A stretch of 64,000 nucleotides of DNA from an uncultured Nitrospiraceae bacterium (GTDB lineage Bacteria; Nitrospirota; 9FT-COMBO-42-15; HDB-SIOI813), in NCBI GenBank assembly GCA_964611625.1, contig CAZTAM010000003.1, positions 311,960 through 375,959 on the forward strand, written 5' to 3'. The position numbers were made by a program, and so were the translations under genes. This document shows positions 1 through 64,000 of this stretch, in pieces (the first letter of the stretch is position 1; the number at the start of each line of letters is the position of its first letter). The notes beneath the pieces are model-generated. The model did no database searches. It saw only the letters and a program-made list of their open reading frames with translations, and was not told the origin of the DNA.

Positions 1-117
1 CATGGGTTAGAAGAATGGCTGACCTTGAGGATAATTTAAAAGCGACTTGCATTTATATCCCTATTGCTGAGAAAATAGAATTATATCCATGTATAATTAT
101 TCAGTTAGAGAATTTTA

Positions 118-951
118 ATGTCTATAAAAAGAACTATTAAATTTTCAGATATATATAATCTGTTTCATCATGACAAATGGGATGTCGGTTACCTGACTGA
201 AGATCAACTGAAGGTATGTGCCTATTCTCCCATTAAAGGGAAGGCACAGGAGTACGGCGCAGACTATACGAATAATATACATTACCTGTCTGTTGTTAAC
301 TCCATCGTTCTCGTCAGACATTCACCGGATTCCTGGGATTACTCTCTTTACAAAGAGGCAGATGATATCCTCAAAATGAGTAGTCTTGAGAACTGGTTTC
401 CTATCTATACTAATTATAAGGTAGCTGCCATTCTCTCCGGACTGGGGGTAAGGGCCAAAAACTCTCTTATTTATAACCACAGATTTGGCTTTGATATGAA
501 AATCTGCATTGTCGGATTTGAGGATAAAATCATTGAAAGTCCTGTCCCTGAGCAAATTAATTTACAATATTGGGAAAGATGTGAAGGATGTTCAGATTGT
601 CGTTTAGCCTGTCCGGCCGGGGCAATCCATAATGAGCAGGAGCCGTACTGGCTGGACAGCAGCAAGTGTGATGATTTCATGGGGTTCGGAGATCATCCCG
701 AAATACCTTCAATAAAAAGGTTCTGGCATCAGAATGTTCATCCTGAAGTGCCGAAGGACATTGTAGATAATATGAAAAGCTGTACAGACCTGGACGGAGA
801 ACTTTCATTTGATGCTAATGGTTATACACTGGATATGCAGACCGGAGTCCTTAAAGACGGCCTTCCTATCCCGGTCCCATTCTGCAGGGAATGTCAGGTT
901 CAACCACGCTGCAGCAAGTGGGGAGGCAAGTATCCTTATGATTCAATTTAA
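118..951 (+). CDS. QueG-like (epoxyqueuosine reductase family) 4Fe-4S protein
   Basis: Single ferredoxin motif CEGCSDCRLACPAGAI; upstream YKVAAILSGLGVRAKNSLIYNHRFG resembles the QueG/reductive-dehalogenase core as I recall it; shorter (277 aa) than canonical QueG. Confidence 0.4.
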   Translation: MSIKRTIKFSDIYNLFHHDKWDVGYLTEDQLKVCAYSPIKGKAQEYGADYTNNIHYLSVVNSIVLVRHSPDSWDYSLYKEADDILKMSSLENWFPIYTNYKVAAILSGLGVRAKNSLIYNHRFGFDMKICIVGFEDKIIESPVPEQINLQYWERCEGCSDCRLACPAGAIHNEQEPYWLDSSKCDDFMGFGDHPEIPSIKRFWHQNVHPEVPKDIVDNMKSCTDLDGELSFDANGYTLDMQTGVLKDGLPIPVPFCRECQVQPRCSKWGGKYPYDSI

Positions 952-1071
952 GAGAAACAAGGTATTTTAATAGTGAACAATGACCACAATAGAGTTTCCA
1001 TTAACCGGTATTGATAGCAGCGAGGATATTATGGAAGAATATCTGCAATTATGCTATAAATATCGCCTGAT

Positions 1072-2631
1072 ATGGCTTCGAGATATACATATCCCTGGTT
1101 TGTTCGCAAAGACCTGGACGGTTTCTTTGGTCTTGCAATTGATAACCTTATCCAGCTAATGCTAATCGTTGCCCTGACCACCAGGGTAGCAGGTATTCCA
1201 TCAGAGATAATATTCAACTATATACTCCCGGGCGCAGCCATCTCAATAATAGGCGGCAACATATTCTACTCAATCCAGGCACGCAGACTCGCCATGAGGA
1301 CCGGCAGGGATGACGTAACTGCCCTCCCATACGGGATTAATACCGTCAGTCTATTCGCTTACATATTTTTCATAATGGCTCCGGTTTACAATGAGACGCA
1401 GGACCCGGTATTTACATGGAAGATTGGCTTAGTCGCCTGTTTATTCAGTGGACTGATAGAGATTGCAGGCGCGTTTGTCGGAGGATGGATTAGAAAGGTT
1501 ACTCCCAGGGCTGCCCTCCTGTCCACTCTCGCCGGTATTGCAATTACATTTATTTCGATGGAGTTTACATTTCAGATATTTGCAAAACCTGCGCTGGCAT
1601 TCATACCAATGGCTATCATTCTTTTTTACTATATGTCACACATAAGGATACCGGGAGGACTTCCCGGGGGGCTGCTTGCAATTATTGTCGGGGCATCTAT
1701 TGCATGGCTGATGAAACTATCAGGGATAAGCGGTTATTTTGACCCTGACTGGAGCAGGGGCATTCAAGTAAGCCTGTACCTTCCATTACCGGTTATTGAC
1801 AGTGTCTTCGAACTCATCACAAGTGAATATGTCTGGCGATATATGTCTGTAATTATTCCAATGGGGCTTTTTAATGTCGTTGGCTCCCTGCAAAACCTTG
1901 AGAGTGCTGAGGCGGCCGGAGACAAATTCGACACAAAATCCTCTTTATTGGCAAACGGACTCGGAACCGTTCTTGCTTCATTCCTTGGCAGTTGTTTTCC
2001 AACTACTATATATATTGGTCATCCAGGATGGAAGGCACTCGGTGCACGCACAGGATATTCAGTCATGAATGGCATTTTCATCCTTGCAATATGTCTAACA
2101 GGCACCATGGACGCAGTGCTGAAGATAATCCCGATTGAAGCTGGAATAGGCATCCTGCTTTGGATAGGGTTGATAATAGCCGCACAGGCATTTCAGGAGA
2201 CTCCGAAACACCATGCAATTGCAGTTGCCCTGGGTTTATTCCCATCATTTGCCGCGTGGGGATTGAATATGGTTGATACAGGTCTCAGGGCAGGAGGTAC
2301 CAATCTCTACAACGCGGTAAACAGCGGTTCCTTTCAGGGGATAATGCCTGTCACAGGGGCTATTTCATTGAGCCAGGGTTTTATATTCACATCAATGATT
2401 CTTGCTGCCATGTCTGTACATGTGATAGAGAGACATTACTGGAAGGCATCTCTATGGGCTTTCAGTGCAGCAATATTATCATACATCGGGATTATTCATG
2501 CTTATACACTAACAATGTCCGGAGTAGCCAACAGGTTTGAACTGGGGGCAGCCGGTGAGTTCGCCGCATGCTATGCAGCGGTGGGGGTCTTACTCTTATT
2601 TCTTCAGGTCAAAAACAAGACTCAGTTGTAA
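1072..2631 (+). CDS. NCS2/AzgA-family nucleobase (purine) permease
   Basis: 519-aa polytopic membrane protein, Gly-rich helices, N-terminus typical of AzgA-like hypoxanthine/guanine permeases; ATG start. Confidence 0.6.
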   Translation: MASRYTYPWFVRKDLDGFFGLAIDNLIQLMLIVALTTRVAGIPSEIIFNYILPGAAISIIGGNIFYSIQARRLAMRTGRDDVTALPYGINTVSLFAYIFFIMAPVYNETQDPVFTWKIGLVACLFSGLIEIAGAFVGGWIRKVTPRAALLSTLAGIAITFISMEFTFQIFAKPALAFIPMAIILFYYMSHIRIPGGLPGGLLAIIVGASIAWLMKLSGISGYFDPDWSRGIQVSLYLPLPVIDSVFELITSEYVWRYMSVIIPMGLFNVVGSLQNLESAEAAGDKFDTKSSLLANGLGTVLASFLGSCFPTTIYIGHPGWKALGARTGYSVMNGIFILAICLTGTMDAVLKIIPIEAGIGILLWIGLIIAAQAFQETPKHHAIAVALGLFPSFAAWGLNMVDTGLRAGGTNLYNAVNSGSFQGIMPVTGAISLSQGFIFTSMILAAMSVHVIERHYWKASLWAFSAAILSYIGIIHAYTLTMSGVANRFELGAAGEFAACYAAVGVLLLFLQVKNKTQL

Positions 2632-2643
2632 AACCGAAGGTAG

Positions 2644-3549
2644 TCAAGCCTTGTTGCCAACAAGTGAATGAATGGCAAATACTATCCCGCCTGCCAGACT
2701 TGACATGACAAGAATTGTAAACCAGCCAAAGGCGAATGTCAGCGCCTCTGTCTTTGGAATGTTTACGAATGATAAAAAGAAGACGTAAGCCCCTTCTCTC
2801 AAACCGATGCCGCTCAGACTTACAGGAAGCATGCTCACCGTAACTACAAGTGGTACCACCAGGAGATAAAACTGCCATGGGATTATCAATTCAAGTGACA
2901 TGCCTATCAAGATGTGGATAACTATTACCAGTGAATGGAATATAACAGAGATACCTATGGCCTTCATTAATGGTACAGGGTTTTTCCAGAAGATTAAAAG
3001 AAGTGATACTTTTTCACTTACAGCAGTAAGATATTTACCTGCAAATACCGGTACGATAAACCCTGTTAAAATAAGTATATTTCCGATTAATATAACCGCA
3101 GGTAATGAAGAAGGAAGCGTAATCGTGTTTAACAATGTAAGAGAAATGCCGGCGATCATTACCAGCACAATTAACCCTGACGCTCTGTCTGCCAGTACTG
3201 ATACAACTGCCCTGAGAACTTTCTTGTTCCCCTTTGCAAGGTAATAGCACTTACCGACATCTCCGCCTATAGCCGTCGGGAGAAACAGGTTAAAGAATAT
3301 CCCTATATAATAGAAAATAAAGAATTCGCGAAAGCTGTTTTGAAAACCCATTACCATGGCGACCAGCTTCCACCGGTATGCACAAAGTGCCTGTCCAAGC
3401 AGGTAAAGCCCGAGTGCTATTAAAAGATATTCGACGTGGATATTCTTGAATAGCTGCCACACCTCTGCAAAATCTATTTTTCTAAACAGGTAAATAAGAA
3501 TGGCTGCGCTGACTCCAGCCTTTAACAATGTCGTAATTATCTTCTTCAC
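2644..3549 (-). CDS. Flippase-like (UPF0104 / LPG-synthase TM domain) membrane protein
   Basis: 301-aa, about 8 predicted TM helices, no soluble domain; GTG start; immediately downstream of the GT2 gene. Confidence 0.5.
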   Translation of the reverse strand: MKKIITTLLKAGVSAAILIYLFRKIDFAEVWQLFKNIHVEYLLIALGLYLLGQALCAYRWKLVAMVMGFQNSFREFFIFYYIGIFFNLFLPTAIGGDVGKCYYLAKGNKKVLRAVVSVLADRASGLIVLVMIAGISLTLLNTITLPSSLPAVILIGNILILTGFIVPVFAGKYLTAVSEKVSLLLIFWKNPVPLMKAIGISVIFHSLVIVIHILIGMSLELIIPWQFYLLVVPLVVTVSMLPVSLSGIGLREGAYVFFLSFVNIPKTEALTFAFGWFTILVMSSLAGGIVFAIHSLVGNKA

Positions 3550-3561
3550 CCGAATAAACTT

Positions 3562-4533
3562 CTAACCCCCCTCTATGTTAATCCTGTCTCTCACGCTGTA
3601 AATGGGCTTACCCTGAGACTCATAATATGTCCTCACCTGTATCTCAGCAAGTATACCCATGCTGAACAACTGAAGACCTGCCAATATCAGTAATGTCCCA
3701 AAGAGCAGTAATGGCCTGTTGGAAAGGCTTGCACCGTAAAATATCTTCTGAAACGCAAGATATCCGTCAATTACTGTACCTGTTATCAGTAATATAATAC
3801 CAGACCACCCGAATATGTGGAGAGGTCTTTCAAGGAAGAATTTCAGAAAAATAACGGATATGAGATCAATAAGCACACGGAAGGCGCGAGACAGGGTATA
3901 CTTGCTCTTTCCATACAGCCTCGGGTGGTGAGTGACTGTCATCTCTGTAATACTTGCCCCATAAATACTCGCCAGTGCCGGGATAAAACGATGCAGCCCG
4001 CCATACAGCGGTATGTTCTTGATGACCTCTGCCCGGTAAGCCTTGAGAGAACAACCGTAGTCGTGTAATCTAACCCCGGTTGTTCTGCCAATTATCCAGT
4101 TCGCAATTACGGACGGAATCCTTCTGGAGAACAGCCGGTCTTTCCTATCCTTCCTCCAGCCGTTTACAACATCATATCCTTCCTCCAGTTTAGATATTAA
4201 TGCCGGTATATCCGACGGGTCATTCTGCATGTCGCCGTCCATGGCTACAATTATCTCACCCCTTGCAAAGTCAAATCCAGCAGACATCGCCGCCGACTGT
4301 CCGAAATTACGCCTCAGCCTGACAGTCCTGATATACTCATATTGAGAACAAATCTTCTTTAGTATTGAAAAGGTCTCATCTGTACTGCAGTCATCAACGT
4401 AAATTATCTCAAAAATAATCCCCATCTTGTGCAGGACTGCCAGAAGGGCTGCGTTCATCCCTGGAATATTCTCTGCCTCGTTATAAACAGGGATAACAAC
4501 AGAAATATACGTTTTGTCTTTATCAGTATCCAT
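3562..4533 (-). CDS. GT2 polyprenyl-phosphate glycosyltransferase (ArnC/DPM1/GtrB-like)
   Basis: VVIPVYNE...YVDDCSTDET...DGDMQNDP motifs of GT-A family 2, plus two C-terminal TM helices as in ArnC/GtrB. Confidence 0.75.
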   Translation of the reverse strand: MDTDKDKTYISVVIPVYNEAENIPGMNAALLAVLHKMGIIFEIIYVDDCSTDETFSILKKICSQYEYIRTVRLRRNFGQSAAMSAGFDFARGEIIVAMDGDMQNDPSDIPALISKLEEGYDVVNGWRKDRKDRLFSRRIPSVIANWIIGRTTGVRLHDYGCSLKAYRAEVIKNIPLYGGLHRFIPALASIYGASITEMTVTHHPRLYGKSKYTLSRAFRVLIDLISVIFLKFFLERPLHIFGWSGIILLITGTVIDGYLAFQKIFYGASLSNRPLLLFGTLLILAGLQLFSMGILAEIQVRTYYESQGKPIYSVRDRINIEGG

Positions 4534-6803
4534 TAGTCATTGCTCATCTTATTAAACGGCTTATTTGTAGCAAGTGTATAACCCCGCTCTTCATAAAGGA
4601 CATGAAGGTCCGGGTGCAGCGTAAGACTTTCCATCCCTGATGTCTTTGAAATAATAAAAGCCCTTTCCTCTGACTCTATGAATTCTGTCAATTTATCCAG
4701 CTCCCTTGACGACAGTATGTTAGCAGGCCGTTGAGCATAAAACAATATGCTTGGTTTATTAAGACCATATACAACGAGTTTGTCATCAGGGCCCATTTGA
4801 GCAGACGCTATCCTTGAGAAATTCCTCAATGTCGACTGGAGATATTTGTCAGCAACCGGAGTTACGAAAGTAAAGAGAATACATGAAACAACGGTTACCA
4901 TACCCGCCAGGACTCCAAAGGCAAGTCCCCTCCTCTTGCGCCACAAAGCCAAAATAAACAGCAGGATGGCAGACGCCAGGACCACAGCAATATAGTAAAA
5001 CCCATATCCCCACTCTACAGGCTCAGTAAACTGCTTCAGGACTACCCTGGAATCAGCCAGGTAATGCGGCAAGTAAACTGCGCCTGCAGCACCAATAAGC
5101 AAGAGAATAATCATGAAGGCGAAAGAGTACTTTAATCCTTGAGATCCTGAAATAACTTCACGATGACAAACTTGATTTTCGTCATCAGGGAAAATATACT
5201 CATACCATAATCTCCCAACCATTATGGCAAGCGGAGCTGACAGGGGTACAATATATCCTGGTAATTTAGTCCTTGATATTGAAAAAAAGATAAATATAAC
5301 AAGAAACCATATGATAGAAAAAAGAATAATAGATTCTTTCGGGTCAATTCGCCCTCTATGCCTCGAGCGCGGTATATACTTGTATAAGATCTGAGGAAGG
5401 AAGGTACTCCAGGGGAAATAAGCAAATAGTATTACAGGGATAAAATAATAAACAGACCCCTTGTGTCCTGAGACAACACCGGTAAAGCGGGTAACATTGT
5501 GCTTTATAAAGAAGGCATTTATATATTCCCATCCGTTAATCCATATCTCAACTATATACCACGGAAGGGCAACTGCCAGGAAAATCAATATACCTGAAAG
5601 AAGATGCATTTTTTTTAATGAATTTATCAATTCCCCCCTCAGAATAAGAAAGATGCAAATTATGGCGCCCGGAAGCACAACTCCCACAGGACCCTTAGTC
5701 AGAACAGCGAGGGCAAGACTTAAGTAGAATCCCAGGTACCACAAACCCATACCAGTTCCTTTGACTTCTCTGATGTATCCAAGGAAGAAACAAAATAGTG
5801 ATGAAGATATAAAAAACGCCAGTGTCATATCCGTGATGGATGCATGTGAAAGCACTATTACTTCAAGAGATGCAGCAAATATTATTGCAGTAATGACACC
5901 CCATTTCGGATGTCCAATCCAGCGAAGAAGATAGTAGCACATCAGAGTGAGCATGACTCCAAATGCCGCAGACCAGAAACGTGCGGCGAACTCTGTTATT
6001 CCGAAGGCCCTGAATGATGATGCCATCAGCCAGTAAAAAAAGACCGGTTTATCATACCGGTTTGAATAATTATACTGAGGTGTAATCCAGTTACCGGTTT
6101 CGATCATCTCCCTTGAGGCCTCAGCGTATACCGCCTCATCAACATCAAAGAGTCCCGGTGAACCAATATTATAGAAAAAAATAAAAAAGCTGAAGGCGGC
6201 TATGCCTATTGGAGGACCATACTTTCTTGCCATATCCTTTAAACCCTCTATTCCCATTCCGGCAATCATACGCCCTGTCACAGTCCCTAATATAATCCCC
6301 GCAAAGACGTCCGACGGGAAATGGGCGCCAACGTAAATTCTCGATACGCTGACGAGAATCGCATATCCATAAAGGGGGTATTTCATCCAGGGTAAGTATG
6401 CAGATAAGGTATATGCAACCGCAAAAGACGAGGTTGCGTGTCCTGAAGGAAATGAGTCAAATCCCGGGAGGAGAGAAGGTCCAAGGGTAAATCCAAAAGC
6501 CTCCAATACCTTTGGACGAGGTCTGCCTATTATGTGTTTGATTATCTGACTCAATACACCTGCGGCAGCAACAGCATAAATCCCCTTCTTCCCTGCTTCA
6601 ACTATTTTTTCCTCTTTTTTTATAATCAGACCAATGAGTATAATAAAAAAACAAAACAGGGCCTGGACCCACCCTTTCCCAAGGTAACTCAGCCATGACA
6701 TGATGTTATTGAGATAAGGAGACCTGAACAAACCGGCAGTGTCAGCAGCGAAGTTGTCAACAAAAAAAAGAAGGACGAGAATAACAGGTATAATTTTTAT
6801 CAT
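4533..6803 (-). CDS. PAP2 phosphatase fused to GT-C glycosyltransferase (ArnT/PMT-like)
   Basis: N-terminal PAP2 motifs KxxxxxxRP (IIGRPRP), PSGH, SRxxxxxHxxxD (SRIYVGAHFPSDV); C-terminal ~560 aa polytopic with DE motif (FDVDEAVY) typical of ArnT/PMT; stop overlaps the GT2 start by 1 nt (TAATG). Confidence 0.65.
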   Translation of the reverse strand: MIKIIPVILVLLFFVDNFAADTAGLFRSPYLNNIMSWLSYLGKGWVQALFCFFIILIGLIIKKEEKIVEAGKKGIYAVAAAGVLSQIIKHIIGRPRPKVLEAFGFTLGPSLLPGFDSFPSGHATSSFAVAYTLSAYLPWMKYPLYGYAILVSVSRIYVGAHFPSDVFAGIILGTVTGRMIAGMGIEGLKDMARKYGPPIGIAAFSFFIFFYNIGSPGLFDVDEAVYAEASREMIETGNWITPQYNYSNRYDKPVFFYWLMASSFRAFGITEFAARFWSAAFGVMLTLMCYYLLRWIGHPKWGVITAIIFAASLEVIVLSHASITDMTLAFFISSSLFCFFLGYIREVKGTGMGLWYLGFYLSLALAVLTKGPVGVVLPGAIICIFLILRGELINSLKKMHLLSGILIFLAVALPWYIVEIWINGWEYINAFFIKHNVTRFTGVVSGHKGSVYYFIPVILFAYFPWSTFLPQILYKYIPRSRHRGRIDPKESIILFSIIWFLVIFIFFSISRTKLPGYIVPLSAPLAIMVGRLWYEYIFPDDENQVCHREVISGSQGLKYSFAFMIILLLIGAAGAVYLPHYLADSRVVLKQFTEPVEWGYGFYYIAVVLASAILLFILALWRKRRGLAFGVLAGMVTVVSCILFTFVTPVADKYLQSTLRNFSRIASAQMGPDDKLVVYGLNKPSILFYAQRPANILSSRELDKLTEFIESEERAFIISKTSGMESLTLHPDLHVLYEERGYTLATNKPFNKMSND

Positions 6804-6908
6804 TATTTATGTTACATTTATGCAGTTCGCATAACTTGTTGACAACAAATTTTAATATTGCTACATTCTACAACATCACGAAACATAATTCCATACGGAG
6901 GCGACTGA

Positions 6909-7067
6909 ATGGCAACCATTAATTACATAGTTAAGGTGGAAGATGCAAAGATGTCTCAGATAAAGAAAGCCCTTGAAACTGCAAATATTAAAGTAATCAG
7001 TATCATTGATATTTATAAATCAGGAGAAGAAGCTGCTAAGAAGGAGACAACGGCAGAAGAGAAATGA
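6909..7067 (+). CDS. Small hypothetical protein (52 aa), not in ORF track
   Basis: ATG preceded by GGAGG about 8 nt upstream; MATINYIVKVEDAKMSQIKKALETANIKVISIIDIYKSGEEAAKKETTAEEK. Confidence 0.3.
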   Translation: MATINYIVKVEDAKMSQIKKALETANIKVISIIDIYKSGEEAAKKETTAEEK

Positions 7068-7076
7068 CAAATAAAG

Positions 7077-8123
7077 TCATAAACTGACTACCCTGTCCTT
7101 CCCGCCCTCTTTGGCTTTATACAATGCGTTGTCAGCCTTCCTGATGAGATTGTCAATTTCAGTTATATCAGGGTGAGGATAAGTAGCAACACCGATACTT
7201 ACTGTTATCATTTCACCCTCCTTAATGCTGTCAAATCTGAAATCTCTCACAGAGCTGCGAATACGCTCTGCCAGTCTCATTGCATCCTCCCTTATACTGC
7301 TGGGAAGTATAGCAGAGAACTCCTCACCTCCATATCTTGCAATAATATCAGTTTCCCTGACACATGTTTTAAGCACTCTTGCAACATCCCTCAATACCTT
7401 GTCGCCTGCCTGATGTCCGTAAGTATCGTTAATGCGCTTGAAATTATCGAGGTCAATCATCATGCATGAGAGAGAACCGTGATATCTTTTAGCCCTTTTA
7501 AATTCCTCCTCAAGCCTCCGGACAAAATATTTGTGGTTATAAAGCCGCGTAAGATCATCCGTGATGACCATCTTTTCCAGGAGCAGCTTCTCTTCCCTCA
7601 TAACATTAAACAAATGGGCATTTTTAAGTGCAACAGCCGCCCCCTCTATAATTACCTGACAGAGTTTAAGGTCATTCTCACTGAACTTATTATCCTTTCT
7701 GGATGTCCTCAGAAATAGTGAACCTCCTTCACTGTCATAATAACGAATAGGCATTATAATAATTGATTTAATACCTAACCCTACAATCTTGTCCCTGATT
7801 TCAGAAAGCATCGGATCTGTAGCAACATCTCCTATAAATACGATGTTGTTGTCTTTAACAGACCTGCTGATCTCAGGATATTTTTCGAGGTTTAATGTTA
7901 TTGAATCAAGACCAGGGTCTTCAAATGTTGCGAGAACGTTACCAGAGTTTTTTTCTTTATCAACATTTACTATAGAACACCGGATAACAGGCATTACTTC
8001 AGCTATCTTCTGAACAATAAGAAACAACAAGTCCTTTGTTTCCAGTGTAGAAAAGAGAGACTTATTTACATTGAGAATTATATCCAGGAAATCCTTTATG
8101 TTGTTTTCGGATCTTATTTCCAT
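7077..8123 (-). CDS. GAF-domain diguanylate cyclase (GGDEF)
   Basis: N-terminal GAF-like region; C-terminal GGDEF domain with active site RYGGEEF and I-site RETD. Confidence 0.75.
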   Translation of the reverse strand: MEIRSENNIKDFLDIILNVNKSLFSTLETKDLLFLIVQKIAEVMPVIRCSIVNVDKEKNSGNVLATFEDPGLDSITLNLEKYPEISRSVKDNNIVFIGDVATDPMLSEIRDKIVGLGIKSIIIMPIRYYDSEGGSLFLRTSRKDNKFSENDLKLCQVIIEGAAVALKNAHLFNVMREEKLLLEKMVITDDLTRLYNHKYFVRRLEEEFKRAKRYHGSLSCMMIDLDNFKRINDTYGHQAGDKVLRDVARVLKTCVRETDIIARYGGEEFSAILPSSIREDAMRLAERIRSSVRDFRFDSIKEGEMITVSIGVATYPHPDITEIDNLIRKADNALYKAKEGGKDRVVSL

Positions 8124-8133
8124 GTTTTTTTAA

Positions 8134-8502
8134 CTAACCAATGTCAATTGTAACGGATACTTCAGCCTTCGCTCCTGCCTCCCTGATTGCATCTGCAACC
8201 AGTTTCCTGTGACAGTTATTTACATTCTCCCAGCATAAGAGACATATCTTTGCATCGGAATTGGATTTAACCCAGTCTTCTATAGCTGACGACCGCTGTT
8301 TAAGAATAGTCGTCATCTTTTCATTCAGCTTTTCAGAATCCTTTGTCTTATTGTATTCTATCTGGACATCGTAGGTTGGAGTAAACAGCCACAGAATAGT
8401 CATGTCCCTCAGTCGCTGGGGTTTCGTTGTTGATATAGCATAAACAGTATAGCCAAGCGAATCAGAGGGCATATTATCGAAACTTCGTGTTATGAGACGC
8501 AT
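8134..8502 (-). CDS. DUF488-family protein
   Basis: 122 aa with LLCWE...CHR motif as I recall for DUF488; SD GAGGTG 7 nt upstream of ATG; 10-nt gap to the GGDEF gene. Confidence 0.45.
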   Translation of the reverse strand: MRLITRSFDNMPSDSLGYTVYAISTTKPQRLRDMTILWLFTPTYDVQIEYNKTKDSEKLNEKMTTILKQRSSAIEDWVKSNSDAKICLLCWENVNNCHRKLVADAIREAGAKAEVSVTIDIG

Positions 8503-8959
8503 AACGTTTCACCTCATTATAACTGTAAATATGCTAAAAAGTGGAGGTAGTTTATCACACATTTATTTAAAAAGAAATAACTGTATTGTATAGTGACATG
8601 AAGTATCTTGTGGAGAAATAATAAATACATCTACATATTGGATGTTTTAATTATTCTCCTTGTCAGATGCTTGCAACTTATTGTAATTTAAGAATAATTG
8701 ATATGACTAAATAATGTGCATTGACCATAGAAATCAGCATTCAAGAGGGACAGAGGGCATAAGAGAAGGGGTTATCAACAGGTTATCCACTTCTCTTGTG
8801 GGAAAAAGAGTATACAGCGCCTGCGGTGAGTTATAACATCATTCCACCTATTGACATAAAGACATTTTTTTTGTAAAGTCGTTAGCTGAGACTTACTGGA
8901 AAGTAAATAGTCGCTTACGCAAGTAATTCAGTTTTTTCTCAATAATATTCAGCTAAAAC

Positions 8960-9033
8960 TGGGGGATCGTCTAATGGCAGGACGACAGTCTCTGGATCTG
9001 TCTATCGAGGTTCGAGCCCTCGTCCCCCAGCCA
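8960..9033 (+). tRNA. tRNA-Gln (anticodon CUG)
   Basis: Hand-folded cloverleaf: perfect acceptor stem TGGGGGA/TCCCCCA, D-loop GG, anticodon loop CTCTGGA, T-arm CGAGG-TTCGAGC-CCTCG, encoded CCA. Confidence 0.85.
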
Positions 9034-9056
9034 AATCTATCTTAATAGAACTGCAG

Positions 9057-10571
9057 CTAAAATTCCTGGTCCATCTGCAGCCATATGACGTGAGATGCAT
9101 CACTAACATCTTCTAAACCATAACCTGCGCTTATACCCAGATTATCCGTTAACCTATACATAACATCAAAACCGCTCCATGTCCTGTTATCCGGAGTATC
9201 AGCGTGTACACGCACTCTTTCATAGTCCGTCTCAAGGCCAATTCTAACACTCCTGACAGGGAAGTACTCCACCCTTGCAAATATGTCTTCTGCATCTGCC
9301 CCCATATGATGTCCTATTATTCTTCCTTCATAGGTATATCCTGAGGTATACCTGCCGTGGGCATACCATGCATTATAGCCGGTATTTACGGCAGTCGTAG
9401 CCCATTCTAATCTTACGCTCGTATTATCAAGTAAAAAAGGTTCATCAACAAATATACCTGCAAGAAATGCCTTTTCTTTAGGCCACCCGTTGCCTGAAGA
9501 ATCCTCAGCCCCGATCTCTCCATATATTTTCATCCCGGAAAAAGGCCATGACCTGTTTAGTCTGTTTATCATAAGCGAGAAGTCAAGAGACATAATCTGA
9601 TTATTATCAATATCTGAACTTTCCCATCCATGCTCGGTATTGTCATTTGCAATAAGTATATTGAACCAGTCTGAGATGGTAAGACCCTTTCTCCCTTCAC
9701 CGCCGAACATTATTACCCTTGATAATGCAAATCTGAATGACTGCAATGGCCTGAAATCAAAGCGCATGCCCATCACTTTCGCATGAGGATAATCTCTCTT
9801 CTCTTCAAGTTGTGTAACAAAAAGAGTTGGTTTGAATTCTCCCAGCCCTCTTAAAAGCCAGGGCAGGATAAAAGGACTCTGCGATGTTAACCTGATCATA
9901 TCAAGCGGCCTTGCATTATTAGTCAGAAGAAAACTGCCGTGATAACCCGGTCCCCACCAGAGAGGTTCTCTTCCAATTACGAGTTCAATATTGGCTGCAT
10001 TCAATAATCCGTAACCAGTTATCACCTCCCCTTCAGAACCACCCTCCCGCCCCCTGAATTCAGGGTTAAGATAGAAAGATACGCTGCTGCCAAATCTAAG
10101 ATCTGAAGAAATGCCGGCCCTTACATTGCTTCCTGCCTTAATGACATCGCCATTATTATTCGCGTTAAAATAATCAGGATTATCATCACTGAACGTGTAT
10201 CTGAGGTAGGCCGTATCAACAGGTTTTAGAAATATATAAGAAGAATCTTTCGCCTTTGGCTCGCTTAACTCATTATCCAGCTCAGCGAGCATCAGACGGA
10301 TGTCCGGCATCTCATTTTTCTTATTATCAGGCAGGCTGTTCCATGTATTGAGTGCTTCATCCGTAAGCCTCCTCACCTCCACCCTGCTGAAGGGTTTAGT
10401 TGACAGAATACCGGTTTTAATGAATCCACGTGCATCAAGTATGTCTAAGTAATTATATATTCGGCTGTTGAGTGGAGTGTTCGGGGCAGTGCCGGCATTA
10501 ACTATAAAAGGATACAGTATGAAAGATATAATAATCAGATAGAAGGCACAGACCATTAAAATGCCAGTCAT
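9057..10571 (-). CDS. Outer-membrane protein, possibly Wzi-like capsule assembly protein
   Basis: N-terminal signal/anchor, Tyr/Gly-rich barrel-like C-terminus, YNYLDILDARG motif reminiscent of Wzi; track start is TTG at 10604, internal ATG at 10571 preferred. Confidence 0.35.
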   Translation of the reverse strand: MTGILMVCAFYLIIISFILYPFIVNAGTAPNTPLNSRIYNYLDILDARGFIKTGILSTKPFSRVEVRRLTDEALNTWNSLPDNKKNEMPDIRLMLAELDNELSEPKAKDSSYIFLKPVDTAYLRYTFSDDNPDYFNANNNGDVIKAGSNVRAGISSDLRFGSSVSFYLNPEFRGREGGSEGEVITGYGLLNAANIELVIGREPLWWGPGYHGSFLLTNNARPLDMIRLTSQSPFILPWLLRGLGEFKPTLFVTQLEEKRDYPHAKVMGMRFDFRPLQSFRFALSRVIMFGGEGRKGLTISDWFNILIANDNTEHGWESSDIDNNQIMSLDFSLMINRLNRSWPFSGMKIYGEIGAEDSSGNGWPKEKAFLAGIFVDEPFLLDNTSVRLEWATTAVNTGYNAWYAHGRYTSGYTYEGRIIGHHMGADAEDIFARVEYFPVRSVRIGLETDYERVRVHADTPDNRTWSGFDVMYRLTDNLGISAGYGLEDVSDASHVIWLQMDQEF

Positions 10572-10621
10572 GTCACCCTTTTTACTTCTAAAAAACAATT
10601 TCAATTCCCACAGCAGTTTTC

Positions 10622-11890
10622 TTAAATTTTCAGAAGATCTGCGGATACAACATCTTCCTTAACCGGACCAAGAATGGCAAGCGACAAGTACTCAGATTTG
10701 AACAGATCATTTACAAGCCCCTGAATCTGTGATGGCGTTACTCTGTTTATCTCTCTGATAATGTCATCTGTGGTATAAAACCTGCCGGAATATATTTCAT
10801 CCCTTGCTATGCGGCTCATTCGGTTGCTTGTACTCTCAAGCCCCAGCATGAGATTACCCTTCATTTGATTCTTTACCCTGTTCATCTCTTTACGCGAAAT
10901 GCCGTTTCTTCTTATCTTCTTTATCTCTTTAAGCACAAGTTCAAGCACCACCGGTAGTGATTTCTGGCTGGTGCCGGCATAAATATTCATAACTCCGCTG
11001 TCTGTAAAAGATGACAGATATGAGTAAATGCTATAGACAAGGCCCCTTTTCTCCCTTACCTCCTGAAACAGCCTGGAACTCATACTGCTTCCGAGTATGG
11101 CATTTAGTGCATATAATGCATATCTCTTTTTGTCATTCTGGGGCAGTCCCATTGTCCCGAGACACATGTGTACCTGTTCAATGCTTTTGTTTTTGACTGC
11201 TAATCCGTTTCTCAATGATGGCCGGATCCTGTTGTTTTCAGTGACTTTCCGCCTCAATTTTCCAATACTTTTGTTTAAAAGCTTCAGAAGATTTGAGAAC
11301 TCAAAATTTCCGGCAGCAGAGATCACTATATTAGCCGCATGATAATGTGTGCCTATGAATTCAAGCATGCTGTTACGGTTTAATCCCCTGATAGTTTCAA
11401 CACTTCCTACTATAGGCCTGGCAAGTGGATTACCATCCCACACGAGTCTTGAGTGCATGTCGTGAATGTAGTCCTCAGGATCGTCTTCTACCATCTTTAA
11501 CTCTTCAAGAACTACCTGTTTTTCCTTCTCCATATCCTTCCTGGCCATCGAAGAGTGCAGAAACAGATCAGATATGATCTCAATGCCCTTGGACAGGTGC
11601 TCATCGAGGACTTTTACATAAAATGTAGTTGTTTCACGGGTTGTAAATGCATTTAATTCTCCGCCAAGCGAGTCCATCTCGAGGGCAATATCATGAGCAG
11701 AGCGGTGGGCAGTTCCCTTAAAGAACATATGTTCTGTGAAATGAGAGATGCCGGCATTTTCTGCCTCTTCATCTCTTGAACCGACACGAACCCAGATGCC
11801 AAGAGATACTGACTTCACAGTAGGGATTCGTTCAGCAACGACCCGGATGCCATTTTCCAGATGTTCTTTACGAAAAGTAGTATCACTCAT
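10622..11890 (-). CDS. M16-family zinc peptidase (insulinase-like)
   Basis: HxxEH zinc motif (HFTEHMFFKG) at N-terminus; abuts pnp stop. Confidence 0.8.
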   Translation of the reverse strand: MSDTTFRKEHLENGIRVVAERIPTVKSVSLGIWVRVGSRDEEAENAGISHFTEHMFFKGTAHRSAHDIALEMDSLGGELNAFTTRETTTFYVKVLDEHLSKGIEIISDLFLHSSMARKDMEKEKQVVLEELKMVEDDPEDYIHDMHSRLVWDGNPLARPIVGSVETIRGLNRNSMLEFIGTHYHAANIVISAAGNFEFSNLLKLLNKSIGKLRRKVTENNRIRPSLRNGLAVKNKSIEQVHMCLGTMGLPQNDKKRYALYALNAILGSSMSSRLFQEVREKRGLVYSIYSYLSSFTDSGVMNIYAGTSQKSLPVVLELVLKEIKKIRRNGISRKEMNRVKNQMKGNLMLGLESTSNRMSRIARDEIYSGRFYTTDDIIREINRVTPSQIQGLVNDLFKSEYLSLAILGPVKEDVVSADLLKI

Positions 11891-14005
11891 TTAAGATTCA
11901 CTTCTCTCGTCCTTTAACCCTTTTTCTTTCATTGCATCCTTCCTGCTGAGGCGAATCTTTCCCTGCTTGTCTACCTCTAACACCTTGACAAAGACTTCAT
12001 CTCCCTCCTGGACAATATCAGAGACATTGTTCACTCTGAAATCAGCAAGCTGGGATATATGCACAAGACCATCCGTACGCGGAAGTATCTCAACAAATGC
12101 ACCGAAATCCATAATCTTTCTAACCGTTCCACGGTATATCTTTCCGACTTCAACTTCCTCTGTAATCTTGTTTATTATCCCGATTGCCTTATTAGCAGCT
12201 TCTTCATCAGTAGATGCTATAGTGATCAAACCTGAGTCATCAATGTCAATCTTGACCCCTGTCTGCTCGATGATACTTCTTATCATCTTTCCGCCCGGCC
12301 CTATTACCTCGCCAACCCTGCCCGGTTTTACCTTCAGGGTAAATATCCTTGGGGCATGAGCAGAGAGTGAAGCCCGTGGTACAGATATAGCCTCAATCAT
12401 CCTGTCAAGTATATGAAGCCTGCCCTTGCGTGCCTGCTCAAGCGCCCTGCCCATAACCTCAGTTGTTATGCCGGCAATTTTAATGTCCATCTGAATGGCA
12501 GTCACGCCATCAGCAGTGCCGGTAACCTTGAAGTCCATATCGCCAAGGTGATCTTCGACTCCTAATATATCCGACAATATTTCAACTTTATCACCTTCCT
12601 TAATCAATCCCATTGCAATCCCTGCTACTGGCGCCGTAATTGGAACTCCAGCATCCATAAGGGCCAGAGAAGAGCCGCAAACAGTCGCCATGGATGAAGA
12701 GCCGTTTGATTCAAGGATATCAGAGACAATCCTGAGGGTGTATGGAAACAGATCTTTACCGGGGATAATGGGCTTAATCGCACGTTCAGCCAATGCTCCA
12801 TGCCCAACCTCTCTCCTTCCTGGACTGCGAAGCGGCCTTGCCTCTCCTACACTAAACGGAGGAAAATTATAGTGCAGCATGAATGCCTTGGTAGACTCAC
12901 CTTCCAGGGCCTCAACAAACTGTTCATCATCTGCAGTACCAAGGGTGACTACAGCAAGGCTCTGAGTCTCACCCCTTGTGAAAAGGGCTGAGCCATGAGT
13001 TCTTGGCAGGATCCCGACATCACACGTTATAGTCCTGATATCTGAAGGCCCCCTGCCATCGGCCCTTACACCTTTGTTCAGTATCATGTTCCGCATTTCT
13101 CTTTTTTCAATCTTGTGGAATATAGTCCTAATATCCCTGTTCTTGTCTCCTTCTGTCCCCTCCGGGTTAAGTTGAGAGAGAACATCATTAAGAATCGAAT
13201 CCAGGGTAGACTGGCGCTCTGTCTTATTCGGTATTATCAAGGCATCTGATATCTTATCAAGAGATAATTTCTCAATATCTGCCATAAGATTCTCATCAAC
13301 AGAAGTTACAGCTACCTGTATCTTTTCACGTCCGACCAGCTTCCTCAATTCGACCTGTGCATCAATGAGTTTCTGAATCTCAGCGTGTGCGAGCTCAATG
13401 CCTTTCAGAATAATCTCCTCACTCACCATTTTTGCGCCGCCTTCTACCATCATTACTGCATCACGCGTACCTGCAACAACAAGGTTTAAGTCACTGGTGT
13501 CCAGCTCGCAGAAACCGGGATTTATAATAAACTCACCGTTTATATATCCAACACGCACTGCACCGACGGGGTCATTAAACGGAATCTCTGAAATGTAAAT
13601 AGCTGCTGACGAGGCCGTTATTGCCAGCAGGTCTGTTGAATAGCCGAAATCAGCTGACAATACATATGAAATAATCTGCGTATCATTGTAATACCCTTTT
13701 GGAAACAGCGGTCTTAATGGCCTGTCTATCAGCCTGCTTGTAAGCGTTTCCTTCTCGGTCGGCCTACCCTCCCTGCGGAAGAAACTACCCGGGATCCTTC
13801 CAACTGCATAAGACTTTTCCTGATAGTCTACCGTCATGGGGAGAAAATCTATCCCCACCCTGACCTGTTTAGAGGCAACTGCTGTTGATAAAACAACAGT
13901 GTCACCATACCGGGCAACAACTGCACCATCAGCCTGTTTGGCCATCCACCCTGTTTCAAGGGTCAGTTTCCTTCCACCTATTTCAGCTTCCACTTTCTGG
14001 ATCAT
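11891..14005 (-). CDS. pnp: Polynucleotide phosphorylase
   Basis: 704 aa, two RNase PH-like domains, KH and C-terminal S1 domain. Confidence 0.95.
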   Translation of the reverse strand: MIQKVEAEIGGRKLTLETGWMAKQADGAVVARYGDTVVLSTAVASKQVRVGIDFLPMTVDYQEKSYAVGRIPGSFFRREGRPTEKETLTSRLIDRPLRPLFPKGYYNDTQIISYVLSADFGYSTDLLAITASSAAIYISEIPFNDPVGAVRVGYINGEFIINPGFCELDTSDLNLVVAGTRDAVMMVEGGAKMVSEEIILKGIELAHAEIQKLIDAQVELRKLVGREKIQVAVTSVDENLMADIEKLSLDKISDALIIPNKTERQSTLDSILNDVLSQLNPEGTEGDKNRDIRTIFHKIEKREMRNMILNKGVRADGRGPSDIRTITCDVGILPRTHGSALFTRGETQSLAVVTLGTADDEQFVEALEGESTKAFMLHYNFPPFSVGEARPLRSPGRREVGHGALAERAIKPIIPGKDLFPYTLRIVSDILESNGSSSMATVCGSSLALMDAGVPITAPVAGIAMGLIKEGDKVEILSDILGVEDHLGDMDFKVTGTADGVTAIQMDIKIAGITTEVMGRALEQARKGRLHILDRMIEAISVPRASLSAHAPRIFTLKVKPGRVGEVIGPGGKMIRSIIEQTGVKIDIDDSGLITIASTDEEAANKAIGIINKITEEVEVGKIYRGTVRKIMDFGAFVEILPRTDGLVHISQLADFRVNNVSDIVQEGDEVFVKVLEVDKQGKIRLSRKDAMKEKGLKDERSES

Positions 14006-14030
14006 TATTGTGTTCCCCCCGTAAGGTAAT

Positions 14031-14300
14031 CTATTTTCTCAGTCCGAGCCTTTTTATCAAATCCTTGTATCTGCCGGTATCTATCCGCTGAAGATACTGA
14101 AGCAGTCTTCTCCTCTGGTTTACCAGTTTTAAGAGACCTCTGCGTGAATGATGATCTTTCGTGTGCGTCTTAAAGTGCTCAGTAAGATAGGCAATCCTGT
14201 TGCTCAAAATAGCAACCTGTACCTCAGGGGAACCTGTGTCAGACGGATGTCTGCTGTATCCCTTTATGATGTTTTGTTTTTCCTGTTTCTCCAGACTCAT
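14031..14300 (-). CDS. rpsO: 30S ribosomal protein S15
   Basis: 89 aa, canonical S15 sequence ([11 protein letters not shown]...HSRRGLL). Confidence 0.95.
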
Positions 14301-14337
14301 TTATTTGCCCCCCTCCATGAATAAATAATTTAAATGA

Positions 14338-15264
14338 TTATATCAAAACTCTCTCAATTTTTAAAATCTTTTCATTACTGCCGCAGCTGACCTCATTACT
14401 ATTACAGATTGCCTTACCTATAGCGTTAAGTGCACCATAGCCGTCAATTACTGCAACAGTATCATCAGTGCAGAAATCCCCTTTTATTCCATCTATAGCC
14501 TGCATATCGAGTGACCTGCCGTCTCTTACCAGTTTATGACCATATTTGTTTATAGTGACAGAAGGCATCCAGCATGTGACCTGCTCCAGCCTTTTTAGCC
14601 GCGGCTCCAGTTTGCCGGCAAGGTTAAGTCCGGCAGCATCTTCAACTGTCATGGAGTCATTTATAGTAAACTCTCCCGATCTTGTCCTCTCGAGACTGAA
14701 CATATGTGCACCCACTCCAAGAAATTCACCGATGTCAGCACAGAGTGTCCTGATATATGTCCCCTTCGAACATGTTGCCCTGAATTTTACGAGGTCTCCG
14801 GAGTATTCGAGAAGTTTGATTTCAGCAATGTTTACTTCTCTGGGATCTCTTGTAATCTCTTTACCTTTGCGGGCATGACGATAAAGGGGAACCCCCTTGA
14901 CCTTAACGGCAGAATACATCGGCGGCAATTGTCTGATCTTACCTGTAAATTTTCTTAAAGCCTCTTCTATCCGTGCCATGGTGATATCAAAGTCTTTTGT
15001 TTCTTTAATAACCCTGCCTGTGGCATCCTGAGTATCAGTGCTTATCCCTAATCTCATGACAACTTCATATTCTTTGTCTGACTCGTTGGTATATTGGGCA
15101 AGCCTCGTCGCCCTTCCTATGCAAACAGTCAGAACCCCTGTTGCATCCGGATCAAGAGTACCAGTATGACCTATTTTCTGTATTGATAAGATCCGGCGTA
15201 ATTGGGCCACGACGTCATGAGATGTACAGCCTTTTTGCTTATTTATGATAAGTAATCCTTCCAA
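14338..15264 (-). CDS. truB: tRNA pseudouridine-55 synthase
   Basis: GHTGTLDPDATGVL catalytic motif; TTG start overlapping nrnA stop. Confidence 0.9.
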   Translation of the reverse strand: MEGLLIINKQKGCTSHDVVAQLRRILSIQKIGHTGTLDPDATGVLTVCIGRATRLAQYTNESDKEYEVVMRLGISTDTQDATGRVIKETKDFDITMARIEEALRKFTGKIRQLPPMYSAVKVKGVPLYRHARKGKEITRDPREVNIAEIKLLEYSGDLVKFRATCSKGTYIRTLCADIGEFLGVGAHMFSLERTRSGEFTINDSMTVEDAAGLNLAGKLEPRLKRLEQVTCWMPSVTINKYGHKLVRDGRSLDMQAIDGIKGDFCTDDTVAVIDGYGALNAIGKAICNSNEVSCGSNEKILKIERVLI

Positions 15265-16210
15265 CAGCTTCAGCCACCTTCCCTATTACACGCTCTAATA
15301 CCTCATCAAGTGATCCCTTTAAGAAACAGCCTGCCGCCATACTATGCCCCCCGCCTCCAAACTCCAGGGAGACTAACGCAACATCAACCTTTCCATTTGA
15401 CCGAAAGCTCAATTTCCAGTCATTGCCTGATTGCCTGAATAAAACAGCAACCTCAACACCGTCTATTGACCTCGGGTAATTTATCAAATCCTCTGTATCC
15501 TCTTTTGTTGTCCCTGTTTCCTTGAACATTTCTTCAAGTACAACAACCCACGCTATCTTCCCGTCTCCGCTGAATTTAAGTGTTGACAGCACAAGCCCCA
15601 GCAGATTTATTCTGCCAACACTGTTTCTGTTATACACATTGTCAGCTATCACCGCTGGATCAGCGCCATAACTGATCATCTCGCCCGCTACCCGGAGAGT
15701 GTGATCTGTAGTATTCGTATATCTGAACGAACCTGTCTCAGTCATTATAGCGGTATAAATACATACAGCAATATCAGTAGTAACCGGTATGCCCATCTTC
15801 TTTATGATGGTATATACCATATCAGCTGAGGCAACTGCCTCTTCCACGAGGTTAATTGTCCCAAAACCAAGATTTGTCTTATGGTGGTCAATATTTATAA
15901 GGATATCTGATGGTATATTGTCTTTTCTTAAGAATCCCACCCTTTCAAGGTCGCCGCAGTCGAGGACGATAACAGCATCAAACCGTTCATTAACAGTCTT
16001 TACCTGCTGAACCATATTACTTGAAGGAAGGAACTTAAGGATCCTTGGAACAGGATCTGCTGTATTAACCGTAACCTTCTTGCCCAGTGAAGACAAGGCT
16101 AATGCGAGCGCAAGTGTCGAGCCAATAGCATCACCCTCGGGATTCATGTGCGTGGTCAGCATGAAACTTTCCTTATTTTTCAGCGTGTCTATTATCTTAT
16201 CTATGCTCAA
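15239..16210 (-). CDS. nrnA: DHH-family phosphoesterase NrnA (oligoribonuclease / pAp phosphatase)
   Basis: DHH motif (NIDHHKTN), DHHA1 domain with GGGH near C-terminus. Confidence 0.75.
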   Translation of the reverse strand: MSIDKIIDTLKNKESFMLTTHMNPEGDAIGSTLALALALSSLGKKVTVNTADPVPRILKFLPSSNMVQQVKTVNERFDAVIVLDCGDLERVGFLRKDNIPSDILINIDHHKTNLGFGTINLVEEAVASADMVYTIIKKMGIPVTTDIAVCIYTAIMTETGSFRYTNTTDHTLRVAGEMISYGADPAVIADNVYNRNSVGRINLLGLVLSTLKFSGDGKIAWVVVLEEMFKETGTTKEDTEDLINYPRSIDGVEVAVLFRQSGNDWKLSFRSNGKVDVALVSLEFGGGGHSMAAGCFLKGSLDEVLERVIGKVAEAVGRITYHK

Positions 16211-16563
16211 TTGTCTTCCTCTTTCTGAATGTGATCAAGAATATCAAGGACGTGGGCTGCCTTCTCAAGTGAGTTATCCAGTCTGAAAACTATATCCGGG
16301 GTAAATTTAATCTTAATCCTCCGGCCAATTTCTCCCTTTACAAAACCAGAGGCACTGTTAAGTCCCTTCATTGTCTCCGTTTGAGTCTTCTCATCTCCAT
16401 ATATGCTTACGTAGACCTTTGCATGCCTGAGATCCGCACTTACATCAACAGACGTGACAGTAACAAAACCAACCCTTGGGTCTTTTAACTTCTTCGCAAT
16501 TATATCTGCTACTTCAGCCCTGATCTGGTCGCCGAGCCTGTCTGTCCGTCTATACTGTTGCAT
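16207..16563 (-). CDS. rbfA: Ribosome-binding factor A
   Basis: 118 aa, typical RbfA N-terminus (RTDRLGDQIRAEVADII...VTVTSV). Confidence 0.9.
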   Translation of the reverse strand: MQQYRRTDRLGDQIRAEVADIIAKKLKDPRVGFVTVTSVDVSADLRHAKVYVSIYGDEKTQTETMKGLNSASGFVKGEIGRRIKIKFTPDIVFRLDNSLEKAAHVLDILDHIQKEEDN

Positions 16564-16579
16564 TGGATATAATTAACTT

Positions 16580-16861
16580 TCACACAAACTCTATATTGTG
16601 CTTCAACAATTCTACTGAATGTTCCGCTGAAATAAGATCTATTATCTTATCCAGTACGGCATTAATATACTTCTTTTCAGTCCCTACACAGGCAATACCG
16701 AATACTGATCGCTGCCAGAGATCATGATCACCGATCTCAGCAACTGAAACATTAAACTTTTGCCGAATCCGGTCTTTTATACTCTTGATGACCTGCCGTT
16801 TTCCTTTCAGAGAACCGCTGTCAGGGATAAAAAGTTCTACAGTACAGAGACCTACGAGCAT
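16580..16861 (-). CDS. DUF503 (YlxP-like) protein
   Basis: 93 aa; the infB-rbfA intergenic position matches the conserved location of ylxP. Confidence 0.65.
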   Translation of the reverse strand: MLVGLCTVELFIPDSGSLKGKRQVIKSIKDRIRQKFNVSVAEIGDHDLWQRSVFGIACVGTEKKYINAVLDKIIDLISAEHSVELLKHNIEFV

Positions 16862-16865
16862 GTGG

Positions 16866-19373
16866 TTATAGTTTAGTCGCTACTTTTTCTATAAAAAATG
16901 CCTCAATGATATCTCCAACCTTGATGTCATTGAAATTCTCAATTCCAATACCGCATTCATAACCAGCCTGAACATCACGGACATCATCCTTGAAACGGCG
17001 CAGTGATGAGATCTTGCCTTTATATATCTCAACATTATCCCGTATCAGTCTTACACCTGTAGTTGACCTTGATATTACCCCATCAAGAACGTATGAACCC
17101 GCGATACTCCCGATTTTAGGAATAGTGAATACCTCTCTTACCTCTGCCCTACCCTTAATATGCTCTTTAAATGTAGGTTCAAGGAGTCCCTCCATAGCAG
17201 CTTTGACATCTGCCACAGCATCATAAATGATGTTGTAGAGGCGGATATCAACCTTCTCCTTTTCCGCAAGTGTAACTGCCTTCGGCTCAGGTCTCACATT
17301 AAAACCTGTGATTATGGCATTTGATGCAGCTGCAAGCATTACATCTGTTTCAGTTATACCGCCAACACCTCCATGTATTACCCTGACCTTGACAGCTTCT
17401 GTTCCGAGTCTTTCCAGTGCCTCATTAACCGCCTCGACAGATCCCTGGACATCCCCCTTTATAATTATCTTCAGCTCACGGACAACGCCATCTTTTATCT
17501 GGGTATATAATTCATCGAGTGTTACCTTCTTTGCCTTCTCCAGTCCGGCTACTCTCTGCTTCTGCTGTCTGTCAGTCGCGATTGATCTCGCTATCTGCTC
17601 ATCCTCAACAGCCACAAATGTATCACCTGCCTGAGGAACTCCTGACAACCCGATAACCTCCACAGGTGTTGAAGGATACGCAGCCTGAAGAGGCTTTCCT
17701 ACATCGTTCAGCAGCAGCCTCACCCTTCCATAAAAAGTCCCGCATACAAACGGGTCCCCCTGCGTCAGCATCCCGTTTTGAACTAATACCGTAGCGACAG
17801 GCCCCCTGCCTTTATCAAGCTTAGCCTCGAGAATGACGCCTCTTGCCTTTTTGTCTGGGTTTGCCTTAAGTTCAAGTACCTCTGCCTGCAGCAGGATCAT
17901 TTCAAGCAGGTGGTCAAGCCCGATCTTCTGTTTTGCAGATACTTCTGCAACGATATTCTGCCCACCCCACTCTTCCGGGACTAAACCGTGTTTTGTCAGC
18001 TCCTGCCTGATGCGTTCAGTATTGGCGCCAGGTTTATCTATCTTATTTATTGCAACAATGATTGGCACATTAGCCGCTCTCGCATGATTAATCGCTTCAA
18101 TGGTCTGCGGCATAATACCGTCATCAGCAGCAACGACAAGGATGACAATATCAGTAACCTTGGCCCCGCGAGCCCTCATTGCAGTGAATGCCTCGTGACC
18201 AGGGGTATCAAGAAATACAATCTTTTTCCCATTCGTCTCTACAACATATGCACCTATATGCTGAGTAATGCCGCCGGCTTCCCCCTCAGTAACCCTTGTC
18301 TTTCTTATGGCGTCAAGCAGAGAGGTCTTCCCATGGTCTACATGTCCCATGATTGTTACAACAGGCGCCCGACCCTGCAATGTCTCAGGAACATCCTCGA
18401 CCTCTTCTATATACTCTTCCAATTTCTTCTCGGCAGATACCTCTACCTTTAATCCGAAGGCATCTGCTATAAGTATGGCTGCGTCAACATCAATCGGGTT
18501 GTTAACGGGAACCATCATACCCATCTCGATAAGCCTGGCTATTACCTCATTGGACTTATGGCCTATCAGATCAGAAAACTCCTTTACCGTAATCCCTTCA
18601 TACAGTTTAATAATCTTCTTTCTCGGCTTGGTTATTTCTGCCTGCAGGCTGCCTTTGGTCCTTCTGTCCATAACTGTTGATTTGAACTTCTTGACCTTCT
18701 TCGGAATTACCTTAAAGCTCTTCCACCTTTGAGCAATTACAAGGTCTTCATCAACCTCTCCTGCTATAACCTTTATACCCTTTTTCTTCTGTCCCTTGAC
18801 CTCAGGCTTCTCTTCTGATGGTTTAACATTCACGGATGGCTTAGTTTCTATGACCGGTGTTTCAGTAATCTGCGGCAGTATAATTTCTGCCACAGGCTCT
18901 GGTTTCAAATCAGTCTCCACTGAAGGTTGTTCAACGGTTTCTGCTGCATCAAGTCCTGGGAGTAAATCTTCCTTTAACCCGCCAAGTTCCCTGAACTCCT
19001 TTAATTTTCTAACTACATTTTCTTCAAGTTTCTTTTCTTCGTCCTTTATCTCTACTGCACTGATGTCCCCTGTAATTTCCTCTGTCTTCCCGGCTTGAGG
19101 AGCAGCCTCTGCCTCCTCAGGCAAGGGTGCAACAACCTTTTTCTTTATAAGGATGGTCTTGGGAGTGCCCTTAATTTCCTTGAAAGACTCGCTTGCTTTG
19201 GCGGTACTATCCGCTTTTTTGTTTAACCTGTCACTTACGACTGCAATTGAGCTTTCATCAAGCACCGACATGTGTGTTGTCGCAGCTATGCCGATACTCT
19301 TCAGAATATCAAGAAGTTCCTTGCTCTTCATATTAAATTCACGGGCTAATTCAAAAACCTTTTTACCACTCAT
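16866..19373 (-). CDS. infB: Translation initiation factor IF-2
   Basis: 835 aa, GTPase G-domain ([24 protein letters not shown]). Confidence 0.95.
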
Positions 19374-19428
19374 ATTTATATTTACTCCTTAGTTTACAGT
19401 TATTAATTAAATTCGTCCTTGTAAACTA

Positions 19429-20607
19429 TCAGGCCTCCTCAACATTCTCAGCGATCTCGACATTCTCAGTATTCTCAGCACTTCCGGTCTTCTCAGTTAC
19501 GAGTTCCTGTCCTGCCTCCATCTCTCTGGCCATACTCTCGGAAATCTCCGATTCCTTTTCCTTGGCGCGCTTCTGTTCATATTCAGTTTCACTGATTATA
19601 TCAATTTTCCAATTGGTCAGCTTGGCTGCAAGCCTGACATTCTGACCTTTTTTACCTATTGCAAGTGACAACTGCTGATCTGTTACTACTACAAGAGCTG
19701 ATTTCTCCTCTTCATTTATTCCAACCCTGTCAACTACAGCAGGACTCAGGGCCTCAGCAATAAAAATCCTCGGGTCGTCAGACCATGGAATAATATCTAT
19801 CTTCTCCCCTCTTAATTCTCGAACTACTGCCTGCACCCGGGATCCCTTCATTCCAACACAAGCCCCGACGGGATCTACAGCAGTGTCCTTGGATAAGACG
19901 GATATCTTTGTCCTGTCACCAGGTTCTCTTACAACATCTTTTATCTCCACTATCCTCTCATAAATTTCCGGAACTTCAGTTGCAAATAACTTGCTGACAA
20001 AATTTGGATGACTCCTGGACAGGATAAGCTGGGGGCCTTTTGCAGACGGCTTGACCTCCAGCAGAAATGCCTTGATACGGTCACCTCGTTTAAAGGTCTC
20101 CCTCGGGATCTGTTCTTTTGCCGGCAACAGACCCTCTGTCTTACCAAGATCAACGATATAATTTCTGTTCTCGTGCCCTAAAATTACTCCATGCACCAGC
20201 TCTCCCTGACGGTCAATGAAATCCTTATAGACAGTGTCCCACTCAGCCTCCCTGACCTTCTGAAATATAACCTGCTTTGCAGTCTGCGCAGCAATTCTGC
20301 CAAAATCACCTACCTCAATCAATGCCCCTATCTCATCTCCCAGTTCAGCCTCATTATCCATCAACCTTGCTTCATTAAGAGATATTTCTTCCTTGGGGTT
20401 GGTTACATCCTCAACAATTTTCTTGATTAATATGACCTGAATCTCTCCGGATTTAGGGTCAATCTCTACCTGAATATTATCCGAAACTCCATAGCGTTTT
20501 TTTGCCGCTGATAAAAGAGCAGACTTTACAGCATCAAGAATAATTGCCCCGTTAATACCCTTTTCCCTGCTAATCTGTTCTATTACATTAATAAGTTCTC
20601 TGCTCAT
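19429..20607 (-). CDS. nusA: Transcription termination/antitermination factor NusA
   Basis: S1 and tandem KH domains; SD GGGAGGA upstream of ATG. Confidence 0.95.
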   Translation of the reverse strand: MSRELINVIEQISREKGINGAIILDAVKSALLSAAKKRYGVSDNIQVEIDPKSGEIQVILIKKIVEDVTNPKEEISLNEARLMDNEAELGDEIGALIEVGDFGRIAAQTAKQVIFQKVREAEWDTVYKDFIDRQGELVHGVILGHENRNYIVDLGKTEGLLPAKEQIPRETFKRGDRIKAFLLEVKPSAKGPQLILSRSHPNFVSKLFATEVPEIYERIVEIKDVVREPGDRTKISVLSKDTAVDPVGACVGMKGSRVQAVVRELRGEKIDIIPWSDDPRIFIAEALSPAVVDRVGINEEEKSALVVVTDQQLSLAIGKKGQNVRLAAKLTNWKIDIISETEYEQKRAKEKESEISESMAREMEAGQELVTEKTGSAENTENVEIAENVEEA

Positions 20608-20632
20608 TGAGAATCATTTCCTCCCTTTCAAA

Positions 20633-20662
20633 CAAAAAAAGTGGGCATAACCACCGCCCACT
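20633..20662 (-). terminator. Intrinsic-terminator-like hairpin in the nusA 5' leader (candidate attenuator)
   Basis: Minus strand reads AGTGGGC-ggtggttat-GCCCACT followed by TTTTTTTG, ending about 26 nt upstream of the nusA start and directly before its SD. Confidence 0.4.
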
Positions 20663-20830
20663 CAATCAACTAGAGCTCAACTGTGTATTTTTCTTATAGC
20701 ATAGTAAAATTAAAAAAGCAAGGCAAAGTAAATATCTTTCAAACCCTTCTTAAGACACCTGCATCATCTTGACTTTTAAAATCAATTATTGGAATATGTA
20801 GTGAATTTTCACATATCAGGTTATAAGCAT

Positions 20831-20917
20831 GCCGGGATGGTGAAACAGGTAGACGCACGGGACTCAAAATCCCGCGGGGGCAACCCCATGGGGGTTCGAT
20901 TCCCCCTCCCGGCACCA
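20831..20917 (+). tRNA. tRNA-Leu (anticodon CAA), type II
   Basis: Acceptor GCCGGGA/TCCCGGC, anticodon loop CTCAAAA, long variable arm, T-arm GGGGG-TTCGATT-CCCCC, encoded CCA. Confidence 0.85.
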
Positions 20918-20986
20918 GCATACAGTATGTCGAATCATTTTAGTTTCATGTAAATAAATACTGATAATTTGTGGTAACATATACAT

Positions 20987-21448
20987 ATGATGGTTCTCAA
21001 AATTAAATGGCATCGTCTTATTGCAGATGAAGGCGGTCAAACTTGCCCGCGGTGTGGTTCAACCGAAAAGGAACTTGAGAAGGCAGCGCACACACTGAAT
21101 CAATCACTTGCTCCATTGGGAATAGAAGTAGTTCTTGAAAAGAAAGCTCTTGATCCTGCTACCTTCGCAAGAGATGTTTTAGAATCAAACCGAATCTGGA
21201 TTGATGATAAACCTATTGAAGAGTTATTGGGAGCAGAAGTTGGACAGAGCCGATGCTGTGACGTTTGCGGCGATGCAGAATGCAGAACTCTTGAGATAGA
21301 AAAAAATACTTATGAAACAATTCCATCTGACGTCATTATTAAAGCTGGACTTATTGCAGCCTCAAAAATGATAGCCGCTGAACCAATAGAAACCTGTTGT
21401 GAAGACAATACCTCAAAGAAGATTCCTTCAAGTACTTGCTGTTCATAA
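20987..21448 (+). CDS. Small cysteine-rich protein (DUF2703-like), probable metal-binding
   Basis: 153 aa with CPRC, CCDVCGDAEC and C-terminal TCC...TCCS (three vicinal Cys pairs). Confidence 0.4.
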   Translation: MMVLKIKWHRLIADEGGQTCPRCGSTEKELEKAAHTLNQSLAPLGIEVVLEKKALDPATFARDVLESNRIWIDDKPIEELLGAEVGQSRCCDVCGDAECRTLEIEKNTYETIPSDVIIKAGLIAASKMIAAEPIETCCEDNTSKKIPSSTCCS

Positions 21449-21601
21449 ACATTTAATAGTTCCATAGAATATAACAATGGATGGCCGGCATGGAGGCAGA
21501 CGGTACGGAGTACGCGCTGTCATCCCATCGGCTCTTAAGAAGCTGGAATAGTGCGGTTTTGTTACTGCATATTCGAAAGAAAACGCAGCATTTCTGCCTG
21601 G

Positions 21602-24600
21602 TTATTCAGACCCCCTTTTCCGGCTGAACATACCTCGCAATGATAACGTCTGAGACTGGTAATAGAGCACCGGCACAACCACCAGTGTCAGCAGTGTGGC
21701 TGCAGCCAGGCCGAATATGACTGCTACCGCCATTGGCCCCCACCACTGAGCTGATTCGCCTCCGATTTCCAGGGATAAATTTCGGAAGTCGAAACTCACC
21801 CCGACTGCCATGGGAAGAAGGCCCAGGATTGTTGTCACTGCCGTGAGCATGACCGGGCGAAAGCGCACGAGACCAGCATGAATGAGCGCCTCACGCAGTT
21901 CCATTCCCTTATTTCTTAACTGATTGATATAGTCAATGAGTACGATGGCATTGTTTACGACCACACCTGCCAGGGATATGACTCCGATGCCGGTCATGAT
22001 AATGCCGAAAGGTGTTGCGGTAACCAGCAGGCCCATGAAAACTCCGGTTAGCGACAGGATAACGGATGTCATGACTATCAGCATTTGTAGAACTGAATTG
22101 AACTGGGTAAGGAGGACAAGTGCTATTAGAAAGACCGCAACGATGAAGGCCTTCCCAAGAAAAGCAGATGCCTTCTGCTGCTCTTCCTGTTCGCCGGAGA
22201 AATTGATCTTATAACCGGCGGGCAGCTCGATTCCTGACAACCGGGTCTGTACATCTTTCAATACCTCGTTGCTGTTTCGGCCGAAAGTGTTGGCGGAGAT
22301 GGTCACCACCCTATTCTGATCAATGTGGCGGATGGCTCCGAAACCAGTCTCCATCTCTATCCTGGCAACTGTGGAGAGTGGAACGGGGGCTCCTGTCCTC
22401 GTCGGAATAAGGAGGCTGCCGATATCACTAAGGCTCTGCCGTCGGGGTTCAGGCAGGCGGGCAATGATGTCATATTCGTCCTTGCCTTCTCGGTAAACTC
22501 CAAGCTTGCTTCCGCTGATTGCAGCCTTGACTGTGCTGGAAATCTCCGCGGTGGAGAGCCCCAGCAGGGTTGCTTTATTCCGGTCAACCAGCACCCTTAT
22601 CTCAGGTTTGGCCTTTGAGAAATCGTCCTTGAGATCAACCAGTCCCGGAACATCTTTTACCAGGGATTTGGACTTCTCTACCAGCGACTCAAGAGTTTCG
22701 ACCACTTCTCCGCTGATCTCTATGTTTACGGGCGGACCTGTGGGTGGACCCGTCTCTTCTTTTTCCACCTTGATCTCTGCCCCGGCCATGGAGGCAACCG
22801 CCTCCCGTATGCGTCCCAGCACGATATTGGAATTCTCTCTGCGCTTCTCCCGCTCGACAAAGTCGAGGGAAATTTTACTAAAATTAGACTGAGCACCGGC
22901 ACTGCTGCCGGCTTCGCCACTCGCGCCAACTCCGACCTCAGCAATAATGAATTTAAGATCCTTTTCCGGACTGGCAGCCTTCTCCACAATCATAGCCAAC
23001 TGGTTGGATGTCTCCAGGTTAGCCCCTTCCGGTGCCTTGATTTCGACGAATGCCCTGTTAGGCTCCGTATCCGGGAAGAGCTCTACCCCATGACCCAACA
23101 GACTGTATCCGGCAATGATAAGAAGCAGCAATGTAAGCGCCCCGCCGACTACCAGTCCCCGATGATCAAGGGATTTCCCCAGAATCCAGCGATACATACC
23201 TAATATGCGCATTTGCTCATCAACGCCGCCTGTGCTGCTGCGGCTGACACGCATAAATGAAGCACAGAGTACCGGGTTGATGACCAGGGCTACCAGCAGT
23301 GATGCCGTCAGAACTATGATAAGGGTCATGGGAAGATATTTCATGAACTCGCCCATCACCCCAGGCCAGAACAACATGGGACCGAATGCGCACAGAGTGG
23401 TCAGTGTCGAGGATATAACCGGCCAGCCGACCTCGCTTACCGCCCTGCGTGCAGCGCTGATCCGGTCATCACCTTCCTGCATGTGCCGGTATATGTTCTC
23501 AACGATTACGATGGCGTTGTCTACCAGCATCCCAAGTGCCAGGATCAGGCTGAACAATACTACCATGTTTAGGGTGATTCCCATCGCCTGAATGACGGCA
23601 AAGGACAGGAGCATGGAAAATGGGATCGCCGATGCGACAAATATGGCGCTGTTCAATCCCAGAAAAAAGAAGAGTACCGCAACCACAAGAATCAGGCCGG
23701 TTAGGATGTTATTCTCCAGATCAGAGACCATGGTCCGGATGTCCCTGGATTGGTTCAGCGTTACGGACAGCTCGACCCCCGCCGGAACCTGCTTCCGGGC
23801 CTCTTCAAGCAGCGCAAATACATGGTCGGCGACTGCGATGATGTTCTCGCCAGTCCGCTTCTTCACCGCAAGTGTCACGCTGCTTCTACCGTTGAGCCTG
23901 GCATGGCTTGTGCGGTCTTCAAAAGTGTCGCGGACCACTGCAACATCCTTGAGGTAGATCGGGCGGCCGTCACGGCTTGCCACCATCAGGGTGTCCACCT
24001 CGTCCGGGCTGGTGAACTCCCCGGGTATGCGGAGGAGGTATTCTCCCCGCCCTATATCGAGGCTGCCGCCTGGGATGTTGACATTTTCGCGTTGAACGGA
24101 CTGAAGTATCTCGGCAAAAGAGAGTCTGTAGGCGAACATTCTGTCAGGGTTGAATTCCACCCTGATTTCCCTCTCCCGTCCACCCGCAAGATTCACCTCC
24201 AGAACGCCTGGAATCGCTTCAATCCTGTCCTCCAGTTCTTCCGCCACACGTTTGAGAACCGTTTCCTCAACATCACCGGAAACAGCAAGCATCAGAATCG
24301 GAAACTCCGAAAGGTTGACCTCGAAGATAACAGGATCGTTTTCCAGATCTTCGGGGAGATCCCCTTTGGCCTGATCAACTTTGTCGCGCACCCACTGTAT
24401 GGCGTTGTCGATGTCTACCCTGGGAGTAAATTCAATAGTAATCACTGAGGAACCCTCGGCACTGACTGATCTGATTTCTTCCACGTCCCTGAGGCCCTTT
24501 AGCTTGCGTTCTATTGGCAGGGTAATGAGGGTTTCAATGTCCGATGGCGCAGCCCCCTCATAGGAGGTGACCACCATAACATACGGTATTGTGATGTCAG

Positions 24601-24712
24601 GGGACGATTCACGCGGAAGTGTAATGTAGCTGTATGCCCCAATTACAATAAAAAAAACCATCAGGGCGAAGATTGTGCTGCGATGGCCAATGGCTGCATC
24701 AGATATCAGCAT
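21602..24712 (-). CDS. RND efflux transporter permease (AcrB/CzcA superfamily)
   Basis: About 1040 aa, 12-TM RND architecture; track start is TTG at 24733, internal ATG at 24712 gives an AcrB-like N-terminus. Confidence 0.85.
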   Translation of the reverse strand: MLISDAAIGHRSTIFALMVFFIVIGAYSYITLPRESSPDITIPYVMVVTSYEGAAPSDIETLITLPIERKLKGLRDVEEIRSVSAEGSSVITIEFTPRVDIDNAIQWVRDKVDQAKGDLPEDLENDPVIFEVNLSEFPILMLAVSGDVEETVLKRVAEELEDRIEAIPGVLEVNLAGGREREIRVEFNPDRMFAYRLSFAEILQSVQRENVNIPGGSLDIGRGEYLLRIPGEFTSPDEVDTLMVASRDGRPIYLKDVAVVRDTFEDRTSHARLNGRSSVTLAVKKRTGENIIAVADHVFALLEEARKQVPAGVELSVTLNQSRDIRTMVSDLENNILTGLILVVAVLFFFLGLNSAIFVASAIPFSMLLSFAVIQAMGITLNMVVLFSLILALGMLVDNAIVIVENIYRHMQEGDDRISAARRAVSEVGWPVISSTLTTLCAFGPMLFWPGVMGEFMKYLPMTLIIVLTASLLVALVINPVLCASFMRVSRSSTGGVDEQMRILGMYRWILGKSLDHRGLVVGGALTLLLLIIAGYSLLGHGVELFPDTEPNRAFVEIKAPEGANLETSNQLAMIVEKAASPEKDLKFIIAEVGVGASGEAGSSAGAQSNFSKISLDFVEREKRRENSNIVLGRIREAVASMAGAEIKVEKEETGPPTGPPVNIEISGEVVETLESLVEKSKSLVKDVPGLVDLKDDFSKAKPEIRVLVDRNKATLLGLSTAEISSTVKAAISGSKLGVYREGKDEYDIIARLPEPRRQSLSDIGSLLIPTRTGAPVPLSTVARIEMETGFGAIRHIDQNRVVTISANTFGRNSNEVLKDVQTRLSGIELPAGYKINFSGEQEEQQKASAFLGKAFIVAVFLIALVLLTQFNSVLQMLIVMTSVILSLTGVFMGLLVTATPFGIIMTGIGVISLAGVVVNNAIVLIDYINQLRNKGMELREALIHAGLVRFRPVMLTAVTTILGLLPMAVGVSFDFRNLSLEIGGESAQWWGPMAVAVIFGLAAATLLTLVVVPVLYYQSQTLSLRGMFSRKRGSE

Positions 24713-25796
24713 TTCCGGTTCCCTCTTCAGCAACTGCGGACCCGTCGCTAACCAGGTGCTGACCTTTTACAATGAGCCGCTCACCAGGTGTGAGCCCTTC
24801 TTCTATCACTGCCATATTGCCGATAATAGGCCCGACTTTTACTTGACGAAGATGTGCTGTGCCGCCCTGTTCGACATAGACGACTTTGATCCCATCGCGT
24901 TCCACCAGGGAATAAAGTGGGACTGCGATTACCTGAGAGAGCTTACGGCTCAGGAAAGCGACACGAATGATCATCCCAGGGCGCAGTGATCCCGCCTTGT
25001 TGTCGACAGCGATCTTGGCCTGGTAAGTCCTGGTTGCCGGATCTGCCTGGTAGGATAGATGGATGATCTCACCTGCGAATCCCTGACCTGCCCCTCCTTC
25101 TACCGGAGCGGCAAAGACCCGGGCTTTTTCTCCAACAGTCAGTTTCATTATGTCCTTCTCAGGTACATCTACCAGTGCCCGCAGCCGGTTGACCTGCATA
25201 ACAACCGCTGCGGCGTTCCCTTCGGCAATATACTCGCCCCGGTCTATCAACAGGCGATCGAGAATACCGTCCACAGGGCTGCGAATTGTGCTTTTGTCAA
25301 GGGCTACCCTTGAAAGCCTCAACTGGGCCTGAGCCTGTTCAAATGCCTTAGTGGAATCTTCGAATTCCTGCTGGCTGATAAGATTGCTCTGAACAAGGGA
25401 GAGGCGGCGTTCCATGCGCTTTTTCTGCAGTTCGTACTCGACCTCATCACGTGCCAACTCCGCTTCAAGTCTTTCCGGATCGATGCGCAGGATGGTATCT
25501 CCCTTTTTCACCCTGTCTCCTTCTTTGGGGCCAATCCATTTCACAGGACCGGACATTTCAGCTGCCAGGGTCAGATCCTCCCAGGCTTCCAGAGTTCCGG
25601 GGAGAGTCAGGTTCACCGAGAGATTTTGCTTTACGACAGTGCTGAGGGAAACGTTGGTGACCTTTATCCGATGCGGATCTGGCAATACTACTTTGGTTTC
25701 ATCACTGCCGGAATTATCGCATCCGCTGAAAAGAAGTACCACCAGAAGAAGCGGAAGGCAGGCAGGGTGATTCAGGAGAATATTCTTTAGCTTCAT
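24699..25796 (-). CDS. RND efflux periplasmic adaptor (membrane fusion protein), lipoprotein
   Basis: Lipobox LLFSGC; HlyD-like lipoyl and beta-barrel regions; ATG at 25796. Confidence 0.8.
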   Translation of the reverse strand: MKLKNILLNHPACLPLLLVVLLFSGCDNSGSDETKVVLPDPHRIKVTNVSLSTVVKQNLSVNLTLPGTLEAWEDLTLAAEMSGPVKWIGPKEGDRVKKGDTILRIDPERLEAELARDEVEYELQKKRMERRLSLVQSNLISQQEFEDSTKAFEQAQAQLRLSRVALDKSTIRSPVDGILDRLLIDRGEYIAEGNAAAVVMQVNRLRALVDVPEKDIMKLTVGEKARVFAAPVEGGAGQGFAGEIIHLSYQADPATRTYQAKIAVDNKAGSLRPGMIIRVAFLSRKLSQVIAVPLYSLVERDGIKVVYVEQGGTAHLRQVKVGPIIGNMAVIEEGLTPGERLIVKGQHLVSDGSAVAEEGTGNADI

Positions 25797-25862
25797 CACT
25801 GGTCTCCGGATTTTGACATTTATACTCCACGTAAGTAATTAAAGTTGCCTGCAAGAAAAACC

Positions 25863-25902
25863 TTGACATTAAACGTTATAATGCTAATATAGTGCTATAC
25901 TA
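25863..25902 (+). promoter_or_regulatory. Putative sigma70 promoter of the MarR gene with overlapping inverted repeat
   Basis: -35 TTGACA (25863-25868), 16-nt spacer, -10 TAATAT (25885-25890); palindrome TATAG-TG-CTATA (25888-25899) overlaps -10 and predicted TSS. Confidence 0.3.
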
Positions 25903-25938
25903 ACTATTAGTCAAGCAATTATTTCAAAGAAAACGGAC

Positions 25939-26376
25939 ATGATTGATTATGATTTCGAAAATAGCGTAAGTTTCTGGGTGGGACTGACTTCACACATCTT
26001 CGAGACAGCTCTTAATAATGAGTTGGTTGGTACAGGCATCACGCTGCGGCAGGTACAGGTGCTTGCATGTCTTGCCCTGTATGGAGACCTGGCACAAAAT
26101 GAGTTGGCTGCTCAATTGCGAATAGAGCCCCCGACACTCGTGCGCATCCTGGACAGGATGGAACGGGACGGCTGGATAGAGCGGTGCGAATCACCACTGG
26201 ACCGAAGAAAAAAAATCATTCGTCCTACCGAAAGGGTCACCACCAGATGGAATAAAATCGTTGAATGTGGTGAGCGCATGGAAAAGCGGGCGACTACGGG
26301 TCTGAGCCAGACCCAATTGAATAACCTTAAGGATACGCTATCAGCAATACGCCGCAATCTTGAACCTAAAACATAA
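25939..26376 (+). CDS. MarR-family transcriptional regulator
   Basis: 145 aa winged-HTH with typical MarR layout; divergent from the efflux operon. Confidence 0.75.
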   Translation: MIDYDFENSVSFWVGLTSHIFETALNNELVGTGITLRQVQVLACLALYGDLAQNELAAQLRIEPPTLVRILDRMERDGWIERCESPLDRRKKIIRPTERVTTRWNKIVECGERMEKRATTGLSQTQLNNLKDTLSAIRRNLEPKT

Positions 26377-26746
26377 CGATTTTTTTTGAGACAAATCGGG
26401 CTTTGTCAATTGCTGTCTTCATCCGGTATTTATTAATCCGCTGGCAGCTAATGATTATAATCTTAACTTATAAGCCACAATGAATCCTTGCATATTTTAC
26501 GATTAGCTGTTATAGTATGCGATAAGATTGATAGTATGGATTGGCATGTCCTATACCCACCATGTAATGAGAGCCTTCCAGTCTATCTTGCCTGATATGA
26601 GCATAATGAATATTGCCGACTTCGTAAGATACCCATTTGCGCGACTATCATTTCGCACCGCAATTTATACATTCGCCAGCTTATGGATGTTGGGAATAAT
26701 ATCAGTATCCCCTGCTGTGTCAGGACAGTTTAAAGGAGCGACAGAT

Positions 26747-27184
26747 ATGAGTATTTCAGAAGGCAGACAGGTATCAATTGAATACACGTTAAAACTGGAA
26801 GACAAGACTATAGTTGACAGTAATGTTGGCGCAGCCCCGCTTACATATGTCCATGGCGCACGCCAGATCATACCAGGTCTTGAAAATTCGTTAACCGGCA
26901 TGAAGGTCGGAGACAAGAAGGAAGTTACTGTTAAGCCTGAAGACGGATACGGCCTGGTTGATACTAAGGCGCTTGTTGAGGTGGATAAGGAACAGATTCC
27001 AGCAGACTCTGCTAAGATAGGTTCGCAGCTTCAGGGCCGGGATAATGATGGAAATGTCTTTACTGCACGCGTTACCGAGATAAAAGATAATAAGGTAGTG
27101 CTCGATTTCAACCATCCTTTAGCAGGCAAGACACTTTACTTTGAAGTCAGGGTGCTTAACATACTGGAAGTTCCACAGCCATAA
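26747..27184 (+). CDS. FKBP-type peptidyl-prolyl cis-trans isomerase (SlyD/FkpB-like)
   Basis: SlyD-like N-terminus (VSIEYT...PLTYVHG...IPGLE); internal ATG at 26747 has SD AAAGGAG, track start 26528 adds an unlikely 73-aa extension. Confidence 0.7.
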   Translation: MSISEGRQVSIEYTLKLEDKTIVDSNVGAAPLTYVHGARQIIPGLENSLTGMKVGDKKEVTVKPEDGYGLVDTKALVEVDKEQIPADSAKIGSQLQGRDNDGNVFTARVTEIKDNKVVLDFNHPLAGKTLYFEVRVLNILEVPQP

Positions 27185-27261
27185 GAGGTTGTGGTGACAA
27201 AGTCCGCTATTAAGTAATAGCGGCAATAGCTTTTTAACAATCTTACAAGGAGAGTGTAGTC

Positions 27262-27615
27262 ATGTCAGTCAAGCTTTATGTAGGCAATCTGTCTTATGAG
27301 GTCACAGAATCAGAATTAAACGACCTTTTCACACCATTTGGTACTGTGGAAAGCGCCCGGATTATCACTGACAAGTTTACAGGGAACTCCAAAGGATTCG
27401 GTTTTGTTGAGATGTCCAACCGTGAAGAAGCAAATCAGGCTATGAACGAACTCAATGGAAAAACGATTAATAACCGCGCAGTGGTTGTAAATGAGGCAAG
27501 GCCCCAGACCAAGTCACCACGCGGGGGTGGAGGCGGAGGGTTTGGAAACCGTTCATCACGCGGAGGAGGCAGCGGCAGTAAAAGCGGCGGCAGACCTCAG
27601 AGAAGAAGTTATTAG
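27262..27615 (+). CDS. RRM-type RNA-binding protein with Gly/Arg-rich tail
   Basis: RNP-2 LYVGNL and RNP-1 KGFGFVEM; C-terminal GGGGGGFGNRSSRGGGSG; SD AAGGAGAG. Confidence 0.85.
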   Translation: MSVKLYVGNLSYEVTESELNDLFTPFGTVESARIITDKFTGNSKGFGFVEMSNREEANQAMNELNGKTINNRAVVVNEARPQTKSPRGGGGGGFGNRSSRGGGSGSKSGGRPQRRSY

Positions 27616-27640
27616 AGTCTTGTCCATATAAGAATAAAAA

Positions 27641-27673
27641 AGCCCACTGGAGTAATCCAGTGGGCTTTTTCTT
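27641..27673. terminator. Bidirectional Rho-independent terminator
   Basis: AAAAAA-AGCCCACTGG-agtaat-CCAGTGGGCT-TTTTTCTTT between convergent RRM and lipoprotein genes. Confidence 0.65.
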
Positions 27674-27690
27674 TAACAAATATACTATTT

Positions 27691-27882
27691 TTACTTGTGT
27701 TCGCCTGCTGGCTGCTGTGCCTCGCCGCCTTCTGCTGGTGCCTGCTCTGCTGGCGCCTGTTCTGCCGGAGCTGGTGCTTCTGCCGGTGGAGGAGGTGCTG
27801 GTTGTTCCTTTTTCTGACATGCAGTGAAACCGAGTGTACCTGCCATAGCCAGCGCTAAAAGCATAATTAGACCTTTCTTCAT
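27691..27882 (-). CDS. Small lipoprotein with Pro/Ala/Glu-rich repeats
   Basis: Signal peptide plus lipobox (LGFTAC), then repeated APAEQ units; strong SD AAGGAGGTG. Confidence 0.5.
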   Translation of the reverse strand: MKKGLIMLLALAMAGTLGFTACQKKEQPAPPPPAEAPAPAEQAPAEQAPAEGGEAQQPAGEHK

Positions 27883-28114
27883 TTATTCATTCACCTCCTT
27901 TCTTCTCGAAAATTTATCGTTCGTAGTCATATTCTCTAATTTTATTAAACATTATTTAAATATTGCTAAAGGATTACACAATCATCGGGTTCCACTCTGT
28001 GCATGACAGATATGAAATTACAGTGGTAAGTTTTCTTAGTGGGAAACATAACATCTTAACCGTAGACCAAATGTCCAATTGCACATTAAACATGAACAAA
28101 TAACAATTGTCAAG

Positions 28115-31100
28115 CTAATATTGTATACTCTTTCCATAGCGAATGAAAATAAGTTTAAACCCGGCTATTTCAGAACCCATGCACTTCCGTACGGCATTCA
28201 TGTAGATATCAACCGATACAGAATATTCTTTAAACTTAGACTCTATATCTCCTTCACTGACCCTGTCTGTCTTGTAGTCCGCTGCATATAACTTGTCTTT
28301 AGACCTGTATATGATGTCAATTACTCCTTCCATTACCGCCCCATTCCACGGCATCGCAAAAGGGACCTCTTTTCCCAATATCTCTGCCGTCTTTAACTCT
28401 TCGTAGGCAGGTGAAGCAGAGAATGTCTCAAACAAGTCCTCAAGCTCAGACAGGAGGGAATTATCAGGCATGAACTTGCGGCATGCGTCTTTTACTGCAT
28501 TCTTTAACATGGCTGAATTAAGAGAGAAATCCCAGTTAGAAAGAATATAATGTGCAATATTTCCTATGAGAACAGACTTATCTCCAGCTTTAAGCCTATC
28601 ATCTGCATATTTCCGCTTTTTACCCGATTTCTCAACAAGTTGCTTTTCTACCGATGAAGGTGTTACGAAAAAAGGCATATCCAGTATAGCCCTGTATTCT
28701 TTATCTCTTTTTTCCCAAACACCTGAGAGCATTTCAATCTTCTCCGGTGAGATCCTGTCATCACTCATCCTTACCTCTCTTGCAGGAGGTGCTGGAATTG
28801 TGCATGCGTTATACCCAATCACAGTCTGCTTTAATATCCCCTTCTCGATCCTGATTTCGTCTGCTGATCGTTCTCCTACTGAGTTTCCTAATGCACCTTT
28901 CAGCATTGAAAGAAAACTGTCCTTATACGTTCTTTTTCCGAGTACTCCTGACAATATAAGACATTCCTTAGCCCTTGTCATGGCTACATACAATAGCCTC
29001 TTTAGCTCCTCTTTTTCAACAAGACGTTCCTTATCATGCAGCATGACAGAAGTAAAATCAGATATACCGGCTACTCTGATTCCAGACATACCGCCGGACC
29101 AGTCATAGCTCACAGCCGCAGGATCACTTCCCCTGTTTGGGATACTGTGAATTCCTCCCACTATAACAACCGGAAACTCAAGACCTTTGGACCTGTGAAT
29201 GCTTAATATTCGCACCGCATCAACACCCTCTTCCGAAAGAAGACTCTCCCCCTCTTTCTCCCTGGAGGCGACTCGCTTCTCCAGCAGCACTGTTAAACCC
29301 TTAAGTGTAAGACTGGATTTATCACTCATTATATTTGCAATCCTGTATATCTTCTGAAGGTTGGCCACAGACTGCTCACCGTGATATGAAGAGGCCGCAA
29401 GTTCGAGGACAGGTGAATTGTCAAATATATAATGAAGGGCGTCAGGAACAGGCAATATAGAAACATTGATGTTAAGACGCTTCAAAAGATCATATAATGC
29501 CGGGATAAGTCTCTTAAACTCATCCATGCGTTGTTCTCCAAATACTGAATTGTCTAATTTTTCCAGCCCCTTATTCAGCCTGTCTTCCTCAATACGGAAA
29601 TCATCCAGAGACAACCTGTATAATTCATAAAGCTCCCTGTCAGATATTCCACCCAGCGGAGACCGCAGGACACCAGCCATGGCTGTCCTGTCGAGTGGAT
29701 TGTCAAGGACACGAAGAAGATTCACAAAGTCTATGACCTCCTGAGTACCGTAAAAGTGCCGGTCACCTTCAACTATATAAGGTATCCTCAGTCGTTTAAA
29801 TACATCCAGATACTCATGCACCTGGGTCAATTTCGGCAGCAATATGGCAATGTGCCCCGGAGAAACAGGCATCTCACCGCCGTCTGAACCTGATGATATA
29901 ATCTCTTTTCCTATCATCTCCTCTTTTAAGAATTTCCCGATTGCCTGGGCTTCAAGTTCTGCAGTCCCGGTTGAATCACTATCTTCATCATTGCCTGAAT
30001 CAACCAGCCTCATTTCAACCCTCTGAAGCGGTTTTACAGCCTCACGTCCGGGACACTCTTTGATGTCAACATATTCAGGCTGAATATAATCACGCTCCCG
30101 TATAATCTTCCTGCAAACGCAATTGACCACATTAATTATTCCGTTATGGCTTCTGAAATTGGTAGACAGATTTGAGATAACTCCTCCCTGCGACACTATC
30201 ATATCAACCACCCTGTGATATGCCTCAATATCCGCTCCCCGGAATGCATAAATAGACTGCTTTGGATCTCCGACAATGAATATCTTGCCAGGCGCGAGTT
30301 TTATTTCACGCCAGTCTTGCTCAAACCTGTCCTGTTCCTCTGCCAGATACAGGATAATTTCATACTGGAGCGGATCAGTATCCTGAAACTCATCAATCAG
30401 GATTGACTTAAAGCTATTCTTTAGGTTATTGCGTATACTCCTTCGTTTATTAAGGATATTACAGCTGAAGGAAAGCAGCCCGTCAAATGACATTTTTCCT
30501 GATAAAACAAAACTTTTTCTGCACGAGACTGCAAAAGGCAGAATAAGTTTCGATAGTTTTCTTATAAACTTTTCATCTGCGACAGATAGTTCCTGTGTCG
30601 TATAAACAATACGAAAGGCCTCATTATAATCATGCTCTTTCCAATCAGCAGGATATCTTGCCGGAACGTTATCTTCAAAGGGAGTGACATCAGCACCCGA
30701 AATTACGTTATCCAGCAGACCGATTGATTTCCTTAGTAGATCGTGCATCTTGACCTTCCTGAAGTCCTCGTACGTACTCAATATATCACAGGCCTTTTTC
30801 TTCTCTTCCGAAAGCCACTCGTGCATCTTGCCGACAGGCTGCTGAAACATTCTTCCACTCGAAAGAACCGTCTCCCGATGGTCTTCCTTGTCATTCTGAA
30901 CCTGATTCAGGATCTCCTGACCAGACCCCGTTTTATTCTCTATGGATGCAAGCGGAATTGTCTCCCTGCACAGGTATTTCGCCAGTACTTTCACGCTATC
31001 AACGGATACTCTGCGAAGGACGTCTTTCCATTCCTCCCTGCACCTGGAATCAGATGATAATTCCTTATCAAGCCACTCCTCCCATTCATCCTCAAAATGA

Positions 31101-31624
31101 CTTTCAAAACCCGAGCCGTCATCCTCTTCAAAGTCAGGGTCGATTCCGGCTTCAAGGGGATAAAGCCGGAGTATGTGGCCTGCAAAGCTATGGATAGTTC
31201 CTATCTGGGCCTGCTCTATGTTATTGACCGCTTCTTCAGCCCTCCGGGCTATCACCTCCATGCTGAGATTGTATCTCTGAATCAAATCATCGAGTAATCG
31301 TGCCTCATAATTTTTATTCTCATCCGAAATAGCCCGTTCAACTCCCTCATTTAACCGACGGGTAATAAGATTTTCATACATGTTAATAAAATATTGCAGC
31401 CTGTTCCTCAGGCGTATTTTCATCTCATTTGCAGCCTTTTTTGTAAATGTTATTGCAATAATATCTGTAATCTTCAGCGGGTCTGTCTCCCGCATGAGGA
31501 GATGTGTAATCCGGTCTACAAGGAGAGTGGTCTTGCCTGTACCGGCACCTGCGGTAACTACAATATTCTTATCGAAAGTAGTAACTGCAAGCAATCGGTC
31601 TTTGTCGTCAGGAAGTTCTGTCAT
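28115..31624 (-). CDS. addA: AddA-like helicase-nuclease (UvrD-type helicase plus PD-(D/E)XK nuclease)
   Basis: Walker A GAGTGKT at N-terminus, UvrD-like helicase motifs, C-terminal IDYKTD nuclease motif. Confidence 0.8.
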   Translation of the reverse strand: MTELPDDKDRLLAVTTFDKNIVVTAGAGTGKTTLLVDRITHLLMRETDPLKITDIIAITFTKKAANEMKIRLRNRLQYFINMYENLITRRLNEGVERAISDENKNYEARLLDDLIQRYNLSMEVIARRAEEAVNNIEQAQIGTIHSFAGHILRLYPLEAGIDPDFEEDDGSGFESHFEDEWEEWLDKELSSDSRCREEWKDVLRRVSVDSVKVLAKYLCRETIPLASIENKTGSGQEILNQVQNDKEDHRETVLSSGRMFQQPVGKMHEWLSEEKKKACDILSTYEDFRKVKMHDLLRKSIGLLDNVISGADVTPFEDNVPARYPADWKEHDYNEAFRIVYTTQELSVADEKFIRKLSKLILPFAVSCRKSFVLSGKMSFDGLLSFSCNILNKRRSIRNNLKNSFKSILIDEFQDTDPLQYEIILYLAEEQDRFEQDWREIKLAPGKIFIVGDPKQSIYAFRGADIEAYHRVVDMIVSQGGVISNLSTNFRSHNGIINVVNCVCRKIIRERDYIQPEYVDIKECPGREAVKPLQRVEMRLVDSGNDEDSDSTGTAELEAQAIGKFLKEEMIGKEIISSGSDGGEMPVSPGHIAILLPKLTQVHEYLDVFKRLRIPYIVEGDRHFYGTQEVIDFVNLLRVLDNPLDRTAMAGVLRSPLGGISDRELYELYRLSLDDFRIEEDRLNKGLEKLDNSVFGEQRMDEFKRLIPALYDLLKRLNINVSILPVPDALHYIFDNSPVLELAASSYHGEQSVANLQKIYRIANIMSDKSSLTLKGLTVLLEKRVASREKEGESLLSEEGVDAVRILSIHRSKGLEFPVVIVGGIHSIPNRGSDPAAVSYDWSGGMSGIRVAGISDFTSVMLHDKERLVEKEELKRLLYVAMTRAKECLILSGVLGKRTYKDSFLSMLKGALGNSVGERSADEIRIEKGILKQTVIGYNACTIPAPPAREVRMSDDRISPEKIEMLSGVWEKRDKEYRAILDMPFFVTPSSVEKQLVEKSGKKRKYADDRLKAGDKSVLIGNIAHYILSNWDFSLNSAMLKNAVKDACRKFMPDNSLLSELEDLFETFSASPAYEELKTAEILGKEVPFAMPWNGAVMEGVIDIIYRSKDKLYAADYKTDRVSEGDIESKFKEYSVSVDIYMNAVRKCMGSEIAGFKLIFIRYGKSIQY

Positions 31625-31642
31625 TTATGTATATCTCAGCTT

Positions 31643-34600
31643 CTATAAGTCTGTCTTCTTTTTTCTAAGCTCCCTGTAATCCCTGACAATCCGGTCATCC
31701 TTATTTGCGCGTGATCTTGAGGGGAAATGATTTTTCCTGCATATCTCCGAATAGTCGCACGTATTACAATAATTGCCAGGCATAATAAAGAAAAGGCCAT
31801 TTCTTATGCCGTCCAGGAGCAGTTTAATCGCATTAACAATATGTTTTCTGGAGTTTGACGTCCAGCAGTCACCGGGAAATGCCCTGAATCTTTCTTCAAC
31901 CGGGACATCAGTCCAGTTTGGCGCTAAATAACTAAACTTAACGTCATCGCACACAGGATTGCACATCCCCTCCTTATCCCTCAGATACTCAGCCATCATT
32001 AAAGTATAAATCGGGGGCTGAAGTTTTTGTCCGCGTATCGCAGCAACGCACAGATCTTTCTCACTGGATGGAATCGAACTTCCGGATTTATACTTGTAGT
32101 CTATTATCCTGAAATGAACCCGGTCTTCATGAATGTCCACCCTGTCAATAATCCCATGAACAGGTATGTCATCCTTGTAATCACTAAGCAGAGACGCGCT
32201 CAAACAGCCATAGACTGATGCTTCAAATATACAGGGACTATATCCGGATACAGACAACTCTTTAAGATCCATTTCTACAAAATCCCTGATCAGGGTCAGC
32301 AGCTTTTCCTGCGTTATCTCCCATAGCACCGCATATCCAACAGGGTTGTCACGTTCAAATTCAGTAAATACAGAATCTGCAGTATCTTTAAGATAGACAC
32401 TGATATCAGTGTCTGCCCCCCTGTTGTATCGAGAATAAAACCTCTTCAATATCATATGACAGATATTTCCTGCATCAACAGGTTGAATTCCATTAATGGT
32501 TTCAGGTCTTACTATTGTTTTCAAACCAAGCAAATAACGTGCAAAATATGAAAAAGGACATAGAGCAAATGCCTCCAGCGATGTCGGTGATATACCCCGA
32601 CTTGCAATATCATTCCAATATCTCTCCACAAACCCAGTCAGTCCGTCGAATTCAGTCAGCCCTGATGTCATTTTATCGTGTTTCATTATGGTTTCTCTCC
32701 CGTTATGATACAATGCCGGATTAAAGCACATCTTGGACAATACAGGAGAAGCATCAATACCTTCAATAATAAGCCTTGTGGATAGTTCATGAGGGGGGAG
32801 AAAATAATAATCATAAAATTCTGTTAAGGAATACTTATCGCTTAATCTTCTGGGAATATTCCATTCTTTAAACGGCTCAGGCGGGCTTACTTCAGATATG
32901 TACCAGGAAGGTATCCTTGTTTCACCAGAGTCACCTGTTCTCTGATACGTAATATATAATCTCTCACTTGCTGAATTGGCAAGCAGATAAAACAGCAACT
33001 TTTCCTCATCAAAACCGCTAAGCTTCGCATCTATCTTGTATCCCAGGATACTCTCCATCACCTTCCTTGCCGTATCCATCAGTAATGGATCCTCCCTGAT
33101 ATTTCTCGGAAAGACCTTTTCATTCATACCGGTCACGAACAATACTTTGAAGGGAACTGCGCGTGCAGACATGGCATCAAGCACCTGCACTCCGGACACT
33201 GCTTTTCCGAAGACTTTAAATTGCATTTCATTTAAGCTGCGTATAAATGTCTTAATAAAATCCGGCAGGCTAACCTCAGGATATATCTTCTCAAGTTTCC
33301 TGAGAGATTCCAAAGACTCCAATACAGATTCTGACTGATGTTCTGCCGGTAAATCATCCGGCTCAATATATTTACTTATTATAACGGCAAATCTGTCTAT
33401 ATAGTTACTCCATGAATTGACTGGCGGAAGAGATGAAAAATCACTGTTAAGAGATGTAACAAAGGCCTTCAGGCCGGATATCTCTGCATTGCTTACTATA
33501 TTTACCCTTTCGTTATCGTCTTCGTGAGAAGCATTTATGACAAACCCCTCCCTGATATATTTATCAAGCCTTTCCCATTCTTTCATTCCCTTTGATATTC
33601 CGGCCATGCGTGTGAACAGATCCAGGCTATCCGGCCGAAGCTCTGTTCCCGCAGGATAAAACTCCTTTAACCGGTTCTGACAACAGTGTGATGAAATAAG
33701 GTCAATGATATCAGAACGCCTGTAGTCATTCTCATGCATAGACATAAGTATCTGAACCGCCTTTATGACAGGATACCTGTCAGCACTCTCACTCCCGGTA
33801 GATACGAAAGGGATATTGTGTGCAGTAAACACCCTCTTAATAATGTGGATATAGTCATTGAGATCTCGTGCAGCAACACCGATACCTGAGAAGGAATATC
33901 CATCCACCTCCACTAATCTCAGTATTGTCTTGGCCACAACAGATATCTCATCCTCCGTTCCAGAGGCACTGATTACTGCAGTCCACGCTTTAACAGGGAA
34001 CAGGACACTGCTGTCCTCTCTGCCTGCAAGCCGGATAACCCTTGAATCATCAGTGATCAATCCCTGAATGAATGAATCGTAGAATCGTCCGGCAAACATT
34101 GCAGCCTTAACACCTTCTGTATAAGGGAAGAACATGGTGACAGGGCACTGCTTGACAACAGCCCTGAGCAAATCGTACTGTACCTGAGTAAGGTCATAAA
34201 AACCATAATAAATAACCTTGCTGATTTTTTTCAGATATGCAGATGACGGTACTGCCTCAGACGCAATATCAGGAAGATCTGAATAATCTATAATATCCCT
34301 GTCTCTTTTAATCTGAAGGAATTCTTTGTATATAACGAGCAGCGCTAATATCTTTTCACAATCTTCCTGATCAAACAATCCATCCCGGATGCCTTCTATT
34401 ACATTATCAGGATCCACCCGGGCCTCCCGCAGCTCCCGTATCGTTCTCCAGATTGCCCTGCAGCCTTCCGGGCTCCCGGCAAAGCTGCTGAACAGATTAT
34501 TCTCTGCAGCATCAGTCACAAGAATGTGCCGTATCACTTCTGTAAAGAAGAAGTCGTCACAGATCATATGACTCGTTAAGGCATATTTCTCTTCGTAAAG

Positions 34601-34816
34601 TTTCAGGGATAATGCGTGAAAGGTAAGAAAGTGTACACCTATGAGACACATCCTGTGCTCTGCCGCCAGGAGGGTTTTGATGCGCGTCCGGATATGCTCT
34701 GACGGTGCTACCACTGCAATTTCCGCAAGCTCGTCTTTTTTCCTTATCTCAATTACATGCTGTACGAGTGCTTCTTCCAGATCAGGATGAAAATTACCAA
34801 GGTAAACATTTAACAT
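31643..34816 (-). CDS. addB: AddB-like nuclease subunit with Fe-S cluster
   Basis: 1057 aa; C-terminal RecB-like nuclease (IIDYKYKSG) flanked by Cys residues (CxxC...C); 19-nt gap to addA. Confidence 0.7.
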   Translation of the reverse strand: MLNVYLGNFHPDLEEALVQHVIEIRKKDELAEIAVVAPSEHIRTRIKTLLAAEHRMCLIGVHFLTFHALSLKLYEEKYALTSHMICDDFFFTEVIRHILVTDAAENNLFSSFAGSPEGCRAIWRTIRELREARVDPDNVIEGIRDGLFDQEDCEKILALLVIYKEFLQIKRDRDIIDYSDLPDIASEAVPSSAYLKKISKVIYYGFYDLTQVQYDLLRAVVKQCPVTMFFPYTEGVKAAMFAGRFYDSFIQGLITDDSRVIRLAGREDSSVLFPVKAWTAVISASGTEDEISVVAKTILRLVEVDGYSFSGIGVAARDLNDYIHIIKRVFTAHNIPFVSTGSESADRYPVIKAVQILMSMHENDYRRSDIIDLISSHCCQNRLKEFYPAGTELRPDSLDLFTRMAGISKGMKEWERLDKYIREGFVINASHEDDNERVNIVSNAEISGLKAFVTSLNSDFSSLPPVNSWSNYIDRFAVIISKYIEPDDLPAEHQSESVLESLESLRKLEKIYPEVSLPDFIKTFIRSLNEMQFKVFGKAVSGVQVLDAMSARAVPFKVLFVTGMNEKVFPRNIREDPLLMDTARKVMESILGYKIDAKLSGFDEEKLLFYLLANSASERLYITYQRTGDSGETRIPSWYISEVSPPEPFKEWNIPRRLSDKYSLTEFYDYYFLPPHELSTRLIIEGIDASPVLSKMCFNPALYHNGRETIMKHDKMTSGLTEFDGLTGFVERYWNDIASRGISPTSLEAFALCPFSYFARYLLGLKTIVRPETINGIQPVDAGNICHMILKRFYSRYNRGADTDISVYLKDTADSVFTEFERDNPVGYAVLWEITQEKLLTLIRDFVEMDLKELSVSGYSPCIFEASVYGCLSASLLSDYKDDIPVHGIIDRVDIHEDRVHFRIIDYKYKSGSSIPSSEKDLCVAAIRGQKLQPPIYTLMMAEYLRDKEGMCNPVCDDVKFSYLAPNWTDVPVEERFRAFPGDCWTSNSRKHIVNAIKLLLDGIRNGLFFIMPGNYCNTCDYSEICRKNHFPSRSRANKDDRIVRDYRELRKKKTDL

Positions 34817-34898
34817 GGCGTTATATTGATAAACAGGGACAGCGGCAATATATTCACAGATAAATAGGCGCTGTCCCTGTTTAAATTCCTGTTTAAAT

Positions 34899-35486
34899 TC
34901 AGCAGCGCAGTTTTTTTGTTACTTCAATCAGCCTGTTTGTCATAAACCTTGAAACAACAAGGTCTGTTTCGTTAGGCTCACCTGATGACAATGCACCATA
35001 GTACGAACCTGCCTTATACAGCTCTTTGACATTTCCAGGGATTCCTACAATTATCATACCATGGGCAAGAAATGTGGGATACATGGAAAGCAGTGTTGCC
35101 TCCTGTCCGCCATGTATCATCTCTGCAGAAGAAAATGCCGAGACAGTTTTTCCTATTAATGACCCTTCCATCCACAGTTTTCCGGTCTGATCCCAGAAAT
35201 TCCTCATAGGAGCAGCCATGTTGCCAAATCGTGTTGGTGAACCAACAATGAGGCCATCCATCCATATCAGGTCATCTACTACTGCATCGGGAATATCTGA
35301 CATCTGTTCGTACATAGCCTTCCATTCAGTGCTATTTTCAATAACTTCTGCAGGAGCAAGTTCTGCAGCTTTTCTAAGTCGCAATTCAACTCCTGATGCC
35401 GCAACATCCTTTGCAATAGAGCGGGCCATCTTGAGCATATGTCCTGTCTTGCTGTAAAACAGTACTAATATTCTTGCAGCAGCCAT
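34899..35486 (-). CDS. wrbA: NAD(P)H:quinone oxidoreductase, flavodoxin-like (WrbA family)
   Basis: ILVLFYSKTGH flavodoxin N-terminus; internal ATG at 35486 with SD GGGAGGTG preferred over track start 35591. Confidence 0.75.
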   Translation of the reverse strand: MAAARILVLFYSKTGHMLKMARSIAKDVAASGVELRLRKAAELAPAEVIENSTEWKAMYEQMSDIPDAVVDDLIWMDGLIVGSPTRFGNMAAPMRNFWDQTGKLWMEGSLIGKTVSAFSSAEMIHGGQEATLLSMYPTFLAHGMIIVGIPGNVKELYKAGSYYGALSSGEPNETDLVVSRFMTNRLIEVTKKLRC

Positions 35487-35676
35487 AACGCACCTCCCTG
35501 AGTAAGTTGAATTTATATCCTGATTTAAGGTTAACACACTGAATGTTATCCTACAAGTTGATATTAAAAAAACAGATGACCCACTTGACAAAGTGTGATC
35601 AAGTCATTATTCTAATATTAAGTCTTGTTTCGATATTATGCAACTAATGAAGTAATCCCTTTTCTGGAGAATTATT

Positions 35677-37959
35677 ATGGCATCAAAGCTTACTGAGTTT
35701 TCAGTAGAAAGACCTAAGACTACTGTCATTACAGTTATAATATTGACGCTTATATTTCTATTACAATTTCCAAAGATCTCGATTGATACTGACCCTAAGA
35801 ACATGCTGCCGGAGACATCTCCTGTCCGTGTATATAACGATCAGATTGAATCTCTCTTTTCACTTCACAAAGACATGATAGTCCTCGGAATAGAAAATCC
35901 ACAGGGCCTGTTCAACCGGGCAACGCTTGAACGTGTAGCTCGTTTTACGGACGAGATTATGAGGCTTAAAGGTGTTGTCATACCTGATATTATGAGTCTT
36001 ACGACCGTTGATAATATCCTGTCTGAAAATGGACAATTGACAGTACGCCCTGTCATGGATCATATCCCTCAATCCAGGGAAGAGTTGGAAAAACTTCAGA
36101 ACGAGATATTTGACAATCCCATACTGATTGGAAGGCTTGTCTCGCAAGACAGGACAACTACTGCCATTTATGTACCTCTCGAAGAGGGGGCGAATGCGAA
36201 GGTGATTGCCGACGGTATAAGGGAAATAGTCAGCAAAGAAAAAGGAGATGAGCGCTATTATGTCGCGGGTGATCCAGTTGCAAGGGACACGTTTGGCAGC
36301 ACAATGTTCCTTCAGATGAGGATATTCTCGCCAATCGCAGGAATTATCATGATGATTACCCTTTTTATAATGTTCCGCAACATCACACTTGTCGCGGCCA
36401 TGATGTCTGTAGCATTTCTAAGCATCATATGGAGTATGGGACTTTTAATAGGATTGGGCTTTCCTGTGCACATCATGAGTTCCATGATACCTGTATTTCT
36501 AATGGCAATTGCAACTGACAGTGTACATATATTCAATGAATTTTATTTCAGGCTGAAGGAGGTACGTAATAAAAAGCAGGCAATCCTTGAGACGCTTACA
36601 GTTGTTGGCCCTGCAGTCAGATATACTGCTTTAGCAACCGCAGCAGGTTTCGGCGTGCTTGTGTTCATGCATATTATACCGGTAAAGGTATTCGGTGTAT
36701 TTGTGGCATTCGGGACTATAGTAATAAGATTAATGAGCTTCAGCTTCATACCGGCATTAATGATGCTGACCAGTGATAAGAAATTGCTGCGCATGGCTGA
36801 TCGCGAAGATGCAGAGTCAGGCAGCGGAAATGCATGGCTCAGAAAGCTCGGGGATACCGGTTACCACAAATCCGGCATTGTTATCATTGTCGGTGTTGTT
36901 ATGCTTGCTTTGGCAATAGTCGGATTGACCCAGATACGTGTAAACAACAACATGGTCTCATGGTTCAAGAAAAGCAGTGACATAAGACAGGCAGACACGG
37001 CAATGAATGGAAAGCTTGCAGGTACTGCCTCTGCGTACATAGTTGCCGAGTCTCCTGATATTGATGCCATGAAAGATTATCATAATCTCAAGGCAATTGA
37101 GGAACTGCAAAAAGAGCTGGGTAAACTTCCTGTTGTTGGCAAGACGACATCCATTGCAGATATAGTCAAGAGGGTAAACAAGGTGCTGCACGGAAATGAT
37201 CCTGAATATGACACTATTCCGCAGTCATCTGAAGAGATTGCACAATATCTGTTTCTGTTCGGCATGTCGGCAAAACCGCGTGATCTTGAGAACGTAGTAA
37301 CTGCAGACTATGATAAGGCGAATATTTTGCTTCAGCTAAAGACGTGGGACGCAATTGCCATGCGGGAAGTACTGAAGAAAATCGGGGAATTTCAGTCATC
37401 TAATCCGGGTGTCAGCCTGCAGTTTAAACCCGCCGGAATATCATATTTTAATATGGTATGGAATGATGAGGTCCTGTTTGATATGATTAAGGGATTCATC
37501 CTGGCGCTGATCGTAGTATTTATTATATTAGTGATTAATTTCAGATCAGTAAAGTGGGGGCTTATAAGCTTCGTTCCCCTGCTCTTTACTATTTTAATCA
37601 TTTATGGGTTTGTCGGCTTTATTGGCAAGGACTTTGATATGCCTATTTCAGTGCTGTCCGCCATGTCGCTCGGTATGGCTGTCGATTTTGCAATTCACTT
37701 CATCAGGCGGTTTCAGCAGAAGTATGCAGAAGAGAGGGATCAGGAGAAGGCGATAATATGGACTGCTGCACGGCCTGGCAAGGGGATAATCAGAAATGCC
37801 ATCCTCTTTGCCTCTGCTTTTTCAGTAATGATATTTGCCCCTCTGACCCCGTATGTAACAGTTGGAATCTTTATCGCAGGGATGATGGTGATAAGTTCCA
37901 TTTTGACGCTTCTCTTTCTGCCGGCAATTATCCGGGTTGCGGGCAGGCGGGTGGTGTGA
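35677..37959 (+). CDS. MMPL/RND-superfamily exporter
   Basis: 760 aa, two repeats of 6 TM helices each with a periplasmic loop; SD GGAGA. Confidence 0.7.
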   Translation: MASKLTEFSVERPKTTVITVIILTLIFLLQFPKISIDTDPKNMLPETSPVRVYNDQIESLFSLHKDMIVLGIENPQGLFNRATLERVARFTDEIMRLKGVVIPDIMSLTTVDNILSENGQLTVRPVMDHIPQSREELEKLQNEIFDNPILIGRLVSQDRTTTAIYVPLEEGANAKVIADGIREIVSKEKGDERYYVAGDPVARDTFGSTMFLQMRIFSPIAGIIMMITLFIMFRNITLVAAMMSVAFLSIIWSMGLLIGLGFPVHIMSSMIPVFLMAIATDSVHIFNEFYFRLKEVRNKKQAILETLTVVGPAVRYTALATAAGFGVLVFMHIIPVKVFGVFVAFGTIVIRLMSFSFIPALMMLTSDKKLLRMADREDAESGSGNAWLRKLGDTGYHKSGIVIIVGVVMLALAIVGLTQIRVNNNMVSWFKKSSDIRQADTAMNGKLAGTASAYIVAESPDIDAMKDYHNLKAIEELQKELGKLPVVGKTTSIADIVKRVNKVLHGNDPEYDTIPQSSEEIAQYLFLFGMSAKPRDLENVVTADYDKANILLQLKTWDAIAMREVLKKIGEFQSSNPGVSLQFKPAGISYFNMVWNDEVLFDMIKGFILALIVVFIILVINFRSVKWGLISFVPLLFTILIIYGFVGFIGKDFDMPISVLSAMSLGMAVDFAIHFIRRFQQKYAEERDQEKAIIWTAARPGKGIIRNAILFASAFSVMIFAPLTPYVTVGIFIAGMMVISSILTLLFLPAIIRVAGRRVV

Positions 37960-38017
37960 GGCTGGTGATAGCCAGTGGTAAATAGTCCGGGGGCAGACTA
38001 TAGAAAAGGGGGATGTT

Positions 38018-38812
38018 ATGAAGATATGTATAAAATTACTTATACTGTTTTTTCTGGCTGTCAGCATTAATCCGTCGTTAGTTCATGCAGAAGATGCATC
38101 TGATATTGTCAGCAAATCTCAGGATGCCTTTTTCTCTCAGGGCAGGGATATGAAGGCAAGGGTAAAAATGACCCTGTTGTCCAAATCAGGTCAGCAGAGA
38201 TTGAGAGAACTTACAATGCTGCGCAGGAACGGCACCGGGGGCGAGCAGAAATACTTCATGTATTTTCACAACCCGGGTGATGTTCGCGGCACATCATTCA
38301 TGGTCTATAAGTATCCTGGAAAAGATGACGACAGGTGGATATTCATTCCGTCCATAAAACTCGTTAACCGTATCGCGGCCAAAGACAGCAGATCAAGCTT
38401 TGTCGGATCAGACTTTACATATGAGGATGTGTCAGGACGGGATATCGAAGCTGACAGTCACAAATACCTCAGAGAAGAACCGCTTCAGGGAAAACAGTGT
38501 CATGTCATTGAGAGTACCCCGAAGAACCCTGCTGAATATACCAGAAAGATATCATGGGTTGACAAGGCAACGTATCTGCCGCTTAAAGATGAGTATTATG
38601 ATGTCCAGGGATCACTCTATAAGGTATTTACAGCAGATAAGGTTGATATCGTCGAAGGACTACCCACAATAACAAAAAGGAGCATGGCCAATATAAAGAA
38701 CGGCCATAAGACAGAAGTAGTATTCGATAATGTCTCTTACAATGTCGGTATTACTGATGATGTTTTCTCAGAGAGGTATCTGAGGAAACCATCAGATAAG
38801 TGGATAAAATAG
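38018..38812 (+). CDS. LolA-like outer-membrane lipoprotein-sorting family protein
   Basis: Signal peptide then a ~240-aa beta-rich domain; resembles the family commonly adjacent to MMPL exporters; SD AAAGGGGGA. Confidence 0.55.
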   Translation: MKICIKLLILFFLAVSINPSLVHAEDASDIVSKSQDAFFSQGRDMKARVKMTLLSKSGQQRLRELTMLRRNGTGGEQKYFMYFHNPGDVRGTSFMVYKYPGKDDDRWIFIPSIKLVNRIAAKDSRSSFVGSDFTYEDVSGRDIEADSHKYLREEPLQGKQCHVIESTPKNPAEYTRKISWVDKATYLPLKDEYYDVQGSLYKVFTADKVDIVEGLPTITKRSMANIKNGHKTEVVFDNVSYNVGITDDVFSERYLRKPSDKWIK

Positions 38813-38817
38813 GCCGA

Positions 38818-40056
38818 ATGAATATAATACATTATCTTCTCACAATTATTATAATTTCAAATATAACTGCCGGCGTCTATGCCCAGGATATCTCATTTCA
38901 CGGCTTTATACAGGGAAACATGTCTGCCAGGATTACAGGGGAAGAGACACCTGACGGCAGTGAAGGAGGAGACTATCTCTCAGGGGAAGAAAGATTCCGG
39001 GGGGAGATTACCGGCAGCTCCGGATCTGCTGCCTTTACACTGAAGACGGACTTTGTCCATGACTCTGTTTCAGATGAAGACAGGATTGACATCAGGGAGG
39101 GCTATATAGATTACAGGTCACATAACTATGACCTGAGGGCCGGCAGACAGATAATTACATGGGGAGCCGGGGATCTGCTGTTCATCAATGACACATATCC
39201 CAAAAATTATTCAGCCCTGTTCTCAGGCCAACCGCTGGAATATCTTAAGACAGGTTCAGATGCTGTAAAGTTGTCTGTATATTCTGAGATGTTTTCTGCT
39301 GATTTAGTAGTAATTCCCTTCTTTGAACCTTATCAGCTTCCTGACTCTGAGAGATATTTTATGTATAAGCCGATGAATATAACCGGTACAGAACTGCCGA
39401 GGGAAGAGATCGAAAATACTGAAGCTGCCCTGAGGGTGTACAGGCAGTTTGGACGCTTTGATACATCCATCTATTTGTACCGGGGATTTTATAAAATACC
39501 TGGGGTGAAACCGATATCCCCGGCTGATGCAGAACTCTTCTATCCTCAGCTTGCCGTCTATGGATTCAGCATGCAGGGGGCTTTTGCAGACGGTGTTATA
39601 AGCATAGAAAGCGGCTACTATGACTCCCTTGATGACAGGAATGGAGATGACCCAGCAATATCTAACTCGTCCACAAAATATATCCTTGGTTATTCAAAAC
39701 AAGTCTGGACTGATTTCACAGCAGGTGTGCAATTCTACGGAGAATATATGCAGGATTATAACAGATATGAAGACTCCCTTCCTGAAGGTTTTCCCAAAAC
39801 CGATCAGATTCATCAGCTGATAACCTTGAGGCTGACACAGATGCTCAAATACAATACGGTACGGTTAAGTCTTTTTTCATTCTACAGCCCGGACGATGAA
39901 GACTACTTTATAATTCCGGAAGCCAGATATAACATTACGGACTCCTTATGGATATCTGCTGGGATCAATATATTTGGAGGAAAGGACACAAGAACATTCT
40001 TCGGACAGTTTGACAGGAACGACAACCTGTTTACTACTGTCAGGTACGAGTTTTGA
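38818..40056 (+). CDS. Putative outer-membrane beta-barrel protein
   Basis: Signal peptide (…AGVYAQD), alternating Tyr/Gly/aromatic pattern, C-terminal ...VRYEF; track GTG start at 38800 overlaps upstream gene. Confidence 0.35.
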   Translation: MNIIHYLLTIIIISNITAGVYAQDISFHGFIQGNMSARITGEETPDGSEGGDYLSGEERFRGEITGSSGSAAFTLKTDFVHDSVSDEDRIDIREGYIDYRSHNYDLRAGRQIITWGAGDLLFINDTYPKNYSALFSGQPLEYLKTGSDAVKLSVYSEMFSADLVVIPFFEPYQLPDSERYFMYKPMNITGTELPREEIENTEAALRVYRQFGRFDTSIYLYRGFYKIPGVKPISPADAELFYPQLAVYGFSMQGAFADGVISIESGYYDSLDDRNGDDPAISNSSTKYILGYSKQVWTDFTAGVQFYGEYMQDYNRYEDSLPEGFPKTDQIHQLITLRLTQMLKYNTVRLSLFSFYSPDDEDYFIIPEARYNITDSLWISAGINIFGGKDTRTFFGQFDRNDNLFTTVRYEF

Positions 40057-40633
40057 TGAATTTTTCTACATATTTACCTATCATATCTGCCTCTAAATTT
40101 ACTATATCTCCGGACTTCTTGAATCCCAGCGTTGTCATTTTCGCCGTGTGGGGAATTACCATTACTGAAAACCTGTTTCCATTGACTTCATTAACAGTAA
40201 GGCTTATGCCGTCAATTGCTATGGAACCTTTCTGAATCAGATACCCCTGGATTTCCTTCGGGACTTCCAGGGTAAACAAAGACATGCCGCCTTTCTTGTC
40301 AACTCCCCTTATAAAACCTATCCCATCAATGTGACCGGACACGAGATGTCCTCCCAGACGGTCAGACAGTTTCATCGGGCGCTCTATGTTAACCTTGTCA
40401 CCTCCACGCAGTTTCCCAAGATTTGTTCTTTTTACGGTCTCACCCGACACATCAGCTGTAAATGATAATTTGTCGAAATCTGTGACCGTAAGACAGGCGC
40501 CATTTATAGCAATACTGTCTCCTGTCTTCATACTGTCCATTATTACCTTTGCTGACACGGACAGGAGGATACCTTCAGATTGCCTCCTCACACCCTTTAT
40601 TGTTCCAAGCTCCTCTATAATTCCTGTAAACAT
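40040..40633 (-). CDS. ribE: Riboflavin synthase
   Basis: MFTGIIEELG N-terminus and internal repeat of the lumazine-binding domain. Confidence 0.9.
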   Translation of the reverse strand: MFTGIIEELGTIKGVRRQSEGILLSVSAKVIMDSMKTGDSIAINGACLTVTDFDKLSFTADVSGETVKRTNLGKLRGGDKVNIERPMKLSDRLGGHLVSGHIDGIGFIRGVDKKGGMSLFTLEVPKEIQGYLIQKGSIAIDGISLTVNEVNGNRFSVMVIPHTAKMTTLGFKKSGDIVNLEADMIGKYVEKFIKTRT

Positions 40634-41878
40634 TTAATGTCTCACATACCCTTCCAACATAAAATCTTCCCCAGACTTTTTAACGCGCACATCCATGAGG
40701 AATATAGAATCATCAAGGCTCTCAGGTGAATTACCTCCAACAATACCTATGGCGTCACGCCCGCCTATTATCCTTGCTGAATAGAAAATCACGATCTTAT
40801 CCACTATCCCTTCCCTGAGGGCTGAGGCATTAATCTCTGAACCGCCTTCTATGAGGACACTTGTAATACCTGACTTGCCAAGGATATTCATAAGAGACCG
40901 CAGATTAACTTTTCCTGCTTCATTAGAAAATACAGCCTCCATGCCATTTCCCGTACACCTGTCATTCTGAACCTGTTTCATAATGTCCTGCTCCGGCATC
41001 GTTTGCGATCCTGAAATAAATTCAGTATGATATCGGGGATATTCGTCATCCTCTATGAACCGTCGGCTCGTGAGGGGTTCAACCATGTCTGCTATGATAG
41101 TCCTTATACCAAGCTTTTCGAGTTCCTTTAATTTACCGCAGGGTGATAGTACAGTCGATACAACCATCGTCTGCTGACCAGTGCTTACATCCAGCACCCT
41201 GGAGGTTAGCGGAATCCTCAACTTTGAATCTATTATTATCCTGAGCGGCTGTTTTCCTTTGTCTCTCACATGCCGGACGCTAAGCACCGGGTCATCAGCA
41301 ATTACAGTGCCTATGCCTGCTAAAACCGCATCCACTGTTGATCTCAGCTTATGAGAGGAGACCCTTGAAGCCTTTCCTGTTATCCATCTCGATTCACCTG
41401 ACGCAAGGGCAATCTTTCCGTCAAGACTCGCGGCTGTCTTTAGAATCACATATGGAACATTGGATGTAATAAACTTACTGTATATCTCATTAATCCTGCA
41501 CGCGTCATTATTCAAGACATCACTTTCGACTGATATTCCTGCTTTAAGTAATTCATCAATGCCACGACCATTAACCTGAGGGTTTGGATCTGTCATACCA
41601 ATTACAACCCGTTTTACCCCGGATCTTATAATCTCCCGTGTGCAGGGAGGTGTTCTTTTGTCAGTATGACAACATGGTTCAAGATTTACATAGAGAGTCG
41701 CACCTGCAGCTTCACTGCCGCTCTCTCTTATGGCAACGGCCTCTGCATGCAATTGACCAGGTCCTCTATGGTAACCCCTGCCGATTATCCTCCCGTTGTT
41801 TACTAAGACAGCTCCTACCATTGGATTGGGACTCGTCATGCCTAACCCTCTTCTGGCAAGCGTCAGGGCCATACGCAT
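40634..41878 (-). CDS. ribD: Bifunctional riboflavin deaminase/reductase RibD
   Basis: Deaminase zinc motif HAE...PCxxC (HAEAVA, CCHTDKRTPPC) plus reductase domain; start moved to ATG 41878 because the track N-terminus translates a terminator hairpin. Confidence 0.85.
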   Translation of the reverse strand: MRMALTLARRGLGMTSPNPMVGAVLVNNGRIIGRGYHRGPGQLHAEAVAIRESGSEAAGATLYVNLEPCCHTDKRTPPCTREIIRSGVKRVVIGMTDPNPQVNGRGIDELLKAGISVESDVLNNDACRINEIYSKFITSNVPYVILKTAASLDGKIALASGESRWITGKASRVSSHKLRSTVDAVLAGIGTVIADDPVLSVRHVRDKGKQPLRIIIDSKLRIPLTSRVLDVSTGQQTMVVSTVLSPCGKLKELEKLGIRTIIADMVEPLTSRRFIEDDEYPRYHTEFISGSQTMPEQDIMKQVQNDRCTGNGMEAVFSNEAGKVNLRSLMNILGKSGITSVLIEGGSEINASALREGIVDKIVIFYSARIIGGRDAIGIVGGNSPESLDDSIFLMDVRVKKSGEDFMLEGYVRH

Positions 41879-41928
41879 GTATTTTTTATCCGGAAATCCG
41901 ATCTTCAACCTGTCCCCCGAAAGGCAAA

Positions 41929-41990
41929 GGGGCCAGGCCTTAAAACCTGACATCTTTTTTTAAAAGATGTCAGGTTTCAGGACATGGCCC
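41929..41990. terminator. Long palindromic hairpin between ppdK and ribD
   Basis: Perfect inverted repeat ACCTGACATC-TTTTTTTAAAA-GATGTCAGGT (41945-41976) nested in GGGGCCA...TGGCCCC, with T-runs on both strands. Confidence 0.5.
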
Positions 41991-42006
41991 CTTCTTGACC
42001 TTTTTT

Positions 42007-44637
42007 TTACTTGTTTTTTATCACAGCTTGTGCGGCAGCAAACCTTGCTATAGGAACACGGTATGGTGAACAGCTTACATAGTCCATGCCGGCCCTGTGA
42101 AAAAACTCAACAGACCTCGGATCACCGCCATGCTCACCGCAAATACCAACCTTAAGATTAGACTTGGCTGAGCGCCCCTTCTCGATCCCGATCTTTACAA
42201 GCTGTCCTACCCCGTCCTGATCCAGCGAAACAAACGGATCAACATCAAAAATACCCTTCTCTACATATACTGGCAGGAATCTGCCTGAGTCATCCCTGCT
42301 TAGTCCAAGGGTCGTCTGCGTAAGATCATTTGTCCCGAATGAGAAGAACTCCGCATGTACTGCAATCTCATCAGCCACAAGTGCCGCCCTTGGAAGTTCT
42401 ATCATTGTCCCCACCTGATATTTGATCTTGACCTTGTACGCCTTCATTACCTCAGCGGCAACCAGGTCAATAGTCTCTCTAAGTTTCCTGAGTTCCATTG
42501 GGTAACCGACAAGGGGGATCATAACTTCAGGTATTACTTGTACACCTTCACATACAAGATCGCATGCTGCCTCAAATATTGCCCTGGCCTGCATCTCATA
42601 TATCTCCGGATAGGTAATGCCGAGCCTGCAGCCACGGTGTCCGAGCATGGGGTTGAATTCATGCAGCGTCTTATTTCGTGCCGCTAAACGATCAGGCGGC
42701 ACACCCATATCCCGGGAAAGTTCTTCGATCTCCTGTTCTGTATGAGGAAGAAACTCGTGCAGGGGCGGGTCGAGTAATCTGATGGTAACAGGAAGTCCTT
42801 TCATCACCCTGAATATTTCCGTAAAATCACCTTTTTGCATTGGAAGGATCTTTTCCAGGGCTTTTTTTCTGCCGTCAGTATCATCTGACAGAATCATCTC
42901 GCGGACAGCCTTTATCCTGTCTGGATCGAAAAACATATGCTCAGTTCTGCAGAGACCAATTCCTTCAGCGCCAAAATCCCGGGCTACCTGTGCATCGTGC
43001 GATGTATCTGCATTTGATCGTACCTTGAGTTTACGTATTTTATCTACCCACTTCATCATTGTGGCAAAGCTGCCGCTTAATTTTGGTTTTATGAGACTTA
43101 CCTCTCCTAATATCAATTCACCGGTTGACCCATTGATCGTAATAAAATCACCTTCTCTTATGACTTTGTCATTGGCCCTGAGGTATTTTTCCTTTTCCTT
43201 TACCTGGATGTCGCTGCACCCAACAACACATGGCTTACCCATTCCTCTCGCCACAACAGCTGCATGAGATGTCATGCCGCCTCGCGACGTCAGTATACCC
43301 TCTGCGGCATGCATGCCGCCTATATCCTCAGGAGATGTCTCCATTCTGATCAGCACGCACCTCTCCCCTTCCCGCACCATTCTCTCTGCATCTTCCGGCG
43401 AAAATACTGCACGCCCAACGGCCGCACCAGGAGAAGCCGGGAGCCCCTTAGCCACCACATCCAATTTTACATCCGGGTTAATCATTGGGTGAAGAAGCTG
43501 GTCGAGCTGATCTGGATTTATCCTCATGATTGCAGTCTCTTTATCTATGAGTCCTTCTTCAACCATTTCTACGGCAATCCTGATGGCTGCTGCTGCTGTC
43601 CTTTTGCCGCTCCTTGTCTGAAGCATGTAGAGAGTGCCCTCCTGAATCGTAAACTCGATATCCAGCATCTCCTTATAGTGATTTTCCAACTTCTTATATA
43701 TATCCATCAATTCATCATAGGCAGCAGGAACAAGTTTTTTCAGACCTTCGATTGGAAAGGGTGTCCTGATGCCTGCAACTACATCCTCACCCTGTGCATT
43801 CATAAGACACTCACCGAAGAATATTCTTTCACCGGAATTCGGGTCGCGCGTGAATGCAACACCAGTTCCGGATGTCTCCCCCATATTGCCAAATACCATG
43901 GCACATACGTTTACTGCTGTCCCCATGTTTTCAGGCAGATTGTGAATCCTTCGGTACGTAATTGCACGCTGGGCATACCAGGAGTCGAAGACTGCATTGG
44001 TCGCCATCATCAACTGCTCAAGCGGGTCCATCGGAAAGTCCTTTCCTGTATCCTTTTTTACAAGTTTTTTATATTTTGCTACGACGTCCTTAAGTGCATC
44101 AGCATCAAGTCCCGTATCTTCTTTCACATTAAGTGCATCTTTTTTCTCGTCCAGTATATCCTCGAATTTGGTCCTTTCAACACCCATAACAACACTGCCA
44201 AACATAGTTATAAAACGTCTGTAGGCATCATATGCAAATCTTTCATTGCTGGATTTTCTTGCAAGCCCCTGCACGGTAGAATCATTAAGACCCACATTAA
44301 GGACAGTATCCATCATACCCGGCATTGAAACTTTGGCGCCTGACCTGACCGAAACAAGCAGCGGATTATTACTATCTCCAAACTTATGCCCCATAGACTT
44401 CTCTACCCTGTGCAGGTGTTCCAGTGTCTCATCCCACATACCCTCCGGATATGCCTTTCCCATCTTGTAATATTCAATGCATGCCTCGGTCGTTATGGTA
44501 AAACCGGAAGGCACTCTGATCCCGAGGTTTGTCATCTCTGCCAGACCCGCACCTTTTCCTCCCAGAAGGTCTTTCATATCACCGCGGCCCTCTGCCTTGC
44601 CATCACCAAAGAAGTAAACAAATTTCTTCTTAGCCAT
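42007..44637 (-). CDS. ppdK: Pyruvate, phosphate dikinase
   Basis: 876 aa, N-terminal ATP-grasp, central phospho-His domain, C-terminal PEP-utilising domain; SD AAAGGGGGGA. Confidence 0.95.
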   Translation of the reverse strand: MAKKKFVYFFGDGKAEGRGDMKDLLGGKGAGLAEMTNLGIRVPSGFTITTEACIEYYKMGKAYPEGMWDETLEHLHRVEKSMGHKFGDSNNPLLVSVRSGAKVSMPGMMDTVLNVGLNDSTVQGLARKSSNERFAYDAYRRFITMFGSVVMGVERTKFEDILDEKKDALNVKEDTGLDADALKDVVAKYKKLVKKDTGKDFPMDPLEQLMMATNAVFDSWYAQRAITYRRIHNLPENMGTAVNVCAMVFGNMGETSGTGVAFTRDPNSGERIFFGECLMNAQGEDVVAGIRTPFPIEGLKKLVPAAYDELMDIYKKLENHYKEMLDIEFTIQEGTLYMLQTRSGKRTAAAAIRIAVEMVEEGLIDKETAIMRINPDQLDQLLHPMINPDVKLDVVAKGLPASPGAAVGRAVFSPEDAERMVREGERCVLIRMETSPEDIGGMHAAEGILTSRGGMTSHAAVVARGMGKPCVVGCSDIQVKEKEKYLRANDKVIREGDFITINGSTGELILGEVSLIKPKLSGSFATMMKWVDKIRKLKVRSNADTSHDAQVARDFGAEGIGLCRTEHMFFDPDRIKAVREMILSDDTDGRKKALEKILPMQKGDFTEIFRVMKGLPVTIRLLDPPLHEFLPHTEQEIEELSRDMGVPPDRLAARNKTLHEFNPMLGHRGCRLGITYPEIYEMQARAIFEAACDLVCEGVQVIPEVMIPLVGYPMELRKLRETIDLVAAEVMKAYKVKIKYQVGTMIELPRAALVADEIAVHAEFFSFGTNDLTQTTLGLSRDDSGRFLPVYVEKGIFDVDPFVSLDQDGVGQLVKIGIEKGRSAKSNLKVGICGEHGGDPRSVEFFHRAGMDYVSCSPYRVPIARFAAAQAVIKNK

Positions 44638-44652
44638 AACTAATCCCCCCTT

Positions 44653-45588
44653 TTACCATAACGGTCCCTTGATATTATCACTGATATCCTTAACATCCTC
44701 TGTCCACAGCTTCTCACTTACGTATTTCCAGCCGCCGTCAGGAAACAAAGTTACAATGACACCTTTTTCCATCTTGCGTGCGATCTTTATGACATGATGC
44801 ATTACAGCCCCGGATGATATGCCGGCAAAGATTCCCTCTTTATCTGCAAGTTCTTTAACCATGATAAAGGAATCTTCATCTTTTGCAAATTCACAATAAT
44901 CCAGTTGATTTAGATCAAGAATCGGCGGAACGTATCCATCCAGCAAACTTCTCAGTCCCTGCAAACCGCTTTTAGGATATGGCTGTACTGCTATTATCTG
45001 AGTCCGTGGATTATGTTCCTTTAATCGTCTGCCGGCTCCCATCAGGGTTCCTCCTGTGCCAAGACCCGCAACGAAACAATCTATCGGTTCCTGCACATCT
45101 CTCAGGATCTCCACTGCTGTAGTATAATAATGGGCTCCCGGATTATTGGGATTGCTATATTGATCCAGCATAATATATTCTTTATTTTCCTCTGCCATCC
45201 TCTTTGCAACCCTGATTGCCCCGTTTGTACCTTCATCACCCGGAGACAGCACTATCTCAACACCGTATGCCTTGAGTATTTCCCGTCTCTCAACGCTCAT
45301 GCACTCAGGCATAACGGCAACAAGCCTGTAGCCCTTTATCCTCGCTATCATCCCAAGAGAAATACCTGTGTTGCCGCTCGTTGGTTCAAGCAGTATTTTA
45401 TCTTTAGAGAGCAGACCTTCACTCTCAGCGTTTTCAATCATGAACTTTGCAATACGGTCCTTGACACTCCCTGTCGGATTTGCTCCCTCAAGCTTAGCAT
45501 ATATCTTAACATTTCTGTTGGGATTAAGTCTGACTATCTCAACCAGCGGCGTATTGCCAATAGCATCTATGAGCGACTTATAAAGCAT
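44653..45588 (-). CDS. Cysteine synthase (PLP-dependent, CysK/CysM family)
   Basis: PLP-lysine motif (NPTGSVKDR), Gly-rich loop GTGGT. Confidence 0.8.
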   Translation of the reverse strand: MLYKSLIDAIGNTPLVEIVRLNPNRNVKIYAKLEGANPTGSVKDRIAKFMIENAESEGLLSKDKILLEPTSGNTGISLGMIARIKGYRLVAVMPECMSVERREILKAYGVEIVLSPGDEGTNGAIRVAKRMAEENKEYIMLDQYSNPNNPGAHYYTTAVEILRDVQEPIDCFVAGLGTGGTLMGAGRRLKEHNPRTQIIAVQPYPKSGLQGLRSLLDGYVPPILDLNQLDYCEFAKDEDSFIMVKELADKEGIFAGISSGAVMHHVIKIARKMEKGVIVTLFPDGGWKYVSEKLWTEDVKDISDNIKGPLW

Positions 45589-45629
45589 ATGCCCCTTTCT
45601 GATAACTCATTGCTCATTGCTTCTTATAC

Positions 45630-47714
45630 TCATTGCTTTCCTTCCACTACTATCTGCCTGAAATCTGCAAAATTCAGAAATAGATCCCTGAGCATACTCA
45701 TCAATGACAGCCTGTTATTCCTCAGATTAATATCCTTATCCATCACCAGTACCTTGTCAAAAAAAAGGTCTACCCTGGGTTTTAATTCTGCAATTGAGTA
45801 GAATGCCTTCCAGAAATTATATTCCTTCTTTGCAAGCATAGCCTTGCGCTCGGCATCTCTGTATGCCTCGTAAAGTCCCTTCTCTTCATCTTCAATCAAC
45901 AGATCCTCTTTAAACAGATTCATGAAATCCGGAGGGATTATATTCATCACCCGTTTGAATGAAACAGTAAGGGCATCAAACTCCGGTTTGATCCTGTAGC
46001 GGTCCAATGCAGTTATTCTTAGAAATGCATCATACGGGTCATCAAGATCTGCTGAAATCACTGCCCTCACGCAATCGTACCTGTATCCTTCTGACACAAG
46101 AAGTGTACTAAGCCTCTCTCTGAAAAAATCTATAACGTCCTTTATTATGGCACCATGCCTTGAATCAGCAATAAAACTGCTGTAGGCAGTAAGACTGCCT
46201 TCTGCCGCCCTATTTAGAGAGACATGATGCTCCCCCTTTATGAGGATATGCAGTATGCCGAGGGCCTGGCGTCTGAGGGCATAGGGATCATTCGAACCTG
46301 TAGGAACATTGCCTGACCCAAAACATCCCACTATATTATCCATCTTCTCTGCAACTGCAAGCAGCTTTCCTGCCTTTGTTGCAGGCAGCATATCCCCGGA
46401 AAACCGGGGAAGGTAGTGCTCAAATATTGCCATAGCGACTTCACTCTTTTCCCCCTGCCTTAAGGCATACTCCCTCCCCATGACCCCCTGAAGCTCAGGA
46501 AACTCGCCAACCATCTCTGTCATAAGATCCGCTTTCGACAGCTCTGCAGACCTTTCTGCAATAGATGCGATAACTGGCCATGCAAAAAGTTCTGATAAAT
46601 GATTAACTGATGATTTCAATCTTAAAACCTTCTCAGACATAGTTCCAAGCTTTGCCATGAAGACAACCTGACCCAGTTTCAAAGACCGCTCCTCAAGCCT
46701 CACCCTGCAATCTGAATCAAAGAAGAATTTTGCATCGGATAACCTTGCCCTGACAACCCTCTCGTAGCCTGACCTGACAACATCCAAATCTTTAGGCATC
46801 GTATTACTTACAGAAATGAAATACGGCAGGCTTTCTCCGCGTTCATTTTCAACCAGGAAAGATCTCTGATGCTCCCTGAGCACTGTGACAAGAACATCTT
46901 TTGGAAGCGACAGGAAACTCTCATCAAACCTTCCGCAGACGGCAACGGGATATTCTGTTAAATATGCTACCTCTTTAAGGAGTTCCTCATCAGGAATAAC
47001 CAGACCACCTTTTTCATGTGAAACCGCCCCAAGCTGTACCTCAATGATCTTACGCCTTTCAGCCTGATCAACAATTACAAACCTCTCCTCAAGCGAGCGA
47101 ATGTAGCCATCATAGCTTTTAACCACAAAAGATTGAGGCGACATGAAGTGATGACCGTAAGATATTTGTCCGCTTGTCACACCTGCAAAATCAAGGGTGA
47201 TAACTTCCTCGCCATAAAGGGTCAACAGCCACCTCAACGGTCTTGCAAAACGTACCCTTGTATCATTCCATCGCATGGATTTTGGAAAATTGATTGAAGA
47301 TAAGAGGTTATTGAGGAGCAGAGACAGGACGTCTTTTGTATTTTTCCCTTTCTCCTGTTTCTCTGCAAACAGATATTCACCCTTATCCGTCTTTTTAATC
47401 TTTATTTGCGAAATTTCCATACCCTGACTTTTTGCAAAACCAACTGCCGCTTTAGTAGGGTTGCCCTCTGCATCATAGGCCGCGCTTTTTGGAGGACCTG
47501 ACACCTCAATAACTATGTCTTCCTGTACATCAACAACTTCTTTGACAATCAAGGCGAGGCGCCTCGGTGTACCATAGACAGCAATATCAGAGTAATGGAG
47601 GCGGTTTTCCTTAAATAGCCTCTCTGCGGAGTCCTTTAGACCGGCAATAGCCGCAGGCATAAACCTTGCCGGAATCTCCTCGGTACCAATCTCCAGAAGA
47701 AAGTCTTTATTCAT
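45630..47714 (-). CDS. glyS: Glycyl-tRNA synthetase beta subunit
   Basis: 694 aa, typical GlyS N-terminus (LLEIGTEEIPARF). Confidence 0.9.
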   Translation of the reverse strand: MNKDFLLEIGTEEIPARFMPAAIAGLKDSAERLFKENRLHYSDIAVYGTPRRLALIVKEVVDVQEDIVIEVSGPPKSAAYDAEGNPTKAAVGFAKSQGMEISQIKIKKTDKGEYLFAEKQEKGKNTKDVLSLLLNNLLSSINFPKSMRWNDTRVRFARPLRWLLTLYGEEVITLDFAGVTSGQISYGHHFMSPQSFVVKSYDGYIRSLEERFVIVDQAERRKIIEVQLGAVSHEKGGLVIPDEELLKEVAYLTEYPVAVCGRFDESFLSLPKDVLVTVLREHQRSFLVENERGESLPYFISVSNTMPKDLDVVRSGYERVVRARLSDAKFFFDSDCRVRLEERSLKLGQVVFMAKLGTMSEKVLRLKSSVNHLSELFAWPVIASIAERSAELSKADLMTEMVGEFPELQGVMGREYALRQGEKSEVAMAIFEHYLPRFSGDMLPATKAGKLLAVAEKMDNIVGCFGSGNVPTGSNDPYALRRQALGILHILIKGEHHVSLNRAAEGSLTAYSSFIADSRHGAIIKDVIDFFRERLSTLLVSEGYRYDCVRAVISADLDDPYDAFLRITALDRYRIKPEFDALTVSFKRVMNIIPPDFMNLFKEDLLIEDEEKGLYEAYRDAERKAMLAKKEYNFWKAFYSIAELKPRVDLFFDKVLVMDKDINLRNNRLSLMSMLRDLFLNFADFRQIVVEGKQ

Positions 47715-47760
47715 TATTCACCAGAAAAGCCAGCGTAAAATTTATTCCGCTCATTCTTCC

Positions 47761-48612
47761 TTATCCCTTCATTATCGCCTGACCTGAATATCCCTCAGCA
47801 CATCGCTTAGCCAGGTTTCTTACCCTCGTAATATAACCTGTCCTCTCAGACACACTGATGGCCTTTCTTGCATCAAGAAGATTGAATATATGAGATGTCT
47901 TAAGACAATAATCGTAGGCAGGGAGTATTAAACCTTTTGCAATAAGAGATGATGACTCTTTTTCGTACATCTTGAATAATGAAAACAGCATTTCTATATC
48001 TGCCTCTTCAAAATTATACCTGGAAAACTCCACCTCACTCCTGTGATGAACATCTCCATACGTCATGCCATCAGTCCAGACCAGGTCGAACACATTATCA
48101 ACTCCCTGAAGGTACATGGCTATTCTCTCGAGGCCGTATGTAATCTCAACAGACACAGGTTCCAGCTCAATACCTCCAACCTCCTGGAAGTATGTAAACT
48201 GTGTAATCTCCATACCGTCAAGCCATACCTCCCATCCAAGCCCCCAGGCCCCGAGTGTAGGCGATTCCCAATCGTCTTCAACAAACCTGAAATCATGCTC
48301 ATCTTTTTTTAGACCAAGGATCGCAAGGCTCTGTAAATAGATATCCTGAATATCATCAGGTACTGGTTTAAGGATTACCTGGAACTGATAGTAATGCTGG
48401 AGGCGGTTGGGGTTCTCGCCATACCTTCCATCAGTGGGCCTTCGGGAAGGTTCAACATAGGCAACCCGCCATGGTTCAGGCCCCAGTACCCTGAAGAATG
48501 TAGCCGGATTGAATGTGCCTGCCCCGACTTCGATATCGTATGGCTGTCTGATGACGCAGCCCCTGTCTGCCCAAAACCTCTGAAGTGAAAGAATAACGTC
48601 CTGAAATTTCAT
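47761..48612 (-). CDS. glyQ: Glycyl-tRNA synthetase alpha subunit
   Basis: Highly conserved GlyQ sequence; ATG at 48612 matches the E. coli N-terminus (track start is TTG at 48648). Confidence 0.95.
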
Positions 48613-48764
48613 AGATGGATTATAAGGAAATGACCCTTGTACTGTCAAGCAATTGCGTTATCCGGAATGTTTCATTTTAAGGATATATGCCTGCCGGAAG
48701 GGGCGTCAGCGGTGATCACCTGACATCAGAAAGATTATCATGGCGGAATAATAAATAGTATTGA

Positions 48765-48998
48765 TTATACAGATAAATGGCTTTCGGGCTTTGACTCCGT
48801 AACAGGTATTGATATTAAGTAATCCCCTTCGTTTTTATTAATCCGAAGATCACCCTTTGCCACAAGCCTTTCAACTGCCAGGAAAATCACATTATATGAG
48901 GCATCGATAGCATATTCAAGGTTTGATAGCGTAATACTTCCCCGCTGTTTAACAAGTGAATCTATTCTCGAGGCAGTCAAATCAATCAGGTCATACAT
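48765..48998 (-). CDS. Small hypothetical protein (77 aa), possible winged-helix fold
   Basis: ATG preceded by SD GGGAGG; no recognisable catalytic motif. Confidence 0.35.
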   Translation of the reverse strand: MYDLIDLTASRIDSLVKQRGSITLSNLEYAIDASYNVIFLAVERLVAKGDLRINKNEGDYLISIPVTESKPESHLSV

Positions 48999-49199
48999 TT
49001 ATTGCCTCCCTTGCATCACACATAAGTTAATTACCTAACTGAGATATTATATATATAGGATAACTACAAGATCAGCAATCATATTTATTATGATTATATT
49101 GTCATTGTTTTCATGATATGTTGTAAACATATTTTGACATCAGTTGGAATGGAGATTACCTTTGACGATAAATACCGGTCTCTGTTATGATTGAGTTCG

Positions 49200-49406
49200 C
49201 TATTTAAGCATTGTATATAAAGTATATCCAATAGCAAGCAAACCGGCGGGCAGATTTATCATCCTTGTGGTCTGAGTCGGACGCGGCGTAAAAAATGTGT
49301 CGAGCCTGAAGGTTTCAGTAACCCTGTTGCTTTTAAAGGCAGCAAGGATCAGGACTATGCCGTATAATATGGTTACTATGTTAAGTGTACTGTTTAAGGC
49401 GCCCAT
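49200..49406 (-). CDS. Small hypothetical membrane protein (68 aa)
   Basis: One or two hydrophobic helices; SD GGAGGA upstream of ATG. Confidence 0.3.
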   Translation of the reverse strand: MGALNSTLNIVTILYGIVLILAAFKSNRVTETFRLDTFFTPRPTQTTRMINLPAGLLAIGYTLYTMLK

Positions 49407-49501
49407 TAATCCTCCATGTATTTTTGCATAGCCAATATAACAGAAACATGTTTAAAATTAAAGGGGCACCTGAATCCATTATTAGTATATGAGGAGGATG
49501 A

Positions 49502-50470
49502 TTGGATAATAGCGTAGTCATAGGTATAGATTTGGGAGGATCAGCCGTACGTCTTTCAACTGTAACCAGTAATGGAAGGCTTCGATACTCTAAGAGGGTG
49601 GACATATCTGAACGACGTGAGAAAGATTATGTCATTTCCTCAATCATAACTAATATTAAGGAGCTTAAAGCAATTGAAAATGGCAGTCGCAACGAGGTCA
49701 TTGCCATAGGCATTGGCTCTCCCGGTATCATTGATATAAAGAGAGGTATAGTCTTGACGTCACCCAATTTTAAGGACTGGAAAAAAGTAAGGTTAAAAAC
49801 TATTATAGAGAATGAATTCAATCTGCCGGTCATACTTGATAATGATGCTAATGCCGCCGCATATGGCGAAAAATGGAAAGGGGTTGGACGCAAGGTGGAT
49901 AGTATGGTCTGCCTTACCATGGGTACAGGAATAGGTGGAGGCATTATTCTTAACAGGGAAGTCTGGCATGGCAGTGACGGAATGGCAGGTGAAATAGGCC
50001 ACATGACTGTAAATCCTGTCGGACCGCTATGTAATTGCGGAAATACCGGCTGTCTGGAGGTATACTCTTCTGCTACGGGTATGGTACGGAGTGCAATCAG
50101 CCACCTCAAATCCGGAAGGAAGTCAAGCCTTAAGAGGCTTTCTTCAGGAGACAGCAGTGGCATAACGGCAATAATGATCTATGATGCGGCATTAAGAGGA
50201 GACAGGCTTTCAATTGAGATCCTGGCAGAAGCAGGCACATATCTCGGAATAGCCATTGCCAGCCTGATTAATATCCTGAATCCGGAGATGATTGTCCTGG
50301 CCGGGGCTGTGTCCGGTGCATCGGATTTATTTATGCCAGCAGCAAGACAGGAAATCAATAAACGGGCGTTCTCCGTCCTTGTCGAGAGGACAAAAATAGT
50401 ACGAGGCAAGCTGATTGACTCTGCAGGCATAGTGGGAGCAGCAGGGCTGGCGTTAAAGCACTATGAATAA
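49502..50470 (+). CDS. ROK-family sugar kinase (glucokinase-like)
   Basis: IGIDLGGS ATP motif, zinc motif CNCGNTGC, no N-terminal HTH; TTG start after SD GAGGAGG. Confidence 0.8.
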   Translation: MDNSVVIGIDLGGSAVRLSTVTSNGRLRYSKRVDISERREKDYVISSIITNIKELKAIENGSRNEVIAIGIGSPGIIDIKRGIVLTSPNFKDWKKVRLKTIIENEFNLPVILDNDANAAAYGEKWKGVGRKVDSMVCLTMGTGIGGGIILNREVWHGSDGMAGEIGHMTVNPVGPLCNCGNTGCLEVYSSATGMVRSAISHLKSGRKSSLKRLSSGDSSGITAIMIYDAALRGDRLSIEILAEAGTYLGIAIASLINILNPEMIVLAGAVSGASDLFMPAARQEINKRAFSVLVERTKIVRGKLIDSAGIVGAAGLALKHYE

Positions 50471-51251
50471 GTATATCTCGCTTTTCCACATAAACTGGCA
50501 AAACTCACTTCAATACCGGTTTGCACTTGTCGTCTATATAGGCGGCTACTCCATCTACATCGGCGTTCTCCTGTACCTTTGGTCCGCCATATACAGTGAG
50601 GGCCAGACCGTAGGAAACTATACATTATCCCAGCTTGTAACTTATTATATCCTTCAGCTGATGATCAACTCGATCATCTTCTCTTATGTAAGCTGGGATG
50701 TCATAGATAACATAAAGACCGGAAATTTTTCAAACTTTCTGACAAAACCGCTTGATTACTATATGTACTGGTTTACTATAAACATATCAGGCAAGATGCT
50801 GGAAGCTGTGTTCATCATTATCACAGCAGGCATTGTATCCTTTTTTGTAAGCGATTATATATCCTTTCCTCAACACATCAGCACCATCATATATTTCATC
50901 ATCGCAATAATACTGGGGTTGATACTTGCCTTTGAAATGGATTTCTGTATAGGCATGATCACCTTCTGGCTGACTCAGGTCAGGACATTTAAATACATGC
51001 TCCAGACCATGATACTGTTTTTTGCGGGGGCTATGCTTCCACTTGATCTGTTCCCGCCGCTCCTTACAAAGGTGGCAGGGTTGCTCCCATTCAGATATCT
51101 CGTATACTTCCCTATCAGCATATACCTGGGAAAGGTTGAAGATCCTCTCCCTTCTTTCGCTATACTGGCAGTCTGGATCATACTATTCCTGGTCCTCTCC
51201 AGGATACTCCTGTTAAGGGGTATAAAGCGATATGAGGCAGTTGGTGCGTAA
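50463..51251 (+). CDS. ABC-2 family transporter permease
   Basis: 262 aa, 6 TM helices; start overlaps ROK stop. Confidence 0.6.
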   Translation: MNKYISLFHINWQNSLQYRFALVVYIGGYSIYIGVLLYLWSAIYSEGQTVGNYTLSQLVTYYILQLMINSIIFSYVSWDVIDNIKTGNFSNFLTKPLDYYMYWFTINISGKMLEAVFIIITAGIVSFFVSDYISFPQHISTIIYFIIAIILGLILAFEMDFCIGMITFWLTQVRTFKYMLQTMILFFAGAMLPLDLFPPLLTKVAGLLPFRYLVYFPISIYLGKVEDPLPSFAILAVWIILFLVLSRILLLRGIKRYEAVGA

Positions 51252-52052
51252 ATGATCAGGTTATTTACCCGTTACATGAGGCTCTATAAGGCATTCTTCT
51301 ACCAGTGCCTGAAGGAAGACATGATTTACAGGTCGAACTTCCTGACTCTGGTAATAATGGATATAGGATTTGTCTGCGTTAGCATTATCCTGTTTAAGGT
51401 CATATACGGACATGTCAATACTATAGCCGGATGGACATTTAATCAGTCTGTAATTCTGATCGGTACCGTTGGTATTGTCAGAGAGATGGCATACCTGACA
51501 TTCAGGCGCGGCTTCCTGGAACTTGGAAACCACATAAGAACAGGCACATTCGATATGTTTATGGTAAGACCGATAGCATCCGGAATCCATCTCGGCATGA
51601 GGCATCTCTCCATATCAGAAAGCCTTGGTGAAGGTATGATGGGCATTGCCCTTGTCATCTACGGATTCAGCCATCTTGACAACTGGACCTGGATAGCCTT
51701 CCCTCTGTACATATTATTTCTGATAAACTCTCTTATGATATATTACGGATTCAGCCTCATTATAAACAGTATAGTATTCTGGGTGGTAAAATCACAGGAG
51801 TTGAATACAGTGGTATATTTTTTCATGGAGACATCCCGCTATCCCGGTGATATATACAGGGGTATAGGAAAGGTGATATTCACAATTATCATACCGATAG
51901 GAATCATCGCTACTGTGCCGGCATCGGTATTAACCGGACGATTAGGATTTAATTTCGCCATCTTTTCGCTTTTAATCGGGATATCATTCCTGGGAGCTGG
52001 TCTGTTAGTGTGGAAGATGAGCATTGAACATTATTCGTCTGCCAGTGGGTAA
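51252..52052 (+). CDS. ABC-2 family transporter permease
   Basis: 266 aa, 6 TM helices; starts directly after the previous stop. Confidence 0.6.
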   Translation: MIRLFTRYMRLYKAFFYQCLKEDMIYRSNFLTLVIMDIGFVCVSIILFKVIYGHVNTIAGWTFNQSVILIGTVGIVREMAYLTFRRGFLELGNHIRTGTFDMFMVRPIASGIHLGMRHLSISESLGEGMMGIALVIYGFSHLDNWTWIAFPLYILFLINSLMIYYGFSLIINSIVFWVVKSQELNTVVYFFMETSRYPGDIYRGIGKVIFTIIIPIGIIATVPASVLTGRLGFNFAIFSLLIGISFLGAGLLVWKMSIEHYSSASG

Positions 52053-52053
52053 T

Positions 52054-53028
52054 ATGCCGAATTCAATACGTGTCAAAGAGCTCCGTAAGTCCTACGACTA
52101 TTTCAAGAAAGAGCCCGGTCTAGCCGGTTCCCTGAAGAGTCTGTTCTGGAGGGAAAAACTGTATAATGAGGCTTTAAAGGGGATATCTTTTGAAATCTCG
52201 GAAGGCGAGCTTGTCGGCTTTTTAGGTCCTAATGGCGCCGGCAAGACAACCACTCTCAAGATACTTTCCGGTATACTATACCCTACCGGTGGCGAGGCAT
52301 CAGTTCTCGGTCATATCCCATGGAAAAGGGAACCGGCTTATCAGAAGCAATTCTCCATCGTCATGGGTCAGAAGAACCAGCTCTGGTGGGACCTCCCTGC
52401 ACAGGAATCGTTCACGCTGAACAGGGAAATTTACGAGGTTGACGGTTCGACTTACAGCCGTAATCTGTCGGAACTTACGGAGTTATTTGACATCAAAGAC
52501 CTGCTGGATGTCCCTGTAAGAAAACTATCAATGGGCCAGAGGATGAAGTGCGAGCTTGTTGCAGCGCTCCTCCACTCCCCTAAAGTCCTCTTTCTTGATG
52601 AGCCTTCCATAGGGCTTGATATAATCTCCCAGGACAAGATCATCACATATATTGAAGAGTATAACAGGCTTAAGAAAACAACAGTCCTTCTGACGAGCCA
52701 TTACATGCGGGATGTAGAGAGACTTTGCAAAAGGGTGATTGTAATCAATCATGGAACTATCATATATGACGGATCTGTTAAAGACCTTATGACCACCTAT
52801 GCGGATCATAAGATAATAAGACTGCGCTTCTCCTCGGAGTTTGCAGAAAATGGCCTCGAAAAATATGGCGAAGTTCTGGAGAGAGACAGGCTCAATGCAG
52901 TGTTAAAAACAGAACGGAATACTATAGCACTGGCCACTTCAAGGATTCTCAACGACCTGCCTGTTGATGACCTGTCTGTAGAGGATGTCGAAATAGAAGA
53001 TGTTATAAAGAAGATTTTTGCAGGATAG
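52054..53028 (+). CDS. ABC transporter ATP-binding protein
   Basis: Walker A GPNGAGKTT, signature LSMGQ, Walker B LFLDEP; ATG at 52054 (track TTG 52024 overlaps permease). Confidence 0.85.
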   Translation: MPNSIRVKELRKSYDYFKKEPGLAGSLKSLFWREKLYNEALKGISFEISEGELVGFLGPNGAGKTTTLKILSGILYPTGGEASVLGHIPWKREPAYQKQFSIVMGQKNQLWWDLPAQESFTLNREIYEVDGSTYSRNLSELTELFDIKDLLDVPVRKLSMGQRMKCELVAALLHSPKVLFLDEPSIGLDIISQDKIITYIEEYNRLKKTTVLLTSHYMRDVERLCKRVIVINHGTIIYDGSVKDLMTTYADHKIIRLRFSSEFAENGLEKYGEVLERDRLNAVLKTERNTIALATSRILNDLPVDDLSVEDVEIEDVIKKIFAG

Positions 53029-53047
53029 GAGCCAGGCGCTGTCTTCT

Positions 53048-54253
53048 CTAAAGTCTCAGATTTTCCATACAATTCTGACTCATTCCTTCAGCATAGAATC
53101 TGTAGCATGACTTGCCGTCAGACTTGGCCCTGTACATTGCAAAATCTGCCTTTCTGAGGAGTTTCGCCCCATCATCCCCGTCTGTAGGATAGATGCTGAT
53201 ACCTATACTCATCGTGACACTTACTTCCTGTTCACCCAATTTAACGGGTGATTCAAAGATCGAATATATCCGATTGCAAATTATAATTATGTCATCCATC
53301 TGTTCGATGTCGGGGAGGAGAACTATAAACTCATCACCTCCAAGCCGGCCAACTGTATCGCTTAATCTTACGCATTTCTTCAGCCTTTCTGCAACCTCCC
53401 TGAGCAAATCGTCACCTGCAGAATGACCAAGAGTATCGTTAATCAATTTAAAGCGGTCAAGGTCAATAAATAATATTGCTACATAAATTGCCCTTCTGCC
53501 AACCAGCGTGATTGCCTGATTAAGATAATTCATCAGGAGACGTCTGTTGGGAAGACCTGTCAGATTATCATAATTTGCCATCTGGATAATCTTCTCTTCT
53601 GACTCCTTACGTTCAGTAATATCTTCAATAACAAGAAGGACCTGACTCTCCGGATCTTCAGACTCAGATGGTTTTATCATACTGATATTAACCGTGAAGT
53701 ACCGGTTACCACCGGATGCATACTCAATCACGATATCCTGACACTTGTATCCGTTTATAAATGTGTTTTTTATTGCCTCCATCAAATCAGCAACTGGCAG
53801 GATATCTTTAATCCCCCTGCCTTCAGCATCCTCAGGTTTCATAGAAAACATCCTGGTAAAGGCAGGATTTACTCTGAACACATTTAAATCACGCGTTACT
53901 ACTACAAGACCGGAATTAACACTATTTACTATATTGTCAGCATACGCCTTGACTGAAAGATTTTCTGCATAGGCAGTAGCTATTAATTCTTTTTCGCGGG
54001 CACGCTGCGTTAGTAAAGCCTCCTCATGCTGTTTTTTTGCTATGACCTTAATGACACAAAAATAGAGGAACGGTGCGCTCAGAATCGAAAGAAGGGCAGA
54101 ATCAAGAATAAACTCCATAACCCCGGCTGGCATATCAATTAGCCATAGCATGGACATAACAAGGAACTCTGCAACAAACATGATGCAAAGGATCCTGATG
54201 AACATACTGTAGCCTCTGATAATGCTGTGTGATGAATTATTTTTTGTATCCAT
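53048..54253 (-). CDS. Membrane-anchored PAS-GGDEF diguanylate cyclase
   Basis: Two N-terminal TM helices, PAS-like region, GGDEF active site RLGGDEF with I-site RLSD. Confidence 0.75.
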   Translation of the reverse strand: MDTKNNSSHSIIRGYSMFIRILCIMFVAEFLVMSMLWLIDMPAGVMEFILDSALLSILSAPFLYFCVIKVIAKKQHEEALLTQRAREKELIATAYAENLSVKAYADNIVNSVNSGLVVVTRDLNVFRVNPAFTRMFSMKPEDAEGRGIKDILPVADLMEAIKNTFINGYKCQDIVIEYASGGNRYFTVNISMIKPSESEDPESQVLLVIEDITERKESEEKIIQMANYDNLTGLPNRRLLMNYLNQAITLVGRRAIYVAILFIDLDRFKLINDTLGHSAGDDLLREVAERLKKCVRLSDTVGRLGGDEFIVLLPDIEQMDDIIIICNRIYSIFESPVKLGEQEVSVTMSIGISIYPTDGDDGAKLLRKADFAMYRAKSDGKSCYRFYAEGMSQNCMENLRL

Positions 54254-54793
54254 TCAGGATATATATTATCGTCATAACAGTTTTTTTCTATAGTTCATAA
54301 CCTGTTAAATAATAGGGTTTTTATGCCATATTCCGAATATCCAACGGGTATGAATCAGGCTTCCCGGACATCCCCTGCAAAGAGTCAACACCTTATTCAT
54401 TATTTGAGCAGGCACCGCCAACAATATGGCTGTAATCACGAAAAATCAAAATATTGAGATATGCCGCATGCTGATGAATGTTTATAATAAGGAGAATGAA
54501 AAATAAATAGGGATGGTAATAAGGCCAGGAGAAGGGCCATTGCAAAGAGAAAGAGATAGATGCGGCAAGACATCGTAGAAGTTTCTGTCATCTGCCCGGT
54601 TAAAATAAATGTCTCTTATTCTCTTTTTCTTCATATACGAAATATGGGCTCAATATTCTTTAAGTCATCTTGTCTATTAATCTTTCGTTAAATTGTATTA
54701 TAGCAAAAATGGCCAGTATCGTGAAAAGATATCTTTAAATCCGTGCAAAATAAAGTGAGAGTTTACGTCTTTTGGACATGCTCAGCTATAAAC

Positions 54794-55057
54794 TCAGCGT
54801 GCCATTTGAAAAATAAAGGCAGGCCGGTTATTTTTCAAGACGTAGTGATCCAGAATGCCGGATTTATTTTTGTCAGTAAATTTTATTTTGACTCTTCCCA
54901 TCGGGGATTCGGCGATCCAGTCACCATTGACGTTCTTTATAGAACCGCTGAGTCCTGCGGCCCATTTGGGCAGATTCTCAGGATTTGAGACGAATTCGTA
55001 AACGTGATCCGCCGGGCGATTGATCGAAACACTGATATGCTGAGATTTAAACGTCAT
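54794..55057 (-). CDS. SRPBCC-like protein, probably truncated
   Basis: 87 aa resembling the N-terminal half of an SRPBCC/START-like domain; no SD; all downstream frames stop quickly. Confidence 0.3.
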   Translation of the reverse strand: MTFKSQHISVSINRPADHVYEFVSNPENLPKWAAGLSGSIKNVNGDWIAESPMGRVKIKFTDKNKSGILDHYVLKNNRPAFIFQMAR

Positions 55058-55237
55058 TAGGAGCAGAAGAAGATACAGAAGAGACTATTGCTGTAATTGA
55101 ATAAATAGGCGCTGTCCCTATTTATCTCTATTTATCTCTCCAAAAAACTAAATATCTCTAAAATACTGCCTTGATCCCAGTAATCCGGAGAGTAGTATGA
55201 AACTCGTATTTTTTAATTTTCCTATGGGTTCGCTATA

Positions 55238-56143
55238 TTATTTTTGTATGAATTCACGTATCAGTTCAGCCGTCTTTTCAGGCTGATCCAGAAATGCAAA
55301 ATGTCCGGCATTTGGGAGGAGTTCATACCGGACGCCCCGAATTCGATTATGCGACCACTCAGTATATTTCTCCGGAAGTACGGCATCTTTTCCAGAGCGG
55401 ATGATCATTACTGGAAAGTCAATGTATTCTATCATGGCAGTTATGTACAGGGAGGTTATATCCTGTTTAAAATCATCCTGCCGTTTGAGCAAAGCCTTTT
55501 TCTGCTCCTTATTCTCAGGAACTCTCACTATTTGCTTCATATCTGCAACAGAAGGCATCTCCTGCTGGAAGCGTACTGAGGAAATTCTTAAGTAGTTACT
55601 CATTCCATCTTCATTTGCAGAATACGTGAGGTCAAGCATAGCCTTCGATTCATCAGACCATGTAACACCTTCGAACCCATTGATGCTTATCGCTGTTTTA
55701 ATATGTTCAGGAAAATGATGGCCGAAAGCAACAGCGAGCCCGCCGCCTTCTCCCACACCAAGGACATGGACCTCCCTGATTCCGAGCTTTCTGATAAAAG
55801 AACGGTATATCTGAAGTATGTGTTCGGAAGAGAAGTCACCTTGCATAGCTCCTGGTTCCGTCAGCCATGGAGGCTCGGCTACAATAATGCGGAAATCCTT
55901 TCTTAAAAGGCTGGTCAATACGTTCCATGATTCTGCTCTTAAAGGATAGGTAGATAGTATGATGATAGCGTCGCCATCACCCTGGTCTGTATACACAATG
56001 GGGACATTCTCAATCATGACCCAATGTTGATTTGATGGAAGCGCATCAGGATTAAAGATCGTTTTCGGGGAGTTAAGGGCGCATGCAGACAACACAGTTA
56101 TGGAGAATATAAGTATCAGCCATTTAATATTAATTAACCTCAT
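55238..56143 (-). CDS. Alpha/beta-hydrolase-fold lipoprotein
   Basis: Lipobox LSAC; nucleophile elbow GVGEG, C-terminal His (GHF). Confidence 0.65.
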   Translation of the reverse strand: MRLINIKWLILIFSITVLSACALNSPKTIFNPDALPSNQHWVMIENVPIVYTDQGDGDAIIILSTYPLRAESWNVLTSLLRKDFRIIVAEPPWLTEPGAMQGDFSSEHILQIYRSFIRKLGIREVHVLGVGEGGGLAVAFGHHFPEHIKTAISINGFEGVTWSDESKAMLDLTYSANEDGMSNYLRISSVRFQQEMPSVADMKQIVRVPENKEQKKALLKRQDDFKQDITSLYITAMIEYIDFPVMIIRSGKDAVLPEKYTEWSHNRIRGVRYELLPNAGHFAFLDQPEKTAELIREFIQK

Positions 56144-56351
56144 TATGTGCCTCGCAGGAATCAGTATATTAATAATGCATCTGTACTGCTGTCAGGATGG
56201 TAATGCGATTAGTAAAGTTTAAAATAACAGGAGTGAGATGACCTGTCAATCTTTAAAGAAATACCATATTGAAGTTTGTGATATACACAGGATACCGTTG
56301 ACCGATATTTGCCGATGAAGGGCTTGACAATAATCAGGTTATTAATTTAAT

Positions 56352-56627
56352 ATGACTTACATAATGGATAGTTCAGATGAACGACTTAGGGAACTGATGA
56401 GGTCACTGGCTGATACCATAGGTGAGGTTGTTAATGGAAACGATGACATCCGTAATACCCTTTCCATGATGGAACAGGAGGGATATCCTGTCGATATGAT
56501 TATAGCCTCAATAACAATGGTAACAGCGAAAGACGATGATGAACCATCAGAATACGATGACACCTTAAGTTCTTATGACAGGTCTTTCCTGAAAAAGATC
56601 CACGTCAGACTAAGCGACAAACAATAG
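56352..56627 (+). CDS. Small acidic hypothetical protein
   Basis: 91-aa ORF rich in Asp/Glu; no clear SD. Confidence 0.25.
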   Translation: MTYIMDSSDERLRELMRSLADTIGEVVNGNDDIRNTLSMMEQEGYPVDMIIASITMVTAKDDDEPSEYDDTLSSYDRSFLKKIHVRLSDKQ

Positions 56628-56914
56628 GAAATGTGACTGGCCCAGGGAAGCACTAAAATAAGTCACGTACCAGATGTCGGCGACATGACCATATAGCATT
56701 GGACTTTACGCTTCATACAGCCGAAATTAATCTCAAAATGGGTCAGGTACGCTGAGAAAAGCTCATCTGGAGAGTGATAGTAGAATTTACGATCAGAAAT
56801 GCCCAGGTGCAGGGAAGAACAAGGGTTCGAGCCATGGCGTACTTTTTAGGTACGTTTAAGCGAAGAACCCGCAGGGCTGACACAGCAGATGGGCATTTTT
56901 CAGCATCAATCAGT

Positions 56915-56990
56915 GGGCTCTTAGCTCAGTCGGTAGAGCAGAGGCCTGAAAAGCCTCGTGTCCGCAGTTCAATTCTGCGAGAGCCCACCA
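56915..56990 (+). tRNA. tRNA-Phe (anticodon GAA)
   Basis: Acceptor GGGCTCT/AGAGCCC, D-arm GCTC-AGTCGGTA-GAGC, anticodon loop CTGAAAA, T-arm CGCAG-TTCAATT-CTGCG, encoded CCA. Confidence 0.85.
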
Positions 56991-57150
56991 ATTACTGCCA
57001 GATAGTCTCTACCGCAGACTTCAGTTCTACCTAAACTCCATTGTTAGTCCGCATGATTTATCATTCACTCATATTCATAAACCAAATATCCTTTGCACTA
57101 TCATCTTAGAAATGTTATTATTTTTCGCTTATCGAAAGGTTTTTAATATT

Positions 57151-59427
57151 ATGATCTGCCGGCTTATTTCTTTCTTTATATTTCTGTTATTGTGCACTGG
57201 AATATATTTCCCATTATCCACTATCTGTCACGCAGAGGGTGAATCCCATATAATACAGATTGAAGTAAGCGGAAACAGACGCATAGAGACATCAACTATT
57301 CTTTCAAAAATCAGGTTGAAGACCGGTGATATTTATTCAGCAGCTTCAGTTCGGGAAGATATAAAAGGCCTGTACGAAACAGATTACTTCGAAGATATAA
57401 GGGTGGAGACCGGGACATCAGAAGACGGCGTTATATTAATCTATAAGGTTAAAGAACGGCCAATCCTGAGGGATGTGGCATATGACGGCAATGACAAGAT
57501 AGCTGCTGACAGGCTGAAGGAGAAGGTGACCTTCATTACCGGCGTTACTGTAAGCCAGAAACAGGTAAAAGAAAATGTTGAGAGACTGCGGGAGCTTTAC
57601 AGGGAAGACGGCTATTATGAGGCAACAATAATACCAGTCGTAACCAGGACATCGGAGGATGCTGTCTCCGTTACTTTCTTTATCAAAGAGGGCAGAAAAA
57701 TAAAAATTAAAGATGTGGTTGTTACCGGTACATCAGAAATATCCGAATCAAGCCTCATAAAGGTCATAGGTACAAAGCGCTACAAGCTGCTGACTTCATG
57801 GATAACAGGGGCAGGCATCTACAAGGAAGTTGAAGCCCAGAATGATGTTGACAGGATACGTGACTACTATCTGGACCGCGGCTATGTACAGGTGCAGGTA
57901 AGCGGTCCTGACATTGAAATATTGGAAGGCGGGTTATGGATGAGACTCACCTTCCATGTAACTGAGGGAGAACAATACAGCATCAGGGGGATTGATTTCA
58001 AAGGTAATGACATATTTACAAGGGATAAAATTGAAGAAAGGATCAAACTTCGCAAGGGATTGATCTTCAGCAGAAAGACCTTGCGTGAAGATATTGGATT
58101 GATAACTGATATGTATGGTGAAAAGGGGTACGCATTTGCAAATGTATTCCCTGATATAAGGCCGGATGATCACTCCAGGACCATTGATATAATATTCAAC
58201 ATTGAAAAAGGAGAAAAGGTAAAGGTAAGGAAGATTAATATCAGCGGTAATGAAAAGACGCGGGACAAGGTAATTCGGAGGGAAGTAAGATTAAGCGAGC
58301 AGGACTATCTTAATACAACTGCCCTGAGAAGGAGTTTTCAGCGTATAAATAACCTGAATTTCTTTGAGAATGTAGAGATTGTCCCTGATACTGTCAGCAG
58401 GGATATGGTTGACCTTAATGTGAGGGTCAGGGAAAAACCTACGGGGGCATTCAGCATGGGAGGCGGTTACAGCTCAGTATATGGACTGGTAGGGATGCTG
58501 GATGTAACTGAGGGCAACCTCCTGGGCAGAGGTGAACTTCTTAAGGTAAAGGGTGAGTTTGGAAGACTCAGGACAAGCTATAATCTAACATTCAAAGAGC
58601 CCTGGTTTATGGATAAACCTACTTCAGTAACGGTAAATCTTTTCGATACCGTCAGGACATTCGATGCCTACGATGTAAACAGCAGCGGCGGTAATATCGG
58701 TGTCGGCAAGTCATACGGTGAATACTGGGGCGGCAGCATTACATATGGGATACAGAATATTACCGTCAGCGGTGAACCTCCATCCGGTGTTGATAAGGGT
58801 ACATCTACTACCGGTAGCTTAATGACGTCAGTGTCCAGGGATACGAGGGATAATTACTGGGATCCTCGTTCAGGTAACAGAAACAGCATCTCTTTAGAAT
58901 ATGCTGACAGATTTCTGGGCGGTGACAATTTATTTGTGAAATATATACTTGATACAACATGGTATTACCCTTTGCCGCTCGACAGTGCTATCATGTTTCA
59001 TGGCAGATATGGAGAAGGAAGGGGATTCAATGGAGATCACCTCCCTGCAAATGAGAAATTCTATGTCGGCGGTATTTATACAGTAAGGGGCTTTGATTAC
59101 GGCAGGGCTACAACACCTTCAACAGTATCAGGCGATCCCGTGCACGGAGATCTTTTAGGTGCTGACAAGGAACTGATATTTAATATAGAATATGTTGTCC
59201 CTCTGGTTAAGGATGCCAGGATAAACGGGGTATTATTTTATGATGCCGGTTCAGGTTTCGGAAAAACTGACACCGTTGCATTGTCTGACCTCAGGACGAG
59301 TGCCGGGGGCGGTTTCAGGTGGTTCTCTCCTATCGGGCCGTTACGCCTTGAATGGGGATATAATCTTGATCCGAGACCAGGAGAGCGGCAGAGTATCTGG
59401 GAATTTTCCATTGGAACATTGTTTTAG
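57151..59427 (+). CDS. bamA: Outer membrane protein assembly factor BamA
   Basis: Signal peptide, POTRA repeats, C-terminal barrel ending with aromatic residue; ATG 57151 preferred over track start 57112. Confidence 0.9.
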   Translation: MICRLISFFIFLLLCTGIYFPLSTICHAEGESHIIQIEVSGNRRIETSTILSKIRLKTGDIYSAASVREDIKGLYETDYFEDIRVETGTSEDGVILIYKVKERPILRDVAYDGNDKIAADRLKEKVTFITGVTVSQKQVKENVERLRELYREDGYYEATIIPVVTRTSEDAVSVTFFIKEGRKIKIKDVVVTGTSEISESSLIKVIGTKRYKLLTSWITGAGIYKEVEAQNDVDRIRDYYLDRGYVQVQVSGPDIEILEGGLWMRLTFHVTEGEQYSIRGIDFKGNDIFTRDKIEERIKLRKGLIFSRKTLREDIGLITDMYGEKGYAFANVFPDIRPDDHSRTIDIIFNIEKGEKVKVRKINISGNEKTRDKVIRREVRLSEQDYLNTTALRRSFQRINNLNFFENVEIVPDTVSRDMVDLNVRVREKPTGAFSMGGGYSSVYGLVGMLDVTEGNLLGRGELLKVKGEFGRLRTSYNLTFKEPWFMDKPTSVTVNLFDTVRTFDAYDVNSSGGNIGVGKSYGEYWGGSITYGIQNITVSGEPPSGVDKGTSTTGSLMTSVSRDTRDNYWDPRSGNRNSISLEYADRFLGGDNLFVKYILDTTWYYPLPLDSAIMFHGRYGEGRGFNGDHLPANEKFYVGGIYTVRGFDYGRATTPSTVSGDPVHGDLLGADKELIFNIEYVVPLVKDARINGVLFYDAGSGFGKTDTVALSDLRTSAGGGFRWFSPIGPLRLEWGYNLDPRPGERQSIWEFSIGTLF

Positions 59428-59457
59428 CAGTATTAAAAACTGAAAGGAGAATATACA

Positions 59458-60015
59458 ATGAATCTCAGTAAGAAGGTGATGTACTCAATAATTACAGTTC
59501 TCTTCCTTGCCGTTTTTTCCGTTCTTCCCGCAGGAGCAGAGGAAGCCAGAATAGGCTTTATAGATGCCCAGAAGATACTTGATGAAAGCTTAAGGGGTAA
59601 ACTGGTTAAAGACCAGCTGAATGAATATGTACAGAGCAGACAGAAGATAGTTGATATTGAAGAATCAGAATTGAAAAATCTTCAGGATGAGTTGACCAAG
59701 CAGGGGGCTGTCCTGAGTCCTGCAGCGAAACAGGAGAAGGAAGATCTGTTCCAGCGAAAATTCATGGAATATCAAAAAAAGGTATCAGAATTACAAAAAG
59801 AGATTCAGCAGAGAAGGACTGAAAAGCTGGATGAGTTTAATACTGAATTGGAAAAGATTACAAAAAGCCTGGGTGAAAAAGAAGGATATTCCATGATCTT
59901 AACTAACCTTGACGTAAACATCATCATTTATGCAAAACCATCCCTTAACCTTACTGAAAGGATAATACAGGAACTTGATAAGGGACTTACAAAGGAAAAA
60001 GACGGAAAGAAGTAG
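59458..60015 (+). CDS. skp: Periplasmic chaperone Skp (OmpH family)
   Basis: Signal peptide, coiled-coil-rich 185 aa, conserved bamA-skp-lpxD position; SD AAAGGAGA. Confidence 0.8.
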   Translation: MNLSKKVMYSIITVLFLAVFSVLPAGAEEARIGFIDAQKILDESLRGKLVKDQLNEYVQSRQKIVDIEESELKNLQDELTKQGAVLSPAAKQEKEDLFQRKFMEYQKKVSELQKEIQQRRTEKLDEFNTELEKITKSLGEKEGYSMILTNLDVNIIIYAKPSLNLTERIIQELDKGLTKEKDGKK

Positions 60016-60094
60016 ATTATAATATGATTCAGGATGAGAGGAAGTGGGTTGCGGGAAAATTGTATGGCATGACACAGGGAGACTCTATTTTAGG

Positions 60095-61132
60095 GTGAAG
60101 CGGAAACGAGAAATAAAGCTTGGAGATATTGCAAAAGCTATATGCGGCGAACTGATAAACGGGTCTGATGATACGCTGATATCAAATGCAGCAGGCCTTA
60201 AAGATGCCCGGCAGGGAGAAATCAGTTTCATTTCGCATCGCAGATTTCTTAAAGACATTGATAAGACTTCTGCTTCTGCATTAGTTATCCCGAAGGACAT
60301 GGTATTTGACAAACTGCCTGCCATTAAAGTTGACAACCCGTACTTTGCATTCTCACAGCTATTACACTTGTTCCATGACCAGCCCTACTCTGCCAGAGGA
60401 ATTGACAGCAGTGCATCTGTTGGAAGCAACGTGGAGCTGGGAGCGGATATATCAATCTACCCTTATGTTTATATCGGGAATAATGCAGTAATAGGGGACA
60501 ATGTCACCATATATCCTTTCACATTCATAGGTGAGGGCTCTGTTATAGGAAGTAATTCTGTCATATATTCAAATGTCACGGTACGGGAAATGTGCAGAAT
60601 AGGCGCCCGTGTTATCATACATAGCGGAGCTGTCATTGGCAGTGATGGTTTTGGTTATGTGACTCATCAGGGAACTCACCATAAAATACCTCAGATTGGA
60701 GGCGTCGTTATTGGCGATGACGTTGAGGTTGGCGCCAATACTACAATCGACAGGGCAACAACAGGGAACACAATCATCGGAAGGGGCACAAAGATAGATA
60801 ATCTTGTACAGGTAGCCCACAATGTTTCCATAGGAGAGCACTGCCTGTTTGCGGCTCAGTCAGGAATAGCAGGAAGTTCAACAACAGGCAATTACGTAGT
60901 AATGGCAGGTCAGTCAGGGGTGTCAGACCACATCAATATAGGAAATAATGTTATCCTCACCGGCAAGTCCGGAGCGACAAGGGATATAAAAGACGGTGAG
61001 ACAGTCTCAGGCGTTACCTCCATGCCCCATCGCAGCTGGCTCAAGTCAATGGCTGTTTTTGAGGACCTGCCTGAAATGAAAAAAAGGATTGCAGAGCTTG
61101 AGAAAAGACTGGAAGAGATAGAAGCGAAATAA
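60095..61132 (+). CDS. lpxD: UDP-3-O-acylglucosamine N-acyltransferase
   Basis: Left-handed beta-helix hexapeptide repeats, C-terminal helix; GTG at 60095 gives an E. coli-like N-terminus (track GTG 60044). Confidence 0.9.
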
Positions 61133-61164
61133 TTGTTTTTTCGAAGACCCTAAGGAGGCATTAT

Positions 61165-61602
61165 ATGGACATAAAAGAAATACTCCGGATACTCCCCCAT
61201 CGATACCCTTTTCTGCTTATTGATAAGATCACAGAATTAGAATTATCCAGGCGTATAGTCGGGATAAAAAATGTAACAATGAATGAGGGATTCTTTCAGG
61301 GACACTTTCCTGATTTTCCTGTCATGCCCGGTGTGCTGGTTATTGAAGCAATGGCACAGGTAGGATGTGTCCTGGCATATAAATCAGCGGAAACAACAAT
61401 GGATATATCAAACAAGCTGGTATACTTTGCCGGGATAGATAATGCCAGGTTCCGTAAACCAATAGTGCCAGGCGATCAAATCAGATTTGAATTAGAACTG
61501 CTGAGGGCAAAGGGTACCTTCTGGAAAATGAAGGGTGCCGCGATTGTTGACGGAGAGACGGCTTGTGACGCCGAGATCATGGCGATGCTGGGTGATAAGT
61601 AA
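61165..61602 (+). CDS. fabZ: 3-hydroxyacyl-ACP dehydratase
   Basis: ILPHRYPFLLID and GHFP motifs; SD AAGGAGG. Confidence 0.95.
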   Translation: MDIKEILRILPHRYPFLLIDKITELELSRRIVGIKNVTMNEGFFQGHFPDFPVMPGVLVIEAMAQVGCVLAYKSAETTMDISNKLVYFAGIDNARFRKPIVPGDQIRFELELLRAKGTFWKMKGAAIVDGETACDAEIMAMLGDK

Positions 61603-61642
61603 AGACAGGCAATGAGCAAAAAAACTCTGAGGAGTGTAAATA

Positions 61643-62419
61643 ATGAATAGAATCCATGAAACCGCGATTGTTGACCCTAAGGCTGAGTTAGGCGAGGGAG
61701 TGACTGTCGGCCCCTACTCTGTCATAGGCGAACATGTGATAATTGGGGATGGAACAGTTATTGATTCACATGCATTAATTGAAGGATGGACTACGATTGG
61801 CAGTAAATGCAGGATTTCATCGTTTACATCCATAGGGACGCCTCCACAGGATATTTCATATGCTGGTGAAGAAACAAAAGTTGTTATAGGCGACAGAAAC
61901 ACAATACGCGAATACACAACTATCCACAGGGGGACTAAAAAAGGCGGCGGTATTACTACTGTAGGTTCTGATAATTATATAATGGCGTATGTTCATATAG
62001 CGCATGACTGCATCATTGGAAACCATATAGTGATGGCAAATGCGGCAACCCTGGGCGGCCATGTCAAGATAGACGACTACGCAATTATCGGAGGGCTTAC
62101 AGGCATACACCAGTTCGTCCGCATCGGCGCATATTCCATGGTGGGGGCATGCTCTGCAGTGTCTCTCGACGTGCCTCCATACGTATCTGCAGTCGGTAAC
62201 AGGGCTGAGCTCTTTGGTTTAAACATAGTAGGTCTGAGGAGACAGGGTTTTGACAAGGCTCGGGTGCAGAAAATAAAAAAGGCTTATAACATACTATTCA
62301 GATCGAAGCTGCAGCTTAAAGAGGCAGTAAAAAGCGTCATCAAAGAGGTGCCTGTATCAGAAGATATGGACCGTATGATTAAGTTCATTAAAGAAACCAA
62401 ACGTGGAATATGCAGATGA
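61643..62419 (+). CDS. lpxA: Acyl-ACP:UDP-GlcNAc O-acyltransferase
   Basis: Hexapeptide-repeat beta-helix and C-terminal helical domain typical of LpxA. Confidence 0.9.
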   Translation: MNRIHETAIVDPKAELGEGVTVGPYSVIGEHVIIGDGTVIDSHALIEGWTTIGSKCRISSFTSIGTPPQDISYAGEETKVVIGDRNTIREYTTIHRGTKKGGGITTVGSDNYIMAYVHIAHDCIIGNHIVMANAATLGGHVKIDDYAIIGGLTGIHQFVRIGAYSMVGACSAVSLDVPPYVSAVGNRAELFGLNIVGLRRQGFDKARVQKIKKAYNILFRSKLQLKEAVKSVIKEVPVSEDMDRMIKFIKETKRGICR

Positions 62420-63216
62420 AACTCGGTATTATAGCCGGTGATGGCAGGTTTCCTGTTATTATTGCAGATGCGGCAGGAAAAAACGGCTATGAGACGATTG
62501 TCGTTGCACATACAGGGCTCACGTCACCGGATATTGAAAATGCAGCTGACAAGGTTTACTGGACTAAATTAGGCCAGTTGTCGGCGTTAATTAACATATT
62601 AAAAAAAGAGGAAATTACAGAGGCTATTATGGCCGGAGGTGTAAGTAAGCGGCTCATGTTTACCAATATCATGCCTGATATCAAGGCACTGGCACTTCTG
62701 GCAAGGCTTAAGGACAGAAAAGATGACACAATCCTGAGGGCCATTGCCGGACAATTGGAGAAAGAGGGCATAACCATCAATGCAGCGACAGCATATATAA
62801 AGACTATTCTTGCTGAAAATGGGACTCTGACTAAAACAGGACCTGAGGCTGATGAGTGGGAGGATATCCGTTTCGGCACTGTTATAGCTAAGGAAATAGG
62901 GAGACTTGACATAGGGCAGTGCATAATAGTCAAAAACCGTGCAGTAATAGCAGTGGAGGCTGTTGAAGGAACTGATGAAACCATACTCAGGGGAGGAAGA
63001 CTTGCCAATGGAGGAGCCGTTGTAATAAAACTGTGCAAACCTGATCAGGACACACGGTTTGACCTCCCCACAGTCGGACCGGCAACAATTGCCCGAATGG
63101 CTGAGACAAAATCGAGGGTACTCGCAATTGAAGCAGGACTGACTGTCATGATAGACAAGGATCAGATGCTGAGGGCTGCAGATGAGGCCGGCATATCGGT
63201 TGTAGGAATAGGGTAA
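62410..63216 (+). CDS. lpxI: UDP-2,3-diacylglucosamine hydrolase LpxI (DUF1009 family)
   Basis: 268 aa, LGIIAGDGRFP N-terminus and position right after lpxA as in lpxA-lpxI-lpxB clusters. Confidence 0.65.
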   Translation: MQMKLGIIAGDGRFPVIIADAAGKNGYETIVVAHTGLTSPDIENAADKVYWTKLGQLSALINILKKEEITEAIMAGGVSKRLMFTNIMPDIKALALLARLKDRKDDTILRAIAGQLEKEGITINAATAYIKTILAENGTLTKTGPEADEWEDIRFGTVIAKEIGRLDIGQCIIVKNRAVIAVEAVEGTDETILRGGRLANGGAVVIKLCKPDQDTRFDLPTVGPATIARMAETKSRVLAIEAGLTVMIDKDQMLRAADEAGISVVGIG

Positions 63217-63235
63217 TGAGAAGGGATAATTGAAT

Positions 63236-64000
63236 ATGATCGAAAAAACAAAAGTTGCTGTTATAGGAGTCGGGTATCTGGGTGAACATCACGCACGCAT
63301 CTACTCTTCCATGAATGATGTTGTTCTTGTCGGAGTTGTGGATGCTAACAGGGCAAGGGCGGATGAGATAGCTGCAAAATACTCTACCAGGGCATACTAT
63401 GACTACAGGGAGTTGCCGGGTGATGTTCAGGCAGTCAGCATTGCTGTCCCTACCAGTCTCCATCACAGCGTTTCACTCGATTTCATAAGACACAATATTG
63501 ACGTCCTGATAGAAAAACCTGTTACAACTACAGTTGAAGAGGCAGATACTCTGATTAATGAGGCACGCGAACGCGGTGTCCTTCTTCAGGTGGGTCATAT
63601 TGAGCGATTCAATTCTGCTTATAAGAGTTTACAGAACCATATCGGGAGACCCGGATTCATCGAGACTCACCGGCTTGGCCCTTATGTAGGACGCGGTATA
63701 GATGTTGACGTAATACTTGATCTTATGATTCATGACATTGACATAATATTATCCATCGTCAAGTCCGAAGTCGTTGATGTACGGGCACTTGGAGTCCCTG
63801 TCCTGACAAACAGCATTGATATGGCTAATGCACGGCTTGAGTTTTCAAACGGATGCGTGGCGAATCTTACAGCCAGCCGGGTATCCAGGGAAAGGGTGAG
63901 GAAAATCAGGATATTTCAGGCTGATACCTACATTACTATCGATTATGCTCATCAGAGTATGGGAATATACAGGAGAGTACTGGAGAATAACATTCCAAAA
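63236..64000 (+). CDS. Gfo/Idh/MocA-family NAD(P)-dependent oxidoreductase (3' partial, GnnA-like)
   Basis: Rossmann N-terminus VAVIGVGYLGEHHA and EKP motif; no stop within window; not in ORF track. Confidence 0.7.
   Translation, partial: MIEKTKVAVIGVGYLGEHHARIYSSMNDVVLVGVVDANRARADEIAAKYSTRAYYDYRELPGDVQAVSIAVPTSLHHSVSLDFIRHNIDVLIEKPVTTTVEEADTLINEARERGVLLQVGHIERFNSAYKSLQNHIGRPGFIETHRLGPYVGRGIDVDVILDLMIHDIDIILSIVKSEVVDVRALGVPVLTNSIDMANARLEFSNGCVANLTASRVSRERVRKIRIFQADTYITIDYAHQSMGIYRRVLENNIPK

What the first reader, a model, noticed from the sequence alone, without database searches (positions are those of the whole stretch)
2644..6803. Three-gene glycolipid-modification module with a PAP2-phosphatase/GT-C glycosyltransferase fusion
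Seen in sequence: three minus-strand genes with almost no gaps (1-nt TAATG overlap, 12-nt gap) encode a 756-aa PAP2 phosphatase fused to a GT-C (ArnT/PMT-like) transferase, a GT2 polyprenyl-phosphate glycosyltransferase with C-terminal TM helices, and a flippase-like UPF0104 membrane protein. Established: ArnC-type GT2 enzymes load sugar onto undecaprenyl phosphate, the lipid-linked sugar is flipped, and ArnT-type GT-C enzymes transfer it to lipid A phosphate or another periplasmic acceptor; separate PAP2 enzymes (LpxE/LpxF) dephosphorylate lipid A. Inference: the fusion could couple lipid A dephosphorylation with glycosylation in one polypeptide, which I do not recognise as a characterised arrangement. 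Lipid A synthesis genes are present in this same window.
Basis: partly seen in the sequence, partly recalled or inferred. Interest (0 to 1): 0.7.

Follow-up and report, generated by a model that had tools for sequence, protein, structure and literature searches.

The report
Fused lipid phosphatase–glycosyltransferase envelope module
A Nitrospirota bacterium joins a membrane lipid phosphatase to an ArnT-like sugar transferase in one protein, next to the two genes that would make and flip the lipid-linked sugar; it most likely swaps a lipid A phosphate for a sugar, an uncharacterised fused form of a pathway already known as separate genes.

Summary
Three tightly packed minus-strand genes encode a 756-aa PAP2–GT-C fusion, an ArnC-like GT2 and an MprF-type flippase-like protein. 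All PAP2 and ArnT catalytic residues are invariant in 68 aligned fusions. The AlphaFold model is confident (pLDDT 89, pTM 0.88). Helix parity and the positive-inside rule put both active sites on the periplasmic side.

The fusion is not an artefact: 88 of the 115 closest full-length relatives are fused. The other 27 are standalone GT-C genes. All three of their loci that I inspected carry a separate PAP2 gene abutting the GT-C, two of them at a syntenic locus. A tree needs at least three fusion/fission events.

The best explanation (about 0.55) is remove-and-replace on lipid A: take off a phosphate, probably the 1-phosphate, then glycosylate the freed position. The separate-gene precedent is rgtE–lpxE–rgtF of Oligotropha.

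Neither the acceptor nor the sugar is shown. The PAP2 half cannot be told apart from undecaprenyl-diphosphate or PGP phosphatases by sequence, and no locus links the module to LPS genes.

Verdict: a widespread, uncharacterised variant of a known kind, of moderate interest.

The parts
4533..6803 (-). Gene for the 756-aa bifunctional PAP2 phosphatase / ArnT-like GT-C glycosyltransferase (stop codon 4533-4535)
   Evidence: ORF. Pfam PAP2 and PMT. PDB sequence matches to ArnT 5EZM (E 3e-47) and LpxE 6EBU (E 3e-13). AF2 pLDDT 89.4, pTM 0.88. Foldseek to ArnT, TM-score 0.80.
6258..6803 (-). PAP2 domain (aa 1-182): six TM helices, with motifs K89-x6-R96-P, P119-S-G-H122 and S154-R155-x5-H161-x3-D165
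   Evidence: The motif residues K89, R96, P119-H122, R155, H161 and D165 are invariant in 68 fusions and S154 is nearly invariant. They are present in 87 of 88 fused homologs. Helices come from the AF2 model. Foldseek gives LpxE 6EBU TM-score 0.75 at 31% identity and B. subtilis PgpB 5JKI TM-score 0.63.
6210..6257 (-). Short basic cytoplasmic linker (aa 183-198, with K189, R193, K194) joining PAP2 TM6 to GT-C TM1
   Evidence: K+R density is 0.20 in this loop, against 0.00-0.10 in loops assigned as periplasmic. The D165-to-D220 spacing is 48-62 residues in most of the 68 fusions.
4536..6209 (-). ArnT-like GT-C domain (aa 199-756): TM bundle plus C-terminal periplasmic domain. Catalytic and carrier-phosphate residues are D220, D222, E223, D251, K252, D325, R439 and Y517.
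   Evidence: Residues were mapped to C. metallidurans ArnT D55, E56, E84, K85, D158, R270 and Y345 from the alignment; their roles come from PMC7801869. All are invariant except D251, which is nearly invariant. The NCBIfam ArnT equivalog scores 164 bits against a cut-off of 567.
3562..4533 (-). GT2 polyprenyl-phosphate glycosyltransferase (323 aa, ArnC/GtrB architecture with two C-terminal TM helices); its start overlaps the fusion's stop by 1 nt
   Evidence: Pfam Glycos_transf_2, E 2.6e-31. ArnC structures 9BHC and 8VXH, E 1.6e-55 over residues 10-318; GtrB 5EKP, E 2e-40. NCBIfam ArnC scores 211 bits against a cut-off of 529. It is the most conserved module member, 61-85% identical across loci.
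2644..3549 (-). UPF0104 / LPG_synthase_TM flippase-like membrane protein (301 aa, GTG start, 12 nt after the GT2 stop)
   Evidence: Pfam PF03706, E 5.6e-37; TIGR00374. AF2 pLDDT 88.9. The only significant PDB fold matches are MprF flippase domains, TM-score 0.65-0.72. It shares a contig with at least 16 fused or split GT-C homologs, judged by contig-length matches.
6804..7076 (-). 273-nt upstream intergenic region, the presumed promoter region of the three-gene operon (not verified)
   Evidence: Gene spacing. The consensus promoter scan found no more sites than chance.

Best explanation
This is a four-activity envelope-lipid modification module packed into three genes.

1. Shown by homology: the GT2 enzyme loads a sugar from a nucleotide sugar onto undecaprenyl phosphate at the cytoplasmic face.
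2. Inferred: the UPF0104 protein, which has the MprF flippase fold, moves the undecaprenyl-phosphate-sugar to the periplasmic leaflet.
3. Inferred: the PAP2 domain of the fusion removes a phosphate from lipid A at the periplasmic face. This is most likely the 1-phosphate, by analogy with LpxE.
4. Inferred: the ArnT-like GT-C domain, held next to it by a short cytoplasmic linker, transfers the sugar from the carrier onto the freed position.

The product would be a phosphate-poor, glycosylated lipid A like those of Aquifex, Caulobacter, Oligotropha and Mesorhizobium.

Intact catalytic sites in both halves and same-side topology are shown here. The evolutionary coupling of the PAP2 and GT-C genes is also shown. 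The acceptor, the position attacked and the sugar are inferred.
For: - Domain identities and intact catalytic residues in both halves.
- The GT-C half is far closer to the lipid A transferase ArnT than to any other solved GT-C. Foldseek gives E 4e-20 and TM-score 0.80 over the full length; the next hits are OST and PMT at E of 1e-5 or worse. The NCBIfam ArnT profile scores 164 bits and the next GT-C profile 44 bits.
- Helix parity and the positive-inside rule place both sites on the periplasmic side.
- Gene-fusion (Rosetta-stone) evidence:
  - 88 fused against 27 standalone GT-C among the 115 closest relatives.
  - Split loci L043 and L044 run PAP2|GT-C|GT2|flippase-like with ATGA/GTGA overlaps. 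L042 has GT-C then PAP2.
  - The fused locus L046 shares PEMT-purH-purD synteny with the split loci.
  - The neighbour-joining tree needs at least 3 fusion/fission events.
  - More distant ArnT-like genes (25-31% identity) have no PAP2 nearby.
- The ArnT-type reaction releases Und-P, not Und-PP. A tethered phosphatase therefore has no carrier product to act on, so it is better explained as preparing the acceptor (established biochemistry).
- Precedent as separate genes with consecutive locus tags: Oligotropha rgtE (c19730), lpxE (c19740) and rgtF (c19750), in an organism whose lipid A carries galacturonic acid (GalA) at positions 1 and 4' (PMC7663294). Aquificae lipid A has GalA in place of both phosphates and needs LpxE (PMC6581854).
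- The host makes lipid A and has an outer membrane: lpxD, fabZ, lpxA, an lpxI-like gene and bamA.
Against: - Nothing here shows directly that lipid A is the acceptor.
- In the ten PAP2-plus-GT-C neighbourhoods inspected outside the window's own (L038-L044, L046-L048), the module is never next to LPS or lipid A genes. The neighbours are purH/purD, cobU, or aminotransferase/proline dehydrogenase genes.
- The PAP2 half's best curated-profile hits are undecaprenyl-diphosphatases (SepP 54 bits, YbjG 35 bits). All are far below cut-off and no better or worse than the LpxE match.
- The PAP2 half does not form a clade distinct from ordinary 200-aa PAP2 proteins. There are 2497 representatives at E<=1e-10, of mixed architectures.
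- Aquifex LpxE also hydrolyses C55-PP and PGP (PMC6581854).
- One fused clade (P0045/P0046) is labelled Limnocylindrales, a Chloroflexota order normally without LPS. However, its neighbouring gene belongs to an outer-membrane barrel family.
- The deltaproteobacterial clade has no GT2 or flippase-like gene adjacent.
- The sugar is unknown: there are no sugar-nucleotide genes in the window.
Confidence: 0.55

Rival explanations
1. Carrier-lipid housekeeping tether. The PAP2 domain is a general undecaprenyl-diphosphate (and/or PGP) phosphatase attached to an ArnT-like transferase. That transferase glycosylates its acceptor, possibly a lipid A phosphate as ArnT does, without any prior dephosphorylation. 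The fusion only co-localises Und-P regeneration with a Und-P-consuming pathway.
For: - The best NCBIfam hits of the PAP2 half are undecaprenyl-diphosphatases SepP and YbjG.
- JGI labels standalone relatives 'undecaprenyl-diphosphatase'.
- The closest solved relative, LpxE, has real C55-PP phosphatase activity (PMC6581854).
- Coupling a carrier-lipid phosphatase to a glycan synthase to relieve product inhibition is known for PBP1B (title and abstract of PMC6053597).
- The PAP2 domain is not a separate clade.
Against: - ArnT-type GT-C enzymes fed by an ArnC-type GT2 release Und-P, not Und-PP, so there is no local product for the phosphatase.
- All the UppP profile scores are 5- to 7-fold below their cut-offs.
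- Repeated fusion, strict adjacency in either gene order, and restriction to one GT-C subfamily are more than a housekeeping enzyme would be expected to show.
Confidence: 0.2
2. Same chemistry, different acceptor. The fusion dephosphorylates and then glycosylates a molecule that is not lipid A. Candidates are phosphatidylglycerol phosphate or phosphatidic acid (giving a periplasmically made glycolipid), a phosphorylated LPS core sugar, or another envelope polymer.
For: - B. subtilis PGP phosphatase is among the top sequence and fold matches.
- Characterised or proposed UPF0104 family members handle modified phospholipids and glycolipids: MprF, GpgF and HexF (PMC12713373; fold match).
- A fused clade is labelled Chloroflexota.
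- There is no LPS gene linkage in any locus examined.
Against: - The GT-C half resembles the lipid A transferase ArnT far more than any other solved GT-C, including its C-terminal periplasmic domain.
- I found no GT-C enzyme described as glycosylating glycerophospholipids (limited literature searches).
- The only documented cluster of these three enzyme types is a lipid A pathway.
- The 'Chloroflexota' contig encodes an outer-membrane barrel family protein beside the fusion.
Confidence: 0.17
3. LpxT-like phosphotransferase. The PAP2 domain moves a phosphate from Und-PP onto lipid A, rather than removing one, and the GT-C domain then decorates the resulting diphosphate.
For: LpxT is a PAP2-family enzyme that acts on lipid A at the periplasmic face (PMC2904496, listed).
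Against: - No LpxT profile appears among the NCBIfam hits at E<=0.01.
- From established knowledge of enterobacteria, LpxT activity is inhibited when the lipid A decoration pathways are switched on, so it opposes them rather than cooperating (title of PMC2904496).
- I know of no glycosylated 1-diphosphate lipid A.
Confidence: 0.03
4. Artefactual fusion: two adjacent genes merged by a sequencing or assembly error that removed a stop codon.
For: Split relatives have 4-nt start/stop overlaps, so a single indel could merge them.
Against: - The identical protein occurs in an independent assembly.
- 88 fused homologs come from many samples and lineages, with a conserved linker.
- The AF2 model is confident and continuous across the junction.
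Confidence: 0.01

Closest known systems
rgtE-lpxE-rgtF lipid A 1-dephosphorylation / alpha-(1,1)-galacturonosylation pathway of Rhizobiales (Mesorhizobium loti RgtF; Oligotropha carboxidovorans OCA5_c19730-c19750)
   Same: It has the same three enzyme types with consecutive locus tags: a GT2 polyprenyl-phosphate sugar synthase, a PAP2 lipid phosphatase and an ArnT-superfamily GT-C. The logic is remove a phosphate, then glycosylate the freed position (PMC7663294; PMC8036547).
   Different: There the three are separate genes, whereas here PAP2 and GT-C are one polypeptide. A UPF0104 flippase-like gene belongs to this module but is not reported there. The sugar here is unknown.
ArnC / ArnT (with ArnE/F) aminoarabinose modification of lipid A
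   Same: The GT2 aligns over its full length with ArnC structures (E 1.6e-55). The GT-C shares ArnT's fold (TM-score 0.80) and all its catalytic and Und-P-binding residues. Both use a periplasmic reaction with a Und-P-sugar donor.
   Different: - Both proteins score far below the NCBIfam equivalog cut-offs (164 against 567; 211 against 529), with 26-30% identity to enterobacterial ArnT.
- No arnA, arnB or arnD genes are present.
- The candidate flippase is MprF-like, not the small ArnE/F type.
- ArnT adds to the phosphate, whereas here a phosphatase is fused, which implies addition after phosphate removal.
Aquifex aeolicus LpxE (PDB 6EBU)
   Same: It is the closest solved relative of the PAP2 half (E 3.4e-13, 31% identity, TM-score 0.75). 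It is a six-TM PAP2 enzyme from an organism whose lipid A phosphates are replaced by sugars.
   Different: It is a standalone 180-aa protein. It is experimentally multifunctional, acting on lipid A, C55-PP and PGP, so similarity to it does not fix the substrate. In the alignment its second motif reads PSGD where this protein has PSGH.
GT2 + UPF0104 + PMT/STT3-like GT-C neighbourhood (archaeal AglD-type; Makarova et al. 2015)
   Same: It is the same trio: a polyprenyl-phosphate sugar synthase, an MprF-type flippase-like protein and a GT-C transferase. UPF0104 is proposed there as the flippase (PMC5898192).
   Different: It has no PAP2 component. The acceptor there is proposed to be S-layer glycoprotein or its glycan, not a lipid.
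Helicobacter pylori LpxE-EptA and mcr-1-pap2 gene pairs (from my own knowledge; not checked with the tools)
   Same: A PAP2 phosphatase gene sits next to a lipid A-decorating transferase gene. In H. pylori the 1-phosphate is removed and the position is then re-decorated.
   Different: The transferase there is a phosphoethanolamine transferase, not a GT-C. The genes are separate.

Membership tests
PAP2 (type 2 phosphatidic acid phosphatase) superfamily, PF01569 | Profile match above Pfam's gathering score | tested here: met
   91.6 bits against a cut-off of 27.2, residues 75-179.
PAP2 (type 2 phosphatidic acid phosphatase) superfamily, PF01569 | Tripartite catalytic motif KX6RP / PSGH / SRX5HX3D | tested here: met
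   K89-R96-P97, P119-S-G-H122 and S154-R155...H161...D165. K89, R96, P119-H122, R155, H161 and D165 are invariant in 68 fusions, S154 is nearly invariant, and P97 was not scored. The nine scored residues are present in 87 of 88 fused homologs.
LpxE (lipid A 1-phosphatase) | Specific similarity to characterised LpxE enzymes above similarity to other PAP2 lipid phosphatases | tested here: inconclusive
   Aquifex LpxE is the best PDB match (52 bits). However, the SepP undecaprenyl-diphosphatase profile scores 54 bits and B. subtilis PgpB 39.5 bits. No LpxE or LpxF model appeared among the NCBIfam hits. The domain is not a distinct clade.
LpxE (lipid A 1-phosphatase) | Removes the 1-phosphate of lipid A at the periplasmic face | not testable with these tools
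   Periplasmic orientation is supported. Enzyme activity needs biochemistry or lipid A mass spectrometry.
ArnT (lipid IVA 4-amino-4-deoxy-L-arabinosyltransferase), NCBIfam NF009784 equivalog | Score at or above the curated equivalog cut-off | tested here: not met
   164 bits against a cut-off of 567, and 26-30% identity to enterobacterial ArnT. It is ArnT-like, not an ArnT ortholog.
ArnT-like GT-C fold (GT83/GT39-type, PF02366/PF13231) | GT-C fold with the periplasmic loop-1 Asp/Glu motif and carrier-phosphate ligands | tested here: met
   PMT scores 76.5 bits against 22.7, and PMT_2 scores 53.2 against 26.1. Foldseek to 5F15 gives E 4e-20 and TM-score 0.80. D222, E223, K252, D325, R439 and Y517 are invariant and D251 nearly invariant; they correspond to ArnT D55, E56, K85, D158, R270, Y345 and E84.
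arn (pmrHFIJKLM) aminoarabinose operon | Presence of arnA, arnB and arnD (Ara4N synthesis and deformylation) and arnE/F with arnC and arnT | tested here: not met
   The operon is only fusion-GT2-UPF0104. No such genes turned up among the window ORFs of 150 aa or more that were scanned.
ArnC (NCBIfam NF007986 equivalog) / polyprenyl-phosphate GT2 | Equivalog cut-off for ArnC; GT-A domain plus C-terminal TM hairpin for the broader class | tested here: inconclusive
   The equivalog is not met (211 bits against 529). The broader class is met, with full-length alignment to ArnC and GtrB structures over residues 10-318. Sugar specificity is undetermined.
rgtE-lpxE-rgtF type lipid A dephospho-glycosylation system | Co-occurrence or clustering of a GT2 carrier-sugar synthase, a PAP2 phosphatase and an ArnT-superfamily GT-C | tested here: met
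   All three are in one operon here. They recur in 6 other loci as fused or split modules: L001, L002, L038, L043, L044 and L046.
rgtE-lpxE-rgtF type lipid A dephospho-glycosylation system | Orthology to RgtF/RgtD/RgtE, and glycosylated, dephosphorylated lipid A in the organism | not tested
The organism is an uncultured MAG with no lipid A data.
UPF0104 / LPG_synthase_TM (MprF flippase-domain family), PF03706 | Profile match above the gathering score, and the MprF membrane-domain fold | tested here: met
   128.3 bits against 33.4 over the full length. AF2 pLDDT is 88.9. The only significant PDB matches are six MprF entries, TM-score 0.65-0.72.
UPF0104 / LPG_synthase_TM (MprF flippase-domain family), PF03706 | Lipid flippase activity (here, on Und-P-sugar) | not testable with these tools
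   This is only a prediction in the literature for standalone members (PMC5898192, PMC12713373).

The most novel reading that the evidence does not exclude
The fusion is an obligatorily coupled remove-and-replace machine. Lipid A would pass directly between two periplasm-facing active sites held in a fixed geometry within one polypeptide. A constitutively phosphate-free, glycosylated lipid A would then be a lineage trait of these Nitrospirota and related Desulfobacterota. The UPF0104 partner would be a dedicated undecaprenyl-phosphate-sugar flippase, a role never shown experimentally for this family.
Probability: 0.3. Interest if true: 0.6.

Novelty: new variant of a known kind. Interest (0 to 1): 0.45.

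Why it matters
Sugar-for-phosphate replacement on lipid A changes the outer membrane's charge, its resistance to cationic peptides and how innate immunity recognises it. In most organisms that have it, the enzymes are only partly assigned.

- A natural fusion, together with split and reordered forms at the same locus, is genomic evidence that a particular PAP2 phosphatase works with a particular GT-C transferase. It also offers a compact two-step enzyme for biochemistry, structural work or engineering of detoxified lipid A.
- The module gives a concrete, testable candidate (UPF0104) for the flippase of undecaprenyl-phosphate sugars.
- It predicts an unusual lipid A in uncultured Nitrospirota.
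- If the acceptor turns out not to be lipid A, the module would point to an unknown periplasmic glycolipid pathway.

Tried and rejected
- The genome-contig scan with the single protein returned only three fused relatives. The other hits were distant ArnT-like genes, because the peptide patterns were too narrow.
- Foldseek against AFDB50 was unavailable. I could not look for fusions in cultured organisms.
- AF2 coordinates are not exposed. The distance and shared groove between H161 and D222 could not be measured. Only pTM 0.88 hints at a fixed domain arrangement.
- The ArnT structure paper PMC4963604 is not held. Residue roles were taken from PMC7801869 instead.
- The promoter/terminator scan gave no more sites than shuffled sequence, so it was not used.
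- tblastn against plasmids found no fusion and no usable rgtF/lpxE pair. The best hit was a GT2+GT39 pair in Acidithiobacillus caldus.
- The PAP2-only searches gave generic names and mixed architectures. Substrate cannot be assigned by homology.
- Four literature searches found no description of the fusion. This covers open-access papers and preprints only.
- A GlcN-PG-type pathway (PMC12713373) was considered and rejected as a direct model. It uses a cytoplasmic GT4 and has no GT-C or PAP2, and shares only the UPF0104 partner.
- The + strand ORFs inside the genes (2900-3244, 3817-4068, 5461-5727) were treated as shadow ORFs.

Full report
**Observation**

The window carries three minus-strand ORFs exactly where stated: 4533..6803 (756 aa), 3562..4533 (323 aa) and 2644..3549 (301 aa, GTG start). 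The sequence shows the TAATG stop/start overlap and the 12-nt gap.

Pfam and NCBIfam confirm the domain calls.
- The long protein has PAP2 at residues 75-179 (E 4.5e-26).
- It has a PMT/ArnT-type GT-C from residue 203 (E 3e-21). The ArnT profile covers 204-549.
- The second protein is a GT2 that aligns over its full length with solved ArnC (E 1.6e-55) and GtrB.
- The third is an LPG_synthase_TM/UPF0104 protein (E 5.6e-37).

An identical fusion protein, with the same neighbours, occurs in an independent public assembly. The closest named relatives are from Nitrospirota MAGs.

The window also holds bamA, skp, lpxD, fabZ, lpxA and an lpxI-like gene at 57-63 kb. The host is therefore a diderm that makes lipid A. 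Those genes are 53 kb from the module and say nothing about linkage.

**Both halves are functional and face the same way**

In an alignment of 68 fused homologs down to 34% identity, the PAP2 catalytic residues are invariant: K89, R96, P119-S-G-H122, R155, H161 and D165. The GT-C residues D220, D222, E223, K252, D325, R439 and Y517 are also invariant.

Using the HMMER alignment to C. metallidurans ArnT, and residue roles quoted in PMC7801869, these map as follows.
- D55/E56 (active site) correspond to D222/E223.
- E84/K85 (metal and carrier phosphate) correspond to D251/K252.
- D158 corresponds to D325, R270 to R439 and Y345 to Y517.

AlphaFold2 gives a confident single model (pLDDT 89.4, pTM 0.88).
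- The GT-C part superposes on full-length ArnT (Foldseek E 4e-20, TM-score 0.80). This is far better than OST, PMT, Alg or Aft enzymes.
- The PAP2 part matches Aquifex LpxE (TM-score 0.75, 31% identity) and B. subtilis PgpB (TM-score 0.63).
- No solved structure contains both parts.

Helix parity sets the topology. PAP2 has six TM helices. Its motif-bearing loops (93-120 and 158-162) lie on one side. TM6 (163-182) returns to the other side. A short basic linker (183-198) leads into GT-C TM1, which emerges in the DxDE loop on the same side as the PAP2 motifs.

Across the 68 fusions, K+R density is 0.16-0.29 in the loops assigned as cytoplasmic (0.20-0.29 in the three internal ones). It is 0.00-0.10 in those assigned as periplasmic. 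This agrees with the experimentally known topologies of ArnT and of PAP2 lipid phosphatases.

The topology criterion could never have separated a lipid A phosphatase from a PAP2 Und-PP phosphatase, because both face the periplasm.

**The fusion is real, recurrent and evolutionarily coupled**

Of the 115 near-full-length proteins among the top hits, 88 are fused and 27 are standalone GT-C. All but one fusion keep the nine PAP2 residues (P0011 has G for D165). All but one keep the eight GT-C residues (P0017 is gapped there).

All three standalone GT-C genes whose loci I examined sit beside a separate PAP2 gene.
- L043 and L044 read PAP2, GT-C, GT2, UPF0104, with ATGA/GTGA overlaps at the PAP2/GT-C junction.
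- L042 has the reverse order, GT-C then PAP2.

The split proteins are collinear with the fusion. PAP2 is 36-39% identical over residues 4-193, and GT-C is 39-41% identical over 199-756.

A fused locus at 37% identity (L046) shares the upstream genes PEMT-purH-purD with the split loci L043 and L044. Fused and split forms therefore occupy one syntenic site. A neighbour-joining tree of the GT-C region nests the split forms among fused clades and needs at least three fusion/fission events.

The full four-domain module is present in L001, L002, L038, L043, L044 and L046 as well as in the window. More distant ArnT-like genes (25-31% identity) in Verrucomicrobiota, Neptunomonas and others have no PAP2 or UPF0104 gene within the flanks held, at most 6 kb on either side. 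Contig-length matches between searches place the UPF0104 gene on the same contig as at least 16 fused or split GT-C genes.

Not every clade keeps the whole module.
- A deltaproteobacterial clade has the fusion between a class-III aminotransferase gene and, in three of four loci, an unknown 438-440-aa protein gene. No GT2 or UPF0104 gene is adjacent.
- The P0046 clade has the fusion alone.

**The partner proteins**

The GT2 is the best-conserved member (61-85% identity across loci). It has the ArnC/GtrB architecture. It is therefore a polyprenyl-phosphate glycosyltransferase, but it scores below the ArnC equivalog cut-off (211 bits against 529).

No sugar-nucleotide or arnA/B/D-like genes turned up among the window ORFs of 150 aa or more that I scanned. 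The sugar cannot be named.

The UPF0104 model (pLDDT 88.9) matches only the membrane flippase domain of MprF (six entries, TM-score 0.65-0.72). Makarova et al. had already noted GT2 + UPF0104 + PMT/STT3-like GT-C as a conserved neighbourhood and proposed UPF0104 as the flippase (PMC5898192). GpgF and HexF are further proposed flippases in this family (PMC12713373). None of these roles has been shown experimentally.

**Mechanism**

I think the most likely course is this.
1. The GT2 charges undecaprenyl phosphate with a sugar at the cytoplasmic face.
2. UPF0104 flips the carrier-sugar to the periplasmic leaflet.
3. The PAP2 domain removes a lipid A phosphate at the periplasmic face.
4. The adjoining ArnT-like domain glycosylates the freed position.

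The main argument for acceptor preparation rather than carrier recycling is chemical. A GT-C fed by an ArnC-type GT2 releases Und-P, not Und-PP. A tethered phosphatase then has no carrier product to hydrolyse.

The precedent is direct. In Oligotropha carboxidovorans, the genes assigned as rgtE (GT2), lpxE (PAP2) and rgtF (ArnT-superfamily alpha-1,1-GalA transferase) carry consecutive locus tags c19730, c19740 and c19750. That organism's lipid A carries GalA at both ends (PMC7663294). In Aquificae, GalA replaces both phosphates and LpxE supplies the 1-phosphatase (PMC6581854).

I favour the 1-position, because LpxE is the closest solved relative and lpxE-rgtF is the known pairing. The 4' position is not excluded.

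**Why confidence is only about 0.55**

- Nothing shows the acceptor.
- The PAP2 half scores the same against undecaprenyl-diphosphatase profiles as against LpxE. It does not form its own clade among 2497 representatives at E<=1e-10.
- Aquifex LpxE itself also hydrolyses C55-PP and PGP.
- No examined locus places the module next to LPS genes.
- One fused clade is labelled Limnocylindrales (Chloroflexota), which should lack LPS. Its neighbouring gene belongs to an outer-membrane barrel family (Phenol_MetA_deg, above the gathering score). The binning or the envelope type is therefore uncertain.

The rivals I rank are these.
- A carrier-lipid housekeeping tether (0.20).
- The same chemistry on an acceptor other than lipid A (0.17).
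- An LpxT-like phosphotransferase (0.03).
- An artefactual fusion (0.01).

**Comparison and novelty**

The module works like rgtE-lpxE-rgtF and is built from ArnC/ArnT-like and LpxE-like parts.
- It is not an arn operon. The equivalog cut-offs are not met and no Ara4N genes are present.
- Orthology to the Rgt proteins could not be tested.

The fused architecture is common in metagenomes. It is annotated only as 'phosphatase PAP2 family protein' or 'ArnT-like/phospholipid phosphatase'. Four full-text searches found no paper describing it; these cover open-access literature only.

I rate it a new variant of a known kind. It is a useful natural gene-fusion clue and an attractive target for biochemistry, but not a new principle. 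Interest is 0.45.

Noticed in passing
window 1072..2631 (+): A 519-aa polytopic membrane protein with no Pfam or NCBIfam match at the thresholds used. It converges on the module and ends 12 nt from the flippase-like gene's stop. It is also present in the independent assembly L037.
   Followed up: partly
window 9057..10604 (-): A Wzi-like outer-membrane capsule-assembly protein (PF14052, E 2.6e-72), 2.2 kb upstream of the module and separated from it by a GAF-GGDEF gene (7077..8123) and a small DUF488-like ORF (8134..8502). This points to a surface polysaccharide in this organism.
   Followed up: partly
window 21602..25799 (-): An AcrB-type RND pump with a HlyD-type adaptor lies in a stretch of clearly higher G+C (0.50-0.54 against about 0.43 for the window). 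It may have been acquired horizontally.
   Followed up: no
window 35677..40056 (+): An MMPL/sterol-sensing-domain transporter, a LolA-like protein and a 418-aa protein without any Pfam match sit in a row. This looks like a lipid or lipoprotein export module.
   Followed up: no
L039 4730-10424; L040 4733-10366; L047 3733-9361; L048 3733-7178: In the deltaproteobacterial clade the fusion's start overlaps by 4 nt the end of a class-III aminotransferase gene. In three of the four loci it is followed by a conserved 438-440-aa protein with no Pfam hit and then a proline dehydrogenase. No GT2 or flippase-like gene is adjacent. It is unexplained whether these neighbours are functionally tied to the fusion.
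   Followed up: partly
L041 1-190 and 2938-3753: The contig labelled 'Candidatus Limnocylindrales' (Chloroflexota) starts with what reads like a 5S rRNA gene. Right after the fusion it encodes a Phenol_MetA_deg outer-membrane-barrel family protein. That is odd for a supposedly monoderm lineage; the contig may be mis-binned, or the lineage may be diderm.
   Followed up: partly
one search hit list (e.g. P0256-P0276, P0252, P0261, P0289): Many close relatives of the PAP2 domain are 330-380-aa proteins with a C-terminal extension of about 150 residues of unknown nature. Some 430-590-aa proteins contain two PAP2 stretches. These are further uncharacterised PAP2 architectures.
   Followed up: no
window 6909..7067 (+): A small 52-aa ORF lies divergent from the fusion gene in the upstream intergenic region. 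It is also called as a gene in L037. It has no known family.
   Followed up: no
L046 10020-11192: HicA/HicB and ParE-type toxin-antitoxin genes lie immediately downstream of the fused module in this relative.
   Followed up: no
window 118..951 (+): A 277-aa 4Fe-4S protein with a weak reductive-dehalogenase/YfhL-type match, well below cut-off. Its identity is unclear.
   Followed up: no

What the first reader, a model, noticed from the sequence alone, without database searches (positions are those of the whole stretch)
20633..20662. Terminator-like hairpin inside the nusA 5' leader: candidate autoregulatory attenuator
Seen in sequence: on the minus strand a GC-rich hairpin (AGTGGGC...GCCCACT) followed by seven T residues sits about 26 nt upstream of the nusA start and directly before its SD, so any nusA promoter must lie upstream and transcripts must read through it. 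Established: NusA modulates intrinsic termination and nusA operons are autoregulated at leader terminators in E. coli and B. subtilis. Also, no rimP gene precedes nusA here.
Basis: partly seen in the sequence, partly recalled or inferred. Interest (0 to 1): 0.45.

Follow-up and report, generated by a model that had tools for sequence, protein, structure and literature searches.

The report
Known rimP-leader terminator before nusA
The hairpin is a real transcription stop signal in the leader of the nusA-infB operon: a copy of the widespread, already described 'rimP-leader' attenuator, which sits directly in front of nusA here only because this lineage deleted the rimP gene that normally lies between them.

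Summary
On the minus strand, GAGUGGGCG-GUGGUUA-UGCCCACUU (20663-20639) runs into a U7 tract. It lies 26 nt before the nusA ATG and just before the GGGAGG Shine-Dalgarno. It folds at -14.1 kcal/mol, and no other hairpin of this quality exists in the window (0.005 expected by chance).

It is the 'rimP-leader' attenuator of Naville & Gautheret (2010): an intrinsic terminator with an unusual conserved GGGc...gCCC stem upstream of rimP-nusA-infB in most bacteria.

A covariance model built only from other clades picks this hairpin as the single hit in the window (28.5 bits, E 0.0017). Sister Nitrospirota (NusA 85-89% identical) carry the same divergent tRNA-Leu, promoter and hairpin, followed by rimP then nusA. 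In the window's clade rimP was excised, apparently between the leader T-run and the TTTT at the rimP stop.

A conserved promoter (TTGCTT, 17 nt, TGcTATAAG) lies about 25 nt upstream of the hairpin. No antiterminator structure is conserved.

NusA-stimulated premature termination, giving autoregulation as shown in E. coli and B. subtilis, is the most likely mechanism. It is inferred, not shown. Verdict: a new member of a known kind, of modest interest.

The parts
20716..20721 (-). Predicted -35 hexamer TTGCTT of the nusA-operon promoter
   Evidence: TTGC[T/A]T is invariant in all 10 distinct leaders of the clade, while sequence further upstream is unalignable. It sits 17 nt from the -10. This is a prediction; no TSS data exist.
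20693..20701 (-). Predicted extended -10, TGcTATAAG
   Evidence: TGnTATA[A/T][G/A] is conserved in the clade whether rimP or nusA follows. The implied TSS is near 20686 (A of UACACA), about 24 nt before the hairpin.
20664..20686 (-). Short 5' leader segment (UACACAGUUGAGCUCUAGUUGAUU) before the hairpin
   Evidence: UACACA is invariant and AGCUCUA nearly invariant in the clade. It is too short to hold an aptamer, and no alternative pairing is conserved.
20639..20663 (-). Terminator hairpin: 5' arm GAGUGGGCG, loop GUGGUUA, 3' arm UGCCCACUU, carrying the GGGC...GCCC rimP-leader signature
   Evidence: Covariance model R1, built from other clades, scores 20631-20667(-) at 28.5 bits, E 0.0017, the only significant hit in the window.
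20634..20640 (-). U7 tract (followed by GUUUG): the predicted termination point, giving a leader RNA of about 50 nt
   Evidence: The tract is T7 here and T9 in relatives.
20620..20625 (-). nusA Shine-Dalgarno GGGAGG, 12 nt before the ATG
   Evidence: It aligns with the rimP-nusA intergenic SD of relatives that keep rimP, which marks the downstream edge of the rimP deletion.
19429..20607 (-). nusA (392 aa), first gene of the operon in this lineage
   Evidence: Pfam NusA_N, S1, KH_5 and KH_2. Followed by infB, DUF503, rbfA, a DHH-family gene and truB.
20831..20917 (+). Divergent tRNA-Leu(CAA): conserved upstream neighbour of the leader, not part of the transcript
   Evidence: ARAGORN and Rfam. 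The same divergent tRNA sits upstream of the leader in both rimP-less and rimP-containing relatives.

Best explanation
The hairpin is the intrinsic (factor-independent) terminator of the 'rimP-leader' transcription attenuator. This element heads the rimP-nusA-infB operon in most bacteria.

Proposed mechanism. Transcription starts at a conserved sigma-70-type promoter about 24 nt upstream. RNA polymerase transcribes the GAGUGGGC...GCCCACUU hairpin and U7 tract. A fraction of complexes release a leader RNA of about 50 nt. The rest read through into nusA-infB-rbfA-truB. By analogy with E. coli and B. subtilis, NusA bound to the elongating polymerase raises termination at this hairpin. Excess NusA therefore lowers operon transcription, which is negative autoregulation.

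In this lineage rimP, normally the first gene, has been deleted. The junction lies between the leader T-run and the T-run at the rimP stop codon, so the ancestral leader now abuts the nusA ribosome-binding site.

Shown here: the terminator anatomy, its statistical significance, the conserved promoter, orthology with rimP leaders, family membership, and purifying selection. Inferred: that termination is partial, and that NusA is the effector.
For: 1. Anatomy and significance. It is a canonical terminator and unique in the window.
2. Orthology. Relatives with NusA 85-89% identical (L185, L186, L187, L001, L189-L191) have a divergent tRNA-Leu, the same promoter and the same hairpin, followed by rimP then nusA. 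Relatives with NusA 89-94% identical (L171-L184) and the window have the same block followed directly by nusA.
3. Family signature. Among 146 NusA loci from many phyla, 133 have an energy-defined terminator just upstream of rimP. Of those terminators, 126 of 158 carry GGGy...rCCC, against 25 of 322 other terminator-like hairpins in the same loci. Motif density is 1.18 per kb in the leader zone against 0.017 per kb elsewhere.
4. Covariation. Outer stem pairs covary: 75 cells changed on both sides against 17.8 in shuffles, and 96.9% of cells are paired.
5. Membership test. A covariance model built without the window's clade finds this hairpin as the only hit in 128 kb (28.5 bits, E 0.0017). The window's clear bidirectional terminator at 27.6 kb scores only about 11 bits.
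6. Selection. Four-fold degenerate sites of nusA differ by 38-62% within the rimP-less clade, yet the stem is unchanged.
7. No rival structure. No antiterminator or aptamer is conserved, and no Rfam riboswitch or leader family matches.
8. Literature. The rimP-leader is described with exactly this GGGc...gCCC motif and NusA proposed as effector (PMC2965389). In E. coli, terminators t1 and t2 lie upstream of rimP, and transcripts rise when NusA termination is impaired (PMC6511841). In B. subtilis, NusA-stimulated termination in its own leader autoregulates nusA (PMC12288461, citing Mondal 2016). E. coli t2 reads CUGGGCUUUAGGCCCUUUUUUU.
Against: No transcript data exist for this uncultured Nitrospirota, so the promoter, TSS, termination efficiency and NusA dependence are all predictions.

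The hairpin is strong (-14 kcal/mol) with an uninterrupted U7 tract. From my recollection of Mondal 2016, which I could not retrieve, the terminators most dependent on NusA in B. subtilis are weak ones. Basal termination here could therefore be high and NusA might add little.

The reason the stem sequence, and not just the pairing, is conserved is unexplained. It could point to a different or additional trans-acting factor.

Within the close clade there is no covariation at all, so the structure there rests on family-wide evidence and on conservation.
Confidence: 0.75

Rival explanations
1. A constitutive, unregulated partial terminator. The hairpin simply damps output of a strong promoter, or insulates the operon from the back-to-back tRNA-Leu promoter region, with no feedback from NusA or any other factor.
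For: The hairpin is strong with a perfect U7 tract. No alternative structure is conserved. Nothing here measures NusA dependence.
Against: A generic damper would not need a specific stem sequence. Yet GGGy...rCCC occurs in 80% of rimP-leader terminators against 8% of other terminator-like hairpins and persists across phyla. NusA-dependent control of this operon is documented experimentally in two distant model bacteria (PMC6511841, PMC12288461).
Confidence: 0.12
2. An attenuator controlled by a factor other than NusA. Candidates are cold-shock (Csp) RNA chaperones that melt the hairpin, as I recall reported for the E. coli metY-rpsO region, or RimP, IF2 or another operon product that recognises the conserved stem.
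For: The sequence-level conservation of the stem implies a specific partner that has never been identified (PMC2965389 names RimP as an alternative candidate). The operon is cold-induced in E. coli (PMC6511841).
Against: RimP is disfavoured. The hairpin stays invariant in a clade where rimP is no longer in the operon, while synonymous sites diverge by 38-62%. No relocated rimP was found among close homologues. No evidence here bears on Csp or IF2. This rival can also coexist with NusA feedback.
Confidence: 0.1
3. The promoter and terminator delimit an independent small RNA gene of about 50 nt, and nusA is transcribed from elsewhere.
For: The promoter-to-terminator unit is compact and highly conserved, including the loop and the UACACA 5' end, within the clade.
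Against: There is no room for another promoter, since only 26 nt including the SD separate the T-run from the ATG. No co-oriented gene lies upstream to supply read-through, because the tRNA-Leu and DUF2703 genes are on the other strand. Upstream leader sequences differ completely between phyla, while only the terminator is shared. No Rfam sRNA family matches.
Confidence: 0.03

Closest known systems
rimP-leader transcription attenuator, general form (Naville & Gautheret 2010, Genome Biol 11:R97, Fig. 2b; PMC2965389)
   Same: It is an intrinsic terminator in the 5' UTR of the rimP-nusA-infB operon. The stem carries the GGGc...gCCC signature, with a purine-rich 5' arm and a C-rich 3' arm. A U-stretch follows. 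No antiterminator is present. It lies 4-130 nt from the first gene (26 nt here). A model built from 74 such leaders scores the window hairpin at 28.5 bits.
   Different: The first gene behind the leader is nusA, not rimP, because rimP was deleted in this Nitrospirota clade. The instance, from an uncultured Nitrospirota, has not been described.
E. coli metY-rimP-nusA-infB leader terminators t1 and t2, with NusA autoregulation (Plumbridge 1985 and Nakamura 1985 as cited in PMC2965389; PMC6511841); Rfam RF01770
   Same: t2 (CUGGGCUUUAGGCCCUUUUUUU) has the same UGGGC...GCCC core and U7 tract just before the first ORF. A tRNA gene neighbours the leader in both.
   Different: E. coli has two tandem hairpins (t1 is CCCg...cGGG), a co-transcribed tRNA-fMet, and RNase III sites. 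The window has one hairpin with a longer 9-bp stem, and its tRNA-Leu is divergent and not co-transcribed. RF01770 scores 102 bits on E. coli but gives no hit on the window.
B. subtilis ylxS(rimP)-nusA leader attenuator (Mondal et al. 2016, as summarised in PMC12288461)
   Same: The logic is the same: NusA-stimulated intrinsic termination in the operon's 5' leader controls nusA expression.
   Different: I could not compare sequences, because the paper was not retrievable and no B. subtilis DNA was available to the tools. The B. subtilis leader is long (about 180 nt according to PMC2965389) against about 80 nt here.

Membership tests
rimP-leader attenuator (general form, Naville & Gautheret 2010) | Rho-independent terminator: a hairpin followed by a U-stretch | tested here: met
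   A 9-bp stem at -14.1 kcal/mol followed by U7. It is the only such site in the window, with 0.005 expected.
rimP-leader attenuator (general form, Naville & Gautheret 2010) | Conserved GGGc(...)gCCC motif in the terminator stem | tested here: met
   The stem reads GAGUGGGC...GCCCACUU. This matches the family consensus RRARYGGGY...RCCCRYU derived from 84 distinct leaders. CM R1 gives 28.5 bits, E 0.0017, against 15.2 bits for the next hit.
rimP-leader attenuator (general form, Naville & Gautheret 2010) | Located in the 5' UTR of the rimP-nusA-infB operon, 4-130 nt from the first gene | tested here: met
   It lies 26 nt before the first gene of the operon. That gene is nusA here. The orthologous leader precedes rimP in sister lineages L185-187, L001 and L189-191, so the position is homologous and altered only by the rimP deletion.
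rimP-leader attenuator (general form, Naville & Gautheret 2010) | No conserved antiterminator or ligand-binding structure | tested here: met
   RNAalifold on 9 clade leaders predicts only the terminator hairpin. Only about 24 nt lie between the predicted TSS and the hairpin. No Rfam riboswitch or leader family matches.
rimP-leader attenuator (general form, Naville & Gautheret 2010) | Premature termination that responds to NusA (the proposed effector) | not testable with these tools
   This needs in vitro transcription with and without NusA, or term-seq. Support comes only from E. coli and B. subtilis literature (PMC6511841, PMC12288461).
Rfam RF01770 'Gammaproteobacteria rimP leader' | Two tandem hairpins (CCCg...cGGG then GGGc...gCCC) matching the 102-position covariance model at 47 bits or more | tested here: not met
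   No RF01770 match appears even at E up to 10 on the 171-nt leader or at E up to 1 on 3.5 kb. The positive control, E. coli, gives 102 bits. The window has a single hairpin.
Riboswitch, T-box or ribosomal-protein leader | A conserved sensor domain upstream of the terminator, with mutually exclusive antiterminator pairing | tested here: not met
   The only hits are sub-threshold chance matches that align the terminator itself (L20_leader at 19.4 bits against a 58.7 gathering score). No alternative helix is conserved.
3' terminator of an upstream gene, or a bidirectional terminator | A co-oriented gene ending just upstream, or an A-tract and T-tract flanking the hairpin between convergent genes | tested here: not met
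   The upstream features (tRNA-Leu and DUF2703) are on the opposite strand and point away. There is no A-tract 5' of the stem. ORFs of at least 20 aa in the gap are spurious overlaps.

The most novel reading that the evidence does not exclude
The invariant purine-rich 5' arm (RRARYGGGY) makes this hairpin a dedicated, sequence-specific sensor for NusA through its S1-KH domains, perhaps aided by the upstream UCU(A/G)C(C/U)U box. On this reading it is not a generic terminator that NusA merely stimulates. The rimP-less Nitrospirota clade is then a natural experiment. It would show that the conserved stem is maintained for control of nusA and infB, and that RimP is not the trans-acting factor. RimP may even have been lost outright in this clade.
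Probability: 0.3. Interest if true: 0.55.

Novelty: new member of a known kind. Interest (0 to 1): 0.28.

Why it matters
The finding itself is a textbook-type element. The rimP-leader was called 'the most ubiquitous transcription attenuator' in 2010, and NusA autoregulation through leader terminators is established in E. coli and B. subtilis.

What this instance adds is modest but real, in three ways.

1. It extends the element to uncultured Nitrospirota and confirms the phylum-spanning GGGy...rCCC signature on a new, independent data set.
2. A clean natural deletion of rimP leaves the leader under strong purifying selection. This argues that the element serves nusA and infB control, and it weakens the published alternative that RimP is the factor recognising the stem.
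3. It flags an annotation trap. In relatives, gene callers start nusA at an ATG inside the hairpin.

Why the stem sequence, rather than just its pairing, is conserved across phyla is still an open mechanistic question.

Tried and rejected
- Repeat or mobile element: rejected, because the hairpin sequence is unique in the window even with 3 mismatches allowed.
- rimP remnant in the 220-nt gap, or rimP elsewhere in the window: tblastn found nothing.
- Known RNA family: no Rfam family other than tRNA reaches threshold. RF01770 does not match.
- Antiterminator or alternative fold: the 236-nt upstream region folds no better than shuffles (z = 0.12), and the consensus fold gives only the terminator.
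- tRNA anticodon-stem or T-arm mimicry, suggested by the GGG/CCC stem: rejected, because loops vary freely in length (3-13 nt) and sequence across the family.
- DNA operator for a dimeric regulator: rejected, because the spacing between the half-sites varies.
- uORF in the hairpin (ATG in UUAUGCCCAC): it is not conserved, since several relatives have UUUUGCCCAC, and it has no SD.
- Relocated rimP in the rimP-less clade: every close RimP homologue I could place sits next to nusA. This does not prove loss.
- Mondal 2016 full text: not held, so the features of NusA-dependent terminators rest on my memory and on a review.
- An extended upstream motif shared by all phyla: not found. Leaders form 49 unrelated clusters. 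Only a post-hoc UCU(A/G)C(C/U)U box is enriched, in 9 of 49 clusters.

Full report
**1. The observation**

Reading the minus strand gives ...UUGAUUGAGUGGGCGGUGGUUAUGCCCACUUUUUUUGUUUGAAAGGGAGGAAAUGAUUCUCAAUGAGC.... The exact 23-mer AGTGGGCGGTGGTTATGCCCACT lies at 20640-20662(-) and is unique in the window, even with three mismatches allowed.

With G-U closing pairs, the stem is 9 bp (20663-20655 with 20647-20639) and the loop is 7 nt. It is followed by U7 then GUUUG. The fold is -14.1 kcal/mol (z = -3.4; 0 of 200 shuffles fold as well).

It is the best terminator-like site in the consensus scan of 14-26 kb. A stricter scan of my own required at least 7 perfect pairs, at least 4 G-C, a loop of 3-9 and at least 6 T. 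It finds this as the only hit in both strands of the whole window, against 0.005 per window in dinucleotide shuffles.

The T-run ends 26 nt before the ATG at 20607, and GGGAGG lies at 20625-20620.

ORF 19429-20607(-) is NusA (NusA_N, S1 and KH domains). It is followed by infB, DUF503, rbfA, a DHH-family gene and truB.

Upstream lie a divergent tRNA-Leu(CAA) at 20831-20917(+), then DUF2703 on the + strand and an AcrB-type pump on the - strand. There is no rimP in the window and no remnant of one. All factual parts of the finding are therefore confirmed.

**2. Relatives show what the hairpin is**

NusA similarity places the window in an uncultured Nitrospirota clade. Contigs encoding the identical NusA carry the identical leader. 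Their strain-level differences all lie upstream of the predicted promoter.

Relatives with NusA 89-94% identical (L171-L184) also lack rimP. They share the block of divergent tRNA-Leu, about 100-150 nt, hairpin and nusA, even though the genes beyond the tRNA differ: DUF2703 here, an FKBP-type isomerase or an amine oxidase elsewhere.

The decisive observation comes from the next relatives out (NusA 85-89%: L185, L186, L187 and L001, and later L189-L191). They have the same divergent tRNA-Leu, the same promoter-like block and the same hairpin (AAGUGGGCGGUGGUUUUUGCCCACUUUUUUUUU). But there the hairpin is followed by rimP and then nusA.

The hairpin is therefore the ancestral leader element of a rimP-nusA-infB operon. 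In the window's clade rimP has been removed. The junction (T-run, GAAAGGGAGG) corresponds to the leader T-run on one side. On the other side it corresponds to the ...GAGUUUUAG/UAAGGGAGG end of rimP in relatives. This suggests a deletion between two T-runs (an inference).

**3. Promoter and leader**

Across ten distinct leaders of the clade, alignable sequence begins abruptly at TTGC[T/A]T. It continues through a 17-nt spacer to TGnTATA[A/T][G/A], an extended -10, and then UACACA.

In the window these elements are at 20721-20716 and 20701-20693. That predicts a start near 20686, about 24 nt before the hairpin and about 79 nt before the ATG.

No promoter can fit in the 26 nt between the T-run and the ATG. 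No co-oriented gene lies upstream either. Transcripts entering nusA must therefore pass through the hairpin.

RNAalifold on the transcribed part predicts only the terminator hairpin and no competing helix. The larger upstream region folds no better than shuffled sequence.

Four-fold degenerate sites in nusA differ by 38-62% among rimP-less lineages and by 66-80% against rimP-containing ones. Yet the stem and the promoter hexamers are unchanged. This is strong purifying selection, and it continues after the loss of rimP from the operon.

**4. A phylum-spanning signature, and its identity**

Searching all fetched loci for GTGGGC-N5-12-GCCCAC gave hits upstream of rimP in other Nitrospirota, Desulfobacterota, Alphaproteobacteria, Ca. 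Entotheonella and others.

I quantified this in three ways:
- Of 146 loci with enough upstream sequence, 106 have GGG[C/U]-N3-14-[G/A]CCC plus a T-run in the zone just upstream of rimP. That is 1.18 per kb against 0.017 per kb elsewhere.
- With an energy-based, motif-blind terminator scan, 133 of 146 loci have a terminator there. Of those terminators, 126 of 158 carry the motif, against 25 of 322 other terminator-like hairpins in the same loci.
- The outer stem pairs covary (U-A, U-G and C-G; G-C and A-U). In total, 75 cells changed on both sides against 17.8 in shuffles, and 96.9% of cells are paired. Loops vary from 3 to 13 nt.

This is exactly the 'rimP-leader' of Naville & Gautheret (2010). 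They call it 'the most ubiquitous transcription attenuator'. [quoted passage not shown]

E. coli's t2 terminator before rimP reads CUGGGCUUUAGGCCCUUUUUUU.

As a formal membership test I built a covariance model from 74 leaders that exclude the window's clade. I searched the whole window with filters off. The hairpin is the single significant hit (28.5 bits, E 0.0017). The next hit scores 15.2 bits, and the window's obvious bidirectional terminator at 27.6 kb scores about 11 bits. All clade relatives score 27.5-37 bits at the homologous place.

Rfam's RF01770 is the gammaproteobacterial two-hairpin version. It scores 102 bits on E. coli but does not match the window. No Rfam family covers the leaders of 20 diverse loci.

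**5. Mechanism**

The best-supported model is premature intrinsic termination in the leader, with its extent set by NusA.

The supporting steps are of different kinds:
- Shown here by sequence and comparison: the terminator anatomy, its position in the obligatory transcript path, and its conservation.
- From the literature: in E. coli, operon transcripts rise when NusA-dependent termination is reduced, and t1 and t2 lie upstream of rimP (PMC6511841; refs 42 and 43 of PMC2965389).

That this particular hairpin terminates only partially, and responds to NusA, is inference.

A caution follows from its strength. The hairpin is strong and has an uninterrupted U tract, so basal termination may be high.

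The rimP-less clade weakens the alternative that RimP recognises the stem, since the stem stays invariant without rimP in the operon. However, I could not establish whether rimP is lost or merely relocated. Every close RimP homologue I could place is adjacent to nusA.

**6. Verdict**

The element is a new instance of a known, widespread attenuator, with a lineage-specific twist: the rimP deletion puts it directly in front of nusA. Interest is modest.

The residual open question is not specific to this window. It is why the stem sequence itself is conserved across phyla.

Noticed in passing
window 20669-20676 (-); also leaders in L008, L022, L023, L028, L030, L093, L104, L106, L107: A short box UCU(A/G)C(C/U)U (AGCUCUAG/AGCUCUAC in the window's clade) sits 8-15 nt upstream of the rimP-leader hairpin in the window clade and in many Desulfobacterota leaders. 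It occurs in 9 of 49 leader clusters against 0.34 expected in shuffles. The pattern was chosen post hoc and the clusters may be related. It is not universal.
   Followed up: partly
L171-L176 and L179-L181 (relatives of the window's nusA): Gene callers start nusA at the ATG inside the hairpin (UUAUGCCCAC), because a T9 run puts it in frame. This gives a false N-terminal extension MPTFF... in proteins P0001 and P0006. In the window, the same ATG opens only a 6-codon ORF.
   Followed up: partly
window 27641-27666, both strands: A perfect 12-bp palindromic hairpin, AAGCCCACTGGAGTAATCCAGTGGGCTT, is flanked by A and T runs (-22 kcal/mol). It looks like a textbook bidirectional terminator. It shows that this genome uses canonical intrinsic terminators.
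   Followed up: no
window 20769-20774 (+): TTGACT, the likely -35 of the divergent tRNA-Leu(CAA) promoter, is conserved across the clade (seen as AAAGTCAAG on the minus strand). It lies about 47 bp from the nusA -35, so the two promoters are back to back.
   Followed up: no
L002, L003, L006, L007 (about 30-80 nt before the nusA start): More distant Nitrospirota that keep rimP have an additional hairpin in the rimP-nusA spacer, just before the nusA Shine-Dalgarno. An example is GUAGUCCU...AGGGCUAC followed by a U-rich stretch in L002 and L003. It may be a second, internal attenuator or a processing site.
   Followed up: no
L161-L170 (same species as the window): Short-read assemblies break repeatedly at window position about 20748 and inside the tRNA-Leu gene. 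Strain variants (single-base changes and 1-2-nt indels) all lie upstream of the predicted nusA promoter, and none lies between the -35 and the ATG.
   Followed up: partly
L013, L022, L023, L092, L096, L102, L106, L122, L125: Several Desulfobacterota-type loci have a co-oriented tRNA gene (3' end ...GCCCGCUCCA, Gly-like) 60-100 nt upstream of the rimP-leader hairpin. This echoes metY in E. coli, and a tRNA next to this leader appears to be a recurrent arrangement.
   Followed up: no
window-wide (64 kb) and the close RimP homologues examined (L185-L187, L189-L191, L001): No RimP homologue could be assigned to the rimP-less clade. All close RimP proteins whose context could be read are next to nusA. 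Outright loss of this widely conserved ribosome maturation factor is possible but unproven.
   Followed up: partly

Follow-up and report, generated by a model that had tools for sequence, protein, structure and literature searches.

The window, i.e. the whole 64-kb stretch of DNA that was analysed, contains a strain-specific block, about 5.5 kb long, whose left edge coincides with the 3' end of a tRNA-Leu(CAA) gene and which carries four genes, encoding a DUF2703 protein, an RND permease, its membrane-fusion protein (MFP) and a MarR-family regulator (Table 1). The DUF2703 gene begins 69 bp downstream of the tRNA gene, and the convergent arrangement with the permease gene, pointed out in the preliminary description of this DNA, is borne out, with the two stop codons lying 153 bp apart. 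That description also reported a 153-aa reading frame with the motifs CPRC and CCDVCGDAEC and two C-terminal CC pairs, all of which we found in both the DNA and the translation; the three vicinal cysteine pairs that it counted correspond to residues 90-91, 137-138 and 151-152.

Table 1. Positions of the genes, motifs and boundaries discussed in the text (window coordinates)
Feature	Position	Strand	Basis or remark
tRNA-Leu(CAA), 3' end = left junction of the block	20831..20917	+	ARAGORN; Rfam tRNA, 53.9 bits; synteny breakpoint
Strain-specific block, ~5.5 kb (DUF2703, RND permease, MFP, MarR)	20918..26472		right boundary approximate
DUF2703 (PF10865) CDS, 153 aa, thioredoxin fold, no signal peptide or TM segment	20987..21448	+	ATG start
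Codons of C20-P-R-C23, CxxC at the N-terminus of helix 1, canonical thioredoxin active-site position	21044..21055	+	alignment, AlphaFold2, hhalign
Codons of C90-C91-D-V-C94-G-D-A-E-C99, Cys cluster at the tip of a beta-hairpin	21254..21283	+	alignment, AlphaFold2
Disordered C-terminal tail, residues 131-153, with C137-C138 and C151-C152	21377..21445	+	AlphaFold2, homologs
RND permease, convergent with DUF2703	21602..24733	-	ACR_tran, E=2e-218
RND membrane-fusion (adaptor) protein, in operon with the pump	24699..25799	-	TIGR01730, 230 bits, above cut-off
MarR-family regulator, divergent from the pump operon	25939..26376	+	MarR, E=3.5e-15

The limits of the block were derived from a comparison with relatives. 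The NusA protein encoded in the window is 83-94% identical to those of Nitrospirae metagenome-assembled genomes (MAGs), by which the window falls within uncultured Nitrospirota, and in five contigs of relatives with 90-94% identical NusA (L101, L102, L105, L106 and L136) the tRNA-Leu gene is followed directly by an FKBP gene. The DUF2703, RND, MFP and MarR genes are absent from all nine relatives' contigs examined, further NusA relatives with short contigs or a different layout of the locus being uninformative; thus, the block is specific to this strain. Adjoining the FKBP gene of the window is a gene for a 117-aa RRM_1 RNA-binding protein (27262-27615, plus strand, E=1e-26), and the arrangement FKBP-RRM-addA-addB is conserved in Nitrospirota relatives. 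We found no direct repeats of 14 nt or longer flanking the block and no integrase or recombinase among its annotated genes, so that the evidence falls short of a classical integrase-mediated island. An Rfam scan of positions 20500-21800 matched the tRNA only, i.e. no riboswitch or leader was detected, and the sites returned by a promoter and terminator scan were no more frequent than in shuffled sequence.

The composition of the block is not uniform. GC3 is 0.279 in the DUF2703 gene, 0.500 in the MarR gene, 0.542 in the adaptor gene and 0.605 in the permease gene, as compared to 0.36-0.46 (about 0.43) in thirteen flanking host genes. Because the DUF2703 gene deviates downwards and the pump genes upwards, the block appears to comprise two cargos from different donors rather than one co-evolved unit, which suggests separate acquisitions at one hot spot adjacent to the tRNA-Leu gene.

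Cysteine pattern and fold of the DUF2703 protein

The preliminary description had assigned the protein to DUF2703 and had called for an HMM search, which shows that the assignment was right: the protein matches PF10865 with E=4.3e-39, its score of 133.7 bits being well above the Pfam gathering threshold of 23.6, and the match pairs residues 4-120 with profile positions 1-119 of 120. No NCBIfam model matches it. The protein is therefore a further member of an already known family. That family is small, comprising 746 clusters at 50% identity when all 1.84 billion representatives were scanned with the HMM; a protein search retrieved 506 homologs at E <=1e-3. Homologs with 50-73% identity come from Nitrospirota, Bathyarchaeia, methanogens, Flavobacterium, Betaproteobacteria, Patescibacteria and plasmids, and this wide taxonomic spread suggests lateral transfer of DUF2703 genes.

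Cysteines account for 10 of the 153 residues (6.5%), at positions 20, 23, 90, 91, 94, 99, 137, 138, 151 and 152. In an alignment of 28 sequences from Nitrospirota, Bathyarchaeia, Flavobacterium, Betaproteobacteria and Omnitrophota (alignment A1) the first six of them are invariant, together with P21, R22 and G95, and their conservation across phyla indicates that the six-cysteine pattern is not due to chance. Of the 279 homologs that were retrieved, 167 show the complete pattern, the others having been counted collectively and many entries of the hit tables being shorter than the full domain; in the methanobacterial version the hairpin cluster reads CCxxCxxxC. The C-terminal CC pairs are variable and missing from many homologs, although 128 of the 167 complete homologs have at least two cysteines in the C-terminal tail, a further set has cysteine-rich N-terminal arms, and 82% of the 167 possess an arm at one end or the other. 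The preliminary description had made its metal-binding reading depend on the conservation of cysteines among homologs; this holds for the six core residues and does not hold for the C-terminal pairs. The N-terminal arm of P0061, P0079 and P0082 contains cysteine and includes the sequence …RKRYGNVAKNSSSCC…, which may resemble the N-terminus of ArsM methyltransferases. Judged by eye, the N-termini of some other homologs (P0049, P0056, P0067 and P0075) resemble lipoprotein signal peptides, which would place these proteins outside the cytoplasm.

Searches of PDB with the protein sequence and with the family profile returned chance matches only (E >=0.15), i.e. no solved structure is detectable by sequence. 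An AlphaFold2 model based on the homolog alignment (pLDDT 82.8) comprises a strand (residues 2-12), a helix that begins at the CPRC motif (21-44), a second strand (46-55), then short helices, a hairpin (strands 84-89 and 98-104) that bears the cysteine cluster at its tip, and a helix (114-130). The local pLDDT is 74 at the C90-C99 hairpin and falls below 50 for residues 139-153. The fold is thioredoxin-like, in agreement with the clan assignment of Pawlowski et al. (PMC3091736), who also observed fusions with ArsD and predicted an oxidoreductase, and PDB entry 1ILO is among the top Foldseek matches. A profile-profile comparison (hhalign) with the Thioredoxin_3 proteins encoded next to DUF2703 homologs gave a probability of 89% and E of 2.2e-6, with CPRC aligned to their CxxC. 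The protein is not itself an ArsE/MTH895-type Thioredoxin_3 (PF13192, TIGR00412), since it has no Pfam or NCBIfam match to this family.

Membership in the ArsD family (PF06953) was tested and rejected. The protein has no Pfam match to ArsD at E <=1, and hhalign against the ArsD alignment gave a non-significant probability of 0.3%; as a control, the ArsD HMM recognised a true ArsD with E=4e-48. The As(III) site of ArsD (Cys12-Cys13-Cys18) follows strand 1, and at this position the DUF2703 protein has C20-P-R-C23, with a CC-x2-C motif only at residues 90-94. Neither arsA, next to which an ArsD gene would be expected, nor any other ars-type gene is present anywhere in the 64-kb window. The contrast between 89% for Thioredoxin_3 and 0.3% for ArsD leads us to conclude that the protein is a thioredoxin-fold protein with a canonical active-site CxxC and an additional invariant four-cysteine hairpin, and is not an ArsD.

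Two CxxCG knuckles (C20-x2-C23-G and C91-x2-C94-G), whose cysteines and glycines are invariant or nearly so, could alternatively form a built-in Cys4 site, either a zinc-ribbon- or rubredoxin-like Zn/Fe centre or, with C90 and C99, an Fe-S cluster, in which case the protein would have a structural zinc or act as a redox switch or in electron transfer. Residues 12-26 give a weak match to Zn_ribbon_8 (PF09723; E=0.62, 10.6 bits versus a cut-off of 34.4), thioredoxin-like 2Fe-2S ferredoxin subunits are among the weak Foldseek matches, and the drop in pLDDT at both cysteine loops would be consistent with a ligand that is absent from the model. However, the zinc-ribbon match is not significant, and a Cys4 site leaves unexplained the variable cysteine-rich arms, the ars context and the fusion with ArsD described below. 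We regard such a metalloprotein as unlikely.

Gene neighborhoods of the DUF2703 family

To the question raised in the preliminary description, whether homologs co-occur with ars genes, the genomic context gives a clear answer. We took 80 loci from one-genome-per-species contigs, four plasmid loci and the loci of the closest homologs (87 in total), called ORFs within 5 kb, clustered them and annotated the cluster representatives. The association is strong: in 43 of the 87 loci one or more ars-type genes lie no farther than 5 kb away, counting as such ArsR, ArsP-type permease, ArsE-type thioredoxin, ACR3, ArsA and ArsC. An ArsR-family regulator is encoded in 27 loci and a PF03773 (ArsP_1) permease in 26, the latter being 12 times the immediate upstream gene on the same strand. 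Thioredoxin_3 (the MTH895/ArsE family of NCBIfam) occurs in at least 19 loci; the count is a minimum, since in some of them the gene was hidden by an antisense ORF. ACR3 follows with 15 loci, an unannotated 231-aa protein with 13, P-type ATPase and thioredoxin with seven each, ArsA and LMWP-type ArsC with six each, and a protein named ArsF-family in NCBIfam with four. Many of these genes recur in one operon, with the order ArsP_1, DUF2703, Thioredoxin_3 (ArsE family), ArsR, ACR3, thioredoxin and the 231-aa protein, in Nitrospirota and others (L056, L069, L044, L050, L026 and L019).

Several neighbors deserve separate mention. The 231-aa protein of the operon has no Pfam or NCBIfam match, and another recurrent neighbor, of 410 aa, has only sub-threshold matches to glutaredoxin- and thioredoxin-like families. 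Several of the ArsE-type Thioredoxin_3 neighbors (in L063, L075, L077 and others) end in cysteine-rich tails (GGGCSCGGNC, GGGCCSCDNC), i.e. such arms recur on different thioredoxin-fold proteins of the same clusters. Among the plasmid copies, the intact one from Citrobacter (128 aa, L091) follows a permease-thioredoxin-rhodanese set. About 6-7 kb upstream of this copy are trxB and an ACR3 gene, and at about 4.5 kb on its downstream side there is an ArsR gene. Judged against the Citrobacter copy, the one from Klebsiella grimontii plasmid NZ_CP118190.1 (L092:6986-7348) lacks the N-terminus including the CxxC, and it is directly preceded by an IS5-family transposase gene. Two loci with different contexts (L097:2176-2336 and L098:5840-6000) have in common an upstream promoter-like motif, TTGACAA[G/A]CCCCAC…AATGGAATAGAT, which may travel with the DUF2703 gene.

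ArsD was found in eight DUF2703 loci, one of which has a 341-aa ArsD-linker-DUF2703 fusion encoded immediately upstream of arsA in a Dehalococcoidia MAG (L027:7422-8444), in which both domains are clearly recognised (ArsD, E=2.6e-44; DUF2703, E=3.2e-38). The linker of this protein gives a weak CMD-like match. Separate genes appear in the order arsD-arsA-DUF2703 in L089 and arsA-arsD-DUF2703 in L033 and L062. We also found a 292-aa Thioredoxin_3-DUF2703 fusion (P0309) and a 316-aa protein with two DUF2703 domains in tandem (P0390). ArsD is the chaperone that binds As(III) and delivers it to ArsA, and methylarsenite leaves the cell through the efflux permease ArsP (PMC6205960). PMC9144182, citing Chen et al. 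2019, attributes organoarsenical resistance to ArsE and ArsF. Arsenate induces a DUF2703 gene that forms part of the ars cluster of Rhodococcus aetherivorans (PMC6514093). Literature searches on PF10865 and IPR021219 returned no matches. Taken together, the neighborhoods give good contextual support to the idea that the DUF2703 family may handle metalloids.

The protein could alternatively be a plain thiol-disulfide oxidoreductase, in which CPRC would reduce or isomerise disulfides, the metalloid not being bound as a ligand; it could, for instance, regenerate a thioredoxin-coupled ArsC or keep the cysteines of ArsP or ArsD reduced. This is the function predicted by Pawlowski et al. (PMC3091736) and proposed in Rhodococcus by Firrincieli et al. 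(PMC6514093), and it agrees with the CPxC at the canonical thioredoxin active site and with DsbA, PDI and thioredoxins as the closest structures. On the other hand, a thioredoxin-type reaction needs neither the four further invariant cysteines nor the cysteine-rich arms, the same operons already encode both Thioredoxin_3 and a classical thioredoxin, so that a third generic reductant would be redundant, and the existence of a fusion with ArsD, a metallochaperone, speaks for a role in handling metalloids. We consider an oxidoreductase of this type less than likely, while giving it some weight.

The copy in the window departs from the context typical of the family. No homologs of the ars-type neighbor clusters were found within the 64 kb, and a flavodoxin-like FMN-reductase gene at 34899-35591 (minus strand), considered as a candidate ArsH, proved to encode an NAD(P)H:quinone oxidoreductase of the WrbA type (159.5 bits with NF002999, whose cut-off is 141). 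The six nearest homolog loci (66-76% identity) likewise have no ars neighbors. Their genes are monocistronic and lie in six further unrelated housekeeping contexts (seven with the window): with a radical-SAM gene and a transposase, with a Rce1-like gene, between a toxin-antitoxin pair and serS, with lipid A and ACP genes, between HD-domain and ABC genes, and between hisI and moaA. The sole close relative that adjoins ArsP_1 and Thioredoxin_3 is L109 (70% identity); the metagenome scan returned mostly contigs shorter than 3 kb. The link of the window copy to ars genes is thus borrowed from more distant members of the family, with 45-60% identity.

Another division separates forms with and without a cysteine-rich tail: ars contexts were found for 8 of 33 tailed and 26 of 40 tail-less forms (Fisher p=0.00085, in a test that ignores phylogeny). 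The tailed sub-type, to which the window protein belongs, may have a different role. Several of the tailed genes are paired solely with an ArsR-family gene (L015, L021, L053 and L085), an arrangement that recalls the logic of SmtB/SmtA.

The preliminary description had suggested a functional link of the protein to the adjacent RND pump and a metal-handling role of the block, and neither proposal is supported. A chaperone that delivers a metal or metalloid to this pump, in a block that forms one metal-efflux unit, has in its favor the adjacency of the genes, the presence of all four in a single strain-specific block, and a homolog on a Methylomonas plasmid (L090) that has genes for a CusA/CzcA pump and for a P-type ATPase in its vicinity. 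The two genes are convergent, however, and an RND gene was found within 5 kb in three of the 87 census loci including the window, i.e. in two of the 86 others; homologs of the pump, adaptor or MarR were found in none of 37 additional loci, so that in the pooled set only 2 of 123 other loci have an RND gene nearby, and the nearest relatives stand alone. The permease matches the multidrug model RND_permease_2 (637 bits, below the cut-off of 1250) better than CusA/CzcA (TIGR00914; 489 bits, below the cut-off of 701), so that it is not assigned to the heavy-metal-efflux RND family; the adaptor passes the generic RND-MFP model but reaches only 144.6 bits with CzcB/NccB (cut-off 319), and a MarR regulator lies alongside. 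The opposite GC3 deviations described above argue against the link as well. CusF, a periplasmic RND metallochaperone encoded in the cus operon, provides solely the idea of a small metal-binding protein encoded beside an RND pump; unlike it, the DUF2703 protein has no signal peptide, adopts another fold, is encoded convergently to the pump and is not conserved beside RND pumps. A role with this pump is accordingly highly improbable, and the DUF2703 gene gives no ground for labelling the MarR-associated pump a metal pump. Acquired horizontally and standing alone, the window copy shows no detectable link to the adjacent efflux pump.

Proposed role and comparison with known systems

Overall, the most likely reading is that the protein uses its thiols to bind metalloids or in redox reactions and that it acts alone. 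The metal or metalloid binding put forward in the preliminary description stands at the level of the family, where the ars-associated loci, the fusions and the invariant cysteines speak for it, and is not backed by an ars neighbor of this particular copy. The specific role that we favor, tentatively and by analogy, is that of a cytoplasmic thiol-based protein that would bind soft trivalent metalloids and hand them off, following the principle of ArsD without being an ArsD. We infer the ligand, the roles of the individual cysteines and the direction of transfer as follows. The flexible cysteine-rich C-terminal arm would capture the metalloid, for which As(III), Sb(III) or organoarsenicals are candidates, and the invariant core cysteines (CPRC and CCxxCxxxxC) would hold it, by S3-type coordination or by dithiol/disulfide exchange. 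Where the gene forms part of an ars operon, the recipient of the metalloid would be an ArsP/ArsG-type permease or the ArsD/ArsA system. In the present genome the protein, encoded by an orphan gene acquired separately from the RND-MFP-MarR set, would serve as a buffer or chaperone on its own or together with partners from other loci. Arsenic is not necessarily the ligand, since the PF03773 permease neighbors also resemble Cu/Zn and other efflux transporters.

The census offers the family, in bacteria and archaea alike, a concrete job as a partner that recurs with, and is sometimes fused to, members of the set formed by ArsP-type permeases, ArsE-type thioredoxins and ArsD/ArsA. It is possible, if somewhat doubtful, that DUF2703 proteins take an unrecognised part in the detoxification of arsenic and antimony, with the six-cysteine thioredoxin-fold form as a chaperone or redox partner of ArsP/ArsG-type permeases and the ArsD/ArsA system, and with the cysteine-tailed orphan as a stand-alone metalloid buffer, which may be likened to the metallothionein of the SmtB/SmtA pair. 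If true, this would add a component to the pathways of arsenic and organoarsenical resistance and allow metagenomic ars islands to be annotated better. The most useful leads are the ars association, the fusions and the distinction between tailed and tail-less sub-types.

Among known systems, the comparison with the vicinal cysteines of ArsD, made in the preliminary description, is reasonable as a working analogy. ArsD itself binds As(III)/Sb(III) and activates the ArsA ATPase. ArsD and the window protein are both small cytoplasmic thioredoxin-fold proteins with a vicinal pair and a third cysteine (C12-C13-x4-C18 in ArsD, C90-C91-x2-C94 in the window protein) and with C-terminal vicinal pairs (GCCGGNTSCC and TCC...TCCS, respectively), and DUF2703 homologs are encoded beside arsA and even fused to ArsD. 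They differ in that neither Pfam nor hhalign detects homology between the sequences, and the cysteine triad of ArsD occupies the thioredoxin active-site loop, where DUF2703 has CPRC, its own CC cluster being placed on the C-terminal hairpin. Moreover, DUF2703 usually accompanies ArsD and does not substitute for it, and the window has no arsA.

From thioredoxin, DsbA and PDI the family is set apart by its four additional invariant cysteines and cysteine-rich arms, and by its association with metal(loid) resistance genes rather than with housekeeping genes of protein folding or redox metabolism. The best remote sequence relative is the MTH895/ArsE family (Thioredoxin_3, PF13192; TIGR00412; PDB 1ILO), which is also a frequent operon neighbor and a fusion partner and has some cysteine-tailed members. 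DUF2703, however, is about twice as long and carries the extra invariant CCxxCGxxxC hairpin, and the fact that the two are encoded side by side indicates that they have different roles.

Follow-up and report, generated by a model that had tools for sequence, protein, structure and literature searches.

Positions 20918–26478 of the window (the whole stretch of 64,000 nucleotides that was analysed, from an uncultured Nitrospiraceae bacterium) form a genomic islet that carries no integrase and was acquired directly 3' of a tRNA-Leu(CAA) gene in a Nitrospirota genome. The insert is composite and has two parts of different origin, a low-GC DUF2703 gene and a GC-rich module consisting of genes for a MarR-family regulator (marR), a periplasmic adaptor (mfp) and an RND permease (rnd), the last three of which appear to have been horizontally acquired from a Desulfobacterota-type gene pool. 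The probability of this account as a whole, comprising the islet, its two-part make-up, the source of the module and the pump mechanism proposed below, is put at roughly 0.85. Overall, it represents a well-documented yet ordinary case of horizontal gene transfer, in which the insertion, its boundaries, the foreign composition, the phylogenetic affinity, the gene content and the conserved motifs and putative operator can all be seen directly (Table 1).

Table 1. Features of the tRNA-Leu(CAA) locus, with positions counted from the first nucleotide of the window
Feature	Position	Strand	Basis and remarks
nusA, conserved left flank (host backbone)	19429–20607	-	Pfam domains as called in identical Logan loci; GC3 0.430
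tRNA-Leu(CAA)	20831–20917	+	ARAGORN; Rfam tRNA 53.9 bits; its final base marks the left edge of the site
Insert (genomic islet), 5561 bp	20918–26478		Alignment with the L094 empty site stops at 20917 and restarts at 26479
DUF2703 gene	20987–21448	+	PF10865 133.7 bits; low-GC part of the insert
RND permease, 1036 aa	21602–24712	-	ACR_tran 728 bits; identical protein P0001 called from the same start
MFP periplasmic adaptor lipoprotein	24699–25796	-	TIGR01730 230 bits against 94.9; GGAG 7 nt before ATG at 25796
Divergent control region	25800–25938		Promoter scan; both promoters and the palindrome lie inside
marR promoter, predicted	25863–25890	+	10/12 matches; overlaps the pump promoter
Pump promoter, predicted	-35 TTGACT 25914–25909; -10 TATATT 25891–25886	-	10/12 matches
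Palindrome ACTAA-TAG-TTAGT, putative operator	25899–25911		Overlaps the pump -35
MarR-family regulator, 145 aa	25939–26376	+	PF01047 56.1 bits against 24.6; family member
FKBP upstream region and FKBP gene, right flank (host backbone)	26479–27184	+	FKBP_C 63 bits; GC3 0.434

The insertion site is defined by comparison with three related loci, L094 (GCA_040960315.1), L097 (GCA_020846775.1) and L098, in all of which NusA is 94% identical to that of the window. The gene order in L094 and L098 is FMN_red-AddB-AddA-RRM-FKBP-tRNA-Leu-nusA-infB and the site is empty, with 13 nt (L094) or about 62 nt (L098) between the tRNA and the conserved block upstream of FKBP, and in L097 the same tRNA-adjacent site holds about 5.2 kb of unrelated cargo. 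The aligned 3' part of the tRNA is identical in the window and the three relatives up to the terminal CCA and divergence begins at the next base, and on the other side the right flank can be aligned with all three from 26479 onwards. This absence of synteny favours acquisition, and the locus combines a tRNA site, presence and absence among relatives and deviant composition in the manner of a tRNA-associated genomic island. A sequence-only reading had outlined a block at 21449–26400 that begins a few hundred base pairs from the tRNA; the block is indeed foreign, but the foreign segment begins at 20918, the base after the tRNA, and neither the DUF2703 gene nor the MarR gene (25939–26376) had been named.

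Searches with NusA and AddA retrieve Nitrospirota metagenome-assembled genomes, the AddA identity dropping from 71% to 40–50% within about 30 matches. In more distant Nitrospirota (L011–L016, NusA 62–67% identical), the nusA-infB-rbfA-truB-pnp side is conserved and the opposite side is wholly different, so that these loci are uninformative on the insertion. The insertion took place after the lineage had split from its nearest sampled relative. The earlier suggestion that any acquisition was old, or had followed another route, is therefore only partly right as regards age, since the event postdates that split and the GC3 of the module is still donor-like.

The composition of the insert sets it apart from its surroundings. 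In 1-kb bins over 22001–25000 the GC content is 0.522–0.548, every bin outside the block being at or below 0.481, and at a resolution of 300 nt the rise spans approximately 21550 to 25750. Amongst all 5561-bp stretches of the window, 20918–26478 has the highest GC (0.504 against 0.434 in the remainder). Measured against the GC3 of the 41 other genes in the window (mean 0.439, sd 0.032), the permease gene stands at 0.605 (z=+5.2), the adaptor gene at 0.542 (z=+3.2), the MarR gene at 0.500 (z=+1.9) and the DUF2703 gene at 0.279 (z=-5.0). Synonymous codon usage follows suit, with a chi-square per codon of 0.237 and 0.278 in the pump genes and a background maximum, for genes of more than 300 aa, of 0.179. 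As the excess sits at third codon positions, amino-acid composition does not account for the GC rise; moreover, the MMPL gene (35677–37959), which encodes another RND-superfamily membrane protein of the window, has a host-like GC3 of 0.461. The impression that the pump genes are richer in G and C than their flanks is thus borne out, and the strong difference from the window average in both GC and codon usage favours acquisition.

The DUF2703 gene lies within a segment (20918–21469) with a GC content of 0.386 and represents cargo that is compositionally separate from the pump; no other module locus has it. Its homologues are scattered over bacteria and archaea, and the nearest of them adjoins the 3' end of a tRNA-Ser gene, beside a toxin-antitoxin pair. 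The gene product is Cys-rich.

Over 100 homologues share 68% identity or more with the permease, the named ones belonging mostly to the Desulfuromonadales, Desulfocapsaceae and Desulfoarculaceae, and the closest relatives, at 79–83% identity, are mostly from these same Desulfobacterota groups. At the Desulfobacterota-type loci the GC3 of the module (0.58–0.65) equals that of the flanking genes. The pump falls in a subclade of nine sequences (support 100/100) nested in a Desulfuromonadales-dominated family. Within this subclade the two Nitrospirota copies are basal; a sister relation between them receives no more than 51/100, and a single entry into the Nitrospirota with subsequent relocation is therefore inseparable from two entries. 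GCA_020846775.1 carries the same marR/mfp/rnd module, likewise devoid of an outer-membrane factor (OMF) gene, at a different locus, where its GC3 is also high. Since no sampled homologue exceeds 83% protein identity, the direct donor is unsampled, and with third codon positions agreeing at only 0.41–0.50 with the nearest homologues, themselves 79–83% identical, neither donor nor date is fixed.

Gain and loss are not separable by presence and absence alone, and it could be argued that the block is an ancestral, native feature of the site, that the relatives deleted it and that its high GC reflects protein composition or an expression-linked codon bias, given the abundance of Ala, Gly, Leu and Val in RND proteins and a somewhat raised GC1 (0.59–0.66). 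Such a history is very improbable, as the excess lies at third positions whilst the MMPL gene is host-like, the nearest homologues are from Desulfobacterota rather than Nitrospirota and the module occupies another locus in GCA_020846775.1. Moreover, in host-gene identity the window lineage falls between the two genomes with empty sites, and other cargo is present in L097, so that loss would need several independent precise deletions. It is likewise very improbable that the junctions are a chimera of assembly or binning, in which a Desulfobacterota contig was joined to a Nitrospirota contig at shared tRNA sequence. It is true that the window belongs to a metagenome-assembled genome, that all Logan contigs with an identical nusA stop within or just before tRNA-Leu and that the closest genome-contig match, L010, likewise breaks inside the tRNA, but the Logan contig L007 (run SRR14787579), an independent assembly, matches 20889–29334 of the window with 0 mismatches and contains both junctions. 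From the 3' end of the tRNA this contig runs through DUF2703, rnd, mfp, marR, FKBP and RRM into part of AddA and hence physically ties the GC-rich module to the right-hand host genes, and it shares an overlap of exactly 30 nt inside the tRNA with contig L004. The contigs break at the tRNA because the identical tRNA 3' part of related genomes forks de Bruijn graphs; strain-level polymorphism was considered as the cause of the breaks and rejected in favour of this forking at tRNA sequence that the relatives have in common.

With respect to the route of acquisition into the tRNA-adjacent site, neither an integrase or transposase nor any ORF of integrase size or type was found in the 5561-bp insert, and the 25-mer at the tRNA 3' end, sought exactly or with up to 3 mismatches, has the tRNA itself as its sole match. 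When the final 45 nt of the tRNA are locally aligned with both ends of the insert, with its internal junctions and with the spacers in L094, L097 and L098, the scores do not rise above those of shuffled sequence (p 0.26–0.98). These results confirm that, as had been remarked from the sequence alone, the window has no integrase and no att-like copy of the tRNA 3' end, and the insert thus falls outside a definition of islands by an integrase plus direct repeats from that end. In an Rfam scan of 20000–28200 only the tRNA passes, three other matches lying under their gathering scores. The module has no shared ends, given that the DNA past the rnd stop and the marR stop is unalignable among the window, L090, L092, L008 and L182.

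The insert resembles tRNA-linked islands and islets in its adjacency to a tRNA 3' end, its foreign composition, its presence or absence amongst relatives and the alternative cargo at the site. It departs from them in lacking an integrase, mobility genes and a directly repeated tRNA 3' end, in extending to only 5.6 kb and in combining, as a mosaic, a low-GC segment with a high-GC one. A broader proposal, which is considered doubtful, is that the base after the CCA of tRNA-Leu(CAA) serves as a dedicated cassette-capture site in this Nitrospirota clade and that, in addition, the captured pump belongs to an extensive, uncharacterised subfamily of RND pumps whose relay (Asp-Asn in TM4, Asn in TM10) implies a coupling chemistry unlike that of AcrB. 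Capture would then rely on a recombinase encoded elsewhere, or on exchange via the identical tRNA and the conserved block upstream of FKBP, and would explain why, in four related genomes, 13 nt, about 62 nt or either of two unrelated integrase-less cargos of ~5 kb follow the same sharp left boundary.

The permease is a member of the RND superfamily, as PF00873 (ACR_tran) covers residues 11–1025 at 728.1 bits (cut-off 28). The best-scoring NCBIfam models are those of the HAE1 type, yet their cut-offs are all missed (NF033617, 637 against 1250; NF000282, 451 against 1250; TIGR00915, 406 against 940), as are those of the MdtB/MuxB equivalog (418 against 1584) and the HME model TIGR00914 for CusA/CzcA (489 bits against 701). 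The top match among PDB structures is MdtB (367 bits), followed by MexK (358) and, in third place, TriC (344), with ZneA at 274 and CusA missing from the best 60 structure matches. Judged by these scores, the permease is closest to MdtB, MexK and TriC and is HAE1-like, not HME. The question of HAE1 versus HME type, which had been raised at the outset, is accordingly answered in part: profiles and structures of the HAE1 type score best, but no curated cut-off is reached and the relay is non-canonical.

The canonical HAE1 relay of AcrB is formed by D407 and D408 in TM4, K940 in TM10 and R971 in TM11 (PMC8277102). In the window permease TM4 (GMLVDNAIVIVEN) retains the first Asp as D398 but has N399 at the equivalent of D408, and TM10 (AGVVVNNAIVLIDY) has N920 in place of Lys/Arg at the equivalent of K940; the Arg-bearing TM11 motif VRFRPVMLTA is retained, its equivalence to AcrB R971 being judged by eye. 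All three motifs are invariant over 64 close homologues, all of which share the Asp-Asn/Asn relay pattern, and this pattern recurs in 80 metagenome loci with identities as low as 44%. With Asn at the positions of both D408 and K940, energy coupling may follow a chemistry other than that of AcrB.

It has also to be asked whether the pump is a heavy-metal exporter of the HME type, similar to CzcA or CusA, rather than a pump for organic compounds. TIGR00914 is its second-best NCBIfam match, several JGI homologues are labelled 'CzcA family', the Asp-Asn of TM4 provides a single carboxylate as in CusA and the Cys-rich DUF2703 gene adjoins the pump. This assignment is nevertheless unlikely, for 489 bits falls short of the TIGR00914 cut-off and the HAE1-type profiles and structures outscore those of the metal pumps, the module-linked regulators are of the MarR or TetR families and not of metal-sensing types, and DUF2703 is both compositionally separate and missing at other module loci.

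The adaptor gene is coupled to that of the permease, its stop overlapping the rnd start by 14 nt. The protein, 365 aa as called in L007, has a lipobox (LFSGC) in its translation and is a member of the adaptor family, with MexJ as the nearest solved structure (93.5 bits). The RLS motif RxxxLxxxxxxS at the hairpin tip, which contacts the OMF, was defined in PMC3391258. It is present here as R131-L135-S142 and is invariant in six MFPs, OMF-linked and OMF-less alike. No OEP/TolC gene or remnant was detected in the 64-kb window by tblastn or phmmer with cognate OEPs as queries, or by Pfam scans of ORFs, in line with the earlier statement that no outer-membrane channel gene follows the pump; a remnant between marR and mfp was also sought, and none is present. 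Without a linked PF02321 OEP, the locus is not a tripartite OMF-MFP-RND system in one operon. In the Desulfobacterota relatives an OMF gene frequently comes before that of the adaptor. An OEP gene lies directly upstream of the adaptor in the close homologues L008, L180 and L092, and a detectable OEP is missing in 14 of the 28 family loci with enough flank; L182 and a second Nitrospirota genome also have the OMF-less form. As OMF-less loci are common in the pump family, the missing gene is unremarkable. The host is diderm, with BamA, Skp, LpxD, LpxA and LpxI encoded in the window, and since the adaptor retains its OMF-docking motif, its likeliest partner would be an unlinked OMF.

The alternative is that the pair is a decaying remnant, which lost its OMF gene on transfer and is nonfunctional in this host. 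Whilst the OEP gene that precedes the adaptor in L008, L180 and L092 is lacking from the window copy, and there is no OMF gene within 64 kb, decay is distinctly unlikely: the rnd and mfp ORFs are full length and keep all clade-conserved residues, the adaptor still has its RLS docking motif, conservation extends to the promoter and operator, and the OMF-less form is kept in the second Nitrospirota genome and L182, with 14 of the 28 loci lacking an OEP.

The preferred reading, a working pump with an unlinked OMF, has parallels in known systems. MexK and MexJ of Pseudomonas aeruginosa are best or near-best structure matches of the permease and the adaptor, and a repressor gene (MexL) adjoins the mexJK operon. 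The similarity is distant, being far under family cut-offs, and the regulator there is of the TetR type, in contrast to the MarR type of the window module. The mexJK operon contains no OMP gene and its products assemble with the unlinked OprM or OpmH, and the MexK relay is canonical (D402, D403 and R932) (PMC13450314), as opposed to the D398, N399 and N920 of the window permease. MdtB and TriC are also among the top structure matches, and the operons of MdtABC and TriABC-OpmH likewise have no OMF gene. These systems recruit an OMF encoded elsewhere (TolC, OpmH), and possess two permease or two adaptor subunits where the window module has one of each.

The regulator reaches no named MarR equivalog, the best being HpaR (46 bits against 121), and is 79% identical to the pump-side MarR of L090 and 72% identical to that of L092, both of which are 145 aa long and divergently encoded; by this homology marR is part of the transferred three-gene module. 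Both the palindrome and the -35 box are also preserved in L090 and L092, loci that likewise have a linked MarR gene. A 16-nt imperfect direct repeat (21570–21585 and 25920–25935) that brackets rnd and mfp was put down to chance, given that it matches at 14 of 16 positions and falls within the control region, and that marR, which homology assigns to the module, is located beyond the repeat. In MexR-mexAB-oprM and EmrR-emrAB a MarR-family repressor gene is divergent from or beside the efflux operon. The window marR is similarly divergent, with overlapping promoters and a palindrome over the -35 as putative operator, but its product has low identity to named MarR equivalogs. In the proposed mechanism, a MarR dimer would bind ACTAA-N3-TTAGT over the pump -35 and keep the operon repressed until its release by a small-molecule ligand. 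An RND trimer and the adaptor lipoprotein would then assemble in the inner membrane, the RLS motif at the hairpin tip of the adaptor would dock onto an OMF encoded elsewhere in the genome, and the complex, powered by an ion gradient, would export a substrate that is probably a hydrophobic or amphiphilic organic compound.

The locus thus offers a nucleotide-resolved example of the cross-phylum transfer of an efflux module into the Nitrospirota, backed by empty sites and alternative cargo. RND modules move as regulator, adaptor and permease, with the OMF gene readily shed or gained, and the absence of an OMF gene should not count as unusual. There is also a warning for annotation, in that members of this pump clade are publicly labelled both 'CzcA family' and 'multidrug' and meet neither curated definition. 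Finally, the clade-wide Asp-Asn/Asn relay provides a concrete target for studies on energy coupling.

The pump genes of the window lie within an insert that begins directly behind the terminal CCA of tRNA-Leu(CAA). The corresponding loci of three related Nitrospirota genomes, L094 (GCA_040960315.1), L097 (GCA_020846775.1) and L098 (Logan SRR24928196), were chosen as the contigs encoding the closest AddA homologues. In alignment all four sequences are identical up to this CCA (20917) and diverge from the next base, and the conserved block upstream of the FKBP gene (AATGAATCCTTGCATATTT...) picks up again at 26479. The insert is therefore assigned to 20918-26478, a length of 5561 bp. This corrects the sequence-only reading, which had started the block at 21449, a few hundred bp from the tRNA. 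Left of the insert lie nusA and infB, and right of it the FKBP, RRM protein and AddA/AddB-like genes. The insert itself encodes a DUF2703 protein (Pfam match, 133.7 bits), an ACR_tran RND permease (728 bits), a periplasmic adaptor (TIGR01730, 230 bits against a cut-off of 94.9) and a MarR family regulator (56.1 bits). Of these, the earlier reading had recognised the pump pair and left the regulator gene unnamed.

Features of the insert and its tRNA boundary, in window positions, with GC at third codon positions (GC3)
Feature	Position	Strand	GC3 (z)	Remark
tRNA-Leu(CAA)	20831-20917			
DUF2703 gene	20987-21448		0.279 (-5.0)	between tRNA and pump
RND permease gene (rnd)	21602-24712	minus	0.605 (+5.2)	
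Adaptor gene (mfp)	24699-25796	minus	0.542 (+3.2)	
Promoter-like site	25863-25890	plus		
Promoter-like site	-35, 25914-25909; -10, 25891-25886	minus		-35 TTGACT; -10 TATATT
Palindrome ACTAA-TAG-TTAGT	25899-25911			candidate operator; overlaps the pump -35 box
MarR gene	25939-26376	plus	0.500 (+1.9)	

Both L094 and L098 carry FMN-reductase, AddB, AddA, RRM, FKBP, tRNA-Leu(CAA), nusA, infB, rbfA, truB, S15 and pnp, which is exactly the backbone of the window minus DUF2703, rnd, mfp and marR, and the tRNA is separated from the FKBP-upstream block by 13 nt in L094 and about 62 nt in L098. L097 shares the backbone and holds about 5.2 kb of unrelated cargo in the gap between tRNA-Leu and FKBP (10564-16011), encoding a 128-aa protein, DUF5989, a carbamoyltransferase, a GDSL lipase and a Fer4 protein; no integrase was found in this cargo. 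Since different, integrase-less DNA of host-like GC and GC3 occupies the gap in L097, the site is a recurrent insertion point. NusA of the window is 94% identical to that of all three relatives, IF2 84-88% and AddA 65-71%, and by host-gene identity L094 is closest, followed by L097 and then L098. The empty sites of L094 and L098 thus bracket the lineage of the window, so that a gain of the insert is much more parsimonious than its repeated precise loss.

Among Nitrospirota MAGs the window NusA matches isolate nzgw272 at 85% and the next at 62-67%, whilst the AddA relatives at 65-71%, which include ‘MAG: Nitrospirae bacterium’, are followed by a fall to 40-50%. In nzgw272 rimP sits between tRNA-Leu and nusA (L010 219-677). 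It was not found in the window by tblastn, where the nusA-tRNA gap (20608-20830) spans only 223 bp; the gaps of about 200 bp in L094, L097 and L098 are too short for rimP.

The insert junctions are not an assembly artefact. A Logan contig from an independent assembly (L007, run SRR14787579) is identical to window 20889-29334 (0 mismatches) and links the tRNA 3' end, the entire insert and the right-hand host genes, and a further contig, L004, equals 18207-20918 and overlaps L007 by exactly 30 nt inside the tRNA. All independent metagenome contigs with this nusA or the insert (L001-L007 and L010) stop inside or just before tRNA-Leu (20889-20918). As the aligned 3' part of the tRNA is identical among the related genomes, these breaks likely represent graph forking at a shared sequence rather than a defect of the window.

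The earlier description of the block as richer in GC than its surroundings is borne out by several measures. Against a window average of about 43%, the 1-kb bins from 22001 to 25000 have a GC content of 0.522-0.548 and all bins outside the block are at or below 0.481, with the rise spanning approximately 21550 to 25750 at 300-nt resolution. The excess of the pump genes is at third codon positions, as judged from the 41 of 45 non-overlapping ORFs that lie outside the insert (mean GC3 0.439, sd 0.032). Their synonymous-codon chi-square per codon is 0.237 and 0.278, compared with a maximum of 0.179 for background genes longer than 300 aa. Amino-acid composition is ruled out as the cause because MMPL (35677-37959), which is also a membrane protein of the RND superfamily, has a GC3 of only 0.461.

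Other parts of the window also attract attention. A cluster of two ABC2_membrane_6 genes and an ATPase (ABC-2 type transporter, 50463-53028) is a milder second outlier, with GC3 of 0.51-0.54 against 0.44, and the codon usage of its first gene is also deviant (0.296). Three ORFs in regions 8134-8502 and 118-2631 are without a Pfam match: one of 122 aa, whose codon usage deviates strongly (0.382), and two larger ones of 277 and 519 aa. The MMPL/sterol-sensing-domain protein is host-native, together with a LolA-like/DUF1329 protein and a 418-aa protein without a Pfam match (35677-40056); L094, L096 and L098 keep both the cluster and its neighbours, and there its third gene gives weak Wzi/DUF1302 matches. 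The cluster resembles an export system for lipids or lipoproteins, with no relation to the insert.

More than 100 homologues share at least 68% identity with the permease, and those with names are mostly from Desulfuromonas, Desulfuromonadales, Geoalkalibacter, Malonomonas and Desulfuromusa. The nearest homologues, at 79-83%, include a Desulfuromonadales MAG, Desulfocapsaceae/Desulfocapsa, Desulfoarculaceae and one other Nitrospirae MAG. A neighbour-joining tree nests a 9-member subclade (bootstrap 100/100) in a Desulfuromonadales-dominated family; its seven non-Nitrospirota members cluster in 87/100 replicates and the two Nitrospirota permeases are basal, with a sister relation in only 51/100. 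In the homologous modules L008 (Desulfuromonadales) and L092, GC3 is 0.58-0.65, the same as in the neighbouring genes. The module of the second Nitrospirota genome (L090, GCA_020846775.1) has a GC3 of 0.56-0.62 beside host-like amylase genes at 0.39-0.45. The Mrp/Mnh antiporter cluster of L090 (1182-8169) is also raised, at 0.46-0.58 against 0.39-0.45 on the amylase/GlgE side, which suggests a larger foreign segment around that module. Taken together, the empty sites, the foreign GC3 and the Desulfobacterota-type homologues support horizontal acquisition of the pump module, and so uphold the interpretation of the sequence-only reading that acquired DNA lies beside tRNA-Leu. The two Nitrospirota rnd genes share a third-codon-position identity of 0.50, compared with 0.63 for nusA and 0.65 for infB in the same or similar genome pairs, which hints that the two genomes may have acquired the module separately. 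With a third-position identity of just 0.41-0.50, none of the sampled homologues represents a recent donor.

L090 has the layout of the window, with MarR (145 aa, 79% identical) divergent from mfp-rnd and no outer-membrane factor (OMF) gene, at a different locus flanked by the Mrp antiporter cluster and amylase/GlgE genes. MarR is divergent from OEP-MFP-RND in L092, L008 and L180 have TetR-OEP-MFP-RND, and L182 has MFP-RND alone. Among JGI metagenome loci of at least 62% identity with at least 4 kb of upstream flank, an OEP gene directly upstream of the adaptor was detectable in 14 of 28, with none within the flanks of the other 14. The OMF gene is therefore optional in the operon and its absence here is unremarkable. 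That absence had been noted from the sequence, and it stands: no OEP remnant was found in the window, and Pfam scans of its other large ORFs revealed no OEP/TolC gene. The same scans identified BamA, Skp, LpxD, FabZ, LpxA and LpxI, and the host thus has an outer membrane. Searches at the insert likewise found no mobility genes or att repeats, in agreement with the earlier report of neither integrase nor att-like repeat, and DNA outside the module genes does not align between module loci. Insertion may have occurred by illegitimate capture, or the identical tRNA and the conserved FKBP-upstream block may have allowed exchange by homologous recombination.

The DUF2703 gene deviates in composition in the direction opposite to the pump and is missing from the other module loci; it is cargo separate from the pump module. 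Its homologues are scattered among a Nitrospiraceae MAG, Bathyarchaeia, Omnitrophica, Betaproteobacteria and Flavobacterium. The nearest (73%; L183 6001-6915, L185 366-1280) adjoins the 3' end of a tRNA-Ser (TGA) and in L183 also lies beside a Gp49/HTH toxin-antitoxin pair, and variable sites beside tRNA genes may repeatedly take up DUF2703 as a small cargo.

The adaptor has a lipobox (LFSGC) and an intact hairpin-tip motif RxxxLxxxxxxS (R131, L135, S142), which does not vary among homologues with and without a linked OMF gene; in MacA, AcrA and MexA it makes up the interface for TolC binding (PMC3391258). With this motif intact, the most likely docking partner of the adaptor-permease pair is an OMF from an unlinked gene. 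MdtABC and TriABC likewise use an OMF encoded elsewhere. MexJK pairs in the same way with OprM or OpmH (PMC13450314). The 139-bp spacer between marR and mfp contains two overlapping promoter-like sites, each matching 10/12 positions, and the palindrome and -35 box are conserved in L090 and in L092, where OEP is the first gene. MarR would repress both promoters until released by a ligand. From the linked MarR/TetR regulators, organic substrates are more likely than metals.

As to whether the permease is of HAE1 or HME type, profile and structure scores make it HAE1-like, and it is filed under neither family. Among NCBIfam models, the HAE1-type ones score highest (NF033617, 637 bits, compared with 489 bits for CusA/CzcA), with the permease below the cut-off of every model matched, of either type; the closest solved structures are MdtB (367 bits), MexK (358) and TriC (344), with ZneA at 274 and AcrB at 255. 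Subfamily members are publicly named either ‘CzcA family’ or ‘multidrug efflux’. The canonical proton relay of AcrB comprises D407, D408, K940 and R971 (PMC8277102) and that of MexK D402, D403 and R932 (PMC13450314). The window permease has D398, N399 and N920 and keeps the Arg-bearing TM11 motif VRFRPVMLTA; unlike AcrB, it and its subfamily have Asn at the equivalents of both D408 and K940. The TM4 motif GMLVDNAIVIVEN (residues 394-406) and the TM10 motif AGVVVNNAIVLIDY (915-928) do not vary among 64 close homologues and hardly differ across 80 metagenome loci (L100-L179) with identities down to 44%. The Asn relay is hence a trait of a large, structurally uncharacterised subfamily and not a lesion.

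The insert is a small mosaic islet without an integrase, located at a variable site directly 3' of tRNA-Leu, and it carries an RND/MFP pair of horizontal origin that is probably under MarR control. For specialists, its interest lies in a sharp insertion point, used repeatedly though no recombinase accompanies it, and in the non-canonical relay of the pump subfamily.
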